DNA of 54,754 nt from Methylotenera sp. GTDB lineage: Bacteria > Pseudomonadota > Gammaproteobacteria > Burkholderiales > Methylophilaceae. The position numbers and the translations under genes are program-made. Each line of letters begins with the position of its first letter. Within the stretch, counting starts at the first letter, position 1. The notes under the pieces were generated by a model. The model saw only the letters and a list, made by a program, of their open reading frames with translations, was not told the origin of the DNA and did no database searches. The stretch spans positions 1 through 54,754 of the forward strand of contig JANXWL010000133.1 in assembly GCA_025351225.1 (NCBI GenBank), written 5' to 3'. Positions 1-54,754 of the stretch are shown in pieces.

Positions 1-467
1 CGCTAGACGATAAAGCTGTGCCTATGCAGCCGCTGCTAATCCCAGTAAGTTTTAATGCAGATAGATTAGAAGTTGCTACTGTGCAAGAGGCGCTTGCAAC
101 AAATGATAGTAGCCTGCAACAGTTAGGGTTTGATATCGCCATTCTCTCACCCACCACGCTTGCGGTACGCGCCGTGCCCACCATGTTACAAAATGCAGAT
201 ACCGTACAATTAGCCAGAGATGTACTAAAAGATTTACGCGAGTACGGCGCTTCACGTGCGCTTACCGAGCGTAGAAACGAGCTGCTTGGCACCATGGCTT
301 GCCACGCGGCTGTTAGAGCCAATCGTAATTTAACAGTGCAGGAAATGAACGCGCTACTGCGTGATATGGAAGCCACAGAGCGCAGCGGCATGTGCAACCA
401 CGGCCGCCCAACTTGGTTTCAGGTCAGTATGAGTGACTTGGATAAGATGTTTTTGAGAGGAAAATGA
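1..467 (+). CDS. mutL: DNA mismatch repair protein MutL, C-terminal fragment (5' truncated by window)
   Basis: MACHAAVRAN and CNHGRP motifs of the MutL C-terminal endonuclease domain. Frame is open back to base 3. Lies upstream of miaA. Confidence 0.95.
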   Translation, partial: LDDKAVPMQPLLIPVSFNADRLEVATVQEALATNDSSLQQLGFDIAILSPTTLAVRAVPTMLQNADTVQLARDVLKDLREYGASRALTERRNELLGTMACHAAVRANRNLTVQEMNALLRDMEATERSGMCNHGRPTWFQVSMSDLDKMFLRGK

Positions 468-1027
468 TGGCAGATAAAAGCACACTTGATTATGTGATTG
501 CTATAGGTAGCATTTCAACACCAATACTTATATTGATATTAACAGCTATAGGGTGGAAGCTAAAAGCTAGCACTGAGAGAAGGCTAGAGTTAGAAAATAA
601 ACTCCGAGATGACCGCATTAAAGTTTATAACCAAATTCTTGAACCTTTCATAATCATTTTAATGAGTGATGCAGCTTGGCAGGTAGATAAAAAATATAAA
701 AATGTAGATAAAATTGCTTTTGCAACATCAAAAATGCTGTCTTTAGAATATCGGGAGTCTAGTTTTAGATTGGCTTTAATGGCTCCAGACCCTCTTGTAG
801 AGTCTTATAATAATTTGATGCAACATTTTTTCAATTCAGCCGACAGCAAGGAGCCTAGTAGTATTAATGGATATACGGTGATGGTTAAATTACTGGGGAA
901 CTTTTTAATCGAGATAAGGAAAAGTATGGGTAATGAAAGTACAAAGTTAAATCACTGGGATATGTGTGAGTTTTGGTTGACTGATGCTAGGAAGTTGAAA
1001 GAAGGTACTTTGGTAATTAAGGATTAA
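464..1027 (+). CDS. Hypothetical protein with N-terminal transmembrane helix
   Basis: 187-aa ORF with ATGA overlap on the mutL stop. Hydrophobic [21 protein letters not shown]. Visibly more AT-rich than the flanks. Confidence 0.8.
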
Positions 1028-1029
1028 GA

Positions 1030-1965
1030 ATTTTACAGCCTGCAATTTTTGTTATGGGCCCAACCGCTAGTGGCAAGACTGGTGCGGCGGTTCATTTGCA
1101 TTCAAAGCTTCCCATTGAAATTATCAGCGTTGACTCTGCATTGGTATTTAAAGACATGAATATCGGCACCGCCAAGCCAGATTCAGCAACGCTGGCAAGC
1201 GCACCGCATCATTTGATTGATATGATTCCGCCTACGGAGGCCTATTCTGCGGCGAACTTTCGTAGCGATGCATTGCGCTTGATGGCAGAGATTACTGCGC
1301 GCGGCAAAATTCCCTTATTGATAGGCGGCACCATGTTGTATTTTAAGGCGCTAGAAGGCGGCTTAAGCGGCTTGCCAGAGGCGAACCAAGGCGTACGTGC
1401 CAAGTTAGACGCAGAAGCTGCACAAATAGGCTGGCCAGCCATGCATAGCAAGCTTGCGAACATCGACCCAGAAACCGCCGCGCGCTTAATGCCAAACGAT
1501 ATGCAGCGCATACAACGTGCGTTGGAGGTGTATGAAATCACAGGCGAAACCATGTCTAGCTTATTTGCTAAACAAACCAGCGAAGCACTACCTTATAAAG
1601 TGTTAAAAATCGCGTTGGTGCCAAGTGACCGTAAAGTGCTGCACGCGCGGATTGAAGCGCGCTTTGAGCAGATGTTACAAGCTGGTTTTGTGGATGAAGT
1701 TAGAGCGTTGCAAGTCAAATATCCTGAATTAACAGCCGATTCAACTTCAATGCGCTGTGTGGGCTATCGTCAGGCTTTAGAGTATCTGGCAGGCGATTAT
1801 GATGTGGCAGAATTACGTGATAGAGGCATTTTTGCTACGCGCCAGCTGGCAAAACGCCAACTCACATGGTTGAGAGGTATGGATGATATTTTGGAGTTAG
1901 ATTGTCTAAATCCACAACTGAATGAATTGGTATTTAATGAAATAAATCAATTTATTAGAGAGTAA
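1030..1965 (+). CDS. miaA: tRNA dimethylallyltransferase (start uncertain: ATT at 1030 or ATG at 1054)
   Basis: GPTASGKT P-loop, [16 protein letters not shown] and [11 protein letters not shown] motifs. In-frame upstream codons read ILQPAIFV. Confidence 0.95.
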
Positions 1966-1986
1966 ACCTAATAAATTAATTTAAGT

Positions 1987-3171
1987 TCAAGAGATCATGT
2001 TTTGAATCCGTTTTGCCGCTTCAGCACATTCATCTATACTCGCCACCAATGCAAGCCTAATAAAACCTGCACCTGGATTTATTCCATTGGCGTCACGCGC
2101 CAACAAGCTCCCTGGAAGCACGGTAATATTTAAATCGCGATACAGTTTTACCGCAAAATTAGTGTCATTTCCCATAGTTTTTGCCCAAAGATAAAATGCC
2201 GCATCGGGCATTTCTACTTGTAACGCGCTGCTTAGCATCGGCGTGACGTTATTAAATTTTTCTGCGTAAAGCCTGCGATTTTCAATCACATGATTTTCAT
2301 CATTCCAAGCCGCGATACTGGCCATTTGCACAGCTGGGCTCATTGCTGAACCATGGTAGGTGCGGTAGAGCAGAAATTTAGCGATTAAATCAGGGTCGCC
2401 TGCTACAAAGCCAGAACGCATGCCTGGCACATTAGAGCGTTTTGACAGGGAGCTGAAAATGATTAAGTTTTTATAACTGCGACCCAGTAAATGCGCGGCT
2501 TGTAGCGCGCCTAGCGGTGGCATTGTTTCGTCAAAATAGATTTCTGAGTAGCATTCATCTGCGGCAATGATAAAGTTATACTGGTCTGATAATGCAAATA
2601 TGTCTTTCCACTGCGCTAAGGTCATTACCTTGCCAGATGGGTTGCCTGGGCTGCATACATAGACCAATTGCGTGCGTTTTAATACGTCCACTGGTACGCT
2701 GGCAAAATCCATCGCATGGTTATTTTCAACGGTGGTATTTAAAAAATAAGGCTGCGCACCAGCCAAAAACGCTGCGCCTTCGTAAATTTGGTAAAACGGA
2801 TTCGGCGAAATGACAATTGGGCTTGGTTTTGAGCGATCAATTACTACCTGTGCTACAGCAAATAATGCCTCGCGGCTACCAATCACAGGTAAAATCTCGG
2901 TTTCAGGGTTGAGCAGTGGAATGCTGTAGCGGCGGGTTGCCCAGTTGGCAATTGCTTCGCGTAGCGCGGTTACACCCAATGTTGTCGGGTAAGTAGCTAA
3001 ACCACTTAAGTTCTGCGTTAGTGCGTCTTTAATCAGCTGTGGCGTGGCATGTTTGGGCTCGCCAATAGAAAGATTAATGTTGTTATACGCTGGGTTTGGT
3101 GTGATGCCTGCAAATAAATCACGCAGGCGTTGAAACGGGTAGGGCTGCAACAAATTAAGGTTTGGATTCAT
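1987..3171 (-). CDS. dapC: Succinyldiaminopimelate transaminase (PLP class I/II)
   Basis: LQPYPF N-terminus, LSIGEPKH, DECYSEIY and SLSKRSNVPGMRSG with the PLP lysine. Confidence 0.88.
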   Translation of the reverse strand: MNPNLNLLQPYPFQRLRDLFAGITPNPAYNNINLSIGEPKHATPQLIKDALTQNLSGLATYPTTLGVTALREAIANWATRRYSIPLLNPETEILPVIGSREALFAVAQVVIDRSKPSPIVISPNPFYQIYEGAAFLAGAQPYFLNTTVENNHAMDFASVPVDVLKRTQLVYVCSPGNPSGKVMTLAQWKDIFALSDQYNFIIAADECYSEIYFDETMPPLGALQAAHLLGRSYKNLIIFSSLSKRSNVPGMRSGFVAGDPDLIAKFLLYRTYHGSAMSPAVQMASIAAWNDENHVIENRRLYAEKFNNVTPMLSSALQVEMPDAAFYLWAKTMGNDTNFAVKLYRDLNITVLPGSLLARDANGINPGAGFIRLALVASIDECAEAAKRIQNMIS

Positions 3172-3198
3172 AGGCGTTATTATAATTTAGGATATTGT

Positions 3199-4113
3199 GT
3201 GAGCACGCAAAATAAGCAAAATAAAAATAAGCAAAATCAAAATACGTTAGCGATTCTTGGTTTGCTGTTTGGCGCGACTAGCTGGGGCGTGATTTGGTAT
3301 CCGTATCGCTTAATGAGCGAGGCAGGCGTATCGGGTGTAGCGGCCAGCTTTTATACCTATAGCATTGCGGTTTTGATGGGTGTTTTACTGTTTGCCAAGC
3401 ATTGGCGCGGCCTATTTAACTTGCCTAAAAGCATAGTTATACTCAGCTTAATTGCAGGCTGGTCTAACTTAGGCTATGTGATGGCGGTGGTGCATGGCGA
3501 GGTAATGCGCGTGATGCTGCTATTTTATTTATCGCCACTATGGACACTGATTTTAGCGCATTTTTGGTTAAAAGAGCCGATTAGCCGCGCAGGCGTATTT
3601 GCCATTGCGTTATCGTTAATTGGTGCGTTTATTATGTTGTGGCAGCCTAACTCTTGGCCGTTTCCACATAGTACATCCGATTGGCTGGCGATTTCTGCAG
3701 GGCTTTGTTTTGCGCTAACCAACGTGATTACGCGCAAATCGCATCACTTAAGTTTGCGCGCTAAATCGCTAGCAGTATGGCTGGGTGTAGTGATTACAGC
3801 ATTGATTTGTAAACCTTTTGTGCAGCCTATAATCGGCGAGCAATTTCCTGGCTTAAGTTTTTTTAGCCTTACGCAATGGTTAGTGATGAGCTTGGTTGCT
3901 GTGTTGCTGGTTGCGGTGACCTTGGCGGTGCAATATAGCGTAACGCAAATGAGTGCCACGCGCGCCTCGGTGATTTTTTTGTTTGAGTTGGTAGTGGCCG
4001 CATTTGCCTCGTATTACTTAGCGCACGAGGCAATGACTTGGAACGAATGGCTGGGTGGTGGCTTAATTATTGCCGCTGCCTTAATTGCATCACTTAATCA
4101 CCAAGCCGATTAG
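3199..4113 (+). CDS. DMT/EamA family transporter
   Basis: About 10 hydrophobic helices. GTG at 3199 preceded by AGGA. The longer ORF start at 3130 overlaps dapC. Confidence 0.85.
   Translation: MSTQNKQNKNKQNQNTLAILGLLFGATSWGVIWYPYRLMSEAGVSGVAASFYTYSIAVLMGVLLFAKHWRGLFNLPKSIVILSLIAGWSNLGYVMAVVHGEVMRVMLLFYLSPLWTLILAHFWLKEPISRAGVFAIALSLIGAFIMLWQPNSWPFPHSTSDWLAISAGLCFALTNVITRKSHHLSLRAKSLAVWLGVVITALICKPFVQPIIGEQFPGLSFFSLTQWLVMSLVAVLLVAVTLAVQYSVTQMSATRASVIFLFELVVAAFASYYLAHEAMTWNEWLGGGLIIAAALIASLNHQAD
3208..3243 (+). repeat. Low-complexity CAAAAT/AATAAG repeats encoding QNKQNKNKQNQN
   Basis: caaaataagcaaaataaaaataagcaaaatcaaaat read directly. Confidence 0.6.
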
Positions 4114-5204
4114 CCGCCAAATCCGCCTGCTTGGCCTTCAGCCGCAAAACGTATTTTTAGAGATAAATCGTTGCGCGAATCGGCATTGGCTAGTGCTTCT
4201 TCTTCATTAATTTTGCCATTGGCAAATAATTTAAATAAGGCTTGGTCAAAGGTATTCATACCAATATCGTTGTTGTCGGCCATGATTTCTTTCATCTCGC
4301 CCAATTTTTGTTTCTGAATGAGTTCAGCAACATAAGGCGTATTAATCAATACTTCAACTGCAGCCACACGTTTTTGTACTTTGCCAGGGATTAAGCGTTG
4401 CGAAACTATACCAACTAAATTAAGTGAAACGCCAAGCAGCAAGCCATGTTTGGCGTCAGTTGGGAAGAATGAAAGTATGCGCTCCAGTGCTTGGTTGGCA
4501 TTGTTAGCATGCAGGGTGGCCAAGCATAAATGGCCTGTTTCGGCATAGGTAAGTGCTTGTTGCATGCCGTTCATATCGCGCACTTCGCCAATTAAAATCA
4601 CGTCTGGTGCTTGGCGCATAGCATTTTTAAGCGCGTTTTCAAAACTCAAAGTATCAATGCCTACTTCGCGTTGATCGACGACCGATTTTTTATGCTGGTA
4701 CACAAACTCAATTGGGTCTTCAATCGTGACAATATGACCACTTTCATTGGTGTTGCGGTAATCAATCATCGAGGCTAGCGTGGTTGATTTACCAGAGCCT
4801 GTTGAGCCAACCACTAGCACCAGCCCACGTTTACGCATAATAAGCTCACGCAAAATCATGGGTAAACCCAAGCTTTCAAAATCAGGTATATCGGTTTTAA
4901 TGTGGCGAATGACCATACCCACTTCGCCGCGTTGCTTAAAAATATTCACGCGAAAACGGCCAATATCTTTGCGGCCAATGGCAAAATTGCACTCTAAAGT
5001 TGATTCAAACTCGGCTGTTTGTGCAGGGCTCATAATCGCATAAGCGATTTCTTTGACCATGCCAGGTGTCATTTTTTGCGCATTGACTGGCATGGTTTCA
5101 CCATCAACATCCATGTGAATCGCTGCACCTGTGCTAAAAAATAGGTCAGAGCCGCCTTTTTCAGTCATAAATTTAAGCACGGGGGTAATATCGATTGCTG
5201 CCAT
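4110..5204 (-). CDS. pilU: Type IV pilus retraction ATPase, PilT/PilU family (PilU-like)
   Basis: Walker A GSTGSGKST, Asp box TIEDPIE, Walker B ILIGEVRD, His box TLHANNANQA (PilU-type). Confidence 0.85.
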   Translation of the reverse strand: MAAIDITPVLKFMTEKGGSDLFFSTGAAIHMDVDGETMPVNAQKMTPGMVKEIAYAIMSPAQTAEFESTLECNFAIGRKDIGRFRVNIFKQRGEVGMVIRHIKTDIPDFESLGLPMILRELIMRKRGLVLVVGSTGSGKSTTLASMIDYRNTNESGHIVTIEDPIEFVYQHKKSVVDQREVGIDTLSFENALKNAMRQAPDVILIGEVRDMNGMQQALTYAETGHLCLATLHANNANQALERILSFFPTDAKHGLLLGVSLNLVGIVSQRLIPGKVQKRVAAVEVLINTPYVAELIQKQKLGEMKEIMADNNDIGMNTFDQALFKLFANGKINEEEALANADSRNDLSLKIRFAAEGQAGGFGG

Positions 5205-5268
5205 GGTGTTTCCTGTTATTGGGATTATTTTTACTGTATCACTTTTACTTTATCATAAGGCTTGTGTT

Positions 5269-7128
5269 TCAGATAGCCTGTTGTTTCCAAATGTGACGGT
5301 ATTGCTGCTCTAAATCGCAGGCAAATTGTGCCGCATCAAATAGTTGGCTAACATCTAGTTTCTGTTTAATTAGCGTTAATTTTTCTGCATTTTGTGCTAA
5401 CTCGAGTGCTTTTTGTTCATACTCATGCAAAGAGTGCATGATCAGCTCTGGCAGATTAGCTCGCTCTAGCAAGCTTGCAGCTACGCGGCTGGCAAAGGTA
5501 TCACCTATGCAAGTAAGCACGGGTAAGCACATAAAAAGTGCGTCGCTGGCAGTGGTGTGGGCATTGTAGGGCAGGGTGTCTAAAAATAAGTCGGCATGCG
5601 CGTGGCGCGCTATATGGTTTTCTATGGATGTGCGCGGTGCAAAAATTAATCTATTGTTATCGACCCCAGCGTTTTTCGCAGCCATTTGTAAATTGGTGCT
5701 TGCCCACTGGTTGCAATCGAGCAGCCACAGCACGCTGTTGGGCGTTTGTTTGAGTATGCGCATCCATACTGCAAATACTTCAGCGGTGATTTTAAAGCTT
5801 TGGTTAAAACAACAAAATACAAAAGCGTTTTCGGGCAAATGATGTGAGGTTTTAGCGCTACTTTCACCAATGGGTCGTTGGCTATTATTGGGCTGATAAC
5901 AGGGTAAATACAAGACTTTTTCGCTAAAGTCTGCCGTATTTGGTGCGATTGTTTTATCAGCAATAATGTAATCAAACAGCGGCTTACCAGCGAGCTCGTC
6001 TTTTATTTCACCCATGCTGCCAGGAAAGCCTAGCCAATTCACACTAATTGGCGCAGGCTTAAGCACCACAAGGCCTGTGCGGCTATTTTGCGTGTAGCCG
6101 GTTAAATCGACCAAAATATCGATATTATCTTGAGCAATTTTTGTTGCCGCATTGGCATCATTCATTAAAGTAATATCATTAAAATGATCAAATGCCTTCT
6201 CAAGCCGCTTGCGTGCAAGGGTTTTGTCGTTAGCACCATAAGAGTAGGCGAAGGTTTCAAACTGCGTTTTATCGTGATTTTCGATCAGCTCGGTGATTAA
6301 AAATGCCAGCGGATGCAGCCTGAAATCGGCTGATAAGTAGCCAATTTTTAGTTTGGTTTTAGCCGTTTTTTTATGCTGAAAGTTAAGTTTTTTTCTTAAA
6401 TCAAGCAAATGCGAAAACGCAGTATTAGCATAATTGCTTGCGCATTTTTTTTGCTCAAGCATAGTGGTGTTAGGCATGGCTACAAACGCAAAAGGCGAAA
6501 CTTGCGCGCTTGATTTTGTATTTACTAGGTCGCATAACTGTTTGATTTGTTTTTCTAACGTGATTGATTGATTGCCAACCCAATCGCAAATATGCTGCCT
6601 TTGATGCACCAAGTGCGCGAGTGCATGATGCAAGTTTGGATTTAGTTGTAATGCGGTTTCGTAACATAAAATGGCTTTATCTAGCTGGCCTAACTCACGC
6701 AAAATATTGCCTAAATTGTTGTGCACATCAGCATCATTTGGGTCTAGTTTGATGGATTGTTTAAAGCTTGCAGCGGCTTTTTGTATTTGACCAAGCTCGC
6801 GTTGTGCGTTGCCTAAGTTGTACCAAAAAATAGCGTTATTGGGCAAGTATGTTATTGCTTCTGCAAAACTGGCTTCGGCTTGTATAAAGTAGCCATTTTG
6901 GTGTGCAAGGTTTCCCAGTGATTGCAGCGCAAAACATAGCGCATTAATGGCCGACATATTATTTTTAAGCAGGCGTACAATGCGCCTGAAATAGCCTGCA
7001 GCCTCTTCAAAACGCCCCAATTCTATGCACAAATTGCCGCACATAATTTGTGCGTCTAAATCTTTTGGGTTGTGCAGTAAAGCTTGCTGGTAATGTTTTA
7101 GCGCGGTTTCGGTTTCGATATTTTGCAT
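5269..7128 (-). CDS. TPR-containing O-GlcNAc transferase-like protein (GT41/SPINDLY family)
   Basis: N-terminal TPRs (YNLGNAQRELG, HNNLGNILRELG). GT41 motifs IGYLSADFRLHP, WLGFPG, FNQSFKI and DTLPYNAHTTASDAL. Confidence 0.88.
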   Translation of the reverse strand: MQNIETETALKHYQQALLHNPKDLDAQIMCGNLCIELGRFEEAAGYFRRIVRLLKNNMSAINALCFALQSLGNLAHQNGYFIQAEASFAEAITYLPNNAIFWYNLGNAQRELGQIQKAAASFKQSIKLDPNDADVHNNLGNILRELGQLDKAILCYETALQLNPNLHHALAHLVHQRQHICDWVGNQSITLEKQIKQLCDLVNTKSSAQVSPFAFVAMPNTTMLEQKKCASNYANTAFSHLLDLRKKLNFQHKKTAKTKLKIGYLSADFRLHPLAFLITELIENHDKTQFETFAYSYGANDKTLARKRLEKAFDHFNDITLMNDANAATKIAQDNIDILVDLTGYTQNSRTGLVVLKPAPISVNWLGFPGSMGEIKDELAGKPLFDYIIADKTIAPNTADFSEKVLYLPCYQPNNSQRPIGESSAKTSHHLPENAFVFCCFNQSFKITAEVFAVWMRILKQTPNSVLWLLDCNQWASTNLQMAAKNAGVDNNRLIFAPRTSIENHIARHAHADLFLDTLPYNAHTTASDALFMCLPVLTCIGDTFASRVAASLLERANLPELIMHSLHEYEQKALELAQNAEKLTLIKQKLDVSQLFDAAQFACDLEQQYRHIWKQQAI

Positions 7129-7159
7129 GGCGCAATTTTAAACCAAATAGTCTTTTAAA

Positions 7160-8362
7160 CTAAGTATAAAGCGAAGCTGCCAATTGCTTTAAACCCAATT
7201 TGCGCAACAAAAAGCGGCTGGGGTTCATACTGCTGGCGAGTTTTACATCTAACGGTAGCGGCGTTTTTGTGATTAAACTGGCCACAAGCTCGCCGCACAT
7301 TGGTGCGGTAATCATACCCTTTGAGCCGTGACCCGCATTGACAAACAAGCCTTGCAACCAAGGCAAATCGGCAGGATTCGCATTGTAGCGTAGTGGGTGT
7401 ACGCGCAGCTTTTCTTCATCAATTAACTGCCCTGCAAGCGGCATGTAATCAAGCGTTTGGCTGCGCCAGGCAACACGTGCTTGAGTATCTTTTTGCTTAA
7501 TAGATGCAACAATTTCAGGTGAAATATCGTGTAAGGCGACCAAGTTTTGCTGACTATCTTGGGCTGAAACATCTACATTCATATCGTTTGGCGCATAACT
7601 TGTGCCAAATGAATGGTAGCCATCTACAGCAGGGCTTAAAAAGTGGTCGCTACACACAATGGTTTTTAATGCTCGACTACTTGCATTTTCGGCAAAAAAA
7701 TTCACCTGCCCGCGAACTGGCGTGATGGCGGCACTTTTACAAAAACCAAATTGTTTAATTTCGTTTGCATTGCAAATCACAATATTTTCTGCATCTATTA
7801 CGTCATCTTTAAGCTGTATTTGCCAGCCATTTTGGTGAGGCATAATAGCCAAAACCTGCTGCGCAGTTTGCACTTTAATTAATGGATGGCTACATAATGC
7901 TGTGCATAATAATCGCGGATTTACCCAGCCAGCTTGCGGTAAAAAAATACCTTCCATTTTTAGCGTAATACCCGCTATTTCGCTGGCTTCTACGCTATTT
8001 ACAAACCTAAAAAAATGATAATTTTTATACCAATACTCTTCTTGTCTAAGAGCATCTTGTTTAGCGCTTTCAGCATCATTATGCGCTAATTGAATTTGCC
8101 CGCAGGCGTTAAAAAATTGCGAATGATTGGATAAACTATGCAATAAACGTAACGTAAAATCAAAGCTATGGCCAGCGAGCAGACTTTGTAAGCTAGCTTT
8201 AAAACTCAGTTTTGGGTAAAGCATTGCGAGCGGATTGCCTGATGCTTCTTGGGCTATGTTCTCGTGCCGTTCAACTAATGTTACAGCAATACCACGCTGC
8301 GCCAGTGCATACGCTGTGCTACAGCCCGCAATGCCAGCCCCTATTACAATAGCGCTAGTCAA
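7160..8362 (-). CDS. mnmC: FAD-dependent cmnm5s2U34 oxidoreductase (stand-alone MnmC oxidase domain)
   Basis: VIGAGIAG dinucleotide motif, EASGN, PVRGQV and GHGSKG. TTG start overlaps the upstream gene. Confidence 0.88.
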   Translation of the reverse strand: MTSAIVIGAGIAGCSTAYALAQRGIAVTLVERHENIAQEASGNPLAMLYPKLSFKASLQSLLAGHSFDFTLRLLHSLSNHSQFFNACGQIQLAHNDAESAKQDALRQEEYWYKNYHFFRFVNSVEASEIAGITLKMEGIFLPQAGWVNPRLLCTALCSHPLIKVQTAQQVLAIMPHQNGWQIQLKDDVIDAENIVICNANEIKQFGFCKSAAITPVRGQVNFFAENASSRALKTIVCSDHFLSPAVDGYHSFGTSYAPNDMNVDVSAQDSQQNLVALHDISPEIVASIKQKDTQARVAWRSQTLDYMPLAGQLIDEEKLRVHPLRYNANPADLPWLQGLFVNAGHGSKGMITAPMCGELVASLITKTPLPLDVKLASSMNPSRFLLRKLGLKQLAASLYT

Positions 8363-9095
8363 GTGGTTTGCCTAAAGAAAAATTATCGGTAAAACAGCCA
8401 TGCAGCATTTCACGTTTTTTGCCGAAGCCAGCGCGTTTACTCACCTTAAAGCCAGCTGCCTGCAAACCACGTCGCACCGCACCAGCACTGGTGAAAGTGG
8501 CGAGCGTTGTTTGCACGTGCGATAAGCGTGCCATTTGAGAAAATAGTGTTTCACCCCACATGTCAGGGTTTTTGGCGGGCGCAAAGCCATCTAAAAACCA
8601 AGCATCTGCTTTATGTTGAAAACCACTTAAACATTGGCTTGCATCGCCAATCATTAGCGTTAATTTCACGCGTTGGTTAAATAAACGAATCGTTTTTCTG
8701 CTTAATATTTGGGGGTATTGCGCAATTAAATCAGCAGTTAGAAGTTGCAAGCTAGGGAAAAGTTGCAAGGCTTTGACTAAGTCATGCAAGCTAAGTGGAT
8801 ACTTTTCTACGCTAATAAAGTGCAGTGTGGATTGAGCTGGCGCGATGTTGAGCCATAATTGTGCAGCGCATAAAAAATTTAAGCCTGTGCCAAAGCCTGT
8901 TTCAATAATGGTGAACTGGTTTAAAGTGTTAAATCGCTCAGCTAAAGCATTACCTTGCAAAAACACATACTCGGTTTCATTTAAGCCATCATCAGACGAA
9001 AAATAGACGTCATTAAACAGGCTAGAATAGGGCTGCGGATCACCATTTTCATTTAGGTGCCAAGTAATGTGGGCTTCATTATTTTGCATGCCCAC
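8355..9095 (-). CDS. mnmD: tRNA (mnm5s2U34) methyltransferase (stand-alone MnmC methyltransferase domain)
   Basis: FNDVYFS, ETGFGTGLNF, DAWFLDGFAPAKNPDMW and GFGKKREML motifs. Confidence 0.9.
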   Translation of the reverse strand: MGMQNNEAHITWHLNENGDPQPYSSLFNDVYFSSDDGLNETEYVFLQGNALAERFNTLNQFTIIETGFGTGLNFLCAAQLWLNIAPAQSTLHFISVEKYPLSLHDLVKALQLFPSLQLLTADLIAQYPQILSRKTIRLFNQRVKLTLMIGDASQCLSGFQHKADAWFLDGFAPAKNPDMWGETLFSQMARLSHVQTTLATFTSAGAVRRGLQAAGFKVSKRAGFGKKREMLHGCFTDNFSLGKPLD

Positions 9096-9104
9096 ATTTT
9101 AACA

Positions 9105-10358
9105 TTATCTGATTGCTGGCCTTCGGTTATCGGGTTTTGCTAACAATAAATGGCAGTCGCCTAGCGCACGCTCTGCAAAACCGCCTTCGCAATAGCACAA
9201 ATAAAACGCCCACATTTTGATGAATTCTTCAGAGTAACCAAGCTTACGCACTGCATCGATATTGGCAAAGAAGTTTTCGTACCATTTGCGTAAGGTAGTT
9301 GCATAATGCGAGCCAATATCTTCCAAATCAACTAGTTTTAAATCGCTGACTTTGGTGATGCTGGTGAGCATGGCGGTGATAGAAGGGATATTAGAACCTG
9401 GGAAAATATAGCGTTGAATAAAATCGACACTATTTTTGGCGGCTTCAAAGCGTTGGTCAGTTATGGTAATAGCTTGAATGAGTGCCATACCGTTGGGCTT
9501 AAGTAAACTGGCACATTTTTTAAAATAGGTGTCATAAAATTGATGCCCAACGGCTTCGACCATTTCAATAGACACTAATTTATCAAATTTTCCTGTTAAG
9601 TCTCTATAATCATTCAATAAAAGTGTTATTTTATCAGTTAAATTCTCGGCATTTACACGCAAAACAGCTTCGTCATATTGTTGTTTTGAGATGGTAGTAG
9701 TGGTAACTTTGCAGCCATAATGTTTGGCCGCGTAAATGGCAAAACCACCCCAGCCAGTACCAATTTCTACTACGTGATCATTTGGTTTTAAGTCTAATTT
9801 ATCGCAAATGACTTGCAGCTTTTTTTGTGAAGCAGCTTCTAAACTAATGGTTTCTGGTGCAAAAATCGCCGATGAATACATCATGCTGGGGTCTAGCCAT
9901 AGTTTAAAAAAGTCATTGCCTAAATCATAATGTGCGGCGATATTTTTGCGGCTGCCATCAGTCGTATTGCGGTTAAGCCAATGCAAAGCTTTTAAAAATG
10001 GCTTGCTTGCCCATTGGTAGCCGCCTTCCAGCGCATCCATAACGCCTTGGTTTGCAGCCATAATGCGAATCACATTTGTGAGGTTGTCCGCTTGCCAATA
10101 ATCCAACATATACGCCTCGCCAGCACCAATGCTGCCACCAAAAGCTATTTCACCATAAAAGTGTGCGTCATGCACAGTCACTGTGGCTGCGATGCTTTTG
10201 TCGCTGCCAAATACTGTTTTCTGACCGTTTTCAATAATAGTTAATTGGCCAATTTGTAGCCGCGCAAGGCGTGCCAATACTTGGTTTTTAGCAAATTGCT
10301 GCACCCAATTACTACGTGCTTTTGGTTTTAATGCTGCGGTTAAGGTTTCTTGAGCCAT
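9105..10358 (-). CDS. Cfa-family SAM-dependent fatty acid methyltransferase (UfaM-like)
   Basis: NIAAHYDLGNDFF, MMYSSA, EIGTGWG, SIEMVEAVG and DFIQRYIFPG. Likely ATG at 10358. Confidence 0.88.
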   Translation of the reverse strand: MAQETLTAALKPKARSNWVQQFAKNQVLARLARLQIGQLTIIENGQKTVFGSDKSIAATVTVHDAHFYGEIAFGGSIGAGEAYMLDYWQADNLTNVIRIMAANQGVMDALEGGYQWASKPFLKALHWLNRNTTDGSRKNIAAHYDLGNDFFKLWLDPSMMYSSAIFAPETISLEAASQKKLQVICDKLDLKPNDHVVEIGTGWGGFAIYAAKHYGCKVTTTTISKQQYDEAVLRVNAENLTDKITLLLNDYRDLTGKFDKLVSIEMVEAVGHQFYDTYFKKCASLLKPNGMALIQAITITDQRFEAAKNSVDFIQRYIFPGSNIPSITAMLTSITKVSDLKLVDLEDIGSHYATTLRKWYENFFANIDAVRKLGYSEEFIKMWAFYLCYCEGGFAERALGDCHLLLAKPDNRRPAIR

Positions 10359-10360
10359 AG

Positions 10361-11146
10361 TTAATTTAATTTTGAAGGGTGTGAGTAAAAAGGAATACGT
10401 TTTAACCATAACCGTAGGGCATTCCAGTAAATGCCAAGCACTACTTTTAAGGTCATAAACGGGTAAGTAAATAAAACACGATTTAGTGCAGAAGGGCTTA
10501 TTTCATGCCGCTGTAGAGCTAATGTAGCGTTAAATAGTTGTAGGTTATTTTGATAGTTTTTCATGTGCACCAAAATTTGCTTGGCTTGGTTTTTAAATGC
10601 CCAATCGTATTCAATTTCCATTGGCATAAATGGTGAAACATGAAAGTTTTTGGTTAATTTAAACGCGGTAATTTGTCCGTTTTTGGTGTCTTTGATTGTT
10701 TTTTCCGCCTGATAATCATGCACATAGGCGTAATCTTCGCCCCAAGGTGTATTGGTAATATGCGTGATAATCGCTTGCAAAGTTGTGCCGTCGGCCTCAA
10801 AGCAGTAATAAAAGCTCACTGGGTTAAAGCAATGTCCAAAGTAACGCATGTTGGTGAGCAAGCATATTGCGCCACGTGGCGTTTGGCCTGTGACAGCCTG
10901 TATTAATGCGCTAATTGCGGCTTTTAGTGGTTTTGCTGGGTCACCATAATAATCAGCACGTTTAAAACTAGCGATATTAGATTTTTCTAGTGACCAAAAA
11001 CTTGATTCATTAAACAAAGTTGGCAGCTCGTCTAAGTCCAAATACATCATAAACGCCTTATAGCGAAAGCCATGCGCCCTAGGTGATAAAGGCGGGTGCA
11101 AAAAACGCTGGTGCGACACAAAGCCTTTGTAAATTGCACTATTCAC
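10361..11146 (-). CDS. DUF1365 family protein (UfaO-like)
   Basis: [16 protein letters not shown] and KNFHVSPF motifs. Typical position between the FAD protein and cfa. Confidence 0.85.
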
Positions 11147-12404
11147 TTTTTAGGTATGTCTCAAAATGTTGCAAAGCCGCCAATGCACTGGCCACGCCAT
11201 CTTCATGAAAGCCGTTACGCCAATAGGCACCCGCAAAGCCCGTGCGATTATGCCCGCTAATTTCCGCATGTCGCGCTTGAGCAATGGCGCCAGCTATAGT
11301 GTATACAGGATGCGTGTATTTTAGGCGTTTAATGACTTTAGCTGGGTTAATGAAATCGGTGTGGTTTAGCGTGACTAAAATTGGCTCTGGCGACTTTAGA
11401 TTTTGCAAAATATTCATGTTATACGTCACTTGTACTTTGTTGCTAGCTTGTGCTGATTGATGATCGGTAACGTGGTAATTCCATGCTGCCCATGCCAGCT
11501 CTCTTTTAGGCAACAGGCTACGGTCATGGTGTAGATAAATCGTGTTTTCTTGGTAGGGAATCGCGCTTAAAATTTCGCGTTCCTGCACGCTTGCATCCGC
11601 CCCCAGCATATTTAATGCTTGGTCGCTGTGACAGGCAAAAAACACATAGTCAAATGTGAGTTCGTCGCCATGTTGTGGTTTAAGTAATACCGAGTTTTCT
11701 TGCCTACGCACCCTGGCAATAGGCGTATTCAGCTTAATTTTATATTTAAACGGCTCTGTAAGTGCCTCTACATAACGCGCAGAGCCGCCAACAATTGTGC
11801 GCCATTGCGGCCGATTGTTAACTGTTAACATGCCGTGATGATGAAAAAACCTGACTAAAAAACGTGCAGGAAACTGCATCATTTGCGCGGCATCGGTTGA
11901 CCAAATGGCTGCACCCATTGGCACAATATAGTTATTAATAAACGTTTGTTTGTAATGATTTTGCGCTAAATAGGCACCCAAACTTATTTCGTTGCCTGCT
12001 TCAAGCAAGCTAAGCGATTCTCTATTAAAACGCAAAATGTCTTGAATCATGCCATAGAAACTAGGTTTAAAAAAGTTGCTGCGTTGCGCAAAAAGGCTGT
12101 TTAAGCTTGTACCGTTGTATTCCAATCCCGTCGATTCATTGCGCACACTAAAACTCATATTACTAGGCTGCCAAGCCACTTTAAGGTCGTCTAATAAGCC
12201 AATAAAATTGGGGTATGTGCGGTCGTTAAACACAATAAAACCCGTATCAACAGCATAATTTTTGCCAAACAGTTCAATATCGTGCGTGTGAGTGTGGCCA
12301 CCAATATGGCTGCTAGCCTCAAACACGGTGATGTCATGCTGTTGATATAAATAATGGGCAAGCGTATTGCCGGCTATGCCGCTACCGATAATAGCGATTT
12401 TCAT
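11139..12404 (-). CDS. FAD-dependent oxidoreductase (UfaD-like)
   Basis: [39 protein letters not shown] and GFHEDG. Confidence 0.88.
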
Positions 12405-13336
12405 GGTTTGTTAATTTCTTTTTTTGATTCACGAATTTTTATAGGCACAGTGCGCAAGCCCCAAATCAAGCCCAGCGCGGCTAATAGGCGTAATCCGTAA
12501 TAAGTAAAATCAAGCTCCCACCAATAAAAGCCTTGTTTCGCAGAGCCAGGATAGTGGTGGTGATTGTTATGCCAGCCTTCGCCTAATGTGAAAAGTGCGA
12601 TAACGAAGTTATTACGGCTTTGATCGCGCGTTGCGTAGCGGCGTTTTCCCCAAACATGGGCGAGTGAATTCACACTAAAAGTAGCGTGGTATAAAGCAAC
12701 TGTGGAAATGAAAAAGCCCCAAATAAGTAACTGCCAACCATTGGTTTCAAGATGCGGCGCGGTGTTTGCTAGCAGCTCACCCAGTCCAAAAATACTGAGT
12801 GCAAACACAATGGGCACAATAATATCAAAGCGGTCTAAGAAGCGTAATTCGGGGAATTTAGCCAGCTCTTTAACACGGTCTAGTCGAGTGCCAAAATTTG
12901 CGGTGGATAAAAACCAGCCGATGTGGCTCCAAAAAAAGCCGTGCTGCATGGGTGAATGTGCGTCTGCAAGCTCATCAGAATGAGCATGATGATTACGATG
13001 GTGCGCTGCCCACCATAAAGGCCCGCGCTGTACTGCTGTTGCACCCAATATGGCAAAAATGAATTGGCCTAGGCGCGAGGTTTGAAAGGCTTTGTGTGCA
13101 AAATAACGGTGATAAAAGCCAGTAATGGCAAACATTCTTAAAGCATATAGTGCGATAGCAAAGATTAACGCAAAAGTACTAAATCCTACCCAAAATAAGC
13201 CAAAACAAGCCAAATGTAGCAGTACAAACGGAATAACGCGCCACCAATCAATATTGTGTTCGTCAGATTCAGCACTTACAACTGTGTTATCAAACCAGCT
13301 TGCAAGTAGTGTTAGTAAAGATTTTAAAGTTTGCAT
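12401..13336 (-). CDS. Acyl-CoA/acyl-lipid delta-9-type desaturase
   Basis: Three His boxes HRYFAH, HRNHH and GEGWHNNHH. Confidence 0.9.
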   Translation of the reverse strand: MQTLKSLLTLLASWFDNTVVSAESDEHNIDWWRVIPFVLLHLACFGLFWVGFSTFALIFAIALYALRMFAITGFYHRYFAHKAFQTSRLGQFIFAILGATAVQRGPLWWAAHHRNHHAHSDELADAHSPMQHGFFWSHIGWFLSTANFGTRLDRVKELAKFPELRFLDRFDIIVPIVFALSIFGLGELLANTAPHLETNGWQLLIWGFFISTVALYHATFSVNSLAHVWGKRRYATRDQSRNNFVIALFTLGEGWHNNHHHYPGSAKQGFYWWELDFTYYGLRLLAALGLIWGLRTVPIKIRESKKEINKP

Positions 13337-13348
13337 AAAATGAACTTG

Positions 13349-13903
13349 TTATTTAATCGTTGCTTGATTTGGCCATTGCTGCGGTACTTTTATGAGCTTA
13401 GTCATGTCGTAGCCTAAGCTTGTCACAAAAGCGGTCATCTCTTGGTATTGCGCATCAGTAATTTGTGGTGTTCTTGCCATTATCCACACGTAATCACGGG
13501 CGTTGCGTGCAATAACGGTACGTTGGTAATCGTAATCTAAATAGGCAATACGAAAATCAGCTTTAATTGGCCAAATAAATTGCATCCCCCAAACACCGTT
13601 ATTCGTATTGGGTTTAACAAAACCACGCGGATTGTATGTTTTAAGCGGGCCATCAAATGCACCTTTGTAATAAGTGAAAGTGGTTGCAATCGTGCCATCC
13701 GCATCTAACTTGTAGTTTTCAATTGCGTTATAGGCTTTGGTTTCAATCGCAGTAGGAATTACCGCAATCACGTACCAATTGCCCATAAACCGAGGTAAAT
13801 CAACTTGTTTGGTTGCAATCTCATTCATTTTTTGGCTCGCACAGCCAGTTAAAAACCAGCTAAAAATTATTAAAAGTAATACTTTAAATAGTTTGTTTAT
13901 CAT
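13349..13903 (-). CDS. Lipocalin-family lipoprotein (Blc-like)
   Basis: Lipobox FLTGC and lipocalin motif VDLPRFMGNWYVIA. Confidence 0.85.
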   Translation of the reverse strand: MINKLFKVLLLIIFSWFLTGCASQKMNEIATKQVDLPRFMGNWYVIAVIPTAIETKAYNAIENYKLDADGTIATTFTYYKGAFDGPLKTYNPRGFVKPNTNNGVWGMQFIWPIKADFRIAYLDYDYQRTVIARNARDYVWIMARTPQITDAQYQEMTAFVTSLGYDMTKLIKVPQQWPNQATIK

Positions 13904-13909
13904 ATTGAT

Positions 13910-14563
13910 TTATATTAATTTATAGTTAATAACATAGCCTTCTGGCGTAGTAGATTTTAAGGCTACCCATTGTTTGTTGTCTACTTTATCGCCTACATAC
14001 CAAAGTTCTATGTTTAATTTAATTTTGCTACCTGGCGCTGTTAGTAATCTGTAATGTGTGGTGTCGGTTGGTTTACCTTTTACCATGATGTTTTCGGTGC
14101 CTAAGTTATCAAAATGTGTTTTTAAGTATTCACCATTTTGTGGATTGAGTAATGTATTTTGATCGACTATTTTTGGATTCCAATAAGCAAAACTTGACAC
14201 ACATTGGGGTAAAGTTTGCTGCGGCTTTCCACTTACGTCGACCACAAAATGGCCACTATCTAATTTACCATTTACAGTAGTATGGATTTTGTTTTCGGTA
14301 GTTTTAGATTCAATATTGCTTAAACAGTTTTTGTTCCAAGTCTCGATGGCAAGGTGGTCGTAGCTGTAAGCATTGACAAATAACACTTTTACATTGAATT
14401 TAGCGCGGCTAGTGAGTGTTGTTGTGCCATCTTTTTCAGTGAGCGTAAAGGTGTGTTGGCCCATTTTACTTTTATCAAGATACACATCAAATGCCCACTC
14501 TTCAGCCGTTGCAGCACTAGAAAATAAGCCAATAAATAGTAGAACAATTATTTTTTTCATCAT
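13910..14563 (-). CDS. Exported beta-rich protein (DUF6134-like)
   Basis: Signal peptide ending ATA-EE. FAYWN and LLNPQNGE motifs. Operon context. Confidence 0.65.
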   Translation of the reverse strand: MMKKIIVLLFIGLFSSAATAEEWAFDVYLDKSKMGQHTFTLTEKDGTTTLTSRAKFNVKVLFVNAYSYDHLAIETWNKNCLSNIESKTTENKIHTTVNGKLDSGHFVVDVSGKPQQTLPQCVSSFAYWNPKIVDQNTLLNPQNGEYLKTHFDNLGTENIMVKGKPTDTTHYRLLTAPGSKIKLNIELWYVGDKVDNKQWVALKSTTPEGYVINYKLI

Positions 14564-15342
14564 TAATCCTTTGGTAAGCCTGGCACAAAAGCATTCGTGT
14601 TTTTAATGTAATCTGCATAAGCAGGGCGGCGTTCGACAATGGTGCTTTCTAACAAGCCAACGCCCGAAATTTTTAATAGTAATAATGTCATTAAAGTAGG
14701 CGAAACAATGGCCCACCAAGCACCGCTAGCCAGCGCGAATAAATAAAATGCCCACCACACACAGCATTCGCCAAAATAATTAGGGTGACGGCTATAACGC
14801 CATAACCCAGCATTTAAAACCATACCTTTATTATTTGGGTTTATTTTAAAGCGGCTTAGTTGCAGGTCTGCGATCGTTTCCCATATTAAGCCAACTACAA
14901 ACAAAGCCAAACCAACATAATCCAGCCAGTTAAGTGGGTTAATGGCTGAAATTGCGGCATGTAAAGAAACTGAAATAACCCAAGCCAACACTGCTTGCAA
15001 GCCAAAAATAATATAAATGCTTTTTAGCCAAAAATGTGGCTGATTATTTTGCCTAATTTGCACATAACGCGCATCCTCATGCGGACCCCAATTACGAATG
15101 GTAAGGTAAATAAATAATCGCAATGCCCAAATAACGACACAAGTTAGCACTAATGTCAGCCGCGCATTTACAGGAACTGCAAACAACACAAACGCAGCTG
15201 TTGTTAGCGCTGCCAACACAAAAAATAAGCTCCACATGCTATCTACATGCGTTACATTGTTGCGCACCAAGCTGATTAACCAACCGAAAAAGCCAAAAAT
15301 AAACAATACAAGCAAGCTATAAAAATAAATTTGCCAGTGCAT
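14563..15342 (-). CDS. DUF1295 / steroid 5-alpha-reductase-like membrane protein
   Basis: EDARY and GLWRYSRHPNYFGE motifs, multiple TM helices. Confidence 0.85.
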   Translation of the reverse strand: MHWQIYFYSLLVLFIFGFFGWLISLVRNNVTHVDSMWSLFFVLAALTTAAFVLFAVPVNARLTLVLTCVVIWALRLFIYLTIRNWGPHEDARYVQIRQNNQPHFWLKSIYIIFGLQAVLAWVISVSLHAAISAINPLNWLDYVGLALFVVGLIWETIADLQLSRFKINPNNKGMVLNAGLWRYSRHPNYFGECCVWWAFYLFALASGAWWAIVSPTLMTLLLLKISGVGLLESTIVERRPAYADYIKNTNAFVPGLPKD

Positions 15343-15905
15343 TAAGCTGTCTTTACGTTAGCGTAGCCATCAAATTTGGTAGATAAATATACCAACAATG
15401 GCGTTAAAATCGCCCAGCCTACGCACAAGCCAACATAGCTTAATGGCAAGTTATCAATATTGACTGCGCCTAAACGAGCAGCTGCAATATATGCTAATGG
15501 CCCACCAATGGCGCCAAATAAGGTTGCCACAAACCAATTAATAGGTATCTTTAAATTTTTCATCCAACGTAAACTCACATTTAAAGTCATGGCAAATTCT
15601 GCCCACAAAGCCAGTATCCATGCAGCTGGTAGGGCAGTGCCCCAACCATGCGCTTGATAAGTTAATAAACCAAAGTGACGCATTAATTGGTCATAAATGC
15701 CACCAATAATGATTGCGGCTAATATTAGCTTTATCTCTTGCATTGCGTATTTTGCTTGGCTAATATGCCAGCTTAAAAAGCCAGCAAAAAACCAAACGCC
15801 TAACCAAGGCAACTGGTTTGCCGCACCTAGCACGCAGGCAAACCAACCTGCTTGAAATAACACAAAATTAATAACGACATTCTTGGTCAATTTATCTTTT
15901 TTCAA
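15342..15905 (-). CDS. DUF2878 family membrane protein
   Basis: NFVLFQAGWFACV and GAIGGPLAY motifs. Hydrophobic. Start uncertain. Confidence 0.75.
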   Translation of the reverse strand: MKKDKLTKNVVINFVLFQAGWFACVLGAANQLPWLGVWFFAGFLSWHISQAKYAMQEIKLILAAIIIGGIYDQLMRHFGLLTYQAHGWGTALPAAWILALWAEFAMTLNVSLRWMKNLKIPINWFVATLFGAIGGPLAYIAAARLGAVNIDNLPLSYVGLCVGWAILTPLLVYLSTKFDGYANVKTA

Positions 15906-16923
15906 ACAAATAATGCGTCACCCACCATTCTTGACCATTGTTGTAGCCAAAAAGCTCCGCGCAAGCCATATAAAACATGCGCCACCGATTACGCCACATT
16001 TCAGCATCTTTTACACCGTAAGTTTGCACTAAAATTGGGGTAATCAATTCAGCATTAGCGTCCATATTTTGTAGCCATGCGTTAGCTGTTTTTTCGTAGT
16101 GTGTGCCATCCCAGCGCCAGCGTTGTGCTAGCTTTAAGAGATCTTGAAAATGCAGCGGCAAATCGTCACTGGGCATCATGCCGCCACTAAAAAAGAATTG
16201 GCTCATCCAGTCGTCATTACCTTGCACCTCAAACAAATAGGGCGTGTTGCGATGCACAAAAATATGTTTAAAAAATTTGCCTTGTGGCTTTAACCAACTG
16301 GCCACTTTGCCATATAACACCTGCCAATTGCGCATATGCTCAAACATTTCAACTGATACCACACGGTCGTATGTGCTAGGTGCTTCGAATACGTTCATGT
16401 CGGCTGTCAATATGTTTAAATTGGTTACTCCCATTGAATTTGCTAAATGCATAATGTATTCACGCTGTGAATTTGAGTTTGAAACGCCAGTAATCTCTGC
16501 GTTAGGGTAGTGTGTCGCCATCCACAAACTCAAAGATCCCCAGCCGCAGCCCAGCTCTAAGATACTTTGCCCATCCTGGATATCCGCATGATCGCAAGTT
16601 TGGTTCAGCGCCAATATTTCAGCTTCGTCTAAATCTTCAGTCTCTGGCATCCAAAAGCAGCTGCTGTATTTACGCTGCACACCTAGGCTAAGGTGAAAAA
16701 ATTCAGCAGGCACTTCATAATGCTGAGCATTAGCTAGCTCTGGCAATGGTGCTATGGCTGCTCCGCGCATATTTGCAACAAAAGTCGATAAGCTGGCCAT
16801 GCCTGCTTCACAGTCATTTGCACTGATGTCGGCTAATCTTGTTGCGACTAGTTGCCGAATACCTTTGCGCACCAATACGTCTGGTAATTTTCCAGCTTCG
16901 GCTAATTGAATGGCTAAACTCAT
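15892..16923 (-). CDS. Second Cfa-family SAM-dependent methyltransferase
   Basis: ANAQHYEVP, KYSSC, LELGCGWG, VSVEMFEHMRN and FFSGGMMPS. Confidence 0.85.
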   Translation of the reverse strand: MSLAIQLAEAGKLPDVLVRKGIRQLVATRLADISANDCEAGMASLSTFVANMRGAAIAPLPELANAQHYEVPAEFFHLSLGVQRKYSSCFWMPETEDLDEAEILALNQTCDHADIQDGQSILELGCGWGSLSLWMATHYPNAEITGVSNSNSQREYIMHLANSMGVTNLNILTADMNVFEAPSTYDRVVSVEMFEHMRNWQVLYGKVASWLKPQGKFFKHIFVHRNTPYLFEVQGNDDWMSQFFFSGGMMPSDDLPLHFQDLLKLAQRWRWDGTHYEKTANAWLQNMDANAELITPILVQTYGVKDAEMWRNRWRMFYMACAELFGYNNGQEWWVTHYLFEKR

Positions 16924-16981
16924 GAATACTTTTTCCCTTAAATAAAATCTAAAATAAGTACTAACTATAAAAATAACTAGC

Positions 16982-17689
16982 TTAAATTTGAACTAACTTG
17001 CCTTGGTAAAGTACCGCACCCGTTGGTTGACCCGTTGGCGAACCTCCTACTGGCTCTAAGCTAACCGCTAAGCCGCTAGTATTAAGCAAAGCCACTAATT
17101 GGGTAGGCACTTTTACTAATTTCTTACCTTGTTGCGGCAATAGGCCCAGCGATATAGGCTTACCTTTATCACTCGGTAAAATCCATAGTTCAAACGAATT
17201 GTTTGGTTTGCTTTCTAAGCTCGCCAAACTATCGGCACGAATAGATACCTCACCTGCGGTATTTTTAGTTAAACTCAAATGCCAGCCAGATTGCGCTTTT
17301 TCGTTCGCTAGCATCGCCACAGCTGATGGCTCATATGTAACAGCCTCTTTAGGAGACTGTAAAACCAAGAAAGTTGCAAATGATGCTGCTAAAGCAGTGG
17401 ATAAAAATGCTGTGTTTCTTAACCAAGCATTTCGCCACCAGCTATTATTTGGATAGGGCTTGCTAAACAAACGTTGCTCTATATTTTGCCATACTTTATT
17501 AGGCGGTTTTTTTGCGGGTATTGTGTCCGCAAGCAAGTGAATATGAGCCTGCCACCAGTTTTGGGCTTGCTGCCAATCGGGACGTTGTTGCAATAATTGT
17601 TCATAACGATTGCGAGTTGATTTTTTTAACGTGCCAAGTACATATTCAACCGCTAACATATCGGCTAATTCTGGGTTGTCGTAACGCAT
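16982..17689 (-). CDS. Anti-sigma factor, RskA-like
   Basis: EYVLGTL N-terminus, one TM helix, C-terminal ELW...SLG and LAVSLEPVGGSPTGQPTG. ATG overlaps the sigma stop (TAATG). Confidence 0.88.
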   Translation of the reverse strand: MRYDNPELADMLAVEYVLGTLKKSTRNRYEQLLQQRPDWQQAQNWWQAHIHLLADTIPAKKPPNKVWQNIEQRLFSKPYPNNSWWRNAWLRNTAFLSTALAASFATFLVLQSPKEAVTYEPSAVAMLANEKAQSGWHLSLTKNTAGEVSIRADSLASLESKPNNSFELWILPSDKGKPISLGLLPQQGKKLVKVPTQLVALLNTSGLAVSLEPVGGSPTGQPTGAVLYQGKLVQI

Positions 17690-18252
17690 TATTGGCCTCC
17701 TTGTAGGCAGGCTTTTAGCGATTGCAAGCCACGCCTTATCCAAGTTTTTATAGTGCCAAGTGGTTGCGCAAGTTGTTCGGCTAATTGCTCATGTGCGTAG
17801 CCATGAAAATAGCTCATTGCAATGGCTTGGCGATGCAGCGGGGCAAGCGTACCCATGCAGTTTAATAGCGCTTTTGATTCGCTACGTTCGGTAATTCTCT
17901 CCAATGGGCCAAGGTCATCAGATGCCCAATCATCATAACTTTCATCTTCTTTTAATACATTTTCATGTGGCGTTACACGCAGCAAATCTACACATTTATT
18001 GCGAACAATGGTCGTCATCCATGTCATGACAGCGGCTTTTTCGGGGCGATAATTTTGCGCATGGTGCCAAATATTCACAAACGCCTCTTGCAAGGCTTCT
18101 TCAGCTAAATCGCGTCTATTTAACATGCGTAAACATAAGCCAAACAACTTGGCCGATGTAGCATCGTACAAATTGTGAAAAGCTTCGCGGTCGCCTTGGC
18201 CCGATTGCGCCAGTAGCTTAAAAAGTTCTTCCGATGTGACAATTTGGCTCAT
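17689..18252 (-). CDS. ECF RNA polymerase sigma factor (SigK-like)
   Basis: AEEALQEAF, TWMTTIVRN (region 2) and PLGTIKTWIRRGL (region 4). Coupled to the RskA-like gene. Confidence 0.92.
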   Translation of the reverse strand: MSQIVTSEELFKLLAQSGQGDREAFHNLYDATSAKLFGLCLRMLNRRDLAEEALQEAFVNIWHHAQNYRPEKAAVMTWMTTIVRNKCVDLLRVTPHENVLKEDESYDDWASDDLGPLERITERSESKALLNCMGTLAPLHRQAIAMSYFHGYAHEQLAEQLAQPLGTIKTWIRRGLQSLKACLQGGQ

Positions 18253-18341
18253 AGCGTAAATCTCATGGTATGCCTTTAAGTTTGATTTTTTAAGTGTTAA
18301 AAAGATTAGTCATTTAATTCAATAAAGTATTACATCATTAA

Positions 18342-18369
18342 TTGGGTTAGCCATTAACAGCTAACCCAA
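18342..18369. repeat. Perfect 10-bp inverted repeat downstream of the globin gene (possible stabilising or attenuating hairpin)
   Basis: TTGGGTTAGC-cattaaca-GCTAACCCAA. Confidence 0.6.
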
Positions 18370-18376
18370 AACATAG

Positions 18377-18886
18377 CTACTTGCTTGCTGCAGGCGGTAC
18401 AGCGTCTCCAGTTGTGCTTTCCACATCCCGATACATAGGCGCTAATTTAGCCAATAGCTTATTTTGCGCGTTAAATGGCACATTGTGTTTGTCCATTGCA
18501 AATTGAAATTGTTCTACCAGTGCATTAAATGCTTCACGATTTACCTTCATGCTCGCATGCGTAGTTTTCATATCGCGACCAGGATATTTACAGCCACCAT
18601 TCATTAATTCGCACATTTGTTCGACTAACATGGCTTTAATGAAGGTTTGTTTTTCGTTGTCAAAAAATGGTTTGGTGCGTGGGTCGGCTACTAAGCCAAT
18701 CATAAAGTCATCCATGATTTTAACTAAGCCCTCTTTACCACCAAATGCTTGAAATGTTTCCGTGCCTTCCATCGGCGTATTGCCTAAATTGGCACTATGC
18801 GCCATCGTTTCATTTGCAATACCTGTTTGGCTAAAACCTAAGCCAACACTCATTGATAAAATCGCCATCATTAATTTTAGTTTCAT
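18377..18886 (-). CDS. Group I truncated hemoglobin with signal peptide
   Basis: FGGKEG, DPRTKPFF, YPGRDMKTTH (proximal His). Hydrophobic N-terminal signal. Confidence 0.85.
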   Translation of the reverse strand: MKLKLMMAILSMSVGLGFSQTGIANETMAHSANLGNTPMEGTETFQAFGGKEGLVKIMDDFMIGLVADPRTKPFFDNEKQTFIKAMLVEQMCELMNGGCKYPGRDMKTTHASMKVNREAFNALVEQFQFAMDKHNVPFNAQNKLLAKLAPMYRDVESTTGDAVPPAASK

Positions 18887-18922
18887 TACAGTATCCTTAA
18901 AAATAACCCATTGCTTAAATTA

Positions 18923-19942
18923 TTAAAAACCAACTTGTGCTGATAAATACACGCCATCTTGTTTGCCATAATCTGCGCCAACTGCTTTAACCGTAGCAAT
19001 ATTGCCCAAATTAACGTAGGCTGCAGTCACGGATATATTTTTGGTTGGTGCGTAAGCAACAAATAGGTCAAATGCGTCATCTTCTTTAAGATCGACTACA
19101 TTGGCGCCACCAAACAAAAGTGTATTGGCAGGACTTTCTAAATTGTTAGGCTTCATGCGATATTCCGCACCAATCGCCACATCTTTTCTTAGCAAATAAG
19201 CCGCAGATAGCTCAAGCTCTGGGTTGTAGCTATTATCTTTGCTACCACCAAAACCAAGTAGGCCAAATTGATTCGCTTTAGTAAAGCGCAATGTGCCGTT
19301 TAGTAATAAGTTTTTATCTAACAATAGTTTTGTGGCAGATGCATAAAAATCAACACCATGGTCTTGTTTTGCGCCTACAACAGCACCTTTTATAAAATCA
19401 CCATCATGATTTTTCTTATATTGCACACCAACAGCCACTTGAGGCACCCATGTGTCAGCATCTAATACAGCTTCGCCAAACACACGCACTTTTGCGCCGA
19501 CAATTGTTTGGTCTAGTGAGTCGCGCCCAATAGCATCAGCGCCTAAGCCTGCCTGTACTTTGCCGCGCAAATCGCTTATATCAAACTTTTGCTCAGCGAC
19601 TGATAATTCGAATCGATCGTAAAAACCCATCGTGATGCCGAAGCTATTTAAATCGAAATCGCCAGACTTAACATAGGTGTAATGTACATTGCCGCCAATT
19701 TCGTTATTGGTGCCGTAGCCACCAATCACTGCCCATGGTGTTAAACCGCCACCAGCTGCGCCTTCAACCTGCGAAACGCCACCCGTTAACAGTAGCTTGT
19801 TGCTATAGGTGTTGCCTTCTGCATGTGCATTGCTAGACCATGCTGTTATTGTAGATAGTGCGGCTATTGTAGTTAGCATGCACAAACCAAACACTTTGTG
19901 TTGATTGATGATGCTGTTGATTTGTGTTTTATTGTGATTCAT
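18923..19942 (-). CDS. DUF3034 family outer-membrane beta-barrel protein
   Basis: TGGVSQVEGAAGGGLTPWA motif, signal peptide (AHA), C-terminal Phe. ATG at 19942 follows AAGGGA. Confidence 0.82.
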   Translation of the reverse strand: MNHNKTQINSIINQHKVFGLCMLTTIAALSTITAWSSNAHAEGNTYSNKLLLTGGVSQVEGAAGGGLTPWAVIGGYGTNNEIGGNVHYTYVKSGDFDLNSFGITMGFYDRFELSVAEQKFDISDLRGKVQAGLGADAIGRDSLDQTIVGAKVRVFGEAVLDADTWVPQVAVGVQYKKNHDGDFIKGAVVGAKQDHGVDFYASATKLLLDKNLLLNGTLRFTKANQFGLLGFGGSKDNSYNPELELSAAYLLRKDVAIGAEYRMKPNNLESPANTLLFGGANVVDLKEDDAFDLFVAYAPTKNISVTAAYVNLGNIATVKAVGADYGKQDGVYLSAQVGF

Positions 19943-19993
19943 TAACATTCCCTTACGATAAAAAATGAACAATTAGTTGATTGCCATTGGTTA

Positions 19994-20020
19994 TACGCAG
20001 GAGAGTTGAGTTTAGATGCA
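19994..20020 (-). promoter_or_regulatory. Putative ECF sigma promoter TGCATC-N15-TGCGTA
   Basis: Minus strand reads tgcatc-taaactcaactctcc-tgcgta, about 50 nt upstream of the first gene of the cluster that contains the ECF sigma. Confidence 0.6.
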
Positions 20021-20132
20021 TAAAGCTCACATTTATTTTTGCATTTATTTTTGATTGAATGTTCACTATTCAATGAGGTATACTAATCAGTATATATTTC
20101 ACCTATTAACTTTTAGTTTGAAAAGGCTCATT

Positions 20133-21908
20133 ATGCGAACACACTATTCGAAAGCACTATTAATTTCGGCTTTATTGTTATTACAAAGTTGCATGCTTGC
20201 AAAGTCTACGCAATCAACTGCATCGCAAGATTGGCCTAGCTTTGGGCGTGATTTCACTAGTCAGCGTTTTGCACCAGCCACACAAATTAATACAAGCAAT
20301 GTGAATCAGTTAGTAGAAGCTTGGAAAGTGAATACCGGCGTAACTGGCAGCTTTCAAACCACGCCAATTGTGCAAGATGGTGTCATGTATTTATCACTGC
20401 CGTTTAACCATGTGGTGGCGCTAGATGCAACAACAGGTAAAGAGCTTTGGCGCTATAAGCACGAGCGTCGTAAAGATTGGGCAATGTGCTGTGGCCCAGC
20501 CAACAGAGGTGTGGCAGTGTCTGGCGGCCGCGTATTTATTGGCACGGTGGATGCTCGCTTAATTGCGCTAAATGCCAAGACAGGTGCAAAAGAGTGGGAT
20601 ATTGATGTTGTAAACGAAGATATTAAATCCGAAGGCCAAGATTCCTTAGATAAAAATGACCCCAACAGCTTGCGTAAAGTGACAGGTGGCACTGGTATTG
20701 GAATTGCCATGGCACCAGTGGTGTATAAAGGCAAAGTGATTGTTGGCATTACTGGTGTTGGTTATGGCTTGCATATTGATAATCCTACTGCAGATGCGCC
20801 ACTAGGCGCCGTTATTGGTGTGGCTGGTTTGTTTGGACGCCCTGGCTTTTTAGCGGCTTATGATGTGAATAGCGGCAAACGTGAATGGCAATTTGATACG
20901 ATTCCTGCCAGTGGATGGGAAGGCAAATACGCTGAAACGACCGATGATGGCGCAACCTTTAATCGCGATGTGGCACAAGAAAAAGCCGATTTAGCGAAAT
21001 ATCCCAATGCGGCGCGCTTTGGTGGTGGCTCTGCTTGGAGCACGCCAGCAATTGATACCACAACCGATACTTTATACTTTGGCACAGGCAATCCTTCGCC
21101 GCAAATGAATGATATTTCGCGCCCAGGTGATAATCTTTACACAGTTTCTTTGGTGGCCTTAGATGTTAATACAGGTAAGTTAAAATGGCATTATCAACAA
21201 GTGCCACATGACTTATGGGGTTATGATATGGCAAGTCCGCCTGTGCTATTTAATTATAATATGGATGGCAAAATGATACCTGCTGTAGGTGAAGCCAGTA
21301 AGACAGGTTGGTTTTATATACATAACCGCGCGACAGGTGAGTTGTTAAAAAAATCTGACGCATTTGTGCCGCAGCTAAATATGTTTAAAAAAGCCACAAC
21401 TGAGGGCGTTGTTATTTACCCTGGTATATTGGGTGGCTCAAATTGGTCGCCTGTGAGTGTGGACGAGAAAAATCAACGTGTGTTTATTGAAGGTATCCAT
21501 TCACCAATTAAATACACACTGCATGAAACCGCAGCGCAAAATGGCAAGCCAGCGATTCGTTATGCCGCCAGTGAGCCTACGCAAGACCCACGCTGGGGCT
21601 TGCTGTCAGCCATTGATTTAGGCACTGGTAAAATCGCTTGGCAAAATAAAACTGCCCAACCCTTATTAGGCGGTGTACTTGCTACGGCGGGTGGCTTGGT
21701 GTTTATAGGTGAGGGTGATGGTCACTTTAATGCCTACAATAGCCAAACAGGTGCATTGTTATGGCAAGCTAAATCAGAGTTTGGCGTGAATGCGCCGCCG
21801 ATTACCTATACGATTAATGGCGTGCAATACATTGCAGTGGCCAGTGGCGGTAACTCGATATTTGGCTTTAAGCAAGGCGATGCGGTATTAGTTTATAAGC
21901 TTAAATAA
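20133..21908 (+). CDS. PQQ-dependent alcohol dehydrogenase-like beta-propeller lipoprotein with degenerate active site
   Basis: Lipobox LLQSC, repeated Trp-docking motifs (ALDATTGKELW), vicinal CC in MCCGPANRG, GTGNPSP, VPHDLWGYD. Confidence 0.88.
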   Translation: MRTHYSKALLISALLLLQSCMLAKSTQSTASQDWPSFGRDFTSQRFAPATQINTSNVNQLVEAWKVNTGVTGSFQTTPIVQDGVMYLSLPFNHVVALDATTGKELWRYKHERRKDWAMCCGPANRGVAVSGGRVFIGTVDARLIALNAKTGAKEWDIDVVNEDIKSEGQDSLDKNDPNSLRKVTGGTGIGIAMAPVVYKGKVIVGITGVGYGLHIDNPTADAPLGAVIGVAGLFGRPGFLAAYDVNSGKREWQFDTIPASGWEGKYAETTDDGATFNRDVAQEKADLAKYPNAARFGGGSAWSTPAIDTTTDTLYFGTGNPSPQMNDISRPGDNLYTVSLVALDVNTGKLKWHYQQVPHDLWGYDMASPPVLFNYNMDGKMIPAVGEASKTGWFYIHNRATGELLKKSDAFVPQLNMFKKATTEGVVIYPGILGGSNWSPVSVDEKNQRVFIEGIHSPIKYTLHETAAQNGKPAIRYAASEPTQDPRWGLLSAIDLGTGKIAWQNKTAQPLLGGVLATAGGLVFIGEGDGHFNAYNSQTGALLWQAKSEFGVNAPPITYTINGVQYIAVASGGNSIFGFKQGDAVLVYKLK

Positions 21909-21933
21909 ATAGCACTAGCAATGCTAGCCAGTT

Positions 21934-21962
21934 AAAAAGCTCGCTAAAAAGCGGGCTTTTTT
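21934..21962 (+). terminator. Rho-independent terminator
   Basis: aaaaagctcgc-taaaaa-gcgggctttttt directly after the PQQ gene. Confidence 0.8.
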
Positions 21963-22110
21963 GTGAGTAAAGCATAAAGATTGTAAAGCAGTAACTTTAA
22001 TCTAAACTTGCCTCAATGCTTGTGTAAATTATGGTGAAGTTTGCGCGCAGAGATGTGTTTAGCGATGCCGAGATGATAGAATCTAATTTATATCATTGTA
22101 TTTTAATTGC

Positions 22111-23694
22111 ATGCCTTATTTGAAAACTAAATTAATCTTCATCCTGGTTGTAGGCGCGCTAATGTCTAGCTGCGCTAGTTTGGATTTATTTAAAACCAAG
22201 CATGCCAAACTGGCGACTAATGTGAACAGTAAAACGCCAGCCAGTTGGCAGGCTACTTTGCCACATGATGGCATTGTGAGTAACCTTGCCAATTGGTGGC
22301 AGCAATTTAACGATCCTTTACTCGTTCAATTAATTGAATCTGCACAAAATGTCAGCTCAGATGTGGCTAGCGCGAAGGCCAGAATAGTCGAAGCGCAAAC
22401 CGCAGTGATTGTTGATTCTGCTGAATCACAACCTAACTTAACCTTAGACGGCAGTGCAACGCGTAGTCAACAAGGCTTGTTGTTTCCGCCCAGCACTAAC
22501 ATAGGCGTTGGTTTAAATGCCAAGTGGGAGTTAGATGTGTGGGGTAAAGCTGCTGCTGCAAGAAGCTCGGAAGAAGCACAACTAACAGGCAAAAAAGCGT
22601 TATGGCACGATGCACGTATTATTGTTGCTGCCGAAACCGCGAGGCAATATGTCAATTATCGGCTCTGCGAAAATTTAACAATAGTTGCTAAAAACAATGC
22701 AGAATCCACCAGTGAAACAGCACGATTATCTAACTTAACTGCAAAAGCAGGTTTTTTAGCGCCCGCCAGTGCCAGCCAAGCTGAGGCACAAGCAGCAGAC
22801 GCAGCTAACTTACTTAAAAAACAACAATTGCAATGTATGCTAATGGTAAAAGCAATGGTCGCTTTAACTGCGATGCCAGAGCCAGACTTGCAAGCCGCAC
22901 TTGATAAAACGAGTGGCGTGATGCCCAAGCCAGCTAGCATTCAAGTAGATAGCGTACCCGCTAAAACACTTGCACAGCGGCCAGATGTGTTAAATGCAGA
23001 GCGTAATGTGGCAGCCGCTAGTTTTGAAATTGAAAGTGTAAAAAAAGAGCGTTATCCAAGCTTAAGTTTGGCAGGAAATATTGGCTGGGGTTACGATACC
23101 TCGACATTTGGAGTAGTGCCAGGCAGGAAACGCAGAGCGTCAGATGGCTTCACTTGGTCAATAGGGCCTGTTGCGATATCAATGCCGATATTTGATGCAG
23201 GCGTACGCAGAGCCAATATTAATCAAGCTAGGGCGCAATACGTGGCGGCCAAGAGTATTTATGAAAGTGTAGCGCGTAATGCTGTACGCGAGGTGGAAGA
23301 AGCTTTGACGACTTTGAATAGCACTGCCTTGCGCTTAGAGGATGTGACTAGAGCCAGTGATGGTTTTAAAGCATCTTTTGATGCAACTGATACGCGCTTT
23401 AAAGCCAATTTAGCCAATTTATTTGAGTTAGAAGAAGCGCGTCGGGCTCATTTACAGGCACAAAATAATGTTCTAGCACTAGAAAATGAGCGTGTAGTTG
23501 CTTGGATTTCACTGTATCGCGCGATGGGCGGCGGCTGGGCGAGCATTGATGCCAACTCAAGCAATAGCGGTAAAAATTTGGCAGAAACTGAGCCAAAACT
23601 AGTGATGGATAGACTGCTGCAATCGCTTGAAGCGTCGCCGATACCAATAGAGCCAGCTGAAACGCAATTAAAGCCAGAAACGCAATCAAAGTAG
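22111..23694 (+). CDS. RND efflux outer membrane lipoprotein (NodT/OprM family)
   Basis: Lipobox LMSSC, WWQQFNDPLL, WELDVWG, RPDV and LYRAMGGGW. Confidence 0.9.
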   Translation: MPYLKTKLIFILVVGALMSSCASLDLFKTKHAKLATNVNSKTPASWQATLPHDGIVSNLANWWQQFNDPLLVQLIESAQNVSSDVASAKARIVEAQTAVIVDSAESQPNLTLDGSATRSQQGLLFPPSTNIGVGLNAKWELDVWGKAAAARSSEEAQLTGKKALWHDARIIVAAETARQYVNYRLCENLTIVAKNNAESTSETARLSNLTAKAGFLAPASASQAEAQAADAANLLKKQQLQCMLMVKAMVALTAMPEPDLQAALDKTSGVMPKPASIQVDSVPAKTLAQRPDVLNAERNVAAASFEIESVKKERYPSLSLAGNIGWGYDTSTFGVVPGRKRRASDGFTWSIGPVAISMPIFDAGVRRANINQARAQYVAAKSIYESVARNAVREVEEALTTLNSTALRLEDVTRASDGFKASFDATDTRFKANLANLFELEEARRAHLQAQNNVLALENERVVAWISLYRAMGGGWASIDANSSNSGKNLAETEPKLVMDRLLQSLEASPIPIEPAETQLKPETQSK

Positions 23695-23728
23695 TCGTAA
23701 TAACAATCAACTTTGTAGAGATAAACCT

Positions 23729-24880
23729 ATGTTAAACCTGCTGTTAAGCATGCCAAAAAAACTAAATAAGCAATGGTTAATACTATTGCCAATGCTGGCT
23801 TTGCCTTATTTTAGCTTTGCCGAAACGCCAAAAGTAACCAGTGTTACGCCCGCATTAACGGTAACTGTGATTAAGCCACAACTGGCCAGTTTTCCGCAAA
23901 AAATATCAGCCAATGGCAATATTGCGGCTTGGCAAGAGGCGATTATTGGCAGCGAAGCCAATGGTTTACGTTTAGTGAATGTGCTGGTGAACGTGGGTGA
24001 TATGGTTAAAAAAGGCCAATTGTTAGCCGATTTTGCGACAGAAACCATTGATGCAGATTTGATGCAAGCCAAAGCTAGCTTGCTGGAAGCCGAAGCAACA
24101 GGCCGCGAAGCCATTAATAATGCCGATAGAGCACGTACTTTGCAAAATACGGGTGCGATGTCGAATCAGCAAATTGAGCAATATACAACCGCGGCAGAAA
24201 CCGCCAAAGCGCGTATAGAAGTGGCGAGAGCAGCAGTCAACACGCAGCAAATTCGTTTGAAACAAACGAGAATTGTCGCGCCTGACAGCGGCATTATTTC
24301 TGCGCGCAACGCCACGGTTGGCGCGGTGGTCGGTGCTGGTACCGAGCTGTTTCGACTCATTCGGCAATCACGTTTAGAGTGGCGTGCAGAGGTAATTTCT
24401 AGTGATTTGCCCAAAATAAAAATTGGCATGCAAGCCAATATTATTGCTGCGGATGGTAGTCGCTTAACTGGAAAAGTACGCAAAGTTTCTCCCATGGTTG
24501 ATATGCAAACGCGCAATACTATTGTGTACATCGATTTGCCAGCCAATAGCGTGAAGGCAGGCATGTTTGCCAAAGGTGATTTTTTAATGGGGCAATCGAA
24601 TACCCTAGCCGTGCCGCAGCAAGCATTGGTGCTGCGCGATGGTTTTAATTATGTATTCGTACTTAAAAATATTAAAGGTGAGCAAGCAAAAGTTGGCCAA
24701 ACTAAAGTACAGACGGGTAAGCGAGTTGGTAACTTGGTTGAAATCGTGAGCGGATTAACGGCCAATCAAAGCATTGTGGCTAGTGGCGGGGCATTCTTGT
24801 CAGATAATGATACTGTTAAAGTAGTGAATGCTGTGGCAACAAATAGCACACCTACTAAAAAACTCATGCAATTAAAATAA
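23729..24880 (+). CDS. RND efflux periplasmic adaptor (MFP)
   Basis: VNVGDMVKKGQLLA and IVAPDSGII lipoyl-like halves flanking a coiled coil. Confidence 0.9.
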   Translation: MLNLLLSMPKKLNKQWLILLPMLALPYFSFAETPKVTSVTPALTVTVIKPQLASFPQKISANGNIAAWQEAIIGSEANGLRLVNVLVNVGDMVKKGQLLADFATETIDADLMQAKASLLEAEATGREAINNADRARTLQNTGAMSNQQIEQYTTAAETAKARIEVARAAVNTQQIRLKQTRIVAPDSGIISARNATVGAVVGAGTELFRLIRQSRLEWRAEVISSDLPKIKIGMQANIIAADGSRLTGKVRKVSPMVDMQTRNTIVYIDLPANSVKAGMFAKGDFLMGQSNTLAVPQQALVLRDGFNYVFVLKNIKGEQAKVGQTKVQTGKRVGNLVEIVSGLTANQSIVASGGAFLSDNDTVKVVNAVATNSTPTKKLMQLK

Positions 24881-24934
24881 GCCAATATAAATTCAATATA
24901 AATTTAAGTCACATAAATTAAGCTACTGTAAATA

Positions 24935-27900
24935 ATGAACATTTCCGCTTGGTGTATTCGAAACCCTATCCCAGCCATCATGCTGTTTGTAATGCTGTGC
25001 TTCGCGGGTATGCTAAGTTATCAAAGCATGAAAGTGCAAAACTTTCCTGATTTGGATTTGCCTACAGTCAGCGTTACTGCTAGCTTGCCAGGCGCGTCGC
25101 CCAGCCAACTTGAGACCGAAGTTGCCCGTAAAATCGAAAATAGTATTGCTACGCTGCAAGGCTTAAAGCATATTTACGCTAAAGTGCAAGATGGTGTCGT
25201 GACAATCACTGCTGAGTTTCGCCTAGAAAAGCCAGTGCAAGAGGCTGTAGATGACGTGCGGTCTGCGGTTTCGCAAGTGCGTGCCGATTTGCCTAGCGAT
25301 GTACGCGACCCAGAGATTAGCAAGCTGAATGTTGCGGGCACACCTATATTGTCATATACCATTAGCGCGGGCAATATGGACGAAGAGGCGCTTTCTTGGT
25401 TTGTGGATAACGAACTCACCAAAAAACTGCTTGGCGTAAAAGGCCTTGGGCGCGTCACGCGTGTGGGCGGGGTAAATCGTCAAATCACCGTGGATTTAGA
25501 CCCTGCAAAGCTACAAGCTTTAAACGCAACGGTTGCCGATATTTCGCGTCAACTCAAGCTTACACAGCTAGAAGCCGCAGGTGGACGCACGAAGATTGGC
25601 GGTAGCGAGCAACCCGTGCGCACACTAGCCACGGTTAATTCGGCTGAAGACATTGCTAATATGGAAATTAGCCTATCTGATGGCCGAAAAATCACCTTAA
25701 ATCAAGTCGCTGCAATCAACGATAACTTTGCCGAACCGCGCTCTGCCGCGTTTTTAGATGGCAAGCCAGTGGTAGGTTTCGAGATTGCCCGTAGTAAAGG
25801 CGCCAGTGAGATTGAAGTTGGCGAGGGTGTGCAAAAAGTTTTTGCCGACATCAAGCAAAAGCACCCTGATGTCGTGCTAACTGAGGCCTTTAACTTTGTG
25901 CAGCCAGTAAAAGATGAATATAACGCATCGATTACGATGCTGATAGAAGGTGCGCTGCTGGCTGTTCTAGTGGTATTTCTATTTTTGCGTAATATCCGTG
26001 CAACCTTTATTTGCGCGGTTGCGCTGCCATTGTCGGTGATTCCTGCATTTATTGGTATGGCCAGTTTTGGTTTTAGTATCAATGTAGTCACGCTGCTGGC
26101 GTTGTCGCTGGTGATTGGTATTTTGGTGGATGACGCCATTGTAGAGGTTGAAAATATTGTGCGGCATTTGCGCATGGGGAAAACGCCATACCAAGCCGCG
26201 ATGGAAGCCGCCGATGAAATTGGTTTGGCCGTTGTGGCAACTACGTTCACGCTGATTGCTGTCTTTTTACCCACCGCGTTTATGAGTGGTATCCCAGGTA
26301 AGTTTTTTAAACAGTTTGGTTGGACAGCATCGTTCGCCATTTTTGCCTCGCTAGCGGTTGCACGTGTGCTAACGCCGATGATGTCGGCTTATTTACTTAA
26401 ACCTAACAATACGCAACATGAAGATGGATTTATTATGCGCGCCTATATGCGCATGAGTCACTGGTGCCTACATCATCGCTTAATCACGGTAATTGCAGCA
26501 GCTTTGTTTTTATTTGGATCGATAAAGCTCATTCCCTTATTGCCAACAGGTTTTATTCCTGCCGATGATAGCTCGCAAACGCAAGTGTATTTAGAGTTGC
26601 CGCCAGGCGCAACGCTGGCAGAAACAGAGCAATCGGCTGAAGCCTCACGACAATTATTAAAAAATGTTGCCCATGTTAAAACTATTTACACCGCGATTGG
26701 CGGCGGCAGCGCGGGATCGGATGCGTTTGCAAGTTCTGGCGCAGCAGAAACTAGGCTTGCCACACTCACTATCTTGTTAGATGAACGCGGCGAACGTCCT
26801 CGCAAACAGGCCATCGAAAGCGAAATTCGCGATACTTTAGTTGGCTTACCGGGGGTGCGCACCAAGGTGGGTTTAGGCGGCTCAGGCGAGAAATATATAT
26901 TAATGTTAAGTGGAGATGATTCTAACGAATTACAACAAGCCTCGGATGCGGTGACGCAAGATATGCGCGGCATTTCAGGTATCGGTAATATTGCATCAAC
27001 CGCCAGTTTAATTCGCCCCGAGATGATTGTGCGCCCCGATTTTGCCAAAGCAGCTGATTTAGGCGTCACCAGTAGCGCCATTAGCGAAACGCTGCGCATT
27101 GCTACAAATGGCGATTATGATTTTGATCTGACAAAACTAAACCTAAGCCAGAGGCAGATACCAATAGTTGTTCAGTTGTCGGACGAAGCGCGCCAAGATC
27201 AAAGCATACTTGAGCGGCTTACCGTGCCTGGCGCAAAAGGCCCTGTTATGCTATCGCAAGTGGCGAGTTTTAATATGGCAGGTGGTCCATCGGTGATTGA
27301 CCGCTATGATCGTTCTCGCAACGTACAAATTGAGGTTGAGTTGTCTGGTCTGACATTAGGCGAGGTGACAGAGGCGGTTAAAAAACTACCCAGCATTCAA
27401 AATTTACCTGCCAGCGTTAAGCAAGTAGAAATAGGTGATGCCGAAGTGATGACGGAGTTATTTGGTAGCTTTGCCATTGCCATGCTCACGGGCGTGTTGT
27501 GTATTTATATTGTGTTAGTGCTGTTATTCAAAGACTTCTTGCATCCATTTACCATTTTAGTTGCATTGCCACTTTCACTAGGCGGCGCTTTTGTGGCCTT
27601 ACTAGTTGCGCATAAAAGCTTTTCTATGCCTTCATTAATTGGGCTAGTGATGTTAATGGGCATTGCCACTAAAAACTCTATTCTATTGGTTGAATATGCA
27701 ATTCTTGCCCAGCGCGAGCACGGTTTAAACCGCTTTGATGCCTTAATGGATGCTTGCCATAAACGTGCAAGGCCAATTGTAATGACCACCATTGCCATGG
27801 GTGCTGGCATGCTGCCAATCGCTGCTGGTTGGAGTGCTGGCGACACTTCGTTCCGTTCACCTATGGCGGTGGCGGTGATAGGCGGATTAATGACCTCAAC

Positions 27901-28024
27901 ATTCTTAAGTTTGTTGGTGATTCCGTCTGTATTTAGTTTTATTGATGATTTTAAATTGTTGTTCAAGAAGCTGTTTGTGCATAACACGCAACGGCGATCT
28001 GCTAGCAAGACTGTTATTAAGTAA
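24935..28024 (+). CDS. RND efflux permease (AcrB/AcrD/AcrF family)
   Basis: 1029 aa. Proton relay GILVDDAIVEVEN and ATKNSILL, RARPIVMTT. Confidence 0.95.
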   Translation: MNISAWCIRNPIPAIMLFVMLCFAGMLSYQSMKVQNFPDLDLPTVSVTASLPGASPSQLETEVARKIENSIATLQGLKHIYAKVQDGVVTITAEFRLEKPVQEAVDDVRSAVSQVRADLPSDVRDPEISKLNVAGTPILSYTISAGNMDEEALSWFVDNELTKKLLGVKGLGRVTRVGGVNRQITVDLDPAKLQALNATVADISRQLKLTQLEAAGGRTKIGGSEQPVRTLATVNSAEDIANMEISLSDGRKITLNQVAAINDNFAEPRSAAFLDGKPVVGFEIARSKGASEIEVGEGVQKVFADIKQKHPDVVLTEAFNFVQPVKDEYNASITMLIEGALLAVLVVFLFLRNIRATFICAVALPLSVIPAFIGMASFGFSINVVTLLALSLVIGILVDDAIVEVENIVRHLRMGKTPYQAAMEAADEIGLAVVATTFTLIAVFLPTAFMSGIPGKFFKQFGWTASFAIFASLAVARVLTPMMSAYLLKPNNTQHEDGFIMRAYMRMSHWCLHHRLITVIAAALFLFGSIKLIPLLPTGFIPADDSSQTQVYLELPPGATLAETEQSAEASRQLLKNVAHVKTIYTAIGGGSAGSDAFASSGAAETRLATLTILLDERGERPRKQAIESEIRDTLVGLPGVRTKVGLGGSGEKYILMLSGDDSNELQQASDAVTQDMRGISGIGNIASTASLIRPEMIVRPDFAKAADLGVTSSAISETLRIATNGDYDFDLTKLNLSQRQIPIVVQLSDEARQDQSILERLTVPGAKGPVMLSQVASFNMAGGPSVIDRYDRSRNVQIEVELSGLTLGEVTEAVKKLPSIQNLPASVKQVEIGDAEVMTELFGSFAIAMLTGVLCIYIVLVLLFKDFLHPFTILVALPLSLGGAFVALLVAHKSFSMPSLIGLVMLMGIATKNSILLVEYAILAQREHGLNRFDALMDACHKRARPIVMTTIAMGAGMLPIAAGWSAGDTSFRSPMAVAVIGGLMTSTFLSLLVIPSVFSFIDDFKLLFKKLFVHNTQRRSASKTVIK

Positions 28025-28048
28025 GCTGGTTATTAAGTAAACCAGTTA

Positions 28049-29509
28049 CTAAGTAGTTAGGCGTTTAAAGCTTAGCATTACTTTTAGGCCGCGCTGTGTT
28101 GGCTTGGTAGACAGCGTTCCATTCTCTATAATGCTATCTGCAATGCTGATACTTGCACCATGTAAACTGGCAATTTCTTTTACAATTGCCAGCCCAAGTC
28201 CGCTGCCAGTTTGCTCGCTTGCGCCTTGGCGGTTGTCGAGCACGCGGTGAAAGCGATCAAATATTTTATCTTTTTCCGTATCGCTCACACCAGGTCCGTT
28301 ATCTTCGACGATTAAATTCACTAATGTTTCAGATACATCTAAAGCCACTGTGATTTTCCCGCCAGTTTGCGTATAGCGAATGGCGTTATCGATTAAGTTA
28401 TTCAGCAAGTCGCTTAACCTATCAACATTGCCAAGAATCATTGCTGGCACTAGGCTAGGCTCAAACCCTAAATCAATTTGTTTCTTAAGTGCAGACGGTG
28501 CAATTTCGAGCGCAATGTCTTTAGTAAGCGTGTTCAAATCAAGTCTGACCATACTCACCGTTGCTGCAGCTTCTGGTTGGCTGCGCGCCAATACTAATAA
28601 TTGGTTAATCGTGTGTAATAGCTTATCTAGGCTTTGATAAGCGCGCGGTAGCAGCGCTCTTACTGCCGCTGGCTCTACTTCTTGCTCGGCTAGCTCTAAT
28701 TGCGCTTGTGCGCCTGCAAGTGGCGTTCTAAGCTGATGTGCAGCATCCGCCACGAAGCGATTTTGCGCAGAAATTAAGTTTTGCAGCTTATGCATGAGTT
28801 GATTCACCGCATTGGCCACCAGCGATACTTCTTGGGGGATATTGGGTAGCTCAATTGGGCTTAAATCTTGATCAGAGCGTTTTAGCAGTGCATCTTGCAA
28901 GGCGTCTAAAGGTGCCAACCCCCTTTCAACGCCAAACCAAATAATAAAAAATGACAGTAAAGCCAACAATAGTTGTGGCACAACGATGCCCACCAAAATA
29001 GTATTCGTGAGCGTCTCACGCCATTTTTGCGTGCCTGCAATTTGTATGGTGATGGCTTGCGTGCCTTGCGAATTGCTAATATTAAAGACTGCATGCACAA
29101 CCCGAAAATCCTCATTGGCGATTATGGTGTCGTAGTAGTAATGGGCTGGGTGGTGTTTATCATCATCGCTATCATCTAGCTCAATTTGTTTAGCGTTTTG
29201 CAACGCTCTGCTTCCACTTAGTAACTGGCCTTGGCTATTACTGATGCTATATAAGATTTTATCTACTTCGTCTTTTAAAAATACGTGGCTAGCATTTTCT
29301 AGCAAACGAATATCTTTGGGGGCGCTACCGAAATTGCTTAAAAATTGTGAAACATCTTTGGCTGACGCAAACAAATCTGCATCCAATTCTTTTTCTAGTT
29401 TATCGATGGCTAGCTTAAATAGTATCGTGCTATCGACCAAAATCAGCAGCAATAGCAATGGGATTAACCAGCTGAGTAATTTTCTGCGTAGAGAAGCTTG
29501 TTTTTTCAT
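28049..29509 (-). CDS. Sensor histidine kinase (TctE/QseC-like)
   Basis: Two TM helices, H-box DAAHQLRTPL, N-box NLIDNAIRY, DNGPG and GSGLGLAI. Confidence 0.93.
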   Translation of the reverse strand: MKKQASLRRKLLSWLIPLLLLLILVDSTILFKLAIDKLEKELDADLFASAKDVSQFLSNFGSAPKDIRLLENASHVFLKDEVDKILYSISNSQGQLLSGSRALQNAKQIELDDSDDDKHHPAHYYYDTIIANEDFRVVHAVFNISNSQGTQAITIQIAGTQKWRETLTNTILVGIVVPQLLLALLSFFIIWFGVERGLAPLDALQDALLKRSDQDLSPIELPNIPQEVSLVANAVNQLMHKLQNLISAQNRFVADAAHQLRTPLAGAQAQLELAEQEVEPAAVRALLPRAYQSLDKLLHTINQLLVLARSQPEAAATVSMVRLDLNTLTKDIALEIAPSALKKQIDLGFEPSLVPAMILGNVDRLSDLLNNLIDNAIRYTQTGGKITVALDVSETLVNLIVEDNGPGVSDTEKDKIFDRFHRVLDNRQGASEQTGSGLGLAIVKEIASLHGASISIADSIIENGTLSTKPTQRGLKVMLSFKRLTT

Positions 29510-29513
29510 TTGC

Positions 29514-30206
29514 TTATTCTTTTTGATCAAATTTTTCTAGGTCTAATTTTTCTAGCAAATAACCCAAGCCACGTACTGTGCGCACCTCGATGCCAACTTG
29601 CAACAGTTTTTTGCGTAGCCGATGCATATAGACTTCAATCGCGTTGCTACCAAGGCTGTCATCCCAATCGCTAATATTGCCCAGCAAGCTTTCTTTACTC
29701 ACTACTTTGCCAACGCGAATTAACAGGGTTTCTAGCAAGCTAAATTCGCGTGGTGATAATGCAAATGGCTCGCCAAGATAAGTCACCAAGCGTTCTTTTA
29801 TGTGCAAAGTCAGCGGCGAGTATTCAATAGTGACGGCGCTCATCGCGTGTTTGCGGCGAATTTGCACGCGTAAGCGAGCGGCCAGTTCGGGTAGTTTAAT
29901 GGGTTTAATTAAATAGTCGTCCGCACCTAAATCAAGCCCAGCAATACGGTCTTCTAAGGCATCACGTGCAGTTAAAATAATCACGCTGGTATCAAGTTTT
30001 CGCGCACGCAGGCGTTTTAGCACGCTTAAACCATCCATTTGCGGCAGACCAAGGTCTAAAATGACCACTTCATAGAGGTCTTCGTGCAAAGCCAAATCGG
30101 CTTGCTTGCCATCTTGTACCCAGTCAACCGCATAGCCGTTATTACGCAGATAAACGCTGGTGGCGTTGCCTAAAATGCCGTCGTCTTCTACCAATAAAAT
30201 TCGCAT
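29514..30206 (-). CDS. OmpR-family response regulator (TctD/QseB-like)
   Basis: MRILLVEDD, ILDLGLP phosphoacceptor, GADDYLIKP, winged helix IEVYMHRLRKK...TVRGLGY. Confidence 0.94.
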   Translation of the reverse strand: MRILLVEDDGILGNATSVYLRNNGYAVDWVQDGKQADLALHEDLYEVVILDLGLPQMDGLSVLKRLRARKLDTSVIILTARDALEDRIAGLDLGADDYLIKPIKLPELAARLRVQIRRKHAMSAVTIEYSPLTLHIKERLVTYLGEPFALSPREFSLLETLLIRVGKVVSKESLLGNISDWDDSLGSNAIEVYMHRLRKKLLQVGIEVRTVRGLGYLLEKLDLEKFDQKE

Positions 30207-30225
30207 ACTCGAATCATGCCGCAAT

Positions 30226-30258
30226 TGTAAGGAAAATGTAAGGCTTAACGTTTAGATT
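30226..30258 (+). promoter_or_regulatory. Direct-repeat operator TGTAAGG-N4-TGTAAGG plus -10-like TAGATT
   Basis: Repeats at 30226 and 30237 (11-bp period). TAGATT at 30253, 9 nt after the box. Confidence 0.75.
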
Positions 30259-30400
30259 AATGCTTGTCTATTTGACTTCATTTATTAGTATTCATTTGTA
30301 AAAGTTCAATTATAATGTCTGTAGCAAAAATCAAATTTTGTTTGAACATTATGGTCACATTGGGTGACTAAGTCCAATTGCAAACATTTTATCACCAGCC

Positions 30401-31255
30401 ATGAAAAAATCTCACCTCACTCTTTTTGCTCATAGCTATTGGGATACGGTTCCCGTGTTATGGGGCATTTTGCATTTTGCCTATTTAATCGGCATGCTCG
30501 CGGCATTTCATTATCTGCCGTGGTGGGGCAACATGCTTACAGGCTTGTTTTATGCCTTTAGTATTTCGTGGAACGTGAATAGCGTATCGCATAACTTTAT
30601 TCACAATGCTTACTTTAAATCTAGCGTATTAAATCGCGCATTTAGCTTGCTAGAATCCATCACCATGGGCTTTTCGCAAACCATGTACGATCATGTGCAT
30701 CGCCAGCATCACATCGGTAACAACGACCGTATTGGCGAAAATGGCGAAACGGTTGATTGGATTTCTATCTACCAACATGGCGAAAACGGTGCGCCAGAAT
30801 CGGCTTTAAGGTACTCATTTTTAAGCTTTTTTCGCGATGATCCAAAACGTATTGTGGCTGGCATTCGCCGCTTAAACCCGCTTTTAGCAGAGTTTGCTTG
30901 GTTTGAGCTATCGGTAGTAGTTTTAATGTTCATTACACTATTTTTAATTAGCTGGAAGCTGGTTTTGTTTTTTGCGGTATTCCATTATTTGGGTCACTCG
31001 CTTACTGCTATGAATGGCTATTACGAGCATTTTGGTGCGAATCCAGACAAGCCAATCGCATGGGGTGTAAGCTGCTATAACCCTCTATTTAATTGGCTTT
31101 GGCTCAATAACGGTTATCATGCCGAACATCATTTTCGCCCTAAACATCACTGGACAAAAATGCGCGAGTTACACCTGCAAATTGCCGATAAACAGATTGC
31201 GGCGGGCGTAAAAGTGATTGCCTGGCCACACCAAATTGGGTTTTTGGCTAAATAA
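30401..31255 (+). CDS. Membrane fatty acid desaturase/hydroxylase family protein
   Basis: His boxes HNFIH, HRQHH and NNGYHAEHH, TM helices. Confidence 0.85.
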   Translation: MKKSHLTLFAHSYWDTVPVLWGILHFAYLIGMLAAFHYLPWWGNMLTGLFYAFSISWNVNSVSHNFIHNAYFKSSVLNRAFSLLESITMGFSQTMYDHVHRQHHIGNNDRIGENGETVDWISIYQHGENGAPESALRYSFLSFFRDDPKRIVAGIRRLNPLLAEFAWFELSVVVLMFITLFLISWKLVLFFAVFHYLGHSLTAMNGYYEHFGANPDKPIAWGVSCYNPLFNWLWLNNGYHAEHHFRPKHHWTKMRELHLQIADKQIAAGVKVIAWPHQIGFLAK

Positions 31256-31294
31256 GCCTGAAAGCCGCTCCAAATAAGGCTTTATCTCTCGAAC

Positions 31295-31327
31295 TGTAAG
31301 CAAACTGTAAGCTAGGTTTATTAAAAT
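31295..31327 (+). promoter_or_regulatory. Direct-repeat operator TGTAAGC-N4-TGTAAGC plus -10-like TAAAAT
   Basis: Repeats at 31295 and 31306 (11-bp period). TAAAAT at 31322, 9 nt after the box. Same geometry as 30226-30258. Confidence 0.75.
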
Positions 31328-31369
31328 GCATATCATTATGTGATTGAGTATATAAACCTAAGGAGCCTA

Positions 31370-32071
31370 ATGCTTTTTATCATCGATTTTGACGGTACAC
31401 TTTCAGTAAAAGACACGATAGACGACATGCTTGAGCACTTTGCCGACCCCAGTTGGGAAGATATTGAGCAATCATGGTTAAATGGCGAAATTAACGCCGT
31501 AGAGTGCATGACGCAGCAAGTGCGCATGGTTAAATCTGATAACATCACCTTAGAAGGATTCTTTCGCGGCATTCAACTAGATGCGACTTTTGTGCCGTTT
31601 TATAAGCACATCAGCCAATTTGCCAAGGTAGCCATTGTAAGTGATGGCCTTGACCATGCAGTTAAAGTGGCCATGCGTAATGCCGCTATGCCAGATATTC
31701 CCGTGTATGCCAATCACTTACACTTTACGCCAGATGGCTTGGATATTAGCTTCCCTAACAAAGTTGAAGGTTGCGCAGGCGGCAACGGCACTTGCAAGTG
31801 CGCCATTGCACAAAATCTCTCGCTAGAGTCTAGCGGGGCTTTTGGTGCTGGTGGCCCAGTGGTACTAATTGGCGATGGTAAATCGGATGCTTGCCTTGCA
31901 GGTCGCGCTGATATTGTATTTGCTAAAGGTTCGCTCATTAAACATTGCGAGAAAAACAATATTCAGCACCACAATTTTCAAACCTTTGCCGACGTTTTGG
32001 CAAAAGTGAAAACTTGGCCGCAAAACTTACCACAAGTTAAGCCACAAAAGGTGGCCAGCTTGCGCGCATAA
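31370..32071 (+). CDS. HAD-IB phosphatase (MtnX-like)
   Basis: DFDGT, IVSDG, CKC and IGDGKSD motifs. AGGAG before ATG 31370. Confidence 0.88.
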   Translation: MLFIIDFDGTLSVKDTIDDMLEHFADPSWEDIEQSWLNGEINAVECMTQQVRMVKSDNITLEGFFRGIQLDATFVPFYKHISQFAKVAIVSDGLDHAVKVAMRNAAMPDIPVYANHLHFTPDGLDISFPNKVEGCAGGNGTCKCAIAQNLSLESSGAFGAGGPVVLIGDGKSDACLAGRADIVFAKGSLIKHCEKNNIQHHNFQTFADVLAKVKTWPQNLPQVKPQKVASLRA

Positions 32072-32089
32072 TGATTCAAATTTAATTAC

Positions 32090-32126
32090 TTAACTATAAT
32101 TATTTAACTACTTAACTATTTAACTA
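32090..32126 (+). repeat. Four copies of TTAACTA in an AT-rich intergenic spacer
   Basis: Copies at 32090, 32104, 32112 and 32120. Confidence 0.6.
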
Positions 32127-32147
32127 CAAACTAAAAAGGTTTTTTGC

Positions 32148-33521
32148 ATGGACGCCAAAATTATCGAGATTTTAAGAAAAAACGACAAATATTGCTCTCA
32201 TGGCGATACGGTGAATTATGCAGACCCACCAAAAGTATTTGAAGATTGCCAAGGCAGTTTTTTATTCGATGAAAATAAAACACCGTATTTAGACTGGCAA
32301 ATGTGGTATTCAGCAGTTAATTTTGGCTATAAAAACAAACGCTTAAGTGATGTCCTTCATAAACAGGTTGATACTTTACCACAGCTGGCTAGCCAATATT
32401 TGCATAAAGAAAAAGTCGATTTGGCTGAAATTATTTGTAAATACATGGAAGACAAATATGGCGAAAAAGGCCGTGTACATTTTAATGTGGGTGGAGCGCA
32501 GGCGGTAGAAGACTCTCTCAAACTGGTGCGTAATCACACGGGAAAAACACACCAATTTGCGTTTATGGGTGGCTACCATGGTCGCACCCTAGGTGCTTCT
32601 GCGATTACCTCTAGTTTCCGCTATCGCCGCCGTTTTGGCAACTTTGCAGATCGTGCAGAATTTATACCTTACCCCTATTGTTACCGTTGTCCTTACGACA
32701 TGAAAGTGGAAACTTGCGATACGTATTGTCACAAGCAGTTTGAAAAACTGTTTGAGACCGAATACCAATCTGTTTTAGATGTTAAAACTAATGAAAGCGA
32801 ATTTGGGGCATTTTACATCGAGCCTATGCAAGGTACTGGCGGCTATATTATTCCGCCTGAAGGCTATATGGCTAAGCTACAAGCCAGCTTGAGAAAACGC
32901 AATATCTTATTAGTTGCCGATGAAATCCAAATGGGTGTGTACCGCACAGGCAAGCTGTGGTCTTGGGAAAACTTTGGTATCGTACCTGACGTGTTTGTGT
33001 TCGGCAAGGCCATTACCAACGGCCTAAATCCATTATCTGGCATTTGGGCAAAAGAAGAATACATTAACCCAGAAAAATTCCCGCCAGGTACTACACACTC
33101 AACGTTTGCATCAAATCCATTGGGTACGGCTGTAGCGCTTGAAGTGCTTAAAATGACGGCTGAGGGCGATTTTGAGGCGCAAGTAAATGAGCGTGGCGCG
33201 TACTTTCTAAAAGCGATTCAAGGCCTTAAATCACGCTGGAAAGTGGTTGGCGATGTGAGTGGCTTAGGTTTAGCTTTGCGTATTGAGTTGTGTACAGAAG
33301 ACGGTTTTACTGCAAGCCGTCAATTAGCCGATAGAATGTTTAACGAAGGCTTAAAAGGTGATATTGATATTGGCGGAAAAATGTACGGTTTGGTGCTGGA
33401 CATTGGCGGTTACCAAAAAAATGTGATTACACTGGCACCTTCTTTGTTAATCACCAATGATGAGATTGATTTAGGCATTAAACTGTTTGAGGCTTTATTA
33501 AAACGCTGTGGTGCTTGCTAA
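32148..33521 (+). CDS. Class III PLP-dependent aminotransferase
   Basis: GGYHGRT, IEPMQGTGG, VADEIQMGVYRTG, FGKAITNG (PLP Lys) and THSTF. Confidence 0.92.
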   Translation: MDAKIIEILRKNDKYCSHGDTVNYADPPKVFEDCQGSFLFDENKTPYLDWQMWYSAVNFGYKNKRLSDVLHKQVDTLPQLASQYLHKEKVDLAEIICKYMEDKYGEKGRVHFNVGGAQAVEDSLKLVRNHTGKTHQFAFMGGYHGRTLGASAITSSFRYRRRFGNFADRAEFIPYPYCYRCPYDMKVETCDTYCHKQFEKLFETEYQSVLDVKTNESEFGAFYIEPMQGTGGYIIPPEGYMAKLQASLRKRNILLVADEIQMGVYRTGKLWSWENFGIVPDVFVFGKAITNGLNPLSGIWAKEEYINPEKFPPGTTHSTFASNPLGTAVALEVLKMTAEGDFEAQVNERGAYFLKAIQGLKSRWKVVGDVSGLGLALRIELCTEDGFTASRQLADRMFNEGLKGDIDIGGKMYGLVLDIGGYQKNVITLAPSLLITNDEIDLGIKLFEALLKRCGAC

Positions 33522-33539
33522 GCCAAGTATTGATAAGCC

Positions 33540-34421
33540 ATGCAAGGCATCACGATATTTAATGTTGACGGCAGTGTGACCGCACAAAAAGATTTTTTGC
33601 AGCGGTTCTCTGCCAAAATTAATATAAAATCGTTGCTATCGTTCAAGCGCATGGCACGACTTTGGTGCAGTGCAAGCGAATTCAAGCGCGTGAGCAGTGC
33701 CATGCAGCTGCCAAATCTCAATCAGTTTGCGCTGTTAGGTTCTGGTGATTATCACCATCTCACCTTAGCTTTGTTGCAACAACATCAAGCGCCACTTACT
33801 TTAGTGTTGTTTGACAACCATCCTGATTGGATACGTCCACCACATCAATATCACTGCGGTACATGGATTTACGCTGCAGCGCGCTTGCCGCAAGTGGCGC
33901 GTATTGTCATTGTGGGTTTGGAAAATGGCGATTTGTGCGGTAAAAAGTTTCAAGACGGCGATGTTGAAAGCTATTTAAACAAAAAAATTGTGTTGCTACC
34001 TTACACAGCCGTCGAAGTGACTATTGGCGCGGAACAAACCGTGCAATTACAATCGCAACTTAAAGCCAGTCTAAAAGCAGGGGTGCAAGAGATTTTAAGC
34101 CATATTGCAACCCAACATGTGTATGTGAGTGTCGACAAAGATTGTCTGCGCCTCGATGATGCTATCACCAATTGGGAGCAGGGTACGCTGCCGCTAGAAA
34201 CGGTAACAGCCTGCATTGCCGCCATCCGCAATAATCATATAATCGTGGGTGCAGATACTGTCGGTGATTATTCGCCGCCCATATTTAATTCGCCACTTAA
34301 ATGGATTGGCTCATTTTTAGATAGGCCTGCCAATGCTTGGCGAGTGCAAACTAATTCACAAGCCAATGCTGTAAATGCTGCCGCAAATGTTAAAATAGCA
34401 CTCGCACTAGGGCTGATCTAA
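33540..34421 (+). CDS. Ureohydrolase (arginase/agmatinase) family protein
   Basis: GSGDYHH, FDNHPD, HCGTW and SVDKDCL metal-binding motifs. Confidence 0.8.
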   Translation: MQGITIFNVDGSVTAQKDFLQRFSAKINIKSLLSFKRMARLWCSASEFKRVSSAMQLPNLNQFALLGSGDYHHLTLALLQQHQAPLTLVLFDNHPDWIRPPHQYHCGTWIYAAARLPQVARIVIVGLENGDLCGKKFQDGDVESYLNKKIVLLPYTAVEVTIGAEQTVQLQSQLKASLKAGVQEILSHIATQHVYVSVDKDCLRLDDAITNWEQGTLPLETVTACIAAIRNNHIIVGADTVGDYSPPIFNSPLKWIGSFLDRPANAWRVQTNSQANAVNAAANVKIALALGLI

Positions 34422-34459
34422 ATGCTAAATATTGTCCAAATCATAGTGGCGCAGCATTA

Positions 34460-34840
34460 ATGTTGTTTAGTGTTAAAGCATTGATGTTATTTGCAATTGC
34501 TATGGCATTTGATACGGCAGGTAATTTGCTATTAAAGCTTGGTATGAATGATTTCACAGCCTCTAGCTTACCGATTTGGCGAGGGCTTTTGGCTAATGTT
34601 AAACAGGTTATTGCTTCAAAAATTTTAATATTAGGCGCGCTAAGCATGGTGTGCGAAGCAATTGTGTGGTTTGCGTTTTTATCCATTACGCCACTAAACG
34701 TAGCGGGGCCAATGGCTAGTGCGAATAATGTGTTTATTTTATTGGCCTCTAGTTGGTTGTTAAAAGAACACGTCACAGCAAAACGCTGGCTGGGCGTTGG
34801 TTTAATTATCACTGGCATGCTGTTTGTGGGCAGTGTGTAA
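34460..34840 (+). CDS. Small 4-TM EamA/SMR protein (ArnE/ArnF-like)
   Basis: 126 aa, four hydrophobic helices, LLKEHVTAKRWLGVGLI. Confidence 0.8.
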   Translation: MLFSVKALMLFAIAMAFDTAGNLLLKLGMNDFTASSLPIWRGLLANVKQVIASKILILGALSMVCEAIVWFAFLSITPLNVAGPMASANNVFILLASSWLLKEHVTAKRWLGVGLIITGMLFVGSV

Positions 34841-34867
34841 ATTTGGCTTAAATTTAAGATTAATACA

Positions 34868-35767
34868 ATGAGAGTAAACGATTTGCAAAAACAAGATCCA
34901 GTGATGCCCATTGATGCGTTATTAGGCGAGGTTGGTTTTATTGAGCGCAAAGGTAAGTCAGGCGTGCTGCTGGTGCATGGCCTTACTGGCACACCCACTG
35001 AGATGAAACAATTTGGTAAAGTCATCGCGCGTCAAGGCTTTACTGTGGCTTGCCCCGAGCTGGCAGGGCATTGTGACAGTATTGAAGCGCTCACCGCTAC
35101 CAAATGGAGTGATTGGTATCACTCGATTGAGGTGGCGTTTGACGCGCTTAAACAAGAGTGCGAGCATGTATTTATTGCTGGGCTTTCTATGGGTGCACTG
35201 ATTGCGCTATTGGTGGCCGCTAAGAAAAAAGACCAAGTCGCAGGTGTTATTTTACTTTCCACCACATTTTTTTATGATGGCTGGAATGTGCCAATATTTA
35301 AGCAAAAGGTATTGTTGCCGCTAGTGCTATATAGCCCGCTAAAATACTTTATGCAATGGGAAGAAACCTCGCCCTACGGCATTAAAGATGAGCGCACTCG
35401 CGCTTTAGTGCATGCAATTTTAGAAAATCGCGATTCACAAGCTGCCGATAAAATTGGTTATTTTAAAACACCCGCCACCGTTATTTTGGAAAGTGTGCGT
35501 ATGATTAAAGCCGCTAAAAAGTCGCTAAAAGATGTCATTTCGCCCGCCTTAATTGTGCATTCCACCGAAGATGATATGGCTAGCTTAAAAAACGCGTATT
35601 ACACGCAGGCCAATATTGCCTCTAAAACGGTTGAAACGTTTTTTGTGGATGATACCTATCATGTGTTGACGCTGGATAAACGCAAAGATGATGTTGCACG
35701 CCGTGCTGCACAGTTTTGTAAAGAACAAGTGCAAAAACTCAATTTGCCCATGCCCGTTCAAGCCTAA
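34868..35767 (+). CDS. Alpha/beta hydrolase (carboxylesterase/lipase-like)
   Basis: HGLTG oxyanion motif, GLSMG nucleophile elbow, EDD and YHV triad positions. Confidence 0.88.
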   Translation: MRVNDLQKQDPVMPIDALLGEVGFIERKGKSGVLLVHGLTGTPTEMKQFGKVIARQGFTVACPELAGHCDSIEALTATKWSDWYHSIEVAFDALKQECEHVFIAGLSMGALIALLVAAKKKDQVAGVILLSTTFFYDGWNVPIFKQKVLLPLVLYSPLKYFMQWEETSPYGIKDERTRALVHAILENRDSQAADKIGYFKTPATVILESVRMIKAAKKSLKDVISPALIVHSTEDDMASLKNAYYTQANIASKTVETFFVDDTYHVLTLDKRKDDVARRAAQFCKEQVQKLNLPMPVQA

Positions 35768-35799
35768 AATGTTGTTTAAAAATTAAGGACTTACAAGAG

Positions 35800-36069
35800 A
35801 TGACAACACCCAGTAACACAACGCCAAGTTTAGAAGAAATTTCAATCGTTCTGGCCAAAATGATTGCCGATAAAATGGAAATCGACGTGGCAACGATTAC
35901 ACCAACTAGCAACTTAACTGAGCTGGGGCTTGATTCGCTTGATACTTTCGATATTATTTTTAATGCCGAAGATCACTTTAAAATTAAAGTGCCAAATGAT
36001 CAAGTGAACATTGAAACGCTGCAAGATGTGACGGCTTTAGTGCATAAACTTATTCTAAGTCAGCAATGA
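35800..36069 (+). CDS. Acyl carrier protein
   Basis: Acidic 89-aa protein with LGLDSLD phosphopantetheine site. Confidence 0.9.
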   Translation: MTTPSNTTPSLEEISIVLAKMIADKMEIDVATITPTSNLTELGLDSLDTFDIIFNAEDHFKIKVPNDQVNIETLQDVTALVHKLILSQQ

Positions 36070-36087
36070 TAAGGCCCAACAAAAATA

Positions 36088-37338
36088 ATGGTTAATGCTC
36101 ATAAGCGCGTTGTTGTTACAGGTATGGGTGTTGTGTCGCCTATTGGTAATGGTCTTGCTGAACTTTCAAAACAAGTGTTTGCGGGCCTTTCAGGCATAAA
36201 AAAAATCGATGCACCGTTTGTTGAGCAGCTTAGTTGCAAGCTGGCCGCGCAAGCCAACTTTGATCCCGCCGCATATTTCAGCAAACATACTTACTCAATG
36301 TTAGACCGCACCAGCCAAATGGCGTTACACACTAGTATAGAGGCGGTTAAGCATGCAGGTTTAAGTGTTAATGAGGCTTTGCAACCACGTATGGGCGTGT
36401 ATCTTGGCACTGGCATGGGTGGCGCTAGCTCGGTTGAGGAGGGTTATGTGCGCCTGTTTAAGGACGGCGCAAGCCGCTTAAAACCATTTACCGTGCTAAT
36501 GAGTATGAATAATGCCGCGGCTTCTGCAATTGCGCTTGAGTTTCAAATCACGGGTCCTAACCAAACGTTTTCGACCGCATGTTCGTCATCTGCTGTGGCG
36601 ATTGGTGAAGCTGCACGCCTCATTCGCCATGGTTATGCCGATGTAATGTTAGCTGGCGGCGCAGAAGCGCTATTGACGTTTGGCACGATTAAAGCTTGGG
36701 AAGCTTTGCGCACGCTTGCAGACGAAGACCAAGTCGACGTGAGCCGTTCATGCAAGCCATTTTCGTTAAACCGCTCAGGCTTGGTATTGGGTGAGGGAGC
36801 AGCGATGCTAGTACTAGAGTCGCTAGAGCACGCACAAGCTCGCGGTGCGACTATTTACGCTGAGCTTGCTGGTTACGGCTCGGCTAACGACAGCGGCCAC
36901 ATTACACAGCCATCCGTCAAAGGTCAATTAGCGACCATGCAAGCAGCCTTGAGTGATGCTAATTTGCCACCGCAAGCCATTGAATACATTAATGCACATG
37001 GTACAGGCACGGTGATGAACGATGCGACTGAAACCAACGCTATCAAGCAAGTGTTTGGTGAGTATGCGTATAAGTTGAGTGTTAGCTCAACCAAAGGCGC
37101 GCATGGTCATTTAATGGGTGCAGCAGGCGCGTTAGAGGCAGTGATTACTTTGCTAGCGCTTAATAGCAACACGCTGCCGCCAACCATTAACCTCGCGCAG
37201 CCAGACCCTGCTTGCGATTTGAATTATGTGCCAAACACCGCTAAAACCTTGCCTAGTTTAGATTGCGTGATGAGTAACTCATTTGCGTTTGGCGGCACAG
37301 GCGCAGCACTTATATTTAAAAAACTGTCTTTAAAATAA
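36088..37338 (+). CDS. Beta-ketoacyl-ACP synthase (FabF-like)
   Basis: RVVVTGMG, TACSSS, NAHGTGT, GHLMGAAG and SNSFAFGG (Cys-His-His triad). Confidence 0.93.
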   Translation: MVNAHKRVVVTGMGVVSPIGNGLAELSKQVFAGLSGIKKIDAPFVEQLSCKLAAQANFDPAAYFSKHTYSMLDRTSQMALHTSIEAVKHAGLSVNEALQPRMGVYLGTGMGGASSVEEGYVRLFKDGASRLKPFTVLMSMNNAAASAIALEFQITGPNQTFSTACSSSAVAIGEAARLIRHGYADVMLAGGAEALLTFGTIKAWEALRTLADEDQVDVSRSCKPFSLNRSGLVLGEGAAMLVLESLEHAQARGATIYAELAGYGSANDSGHITQPSVKGQLATMQAALSDANLPPQAIEYINAHGTGTVMNDATETNAIKQVFGEYAYKLSVSSTKGAHGHLMGAAGALEAVITLLALNSNTLPPTINLAQPDPACDLNYVPNTAKTLPSLDCVMSNSFAFGGTGAALIFKKLSLK

Positions 37339-37384
37339 CCTTTTTTAATATAACTGACTTAAAAAATTAGCTTAAATTTCTCGC

Positions 37385-38515
37385 ATGCAATATACCGCAA
37401 ACTACAGCCCGTTTTCTGCGGATAACGCCATAGCGGATATTGCTGCTTGGCAAGCCTTGTTGCCACAATCCTTAGAGGCCTATCACTATCATTTAGCTTT
37501 TGCACAAGCCAATATTGAAGGCTTTAAAACGGGCTATATCACGGTTTTTTCAGAAGTAAAAGCCGTATTTATCGCGCCTGTTTTTGTAATGGATTATGCG
37601 CTAGACACCACCGTGCAAGGCAAGCTAAAAACCTACACCAGCAAGCTACGTAGTTTGTTTCCAAAGCTCATGTCATTGCGCTTGTTGTGCGTGGGTTCTG
37701 CGGTAACAGATTCTGCGCAGATTGGTTTTAATAGCCAGTTAAATGCTGAAATTATTCATACACTTAATCAAAAACTAGAGGAAATCGCCTCAATAGAAAA
37801 AGCCAGTATCATTGCGTTTAAAGATGTGACGGAAGCCGATTTAGCGCAGCTAAAGTCGCCCTTGCAAGGTTTTGGTTTTAGTGTAATTGATAATATGCCT
37901 GTGGCTAAAAATACAGTTCACTTCAATAGTTTAGATGATTATTTAGCTAGTGTTAGTTACAGTACACGCAAAGGTTTGCGCCGCAAAATGAAAAGCTTTT
38001 CGCAATTGCGAATTGAAGAACACAATGGCATGCCACCTCAACTGGCCGAAATTGTTCAGCTATACTTAAATTGTTATGAAAAAAGTGAGCTAAAATTTGA
38101 AAAACTCACGCAAGATTTTTTTGAAAATCTGGCTAAACTTATGCCGAATAACTGCCGATTTGTATTGTATTATTTTGGTGAAAAAAATGAAGAAAAACTG
38201 ATAGGATTCAATTGCTTACTATATGGGAATGGCGTATTAATGGATAAATATATCGGCCTTGACTATGCCAAAAGTTTAGATGTAAATTTGTATAGTTTAA
38301 GTTGGCTGCATAACATTAGTATGTGTATCCGCGATGGTTTTCACACTTTTCAAAGTGGGCAAGCAGCGTATGAAACCAAGTTGAGCTTAGGAGCGACTTT
38401 AGAGCAAACTTATATCGTGTTTAAACATCGCAATCGTTTGATTAATCCATTCTTAAAGCTTGCCTCACGCGTACTAGCGTATGGCAATTTTGATGCTGCT
38501 TTAAAAACACCATAA
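37385..38515 (+). CDS. GNAT-fold protein, FemAB/BioF2-like
   Basis: SLDDYLAS...TRKGLRRK, KYIGLDY and GQAAYETKLSLGA, consistent with the tandem-GNAT family. Confidence 0.7.
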   Translation: MQYTANYSPFSADNAIADIAAWQALLPQSLEAYHYHLAFAQANIEGFKTGYITVFSEVKAVFIAPVFVMDYALDTTVQGKLKTYTSKLRSLFPKLMSLRLLCVGSAVTDSAQIGFNSQLNAEIIHTLNQKLEEIASIEKASIIAFKDVTEADLAQLKSPLQGFGFSVIDNMPVAKNTVHFNSLDDYLASVSYSTRKGLRRKMKSFSQLRIEEHNGMPPQLAEIVQLYLNCYEKSELKFEKLTQDFFENLAKLMPNNCRFVLYYFGEKNEEKLIGFNCLLYGNGVLMDKYIGLDYAKSLDVNLYSLSWLHNISMCIRDGFHTFQSGQAAYETKLSLGATLEQTYIVFKHRNRLINPFLKLASRVLAYGNFDAALKTP

Positions 38516-38527
38516 AAGAATAAATAT

Positions 38528-38935
38528 ATGCAGATTAAAAAGTTATTAAGCCCACAAGTGGTTGTTTTAATAGCACTATTATTGCTGTTTGATACCTTTG
38601 CGCAGCTGGCATTTAAAATCGCGGTTACGCAATTAGGCGAGTTTCCTACTCAAAATATCAGGGTGATTTGGCATTATTGCTTGCAACTTGCAACTAATCT
38701 CTATGTGATTGGTGGCGTGTTGGCGCTCATATTGGCGCTGTTTACATGGCTAACACTTATTTCAAAGGTGGATTTAAGTTTTGCCCACCCCATGACATCG
38801 CTGGCTTATGCGACTATTCCGCTTGCGGGTACATTTTTTCTACACGAGCCGTTACATTGGCCACAAATGGTAGGAATTGCGTTGATTGTGATTGGCGTTA
38901 TTGTTATTTCAGACGACGAAACCACACATAAATAA
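38528..38935 (+). CDS. Small 4-TM EamA/SMR protein (ArnE/ArnF-like)
   Basis: AQLAFK, VDLSFAHPMTSLAY, FLHEPL...GIALIVIGV. Confidence 0.82.
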   Translation: MQIKKLLSPQVVVLIALLLLFDTFAQLAFKIAVTQLGEFPTQNIRVIWHYCLQLATNLYVIGGVLALILALFTWLTLISKVDLSFAHPMTSLAYATIPLAGTFFLHEPLHWPQMVGIALIVIGVIVISDDETTHK

Positions 38936-38987
38936 ATCCAAGTCACCCAAAGGACTAAAACTATGCTCTTAAAACTAAGGTCTTAAA

Positions 38988-39803
38988 CTAAGACCCAGAA
39001 ATAAAGCTTAGTTTATTCAAAACTGGTAACTTGCTTAAAAGCTTGATGATTGGTGCAGTTAACCGTTCTAATAAGTATTGCGCTCTAGCAACATACGGTG
39101 TGTAAAACCCCCAGCCAAACGCCATTAAGCTTAAAAATGCACCGCCTACAAATACGTCGCTGCCCCAATGTGCGCCAGCAATAAGCCTTGGTAGCACGTA
39201 CAAAATCGTCAGCAGCCACACAAAAAACAAAGCCTTGCCGCGTGCAAAATACAGCAGCATGGCCGTCCAAATAAATAAAACTGATGCATGATCTCCAGGA
39301 AAGCATTGTTCCGAACTATCTTTTAGCGCCCATTGTTGCTCCCAGCCTGGGAATAGCGTGGTGAGGCGCACTGCGCCATCGACTACTAAAGACGGGCTTG
39401 CGCGCTTCCATTGTAATAGTTTGAGTACTTGATCAAGCAAGGCAATGCGAATTAACAGCATGAGCAATAGTAGAGCTAAAAACGCATACAGCGCGCGTCT
39501 CACTTGTGCACCACTAAATATGAAGTCACCTTTTATAATTGTGACTAGCATGACTAAGCCGATGGCAGCATCAACTGGGCGCATATTGCCAATGGCCCAA
39601 ATCGTCGCCCAAATAGGGTGGTTGGCTAGCGGTGCATTAAGAAAGTGAAATAACCAGCCATCAAACGCATCCCACAACTGTCGTGTAGGCTGCCACAGCC
39701 AGCTAGCCATTAATAGAAACGCAATCACATTGCAAATAATCAACTTGCGCCAGCACCAGCGTGCTTGGGCTAATTGAGAGCTTTCGAAGGTGTTTGTTTT
39801 CAT
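38988..39803 (-). CDS. PAP2-family phosphatase/phosphotransferase, LpxT-like
   Basis: KRASPS, FPGDH and PRLIAGAHWGSD, the PAP2 motif variants I recall from LpxT/YeiU. Confidence 0.78.
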   Translation of the reverse strand: MKTNTFESSQLAQARWCWRKLIICNVIAFLLMASWLWQPTRQLWDAFDGWLFHFLNAPLANHPIWATIWAIGNMRPVDAAIGLVMLVTIIKGDFIFSGAQVRRALYAFLALLLLMLLIRIALLDQVLKLLQWKRASPSLVVDGAVRLTTLFPGWEQQWALKDSSEQCFPGDHASVLFIWTAMLLYFARGKALFFVWLLTILYVLPRLIAGAHWGSDVFVGGAFLSLMAFGWGFYTPYVARAQYLLERLTAPIIKLLSKLPVLNKLSFISGS

Positions 39804-39809
39804 TCTGTA

Positions 39810-40769
39810 CTAGCTTTCAATATTTTTCATTGGCCGTTTTTCAATAGTAGGGTGGCGACCTTTTAAATAGGTGACAAGGCCTGGCAGGCTAACAATAATC
39901 AGTGTAAGACCATATAGCAATGACATCATCAGCACGGCGGTTTTGTCGGCGCCGATGAGCGAAAACAAGCCTACCAGCGCGCCTTCGCGAACGCCCCAGC
40001 CCGCGACTGATATTGGCACAACAGTGAGTACCAGTGCGGGAGGCACTAATGCGAAATAAGTCATTAAGCTGTATTCTAAGCCTAGCGCCCAACCTGTGGC
40101 AAAAAAGCCGAGTAGCGCCAAAAAAGGAATCAGCAGTGAGGCGGTGACCAGCAAAAAACGCTGTGAGAATAAGGCTTGGTGTAATCTCTCAGCAATGATG
40201 CTGATAATAGCGAGCTTAGGATAGCGACTAAGCCAAGTGAAGTATTTTATAAAAAAGATACTAAAAAAGCCCAGTGCGCCTATGGAGATGATTAGTAAAA
40301 TAGGGCGATGTACTTGTTTTGGCAATAAGTCTGGGTTCAATAAATAAGCAAGCAAGGTCAGCGACATGAGCGCACCAAGACCGATAATGCGATCGACCAT
40401 GACGCCGTACAGTGCATCTCGCTTACGAAAGCCACGGCTAGCGACATCGAGCATACGCACAGCATCGCCACCGATACTGGTTGGCAGGCCTTGATTAAAA
40501 AACATGCCTTTAAAATAACTACGCCAATAAAACGCAAAGTTTTGCCCAAAATGTAAATTTTGCATAATCATTTGCCAGCGATAAGCCGAAACGGCAGTAC
40601 TGCCAAATTGCAGCATTAGGGCGGCTGCCAGGTAATCTAAGCGTGTTTTCTTTAGCACTTGTAACACTTGCGCGGCGTTGATAGAACGCGTAATTAGCGT
40701 AAGAATAAATACAGTAGCTACAACGCGCAACAAAAACTTGATTGAGTTATTAGAGATAATAGAATGCAT
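39810..40769 (-). CDS. Lysylphosphatidylglycerol-synthase TM / flippase-like protein (UPF0104)
   Basis: RWQMI, FFNQGLPTSIGGDAVR and PISVAGWGVRE. Confidence 0.82.
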   Translation of the reverse strand: MHSIISNNSIKFLLRVVATVFILTLITRSINAAQVLQVLKKTRLDYLAAALMLQFGSTAVSAYRWQMIMQNLHFGQNFAFYWRSYFKGMFFNQGLPTSIGGDAVRMLDVASRGFRKRDALYGVMVDRIIGLGALMSLTLLAYLLNPDLLPKQVHRPILLIISIGALGFFSIFFIKYFTWLSRYPKLAIISIIAERLHQALFSQRFLLVTASLLIPFLALLGFFATGWALGLEYSLMTYFALVPPALVLTVVPISVAGWGVREGALVGLFSLIGADKTAVLMMSLLYGLTLIIVSLPGLVTYLKGRHPTIEKRPMKNIES

Positions 40770-40774
40770 TTTAC

Positions 40775-42769
40775 TTAATCGCTGCCATTATCATCGGTTG
40801 GTAGTTGGCCTGATTTACCAACACTTGGTTTACCAATATAATTGCCGACCAATCGGTAGTAATAAGTGCCCGTTTGCTTGCCATTTTTCCATGTGCTAAT
40901 GGTTTTAATTTCGCCGATTGGTGTTGAGCGCGATAATACCATTACACTATTGAGTTCATCCATTTTTTCGCCAACTAACAACATGGTTTTAGCATTTTGT
41001 TGCGCGGAGGGAAACCAAAACTCATACATCAAGGCGCCCACACCGAATAAATGGCCGCTAGCTGTATCTAATGCGGGTTGGCGCGTAGTTTTAGTACCCG
41101 AATTGGCAATGACTTTGTTACGATAAAACGCCAAACCGCTGGCAATTTTGTTTCTATCCATGGCCACGACTAATATGTTCTCGTCTCTCTCTTTTTCTAG
41201 TTGCGTCACAAGGCTTTCAATTTCTGTTGCAAAGCCTGCATAACCCATTAAATGAGTGTTTTGCGGATATTTTGTCAGTGGTAAGCCAAGGCTTAAATAG
41301 TGTAAACCTGCGCCGTAAATCAGCATTAAAATCATCACAGTAACTGGCCATGCACGGGCGCTCCAAGTCAATAATTTAGGTGAATTTACATCCACTTTTT
41401 GCGGGCTTGTATTTTGTGAAGCCAGCAATGCTAAAAATGGAATTAAGCCGAGCCAGCACGGGCCTGTCCAGTTGAGTTTGCTAGCTCTAAATAAGCTTAA
41501 GCTGGCAAAAACAGCAATAGGGAATAGTGTCAACCAAGCTAATACAAAATAGCTGCGGTTTAGGTTGTTAGCCGCATCAATACTGGTTTGCAGACGTGCG
41601 AGAATTATTTTTTTGTACTTAAGCACGGCAATAAATGACATCACGCCAATAGGTGTAATAAAAATCAGCACGTTGCTGATAAAGCGTGGCAAGGAAAAAT
41701 GATTGCTGCTAGAAACCCTACCTTCGCTTTGAAAAGCAAACGACGCCCATGCATGTTGCATATTCCAAATTATCACGGGCGAAAATAAAATGCAGGTAAT
41801 CAGTAGCGCAAAATAGGGCTCTCGCCGCATGAGCCATTTTCTGGAATCCTTATCTATTAGCAAAAATAGCACCATTGCGCCGCCAAGCAGGGCAATGGTG
41901 TATTTAGAAATCATACCCAAACCAAGCGCGATACCAACGCCAAACCATGCTTTTTTATTGCCTTTAACTATCGCTTGGTGAAAGTAATAAATAGCTGCCG
42001 CCCAACAGGCAGTAAGCGGCGCATCGGGGCTCATAAACCAGCCAAATGAGAAGTAGGCAGGCAATACTGCAAGCAGCACCAGCGCCCAGTACGCGCTGGC
42101 TTCATTGAGTATTTCGCGTGTGAGTTTAAACACATAACGCGCGGTGATAAACCAGCATAAAAATGCGCCAATGCGCACAGCAAACTCGTTATCACCCAAT
42201 ACAAAAGTAAACGCTTTGATAATCCACGCCACCATCAGTGGATGGTCTAGGTAGCCAATATCCAAGTGCTGCGCATAATTCCAATAGTATGCCTCCTCAA
42301 AAATCAGCTCGGGCGCGCCTAAATAAAACAATTTAAGCAGCGTGAGATAAATCAATACCGCGATGCACCAATACTTCCATTTAGTGTCAACGTTTGTACC
42401 AATAAATTGAATGTATTGATAACCAAAAACAAGCGTTGCAGCAGAAAATAGCGCACAAATACACATGGCGGCAAGTACTGGCATTATCGTTACGAGGGAT
42501 GCTAGCAAGCCACCCCGCAGCAACAGTGTGAGCAAAGCGATTAGTAGAAAGGTGAGTAGTTGTGTTGGTTTAATTTTTAGCGCTATTAAACCAGCGATAG
42601 CAGCGCATAAAAAGCTTGTCAAATGTGCCGAAGCAAGAGAGTGCGCTTGTTGATTTAAAACATAAAATAACACAACATCAATTGCAGCCACCAATAAGCT
42701 TATTATTAATAATTGCGAGCGATTAGCAGATGTGAGGAAATCTGCTTTAAATAGACTATTCAGATTCAT
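40775..42769 (-). CDS. ArnT/PMT-like GT-C glycosyltransferase with extra N-terminal membrane (GtrA-like) segment
   Basis: EEAYYW, YLDHP, PDAPL, GMISKY and PVIIWN motifs, many TM helices. Confidence 0.82.
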   Translation of the reverse strand: MNLNSLFKADFLTSANRSQLLIISLLVAAIDVVLFYVLNQQAHSLASAHLTSFLCAAIAGLIALKIKPTQLLTFLLIALLTLLLRGGLLASLVTIMPVLAAMCICALFSAATLVFGYQYIQFIGTNVDTKWKYWCIAVLIYLTLLKLFYLGAPELIFEEAYYWNYAQHLDIGYLDHPLMVAWIIKAFTFVLGDNEFAVRIGAFLCWFITARYVFKLTREILNEASAYWALVLLAVLPAYFSFGWFMSPDAPLTACWAAAIYYFHQAIVKGNKKAWFGVGIALGLGMISKYTIALLGGAMVLFLLIDKDSRKWLMRREPYFALLITCILFSPVIIWNMQHAWASFAFQSEGRVSSSNHFSLPRFISNVLIFITPIGVMSFIAVLKYKKIILARLQTSIDAANNLNRSYFVLAWLTLFPIAVFASLSLFRASKLNWTGPCWLGLIPFLALLASQNTSPQKVDVNSPKLLTWSARAWPVTVMILMLIYGAGLHYLSLGLPLTKYPQNTHLMGYAGFATEIESLVTQLEKERDENILVVAMDRNKIASGLAFYRNKVIANSGTKTTRQPALDTASGHLFGVGALMYEFWFPSAQQNAKTMLLVGEKMDELNSVMVLSRSTPIGEIKTISTWKNGKQTGTYYYRLVGNYIGKPSVGKSGQLPTDDNGSD

Positions 42770-44025
42770 TATTTAGCTTTTAAACTAGACGTAGGTTGTT
42801 TTTTAGCTAAAGCTTCACGCAATTGGCTTAACACGGCTTCTGGCTTAATTACCTGCAAGCACAAATTGTCGCTACACGGTGTTTTGCGGTGATTGGCCGC
42901 GCTTACGCAGGGCGAGCAGGCTAAGCCTGCGTAAATTGGCGTGCTGTTGCCAAGCGAGCCATATAACAACGGGGTTTCTGGGCCAAACAGCACAAAGGTG
43001 CGCAAATCGGTCACCGATGAGAAATGCCCTGGGCCAGAGTCATTGGTAAGCATGAGATCGGCCATTTGATACAGTGCTGGCAATTCTTCTAGCGTTTGCT
43101 TGCCCGCAAAATTTATGCAGCGCTCGTGTGCCACTTGTTTTTTTAGGTTTTCAGCTTGATCACGCTCAGCAGGCGCGCCAGTAATCAGTACCAATAACTC
43201 TTCGCTATTCGCTAGCAAATCACGCATCACAGTTACAAAATGCTCGGGCATCCAGCGCCGTTGCGGCAATAAATCACTGGCATTTGGATTAATAAGCACA
43301 ACGCGGTGACGTGCCGCATCATAACTTGGGAACTCTTCACGAATGCGGTCACGCATGGCCATAACCACACTTTCAACTACTGGCGCACGTGCCAGCTTAA
43401 TTTCGCTATCGTCGATAATAGTTTTGGAGTAGGGACGCTCGGCTTTGTTGGCAAGCGCCGCATTGACCAACGCGATAAAGTTTTTGGCAATGTGCAAGGT
43501 TGGATTATAGGCCACACGGTGCGTCAGCATGGCGCCGCGATACAAACCCTCGTTATAAAACGCATGAAATCCAACGCGCTTAACCGCGCCACAAAGCCCA
43601 GTAAGTAAGGCGCTGTAGCGCGAAAAAAGCTCTAAATCAATCACTGTATCAATCTTGTTTTTGCGTGTCCACAGCAAAAAACGCAGGCTATCGATCGCAA
43701 GATTCCACAAGTTATTTTCGCGAATCGTGAACACATTGGCAACTGGCACGGTATTTAGCAAGCGCAAGCTGGCCGCGTTACCTTTAAAAATGACAAAAAA
43801 TAACTCTGCGCTGGCAGCTGTTTGCATTTTACGCATGGCAGGGTCGACCAAAATTGCGCTACCCATTTCAGAAAGCTCAATAAACAAAACCTTGCGTGGT
43901 GTGAGTGAGTTTTGCTTAGAAGCGTAGCTAGAAAAAAGGCTGGCAAGCTTAACAAACGGTGTCGCCAATGCGCACAAGGGAACGCCTGCAAAGTAATCCA
44001 CTTTGCGCATAAGGTCTATATTCAT
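42769..44025 (-). CDS. Glycosyltransferase family 9 (heptosyltransferase-like)
   Basis: LSEMGS, INPNAS...RRW, TNDSGPGH, LFGP and CSPC. Confidence 0.85.
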   Translation of the reverse strand: MNIDLMRKVDYFAGVPLCALATPFVKLASLFSSYASKQNSLTPRKVLFIELSEMGSAILVDPAMRKMQTAASAELFFVIFKGNAASLRLLNTVPVANVFTIRENNLWNLAIDSLRFLLWTRKNKIDTVIDLELFSRYSALLTGLCGAVKRVGFHAFYNEGLYRGAMLTHRVAYNPTLHIAKNFIALVNAALANKAERPYSKTIIDDSEIKLARAPVVESVVMAMRDRIREEFPSYDAARHRVVLINPNASDLLPQRRWMPEHFVTVMRDLLANSEELLVLITGAPAERDQAENLKKQVAHERCINFAGKQTLEELPALYQMADLMLTNDSGPGHFSSVTDLRTFVLFGPETPLLYGSLGNSTPIYAGLACSPCVSAANHRKTPCSDNLCLQVIKPEAVLSQLREALAKKQPTSSLKAK

Positions 44026-44239
44026 ATGGTCGTTTTAGCTTTAGTTTTTAGTAAGGCTATAGCAAAGGGTGGGTTTAAATACTGTAACTTTAAAACAATA
44101 ATTTTTAAATTGGTTGTTTTAAAAATCTTGGCAACGATTATAACACCTAGACTTTAATCTGGCCTTTAAGCGACATTTTGTTTTTATTGCCAAGTTGGCA
44201 AAGCGCCAAGTTTGCCTAATACACGTTACTTATTAAACT

Positions 44240-44569
44240 TTACTTATTACGTTCAGGCCAAACTTGCTCTAACGCCTTTTCTTTTGCTTCTAGGTCAGCT
44301 TTGGCTTTCTCTAGTCTTGCATTGGTGACTGTTTGATTATCTTGCAACTCTTTTAAACGTGCTTGCTCATCTGTTACGCGCTTTTCTTGTGCGCTAATCT
44401 TTTGCATGTTGTCGGCAGCGTCTGATTTTGCTTGGTTGTATTTATCTCGTGCGGCTGAGGCGGCGCGCTGCTCTACGCCAATATCGCGCGCCAATGCAGT
44501 GCTAGAAATAGCGACACTTAAGGCAATAAGTAATAATGGGATAAACTGCTTGAATGATTGCTGAGACAT
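44240..44569 (-). CDS. Exported coiled-coil hypothetical protein
   Basis: Signal peptide ending ALA, then an A/E/K/Q-rich helix. Confidence 0.7.
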   Translation of the reverse strand: MSQQSFKQFIPLLLIALSVAISSTALARDIGVEQRAASAARDKYNQAKSDAADNMQKISAQEKRVTDEQARLKELQDNQTVTNARLEKAKADLEAKEKALEQVWPERNK

Positions 44570-44657
44570 GCTGCGAATTCCTTATAAATGATTGACTCTT
44601 GTCGCTATAATTGTAGAGCATTTTTAACCATTAACAATAGATTTTAAGAGTCTTTAC

Positions 44658-44867
44658 ATGCTGCCCGATGACTTGCAACGCCTACTAAGCACCGCCATGC
44701 CCTACGGCAAATATAAAGGCCGTTTAATTGCTGATTTGCCTGGCCAATACCTTAATTGGTTTGCGCGCGAGGGCTTCCCAAAAGGTGAAATAGGGCGCTT
44801 ATTACAATTGATGCAAGAAATTGATCATAACGGATTATCTGATTTGCTAACGCCTTTGCGTAAGTAG
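44658..44867 (+). CDS. DUF3820 family protein
   Basis: MPYGKYKGRLIADLP..YLNWF..GFPKG motif. Confidence 0.82.
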   Translation: MLPDDLQRLLSTAMPYGKYKGRLIADLPGQYLNWFAREGFPKGEIGRLLQLMQEIDHNGLSDLLTPLRK

Positions 44868-44883
44868 GTTTTTATAAGCGCAA

Positions 44884-45636
44884 TTACTTAACGATTGGCC
44901 GAATGCTTGCAAATCCACCATCAATCGACCATATTTGCCCAGTGACCCGCGCCGCTTGGTCAGATAACATCCAAGCCATTAAATGTGCAACATCGGATGC
45001 GTTACCAATACCTGCAATTGGGTATTGCCGTGCGGCCATATCACGGGTTAAATCACTGCTCAGTAAGCTTGCTGCCGCTGGTGTATCTATTAAGCCAGGC
45101 GCAACTGCGTTGACACGAATGCCACCGCTTGCATAGGTGGCTGCAGCACCGCGCACTAAGCCTTCTAGGCCACCTTTTGCTGCGGCAATTGCCTCGTGAT
45201 TAGGCGTGCCAATTTGTGCGGCGGCAGATGATACCAACACGGCCGAACCCGCCAATTTAGCTGTTTTTAAATTACCGACAAACGCTGCCAATGTGTGAAA
45301 GGCGCTAAAAAGATTGGCTGCTAAACAAGCTGTAAAATCTGCCTCTGCCATACGGTGTAATGCCCCCAGGCGAATATTACCCACACAGTGTGTAAACGCA
45401 GTTGGCACTAAGTTGTGCGCATTAGCCACTTCAAAAATATGCTTTGCGCCATCAACTGTTGAACAATCGGTAGTAATTTGCAGATGTTTGCTGCCATAAA
45501 CGTCGTTTAACCTTGTTGCATCGCGGCTGGTTACAATTAACTGGTAACCTTCAGCTGCTAGTATTGTCGCCAATGCTTGGCCTAAACCACCTGCCGCGCC
45601 TGTAATTAATGCAACTTTTCCACTCACTTTTTCCAC
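44884..45636 (-). CDS. Short-chain dehydrogenase/reductase, atypical
   Basis: TGAAGGLG, VSSAA and IRVNAVAPG. The YxxxK position reads IAAAK. Confidence 0.85.
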   Translation of the reverse strand: MEKVSGKVALITGAAGGLGQALATILAAEGYQLIVTSRDATRLNDVYGSKHLQITTDCSTVDGAKHIFEVANAHNLVPTAFTHCVGNIRLGALHRMAEADFTACLAANLFSAFHTLAAFVGNLKTAKLAGSAVLVSSAAAQIGTPNHEAIAAAKGGLEGLVRGAAATYASGGIRVNAVAPGLIDTPAAASLLSSDLTRDMAARQYPIAGIGNASDVAHLMAWMLSDQAARVTGQIWSIDGGFASIRPIVK

Positions 45637-45737
45637 CGTTTGTCTTTAAAATAATAGTTTTAAGAGAGCGCATTAGTTAAAACGTTTCTGCGTATTGGTG
45701 TTCTATTGTAATTAATTTAATAAAAGTAATCGCTGCG

Positions 45738-45977
45738 ATGATAATCACCCCAAAACCAATTCAAATAAACCCTAAAAAATTACTTAAAAGCAAATGGACA
45801 GCAGTCATGCCAACTAACAAAGAAAAACATTTTATGGTGATAAAGTTGATTGCGCCTGAGCAACCAACAATGCCAATCGAATGGGTGGAACTTGAAGCAG
45901 TACACTCAAAACGCACACAAATATTGGCTTGGCGTGATTTAAGCGATACTGCTAACTGGTTGCAAGGCTGGCAATAA
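45738..45977 (+). CDS. TIGR02450 family Trp-rich protein
   Basis: NPKKLLKSKWTAVMP..KEKHF and terminal WLQGW. Confidence 0.82.
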   Translation: MIITPKPIQINPKKLLKSKWTAVMPTNKEKHFMVIKLIAPEQPTMPIEWVELEAVHSKRTQILAWRDLSDTANWLQGWQ

Positions 45978-45979
45978 GC

Positions 45980-46980
45980 ATGAAAATCAAACCACGGATC
46001 GCCATTATTGGGGCAGGCATATCGGGTTTAGCCTGCGCTACAGTCCTTAAAAACGCAGGGTTTAACGTCACCGTGTTTGAAAAAAGTAAAGGCGTTTCAG
46101 GCCGCATAAGTACACGTGTAACAGATGACTGGCAATGTGATCACGGCGCACAATATTTTACTGCCAGCGATGCGCAGTTTACCGCAGAAGTGCAACGCTG
46201 GCAGCAAGCTGGCGTGGCGGCAGAATGGCAACCTAGGCTGCAAGTATTTGATGGTGTTAGTTTTGCTGCAAAAGAGTCAACAGTAAACACAGCAAAAACG
46301 CGCTATGTTGGCGTGCCACGCAATACAGCACCTGCAAAATACTTAGCACAAAGTCTAAATGTGAAGGTGGCAACTACCATCAATAAAATTGAACGCAATG
46401 GTAGTGTTTGGCAATTATTATCAAAAGAGCATGGCAAGTTAACGCCACAATTTGATGCGCTAATATTGGCTATACCTTCACCGCAAGCACAAGCCTTGTT
46501 GCAACAGCCTGCACCAGCATTGGCTGGCGTGGCTGCTAGCGTTATCATGCGCGGCTGTTGGGCATTAATATGTCAGTTTAATTAGCCTTGCCGTTTGATG
46601 GCTTGTTTGTGAACAATCATTTATTAAGCTGGGTGGCGCGCGATAGTGCAAAACCTGGCCGAAATCATCCTGCAAATAACAGAGAAACATGGTTGTTGCA
46701 TGCTAGCAGCGAGTGGAGCGAGGCGCATATTGAGGATGACGCTGAAACCGTTGCCGCATTAATGCTAGCAGCGTTTATTGAATTAGGTGGCGAAATGCCG
46801 CAAACATATACTTCACACAGCTGGCGTTATGCCGAATGTGTGGATTATTTAAAGCTAGGTTGCGTGTGGGATGCGGATTTGCAGTTAGGCCTATGCGGCG
46901 ATTGGCTAAACGGTGGAAAAGTACAAGGCGCTTGGTTAAGTGGGCAATTATTAGCTAAAAAATTACTGCAAATTAATTAA
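45980..46980 (+). pseudogene. Renalase-like NAD/FAD-dependent oxidoreductase split by a frameshift at ~46580
   Basis: ORF 45980-46585 has GAGISG, EKSKGVSGR and DHGAQYF. ORF 46588-46980, in another frame, has WRYA and CGDWLNGGKVQGAWLSG. Confidence 0.8.
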
Positions 46981-47279
46981 TCTTTATTAGTTTGCGCGCG
47001 CGCAATATCGCGCAACATAAAGCCATAAAGGCTCTCCACCTTATCGCGCGCCCAAGGCGTTTTGCGCAAAAACTTCAAGCTCGATTTAATACTTGGGACA
47101 TTGCTAAAGCAATTCACAGGAATGCGTAGCGCCAACTCATCCCAACCAAAATGCGCTACTAAGGCCGTTACTATTGCTTCTAGCGTAATGCCATGTAAGG
47201 GGTTTTTGGGTTGGGCTGGTAGAGTAGTTTGCGGTTCAGTAGTTACTATTGGTGGGGTTAATATTGTCATATTTAGCAT
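46977..47279 (-). CDS. VF530/DUF2132 family small protein
   Basis: NPLHGITLE and [21 protein letters not shown]. Confidence 0.82.
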
Positions 47280-47309
47280 TATAAGTGATTGCGCTTAGCC
47301 AAACGCGAA

Positions 47310-47636
47310 CTAGGCCTGCCAAACCCCAAAGCCAGCGCTACGCAGATCAATGCCAATCTCAACTTCCATGGCAGCAGCTTCATCATAAGTCATCGGGTTA
47401 AAACCTTCATACAAATCAGGTAGCAAGCGCAGCCCATATTGCATCACATATTGGTTAGATTGCACGCCCGCTTTGTGCTTATCAAAACGAACATCGGGGT
47501 CTAAGCCCGTCATGCCAATATATACGCAGGGCTTGCCAGTTATATAGTTGGGGTTACACTTTTTAAACTTGCCCTCATACAGCACATCTTTTGATAACTC
47601 AATCACATAAACATTGTGATGCTTACGGCGCGCCAT
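47310..47636 (-). CDS. Small GIY-YIG-like protein
   Basis: VYVI...VYIGMT...RFDKH...E pattern. Confidence 0.6.
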   Translation of the reverse strand: MARRKHHNVYVIELSKDVLYEGKFKKCNPNYITGKPCVYIGMTGLDPDVRFDKHKAGVQSNQYVMQYGLRLLPDLYEGFNPMTYDEAAAMEVEIGIDLRSAGFGVWQA

Positions 47637-47642
47637 GCAGTA

Positions 47643-47954
47643 TTAAAACGCATCCTCATTTGATTCATAAGCATCGCGCAACCTAGCGTTAATGGCGTCT
47701 ATATCATCAATATACTCATTGCGCACGGTGCTGCCTGCATTAGTTTGCGGCATAGATTTCACAACGGGCTTAGCAGCAGCTGCGGCAGGCGCAGTGTTCG
47801 GTGCAGATGACAACCACTTTTCAAAAGGCGCGGCATCAACGCCCTGCGGCACATACCATAGCTTAGCCTCCGCATTCCAGCGCGCACCTAGCGACTTGGC
47901 TTGGTCTTTCTCGTTAAATGGAACTTTTAAATTAATGTTGCTGTTTGCGATCAT
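47643..47954 (-). CDS. DUF5710-like domain protein
   Basis: LKVPFNEKDQAKSLGARWN...WY motif followed by an Ala/Pro linker. Confidence 0.72.
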   Translation of the reverse strand: MIANSNINLKVPFNEKDQAKSLGARWNAEAKLWYVPQGVDAAPFEKWLSSAPNTAPAAAAAKPVVKSMPQTNAGSTVRNEYIDDIDAINARLRDAYESNEDAF

Positions 47955-48141
47955 TTTTGACCTGATATTTGGCTTTGCTATTTTGAATGCGAAATTATAT
48001 AACAGTATTTAGAATCGTTGAAAACACACGCTATTATTAGTGCGCTCTGTGCTGGAAACTTTTGTCAATCTGTCTCCCAATCGGTTTGAGGCTAAATTGA
48101 CAGAACAACAGCAGATTATGTCGATTGAGAACTCCAATTTT

Positions 48142-48180
48142 AGTTGACCACTACAAGTTGACCACTACAGAACCACTACA
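48142..48180 (+). repeat. Tandem repeat AGTTGACCACTACA x2 plus partial ACCACTACA
   Basis: Copies at 48142-48155 and 48156-48169, partial copy at 48172-48180. Confidence 0.8.
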
Positions 48181-48309
48181 TGTTCGTATTCTCTCATGAT
48201 TGAAGCGCTCCTTAAAAGTCGGCGTGATTCACTTCGATAAGAAACTTCCCAGCCTCTTGGAATCTGTTAGAATTAATTAATTACGACATTTCCCAATCTT
48301 AATCCAACT

Positions 48310-49983
48310 ATGTATCAATCATACTTTGGTCTTGTCGAGGCGCCATTTTCTATAGCGCCTGATCCACATTACCTTTACATGAGTGAGCACCACCAGGAAG
48401 CACTTGCGACCTTACTTTATGGCGTAAGAGGTGATGGTGGATTTGTATTGCTGACGGGTGAGGTGGGTGCGGGCAAAACCACAATATGCCGTCATTTGCT
48501 TGAGCAAGTGCCAGAAGCTTGCGATTTGGCTTACATTTTTAATCCCAAGCTGACGGTAGTGGAGCTTCTTTCCACTATCTGTGACGAGTTCGGCATTAAG
48601 TATCCTAAAAGCAATACCAGCATCAAGTTATTTGTCGGTTTAATTAACAATTACTTGCTTGATGGTCATGCCAAGGGCAGGCGCGCTGTGCTAATCATTG
48701 ATGAAGCGCAGAACCTTTCCGTCGATGTGTTGGAGCAAATGCGGCTGCTGACCAATCTTGAAACACTGCAACGCAAATTATTGCAAATCATTCTAATAGG
48801 GCAGCCAGAGCTAATAGCAATGCTGGAGCGACCAGAGTTGCGTCAACTGGCACAACGCATCGTCGCACGGCATCACCTGAGTTCGCTTAGCAAGAAAGAG
48901 GTTGGTGCTTATGTAAGACATCGCTTAGAGGTGTCAGGTGCGCAGCGTCAACTATTCCCAGATGCGCTTATAGGCAAGTTGTATCGCTTGAGCAAGGGGG
49001 TTCCACGTGTTATCAACGTGATCTGTGACAGGGCCTTGCTAGGAGCCTTTGTGCAGGGTAAGGAGCGTGTAGATCTCTCGACTCTGACACAAGCGGCACA
49101 CGAAGTGTTTGGCCAGCAACCGAAGACACAAAGAAATAAGCGGTTAGCACTGATGGGTGGCATGGTTTTATTGGTGGGTGGCGCGCTGGCAGTATCTGTC
49201 TATCAGCAGAATCAGGCACCCCAAAAAGTGGCGATAGCGCAAAAAATCGTCAACTACGTCAAATCTGTCATGCCTTCCAAATCAGTCACGTTGCCGCTAG
49301 CGCCCATTTCGCAATCAGTGGCTGTTTCGAACGATGTCAAGCCAGTGGTTGATTTGCCAACCAAGCTGGAGTTTCCCACAGATGTGCCGCGTTCGCGTAG
49401 CAGGGCGATGGCGTATGGCGCATTATTTCAGGCATGGCAGGCGAGCTACCAAGAAAGTGGCGACCCTTGCCATCAGGCAGAAGCTGTGGGTTTGCGCTGT
49501 AGAACAGCCAGAGGCGGGTTGGAAGAACTGCGTCAATTCAATATGCCTGCAGTGCTTTATTTGCTGGATAATCAAGGCCAGCCGTTCTATGCTACCTTGA
49601 CTAAGCTTGAAGGCGAATCTGCCACTTTTATTATTGGCAACGAAACCAAAGTTGTCACTCTTAGTGCATTGGCGTCTCAGTGGTCTGGATATTACACGCA
49701 ACTATTGCATCTGCCGCTAGATAGTCATGACAGCATCCTATTTGGTAAGCATGGGCTCGCTGTGCAATGGCTAAGCAGACAGCTTGCGCAGGTACAAGGT
49801 CGCACCGTACAAATAACATCTGCGACGACCTTCGATGATGATTTGAAAAGCCATCTTAAGCAGTTCCAGCTTTCTCAGGGTTTAATCCCCGATGGTGCTG
49901 CAAGACCCCAAACCTTGGCTCGCCTAAGCGCGATGACTGATCAATCAGCCCCTAGGCTATCCTACCAACAAGGAGGGAATTAG
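48310..49983 (+). CDS. exeA: ExeA/GspA AAA ATPase with C-terminal peptidoglycan-binding domain
   Basis: MYQSYFGL..PFSIAPDP, Walker A GEVGAGKT, Walker B IIDEAQNL, TM helix, LKQFQ...GLIPDG. Confidence 0.88.
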   Translation: MYQSYFGLVEAPFSIAPDPHYLYMSEHHQEALATLLYGVRGDGGFVLLTGEVGAGKTTICRHLLEQVPEACDLAYIFNPKLTVVELLSTICDEFGIKYPKSNTSIKLFVGLINNYLLDGHAKGRRAVLIIDEAQNLSVDVLEQMRLLTNLETLQRKLLQIILIGQPELIAMLERPELRQLAQRIVARHHLSSLSKKEVGAYVRHRLEVSGAQRQLFPDALIGKLYRLSKGVPRVINVICDRALLGAFVQGKERVDLSTLTQAAHEVFGQQPKTQRNKRLALMGGMVLLVGGALAVSVYQQNQAPQKVAIAQKIVNYVKSVMPSKSVTLPLAPISQSVAVSNDVKPVVDLPTKLEFPTDVPRSRSRAMAYGALFQAWQASYQESGDPCHQAEAVGLRCRTARGGLEELRQFNMPAVLYLLDNQGQPFYATLTKLEGESATFIIGNETKVVTLSALASQWSGYYTQLLHLPLDSHDSILFGKHGLAVQWLSRQLAQVQGRTVQITSATTFDDDLKSHLKQFQLSQGLIPDGAARPQTLARLSAMTDQSAPRLSYQQGGN

Positions 49984-49985
49984 CC

Positions 49986-50801
49986 ATGTCTTATATTCTA
50001 GATGCCCTCAGAAAATCCGAGCAGCAGCGGCTGCAGGGTGAGGCGCCATTACTGGTCTCAACGCAAATATCATCCAATGTGGGGAAACAACCTGCATTGC
50101 TGTTTTATGGTTTGGTTGCGGCCATCTTGATATGTGCTGGCATTCTGATCGGATGGTTACGCCCATGGCAGCAGGATGAAACAGAGGCTGTGAAGAGCGC
50201 TACCGCACTGACGCAAGATGAAACAAAACCGCCCCAAATCGCGCCTAAACCACAGCTTTTAACACCTCAGCCAGAAAAAGCCAAACAACCTGAACTGGCA
50301 CTACTAGAACAAAAATCAATATCAAGCACAAAACTTGCATCTAGGGTAGACCGTATGGAACAGGACGTGCCTGTGCCTTCTAATATCTCTGCCAACACTG
50401 CTGCTAATATCCCTGCCAAGATCGCAGCATTGCCACGTAAATCGCAGACCAGTACTGCCGTGCCGCAAGTACCAGAGCAGATAGTAGATGAAGCTGCGAC
50501 GCCAGCAATGGAGAAAACCACACCACCTTCGCTTGAGAGCAATGGCACTGTCGACGAGGCAGCACAAGAACAAAAAATAATTGCGATGATAGAACTGCCG
50601 CTTGCCATTCAGCAAGAAATACCAAAGATGTCAATTTCAGGACATGCCTATTCGACCGTACCGAAGGAGCGCATTGTCGGTATCAACGATCGCCTGCTGC
50701 AAGAGGGCGAGTATTTATCACCGGGGCTTAGGTTAGAGCAGATTACCGCCGATGGGCTTGTATTCAGTTACAAGAAATATATTTTCCGTCATAGCCTGTA
50801 A
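49986..50801 (+). CDS. exeB: ExeB/GspB general secretion pathway protein B
   Basis: MSYILDALRKSEQQR N-terminus, TM helix, Pro-rich linker, C-terminal SGHAYS...IN...EG domain. Confidence 0.85.
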   Translation: MSYILDALRKSEQQRLQGEAPLLVSTQISSNVGKQPALLFYGLVAAILICAGILIGWLRPWQQDETEAVKSATALTQDETKPPQIAPKPQLLTPQPEKAKQPELALLEQKSISSTKLASRVDRMEQDVPVPSNISANTAANIPAKIAALPRKSQTSTAVPQVPEQIVDEAATPAMEKTTPPSLESNGTVDEAAQEQKIIAMIELPLAIQQEIPKMSISGHAYSTVPKERIVGINDRLLQEGEYLSPGLRLEQITADGLVFSYKKYIFRHSL

Positions 50802-50877
50802 GTGATGAGTCTTGGCAGTGGCTAGAAATGATTGGAATTAGTTCGGCATACTATCTTAACAAAACTAGCTTACATGC

Positions 50878-51654
50878 TTACAGCCAAGCATCTTCATTTA
50901 AAATACCTTTCGATTTGAATGCAGGCCTTGCAAACAGGTGTCCTTGCATCAAATTTATACCAAGGTCAGCTAAATAGTTCCGTTCAGCTTTGGTTTCAAC
51001 ACCTTCTGCCAGCACTGTAACTTGAAGTTCATGACACATCTTTACTAGAGAACTAACAACTATTTGTCTGGGCTTATCTGAATCAATGTGACGTAGTAGT
51101 TCCATATCAATTTTTACGATGTCAGGTTGGAATTGAACCAGTAGTGAAAGTCCTGCATAACCCGCACCAAAGTCATCAATCGCAGTTTTAAATCCTAGTT
51201 TTTTATATTCAGAAATAATGCCCCGTAGATGCTCAATGTTAATTTTCTCCCCCTCTGTGAACTCAAAAATAATGTTGTTTGCTGGGAAACTATATTTCTC
51301 AGCGGCAGCTAGAGTAGTCCTTATGCAAAGTTCTGGTCTGTATACCGCATTAGGCATAAAATTTATTGATAGAAGGCTACCGAGATTTAATTCAGCCGCA
51401 CTTTTCACTGCTTTGACACGGCAGGCTTGATCAAACCTATAAACGTTTTGAGCATTAACCTTATTTAAGATTGTATGAGCACCCTCACCGTTCACGCCTC
51501 TAATCAACGCCTCGTGCGCGTATATAGTTTTTGTACTTAAATCGACTATGGGTTGGAATGCATATTCAAATTCAAAGTCTAGTTTATAGGGATTAGTACA
51601 TCCAGCACAGCCGTGCGACGTCTCAGCTGTGATATTGATACTATCGAAATTCAT
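50878..51654 (-). CDS. Stand-alone EAL c-di-GMP phosphodiesterase with N-terminal CxxC
   Basis: AFQPIV, HEALIR, SINF, FEFTE, IDDFGAGYAGL, VKID, AEGVET and QG. Confidence 0.92.
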   Translation of the reverse strand: MNFDSINITAETSHGCAGCTNPYKLDFEFEYAFQPIVDLSTKTIYAHEALIRGVNGEGAHTILNKVNAQNVYRFDQACRVKAVKSAAELNLGSLLSINFMPNAVYRPELCIRTTLAAAEKYSFPANNIIFEFTEGEKINIEHLRGIISEYKKLGFKTAIDDFGAGYAGLSLLVQFQPDIVKIDMELLRHIDSDKPRQIVVSSLVKMCHELQVTVLAEGVETKAERNYLADLGINLMQGHLFARPAFKSKGILNEDAWL

Positions 51655-51834
51655 TTTTTACCTCTGTTAATTTAATTAATCTTCTGTCACGTAAAGTTAT
51701 TAGAGTATATTACGAAAACTTCCGAACATAAGGCCAAAACTGCAGTCAATAATTCGAGAATTATATTTAACTACTACTAAATTGTCACTGAGTCTCGAAG
51801 CTAAGTAAGAAATTTATAAAAATTTAAAATGTAA

Positions 51835-52803
51835 GTGTATATGTTCAATCAAGAAATTCTCATGCAAGCTATTATGGAATCAAGAGATTCTATAACCATC
51901 GCTGATGCCACTTTGCCTAATTACCCCCTTATTTTTGTTAACCCAGCATTTGAAATACTTACTGGCTATTTAAAAGAAGAAATACTTTTAAAAAACTGTA
52001 GATATTTGCAGGGTTTAGACAGACAACAGCGCCAATTACAAGATATCAAAGAAGCCCTGCACGAAAGACGTTCTTGTCTAGTGACAATTAGAAATTATCG
52101 CAAGGATGGCTCTATGTTTTGGAATGAGCTGAGCATTTCTCCTGTTTTCGAAAAAACTGGTTTGTTAACTCACTTTATTGGTATTCAAAAAGATGTGACA
52201 GCACGTATTATTTTAGAACAGCGCTTAATAGAAGAGCGTAAGTTGTTGGAGCAAAGTAAAGCTACTCTAGAGAAACTTATCATTTACGATACTTTGACTG
52301 GTATTTATAACCGACGCTATTTTGAAGATCAGTTTTATTCCCACTGGGAATACAAAGCAGATGCAAATGGCCGCTTGACCGTGATGTTTGTAGATATTGA
52401 TTACTTCAAACGCTTTAATGATACGTATGGCCATATAGCAGGCGATGAAGCGCTAAAGAAAGTTGCTAGTACTCTTTACAAGTCACTAAGAAGGGTTGGT
52501 GATTTCGTAGCTAGGTATGGGGGTGAAGAATTTATAGTACTAGCTTCAGACATGTCTCAAAAGCAAGCAATTAGCTATGCTCAGTCAATATGTATGAAAA
52601 TCAGAGAATTAGAAATAATCCATGCTACCTCTCCGCATGGGTTTCTTACAATTAGTTGTGGGGTGGCCTACTTTAAACCCAATATCAGTAAAGCGCCTAA
52701 GCAGTTGTTGCATCAAGCAGATTTGGCACTTTATAAAGCTAAGGAAATGGGTAGAAATCAAGCTGCCGCCTTCGATACTTCAATGGAGTCAGACAATTTA
52801 TAA
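51835..52803 (+). CDS. LOV-GGDEF blue-light-responsive diguanylate cyclase
   Basis: NCRYLQ with the photoactive Cys, NYRKDG..FWN, FIGIQ, coiled linker, DTLTGIYNRR, DIDYFK, RxxD I-site and RYGGEEF. Confidence 0.88.
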   Translation: MYMFNQEILMQAIMESRDSITIADATLPNYPLIFVNPAFEILTGYLKEEILLKNCRYLQGLDRQQRQLQDIKEALHERRSCLVTIRNYRKDGSMFWNELSISPVFEKTGLLTHFIGIQKDVTARIILEQRLIEERKLLEQSKATLEKLIIYDTLTGIYNRRYFEDQFYSHWEYKADANGRLTVMFVDIDYFKRFNDTYGHIAGDEALKKVASTLYKSLRRVGDFVARYGGEEFIVLASDMSQKQAISYAQSICMKIRELEIIHATSPHGFLTISCGVAYFKPNISKAPKQLLHQADLALYKAKEMGRNQAAAFDTSMESDNL

Positions 52804-52819
52804 TTATTAGGAGAACATA

Positions 52820-53392
52820 ATGAGCCGACTAATTCAGATTATTTACATTAGCAGATCAAGTTTCATAACTACTACGAACTCAACCGAAATTGAGCCTAAT
52901 GTAGCGCGTATATTGGCAAAATCCCGTGTTAATAACCGAAAAAATGGACTGGTTGGAGTGTTGTATTTTGGAAGCGGTTGTTTTTTTCAATGTTTGGAAG
53001 GTGAAGAAACGGAAGTAGACAAACTCTATTCAAAACTCCAACAAGATTCTAGGCACAAAGATTTAAAGCTTATTTCAAGAAAGCTGATTAATACATTAAC
53101 ATTTACTAATTGGGCTATGAAGTTTGTTCCATTGGAAACAAAGTTAAATGCTGAATTACAAGCTCATGGCTATAGCAGCTTTGACCCATACAAGTTCGAC
53201 GCTGTGATGACTGAAAAAGTACTTAATCTGTTACAAACGTCAACAAATGTAGACAGTCAAAATATTATTCAACAGAGTTTAGATAAAGCATCTGTTGAAA
53301 AGCCAAAAAATCACTTGGCGTTGCTTGCAATCATCATTTTAATTTTATTATTGGCAATTTTCATCTTTTATTTATCTCATGGGAGGGTATAA
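52820..53392 (+). CDS. BLUF domain protein with C-terminal transmembrane anchor
   Basis: IYIS (Tyr), NNRKNGLVGVL, FFQCLEG (Gln), DSRH and WAM. C-terminal hydrophobic helix. Confidence 0.9.
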   Translation: MSRLIQIIYISRSSFITTTNSTEIEPNVARILAKSRVNNRKNGLVGVLYFGSGCFFQCLEGEETEVDKLYSKLQQDSRHKDLKLISRKLINTLTFTNWAMKFVPLETKLNAELQAHGYSSFDPYKFDAVMTEKVLNLLQTSTNVDSQNIIQQSLDKASVEKPKNHLALLAIIILILLLAIFIFYLSHGRV

Positions 53393-53410
53393 GAAAAAGT
53401 GATAAGTGGA

Positions 53411-54133
53411 CTAACTACGCAATTGCACTGTACTAAGCATCACTGGCTGCGCATTATAGTTTTTAGGGAATATGCGTTTTAAATTCTCAATTTTTGGCAA
53501 ATCGTTAAATACGATATACGGATAATTAGGGTTGTGAATCAAAAAGTTCTGGTGATAGTCCTCTGCTGCATAAAAGCTTTTAAACGAATCAACACGAGTG
53601 GCAATATCACGTGGGAACACTTTCGATTTATTTAGCTGAGCAATATAAGTTTGTGCAATATTTTTCTGCGTATTATCGGTATAAAAAATGTCTGAGCGAT
53701 ATTGCGTTCCAGAATCTGGCCCTTGTCGATTAAGTTGTGTAGGATCATGCGCTACTGAAAAAAAGATATGTAGTAACTCGCCATAAGAAACCTCCGCCGG
53801 GTCATAAGTAATTTGCACTGCCTCTGCATGACCAGTGATGCCTGTGCTAACAGTCTTATAATTAGCACTATCCTTATCACCCCCTGCATAGCCAGCGACG
53901 ACCTTGTGCACACCGCGAACATGTTCAAATACGCCTTGCATGCCCCAAAAACAACCACCTGCCACAACAGTAGTTTGCAGTGCGCTTACTATTTTTGGAT
54001 TATCCTGCACTGGTGCTGCAATAATCGTTGGCGCTTCAGCAGCTTTTAAAAGTGGCTGCCATAAGCTGAAAGTTAGCCCGAGCAATAAGGCGGCAGGCAG
54101 CTTTATCGTCCAATTTATTTTAAAAAATAACAT
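53411..54133 (-). CDS. msrA: Peptide methionine (S)-sulfoxide reductase with signal peptide
   Basis: GGCFWG, GHAEAV, HDPTQLNRQGPD.GTQYRS and AEDYHQ. Confidence 0.93.
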   Translation of the reverse strand: MLFFKINWTIKLPAALLLGLTFSLWQPLLKAAEAPTIIAAPVQDNPKIVSALQTTVVAGGCFWGMQGVFEHVRGVHKVVAGYAGGDKDSANYKTVSTGITGHAEAVQITYDPAEVSYGELLHIFFSVAHDPTQLNRQGPDSGTQYRSDIFYTDNTQKNIAQTYIAQLNKSKVFPRDIATRVDSFKSFYAAEDYHQNFLIHNPNYPYIVFNDLPKIENLKRIFPKNYNAQPVMLSTVQLRS

Positions 54134-54176
54134 TTGAAACTCCTTAAATTCTTGACTAGAAATGAATAAAATTAGA

Positions 54177-54754
54177 TTAAGCTAGCGGTACAAAGTTTAA
54201 CGCTACCGAATTCATACAATAACGTAAACCAGTGGGTTTAGGGCCATCATTAAATACATGGCCTAAATGCGCATCGCAGCGAGTGCATGAAATTGCATCG
54301 CGCTGCATACCCAAGCTAGTATCTGAACTCTGAGCTACATTCATTGCTGATATTGGTTGCCAAAAACTAGGCCAACCAGTGCCAGATTCAAACTTGGTTT
54401 TTGCATCAAACAATGCAGTATTACAACAAATACAACGATAAATGCCTTTAGAGTGATTGTTCCAATATTTTCCTGTAAATGGCGCTTCTGTACCCGCATG
54501 GCGTGTTACATTAAATGAAAGCCCAACCAATTGCTTGCGCCATTCGGTTTCAGTCTTGACCACTTGAGCAACGCGCACAACGCCTTCACTTTTACCTGTA
54601 GCTGAAAAATTCTCAATGGTTAGATCTTTACTTGGCTTAGCCCCAGCTAGCGATTCAGCCATGGCTTTTCCTATTAAGGAATTAGTCACCACAGCAGTTA
54701 GCACATACTTAAGCAAAGTACGTCGAGAAGCAGATGCTTCCTCTAAAGCATGTT
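54177..54754 (-). CDS. msrB: Peptide methionine (R)-sulfoxide reductase with twin-arginine leader (5' truncated by window)
   Basis: GTEAPF, CICC, SGTGWPSF, CTRCDAHLGHVFNDGP and RYCMNS. Frame is open to the window end and reads SRRTLL. Confidence 0.93.
   Translation of the reverse strand, partial: HALEEASASRRTLLKYVLTAVVTNSLIGKAMAESLAGAKPSKDLTIENFSATGKSEGVVRVAQVVKTETEWRKQLVGLSFNVTRHAGTEAPFTGKYWNNHSKGIYRCICCNTALFDAKTKFESGTGWPSFWQPISAMNVAQSSDTSLGMQRDAISCTRCDAHLGHVFNDGPKPTGLRYCMNSVALNFVPLA

Follow-up and report, generated by a model that had tools for sequence, protein, structure and literature searches.

The window, by which we mean the whole 54,754-nucleotide stretch analyzed, carries ten co-oriented plus-strand open reading frames at positions 30401 to 38935. 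All ten frames that an initial annotation had grouped as a ten-gene unit are real, and Pfam and NCBIfam back each of the labels proposed for them, but the unit also takes in a divergent two-component system at 28049 to 30224. Catalytic motifs described as intact were borne out in the desaturase, HAD phosphatase, acyl carrier protein (ACP), ketoacyl-ACP synthase (KAS), aminotransferase, ureohydrolase, and hydrolase. The features are listed below with their counts among 85 loci, which were fetched via the aminotransferase and many of which end at contig edges.

28049..29530, minus strand: sensor kinase (2CSK_N domain) that pairs with the response regulator (Pfam; 55/85 loci)
29514..30224, minus strand: response regulator of the OmpR family, transcribed divergently from the cassette (Pfam; 56/85 loci)
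30226..30243, plus strand: direct-repeat box YGTAAG-N5-YGTAAG, copy 1, predicted regulator site (best-scoring site in its own genome)
30401..31255, plus strand: membrane fatty-acid desaturase, optional add-on (PF00487, E 1.7e-23; His boxes; 12/85 loci)
31295..31312, plus strand: second copy of the direct-repeat box, lying between the desaturase and HAD genes (second-best site genome-wide)
31340..32071, plus strand: MtnX-like HAD-IB phosphatase, core (Pfam/NCBIfam; 82/85 loci)
32148..33521, plus strand: class III PLP aminotransferase (Aminotran_3, PF00202) of a tight separate subfamily, core (Pfam, alignments)
33540..34421, plus strand: ureohydrolase (Arginase; arginase/agmatinase fold), optional, occurring with the transferase only (Pfam, fold, co-occurrence; 32/85 loci)
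34460..34840, plus strand: small EamA protein, ArnE-like (Pfam; best NCBIfam match ArnE, below cut-off; 34/85 loci)
34868..35767, plus strand: alpha/beta hydrolase (Hydrolase_4) of the bacterial monoacylglycerol-lipase family, core (PDB matches; 78/85 loci)
35800..36069, plus strand: dedicated ACP (PP-binding), optional (Pfam/NCBIfam, DSL motif; 63/85 loci)
36088..37338, plus strand: FabF-like KAS, optional (Pfam/NCBIfam, TACSS/HGTGT; 63/85 loci)
37385..38515, plus strand: tandem-GNAT transferase with predicted FemX/aaPGS fold (FemAB_like/Acetyltransf_6), core at genome level (structural model; 49/85 loci)
38528..38935, plus strand: small EamA protein, ArnF-like (Pfam; best NCBIfam match ArnF, below cut-off; 40/85 loci)

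A modular cassette spread across proteobacteria

The ten genes are the Methylophilaceae version of a modular cassette. Its core set consists of the phosphatase, class III aminotransferase, monoacylglycerol-lipase-like hydrolase, Fem-fold transferase, and EamA pair, with ACP/KAS, the ureohydrolase, the desaturase, and a DegT enzyme as optional members. Of 400 Pseudomonadota genomes sampled, 28 (~7 in 100) had the cassette aminotransferase, as did 44 of 150 genomes of the family Methylophilaceae; carriers include cultured Methylophilus, Methylovorus, and Rhizobium strains. Gene neighborhoods confirmed that the genes travel together, since they were kept linked across alpha-, beta-, and gamma-proteobacteria far above chance, with counts that come from related genomes and hence are not independent. 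The cassette has a patchy distribution in its own genus, with 1 of 10 further genomes positive, and a chromosome of 1.27 Mb (L052) retains it. The HAD gene lies immediately 5' of the aminotransferase gene in most loci; in several lineages, the aminotransferase, GNAT, and ureohydrolase genes form one unit and the HAD, hydrolase, and EamA genes another. Neighboring ORFs, of which 18 of 25 entered the Pfam scan, included a DegT/ArnB-fold enzyme and an AcrB-like exporter (20/85 loci each), and an SDR/reductase was near the cassette in only 5 of 104 loci. A foreign island was rejected as an explanation, as GC content across the cluster (0.38 to 0.49) agrees with that of the window and tRNA genes are absent. 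A convergent GT9-GT39-LPG_TM-PAP2 operon was likewise rejected as a partner, since it adjoins the cassette in just 3 of 85 loci.

The initial annotation could match this combination of genes to no known pathway, and the literature that we searched agrees: it describes neither the cassette nor its pathway, and the papers searched describe no lipid of these organisms. Cluster look-ups for the cassette proteins returned generic names only. The Burkholderia BesRS 'hbs' operon was dismissed as an earlier description, as the available part of its supplement lists HpnK and HpnJ and there contains no MtnX, arginase, or EamA. The cassette is common and lacks a described product in the literature searched.

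Enzymes of the cassette

The aminotransferase is a stand-alone 457-aa enzyme with its PLP lysine (Lys287) intact. Residues R146, R158, R160, R162, T230, K287, K424, and T428 are invariant, and Thr occupies the positions of Glu and Arg in the closest solved enzymes; a PDB sequence search gave no match at 1e-50. R146, the invariant Arg patch, and Thr in place of Glu and Arg would together suit a substrate with one distal anion. In Roseomonas and Aureimonas, gene neighborhoods revealed displacement of this enzyme by an unrelated GSA-aminomutase-like one (23% identical); two unrelated class III enzymes may thus have been recruited to one step. A hopanoid (HpnO) route was rejected after squalene-hopene cyclase was found in none of five aminotransferase-positive genomes, four of them 99 to 100% complete.

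The transferase has 376 aa and consists of GNAT domains only, matching PF04339 and PF13480 alone at E <=0.01 and no NCBIfam family. PDB sequence searches with it returned nothing. Its predicted model (pLDDT 93) was closest to FemX (Z 22.7, rmsd 4.8, 308 aligned), Sbb17 (Z 21.9, rmsd 3.0, 273 aligned), and FemA (Z 21.6, rmsd 5.3, 300 aligned), followed by L-PGS (Z 19.4, rmsd 4.0, 276 aligned) and the MprF soluble domain (Z 18.4, rmsd 4.0, 267 aligned). Other tandem GNATs scored Z <=17.5, with CoA-using ones at Z 15 to 17.5. Together with a conserved basic helix (S191-R195-K196-R199-K201), the model suggests that the transferase is probably tRNA dependent, a Fem fold alone being no proof of tRNA use. 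Among 151 family genomes, the transferase was present in 42 of 45 aminotransferase-positive genomes versus 8 of 106 negatives, and the three positives that lack it are 72 to 81% complete. In one genus (g256), 7 of 10 genomes keep the transferase but lack the aminotransferase, implying that the transferase can have another acceptor. The transferase gene of this genus lies 5' of one for an OlsA-like acyltransferase.

In the ureohydrolase, metal ligands H72/H73, D92, H94, D96, D199, and D201 are invariant in 28 of 28 aligned sequences. Its fold, for which the alignment left out L131 and L130, matched ureohydrolases at Z 17 to 22 (arginase domain, Z 22.4, rmsd 2.6, 232 aligned) versus ~12 for deacetylases. 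Identity to solved members is 10 to 20%, with guanidino hydrolysis as the predicted activity, and PDB sequence searches returned nothing. All 16 ureohydrolase-bearing genomes also carry the transferase, and by transferase clade the ureohydrolase was present in 0 of 23, 22 of 22, and 20 of 29 loci. Confinement to certain transferase clades is expected if the ureohydrolase acts on one transferase product.

The HAD phosphatase, whose true start is probably the ATG at 31370 with AGGAG at 31361, has intact DFDGT/SDG/GDGxSD motifs. It differs from MtnX of methionine salvage in scoring 102.5 bits against an equivalog cut-off of 292 and in having cassette genes, not mtn genes, as neighbors. The best PDB matches of the hydrolase are monoacylglycerol lipases (E 1e-31), its Ser107-Asp235-His265 triad is intact, and Cys serves as the nucleophile in 10 of the 100 homologues that were scored. 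Sequence start and hydropathy gave no evident signal peptide. The hydrolase was found in 27 of 28 aminotransferase-positive genomes of the phylum and is a probable acyltransferase.

The ACP and KAS had been proposed to build the acyl chain of the product. Both proved optional, being absent from the rhizobial, Rugosibacter, Roseomonas, and Aureimonas versions. The KAS travels with the ACP, which is acidic (14 D+E, 5 K+R), and with the hydrolase; stand-alone hydrolase-ACP-KAS triads lay at 4 of 8 sites examined, and three aminotransferase-negative genomes carry such triads (G377 and G279, tested for both aminotransferase types, and G238, tested for the window type only). The desaturase, also counted as a cluster member, is instead an add-on with the second regulatory box behind it.

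The divergent two-component system and repeat box

The two-component system and the repeat box are newly recognized parts of the cassette. The box, a YGTAAG-N5-YGTAAG repeat with an 11-bp period, is present in two copies in the window and in 33 of 43 intergenic regions between regulator and cassette (shuffled controls: mean 0.02, maximum 1). At a score of at least 13, it was found neither in 25 further cassette loci from beyond the Methylophilaceae-type set that was fetched nor 5' of orphan ArnT-like genes (L155-L158). A paper search gave no identity for the box, and scans for sigma-70 promoters and terminators stayed at chance level. The adjacent two-component sensor likely controls the cassette, and the conserved box with its adjoining regulator provides a handle for switching it on. 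In some cassette versions, genes for a sensor kinase and a sigma-54 regulator come last.

Candidate products of the cassette

Only a few pathways to cationic envelope lipids are known in bacteria, namely MprF, Arn, and ornithine lipids. The cassette likely produces a previously undescribed membrane lipid that bears positive charge and an amino-acid tip; the substrates, order of steps, product, and signal given below are those that we infer. In our best, still tentative explanation, the product would be a cationic membrane lipid that contains no phosphorus and is built on a small amino-polyol backbone of the serinol type, with synthesis switched on by the two-component system. The class III enzyme would aminate a triose phosphate, most likely DHAP, to serinol phosphate, and the HAD phosphatase would strip the phosphate before or after acylation. 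DHAP should be isosteric with ALA and succinic-semialdehyde, substrates of the branches to which the cassette aminotransferase and its substitute belong. The lipase-family enzyme, as an acyltransferase, would then esterify a fatty chain taken from acyl-ACP, which in this cassette would come from the dedicated ACP/KAS, with desaturation as an option. The Fem-fold enzyme would attach a tRNA-borne amino acid (for this clade, probably arginine), the ureohydrolase would convert arginine to ornithine, and the EamA pair would carry the lipid across the inner membrane. An earlier suggestion that the chain is aminated or aminoacylated and then trimmed fits these folds, which favor aminoacylation followed by de-guanidination. 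Counted against the serinol reading are the KAS/ACP pair having a reductase nearby in so few loci and the DegT enzyme, which has no place in the scheme. A narrower proposal, possible but rather doubtful, is that O-acylated serinol with amide-linked Arg or Orn constitutes a new phosphorus-free lipid class, made via arginyl-tRNA and a lipid-acting arginase and unrelated to OlsBA, OlsF, or OlsHI. If true, it would add one more lipid class and put arginyl-tRNA and arginase to work on a lipid.

Several known systems share parts of this scheme. Serinol forms naturally from DHAP via serinol phosphate, and dihydroxyacetone can be aminated by omega-transaminases, according to the available portions of two reports (PMC3222319, PMC12666128). 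The RtxA (rhizobitoxine) pathway likewise proceeds by DHAP amination and then dephosphorylation (PMC3222319, in part), with a desaturase also present in the rtx cluster. RtxA is called a phosphoserine aminotransferase in the accessible part of PMC12666128, and thus is a precedent for the reaction only. It is also an aminotransferase-sulfhydrylase fusion of ~800 aa, in contrast to the stand-alone window enzyme. No 801- to 2285-aa relative of the latter was found at 1e-40, which is weak evidence, and neither homology to RtxA nor a fusion partner was found, the lone 765-aa match being an NDK-like fusion at 33% identity. For palmitoyl serinol, a gut N-acyl serinol, an aminotransferase and an acyltransferase have been proposed in silico (PMC12169038, in part).

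The cassette transferase has the tandem-GNAT fold of MprF/aaPGS (L-PGS, A-PGS) and Fem transferases, and its probable outcome is likewise a cationic aminoacyl lipid. Unlike MprF, it is soluble, stand-alone, and without the flippase domain (LPG_synthase_TM), with the EamA pair present instead; a separate LPG_synthase_TM gene on the opposite strand adjoins the cassette in 3 of 85 loci. A further difference is that, with its aminotransferase, phosphatase, lipase-family enzyme, and ureohydrolase, the cassette probably builds its own acceptor. The OlsBA, OlsF, and OlsH-OlsI pathways resemble the cassette in that an ornithine-tipped product is possible, but an OlsB-type (by what we take to be its Pfam label) or GH3 N-acyltransferase domain is in none of the ten genes, and the cassette ornithine would derive from tRNA-borne arginine, joined via its carboxyl group. 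In one amino-lipid pathway, the alpha/beta hydrolase OlsI is the O-acyltransferase (PMC12493201, in part), a role that we propose for the cassette hydrolase.

A beta-amino-fatty-acid backbone is a close rival to the serinol-type reading, possible if rather unlikely in itself. The class III enzyme would aminate a beta-ketoacyl-ACP from KAS/ACP or housekeeping synthesis, the hydrolase would put the 3-aminoacyl chain on glycerol phosphate, the HAD would dephosphorylate it, and the Fem-fold enzyme and ureohydrolase would furnish the 3-amine with Arg and then Orn; the product would again be a cationic envelope lipid. The MycA domain of mycosubtilin synthetase, a class III enzyme paired with KS/ACP, aminates beta-ketoacyl-ACP, and the GSA-aminomutase branch that contains the substitute aminotransferase also holds MycA and beta-transaminases, which favors this rival. 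The rarity of SDR genes, the separate aminotransferase-GNAT-ureohydrolase and HAD-hydrolase-EamA units, and an Arg patch that could dock the acidic ACP point the same way. Versions without ACP/KAS, triads in aminotransferase-less genomes, and the HAD gene directly before the aminotransferase gene argue against it, and the cassette differs from MycA in its stand-alone genes, optional ACP/KAS, and absent NRPS. A sphingolipid-like route without serine palmitoyltransferase is very improbable. In it, the class III enzyme would condense acyl-ACP with an amino-alcohol phosphate, the GNAT would N-acylate like bacterial ceramide synthase, and the desaturase would act on the base. The missing Glu/Arg pair of amino-acid transaminases, the tandem GNAT fold, and the optional desaturase are consistent with this route, but the reductase is not conserved, the ureohydrolase is left without a role, the substitute aminotransferase is GSA-aminomutase-like, and tRNA-dependent transferases are the top folds. 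The cassette PLP enzyme is moreover class III (PF00202) rather than an alpha-oxoamine synthase like Spt of the bacterial pathway (Spt, bCerS, CerR); the available part of PMC11334938 gives no family label for bCerS.

The cassette shares with the Arn (L-Ara4N) pathway an optional DegT/ArnB-fold enzyme, an adjacent 2CSK_N-type two-component system, and an EamA pair that may be ArnE/F-like, and a lipid A substituent had been offered as one possible product. Such an amino-substituent of lipid A or LPS would be assembled on undecaprenyl phosphate and flipped by the pair, after which an ArnT-like enzyme encoded elsewhere would transfer it. We consider this unlikely, and weaker than the serinol and beta-amino-fatty-acid readings. 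ArnE and ArnF are the top NCBIfam scores of the pair, both far below cut-off (45.6 bits versus 92 and 49.1 versus 99), and ArnT-like genes occur in 39 of 45 aminotransferase-positive versus 21 of 106 negative family genomes. The window's own genome carries an orphan ArnT-like gene, an orthologue of which adjoins lipoprotein/LPS transport-type genes in L157, and an undecaprenyl-diphosphate phosphatase gene adjoins the Roseomonas cassette. However, two ArnT-like queries found a linked gene in 0 of 104 cassette loci, one GT2 query found an ArnC-like gene in 2 of 104, Pfam showed none among the ten genes, and the neighboring GT39 operon adjoins just 3 of 85. Orthologues of the orphan gene occur in just 24 of 45 positives (10 of 106 negatives), and six positives, four of them 96 to 99% complete, have no ArnT-like match at 1e-20. 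An exported small amphiphile (a signal, surfactant, or antimicrobial aminoacyl-amide) in place of a structural lipid is a similarly slim prospect. Exporter genes (HlyD/ABC/FtsX/TolC or RND) and MipA/OmpV genes are repeatedly found beside the cassette, some versions finish with the sigma-54 regulator, Sbb17/Sba18, which are small-molecule tRNA-dependent synthases, ranked second in the fold search, and distribution is patchy; the EamA pair, however, is of the short ArnE/F flippase type, exporters are inconstant, and the 1.27-Mb L052 chromosome retains the cassette. Hydrolytic or deaminating families account for four of the ten enzymes, so that esterase, phosphatase, deaminating transaminase, ureohydrolase, and efflux might instead degrade or detoxify cationic or amino lipids. 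This is highly unlikely, as the dedicated ACP/KAS and a Fem-fold transferase closely tied to the aminotransferase are biosynthetic and the hydrolase has no evident signal peptide.

The serinol-type pathway would be carried by ~7% of Pseudomonadota, among them freshwater methylotrophs of 1.3 Mb, rhizobia, Xanthomonas, and Roseomonas. Predictable mass shifts should distinguish natural variants that have the ureohydrolase, KAS, or desaturase from those that lack it.

Gene content and conservation of the cassette

All ten co-oriented ORFs that the initial annotation had placed at 30401-38935 were found at those coordinates on the + strand; each carries the family named for it, and the claim of intact catalytic motifs was borne out. 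The HAD phosphatase gene probably starts at 31370. Base composition does not set the cluster apart as an island, and the best relatives of the aminotransferase come from Methylotenera and other Methylophilaceae records (identity up to 96%). Non-pathogenic cultured carriers include Methylophilus glucosoxydans, Methylovorus, and Rhizobium leguminosarum.

Co-occurrence of these genes in other genomes, a check suggested with the initial annotation, was evident. With the aminotransferase as query we collected 85 loci, of which 80 came from genome contigs (the best 80 of 132) and 5 from plasmid records (out of 34); many run out at contig ends. In these we detected HAD in 82, the hydrolase in 78, ACP and KAS in 63 each, the divergent regulator and kinase in 56 and 55, GNAT in 49, the ureohydrolase in 32, and the desaturase in 12, with one EamA gene in 34 and the other in 40. 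Twenty of the loci also encode a DegT-family enzyme, which the window lacks. In wider samples, for which counts over related genomes are descriptive and not an independent test, the aminotransferase was found in 28 of 400 other Pseudomonadota genomes (27 with the hydrolase) and in 45 of 151 Methylophilaceae genomes, including only 1 of 10 other genomes of its own genus. The cluster-type GNAT was present in 42 of these 45 family genomes versus 8 of the 106 lacking the aminotransferase, and all 16 family genomes with the ureohydrolase also carry both. Away from the aminotransferase, GNAT lies mostly within a satellite EamA-EamA-(DegT)-GNAT unit. Because of these presence counts and satellite units, we define the cassette core as HAD, aminotransferase, hydrolase, GNAT, and the EamA pair, of which the window holds a rich version. 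The cassette is real, conserved, and widespread, and its product is without published description; our literature search found no account of the cassette, and transcriptome or fitness tables may hold its genes under locus tags.

Four loci (L015, L017, L029, and L046) have two tandem desaturases upstream of HAD. All ten genomes of genus g256 have the cluster-type GNAT, seven of them with the aminotransferase missing; in the five g256 loci read (L142:4957-7238, L143-L145, and L154), GNAT precedes a small hypothetical gene and a gene for an OlsA-like acyltransferase.

Other features of the window

9105-16923, - strand, another lipid-modifying cluster, which encodes a flavin oxidoreductase and two methyltransferases of the cyclopropane-synthase type
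20055-21908, + strand, PQQ-dependent alcohol dehydrogenase, expected in a methylotroph
22096-28024, + strand, RND efflux genes (AcrB together with a fusion protein and an outer-membrane factor) that converge on the sensor kinase gene
38988-44025, - strand, operon of GT9, GT39/PMT_2 membrane transferase, LPG_synthase_TM protein, and PAP2, convergent to the cassette

The operon at 38988-44025 is a probable separate LPS-modification unit and adjoins the cassette in 3 of the 85 loci; AcrB-like genes occur in 20.

Enzymes of the cassette

The aminotransferase forms a tight subfamily; five sister proteins lie outside it at 37-43% identity, and all further near-full-length matches reach about 36% identity or less. 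R146, R158, R160, R162, T230, K287, K424, and T428 are invariant in all 112 distinct homologues. At positions 230 and 428, where the subfamily has Thr, the nearest solved enzymes have Glu and Arg, which together make up the switch for binding of the amino-acid donor.

In Roseomonas and Aureimonas, HAD, the hydrolase, GNAT, EamA genes, and a ureohydrolase-like gene occur on plasmids that were not among the matches listed for the window-type aminotransferase. In its place, each of these plasmids has a divergent gene with the annotation glutamate-1-semialdehyde aminomutase, which is 23% identical to the window aminotransferase, scores under the hemL equivalog cut-off, and has 13 plasmid relatives at an identity of at least 70%. 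Its branch takes in MycA and beta-transaminases. Sampled genome G218, with ACP-KAS-HAD-hydrolase and no window-type aminotransferase, has a match at 72%; G377, G279, and the window's own genome yielded only a HemL-like gene at 39-40%, and nothing matched in G188. From sequence comparison, this substitute appears to have displaced the window-type aminotransferase in the plasmid cassettes examined.

The closest relatives of the hydrolase are bacterial monoacylglycerol lipases, and 10 of 100 scored homologues have Cys as the nucleophile. Stand-alone hydrolase-ACP-KAS triads occupy 4 of 8 sites examined and are a minimal acyl-product unit without published description.

Stand-alone hydrolase-ACP-KAS triads
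L164:5965-8311
L168:5825-8152
L170
L171

Three of these adjoin two-component genes, and all four are without aminotransferase and HAD. On Caballeronia and Paraburkholderia plasmids (L161:7156-9610 and L163:7300-9807), a relative of the hydrolase lies, without the cassette, in DUF4118-hydrolase-MipA/OmpV triplets.

For the GNAT model (pLDDT 93), FemX, Sbb17, FemA, L-PGS, and MprF outranked CoA-using tandem GNATs as fold matches, and the ureohydrolase model (pLDDT 92) matched arginases/agmatinases at Z 17-22 versus about 12 for deacetylases. The GNAT tree (74 rows) has three deep clades, two joined via long branches, and clade membership alone was used; the ureohydrolase occurs in 0 of 23, 22 of 22, and 20 of 29 loci of these clades, the third including the window.

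Candidate products

Although the cassette belongs to none of the MprF, Arn, Ols, Hpn, Spt, or Rtx systems, it probably operates in the manner of MprF-type lipid aminoacylation. Both aminotransferase branches take substrates whose carbonyl lies at three to four bonds from an anion, and DHAP is an isostere of ALA. A phosphatase accompanies the cassette nearly always, and the family of the acylating enzyme handles glycerol monoesters. DHAP amination followed by dephosphorylation is one natural route to serinol (PMC3222319), omega-transaminases aminate dihydroxyacetone (PMC12666128), and the O-acyltransferase of one amino-lipid pathway, the OlsI-type precedent, is an alpha/beta hydrolase (PMC12493201). 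Because of these points, we tentatively favor an O-acyl serinol-type lipid: the class III enzyme would aminate DHAP, the phosphatase would remove the phosphate to give the backbone, the lipase-family hydrolase would O-acylate it, GNAT would load arginine donated by tRNA, the arginine would then be trimmed to ornithine, and the EamA pair would flip the finished lipid.

A close competitor, only somewhat less likely, is amination of a beta-ketoacyl-ACP by the class III enzyme, for which the presence of MycA and beta-transaminases within the substitute's branch and the scarcity of a nearby reductase (5 of 104 loci) both argue. Taken jointly, the serinol-type and beta-ketoacyl routes make a free cationic aminoacyl lipid somewhat the likelier outcome. 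A lipid A substituent, the second option of the initial annotation, is improbable: ArnT-like genes are commoner in aminotransferase-positive family genomes (39 of 45 versus 21 of 106 negatives), but the orthologue of the own genome's orphan ArnT-like gene tracks only loosely (24 of 45 versus 10 of 106), and across the 104 loci we found two GT2 genes and not one ArnT-like gene.

A hopanoid route was ruled out because the cyclase is missing in five of five genomes. Orphan ArnT-like genes lie at L155:6198-7850 and L157:6458-8122 with no GT2 neighbor seen; that of L157 is directly upstream of what are presumably lipoprotein-release and ExbBD-type genes.

Regulator and direct-repeat box

The OmpR-family regulator and 2CSK_N kinase are transcribed divergently from the cassette. 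In 43 regulator-cassette intergenic regions delimited by the ORF caller (one from the window, 42 from among the 85 loci), GTAAG-N6-GTAAG occurred in 33, always on the cassette strand, whereas 100 dinucleotide shuffles averaged 0.02 and never exceeded 1. The box was not found in 25 more distant cassette loci, and a literature search found no name for it. It is a predicted binding site of the adjacent regulator. The own genome (2.0 Mb) has 8 exact sites, and its two top-scoring sites are both in the cluster, before the desaturase and before HAD, positions that would fit insertion of the desaturase ahead of an older unit. MipA/OmpV genes recur near the cassette, and one such gene of Burkholderia thailandensis is part of a polymyxin-induced regulon (PMC9426598); these neighbors may give a hint, but only a hint, of envelope stress.

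Elsewhere in the own genome, the box lies ahead of small Ala/Lys-rich, probably secreted proteins at G000:C22:12744 and G000:C113:16652, the latter site being divergent from another response regulator.
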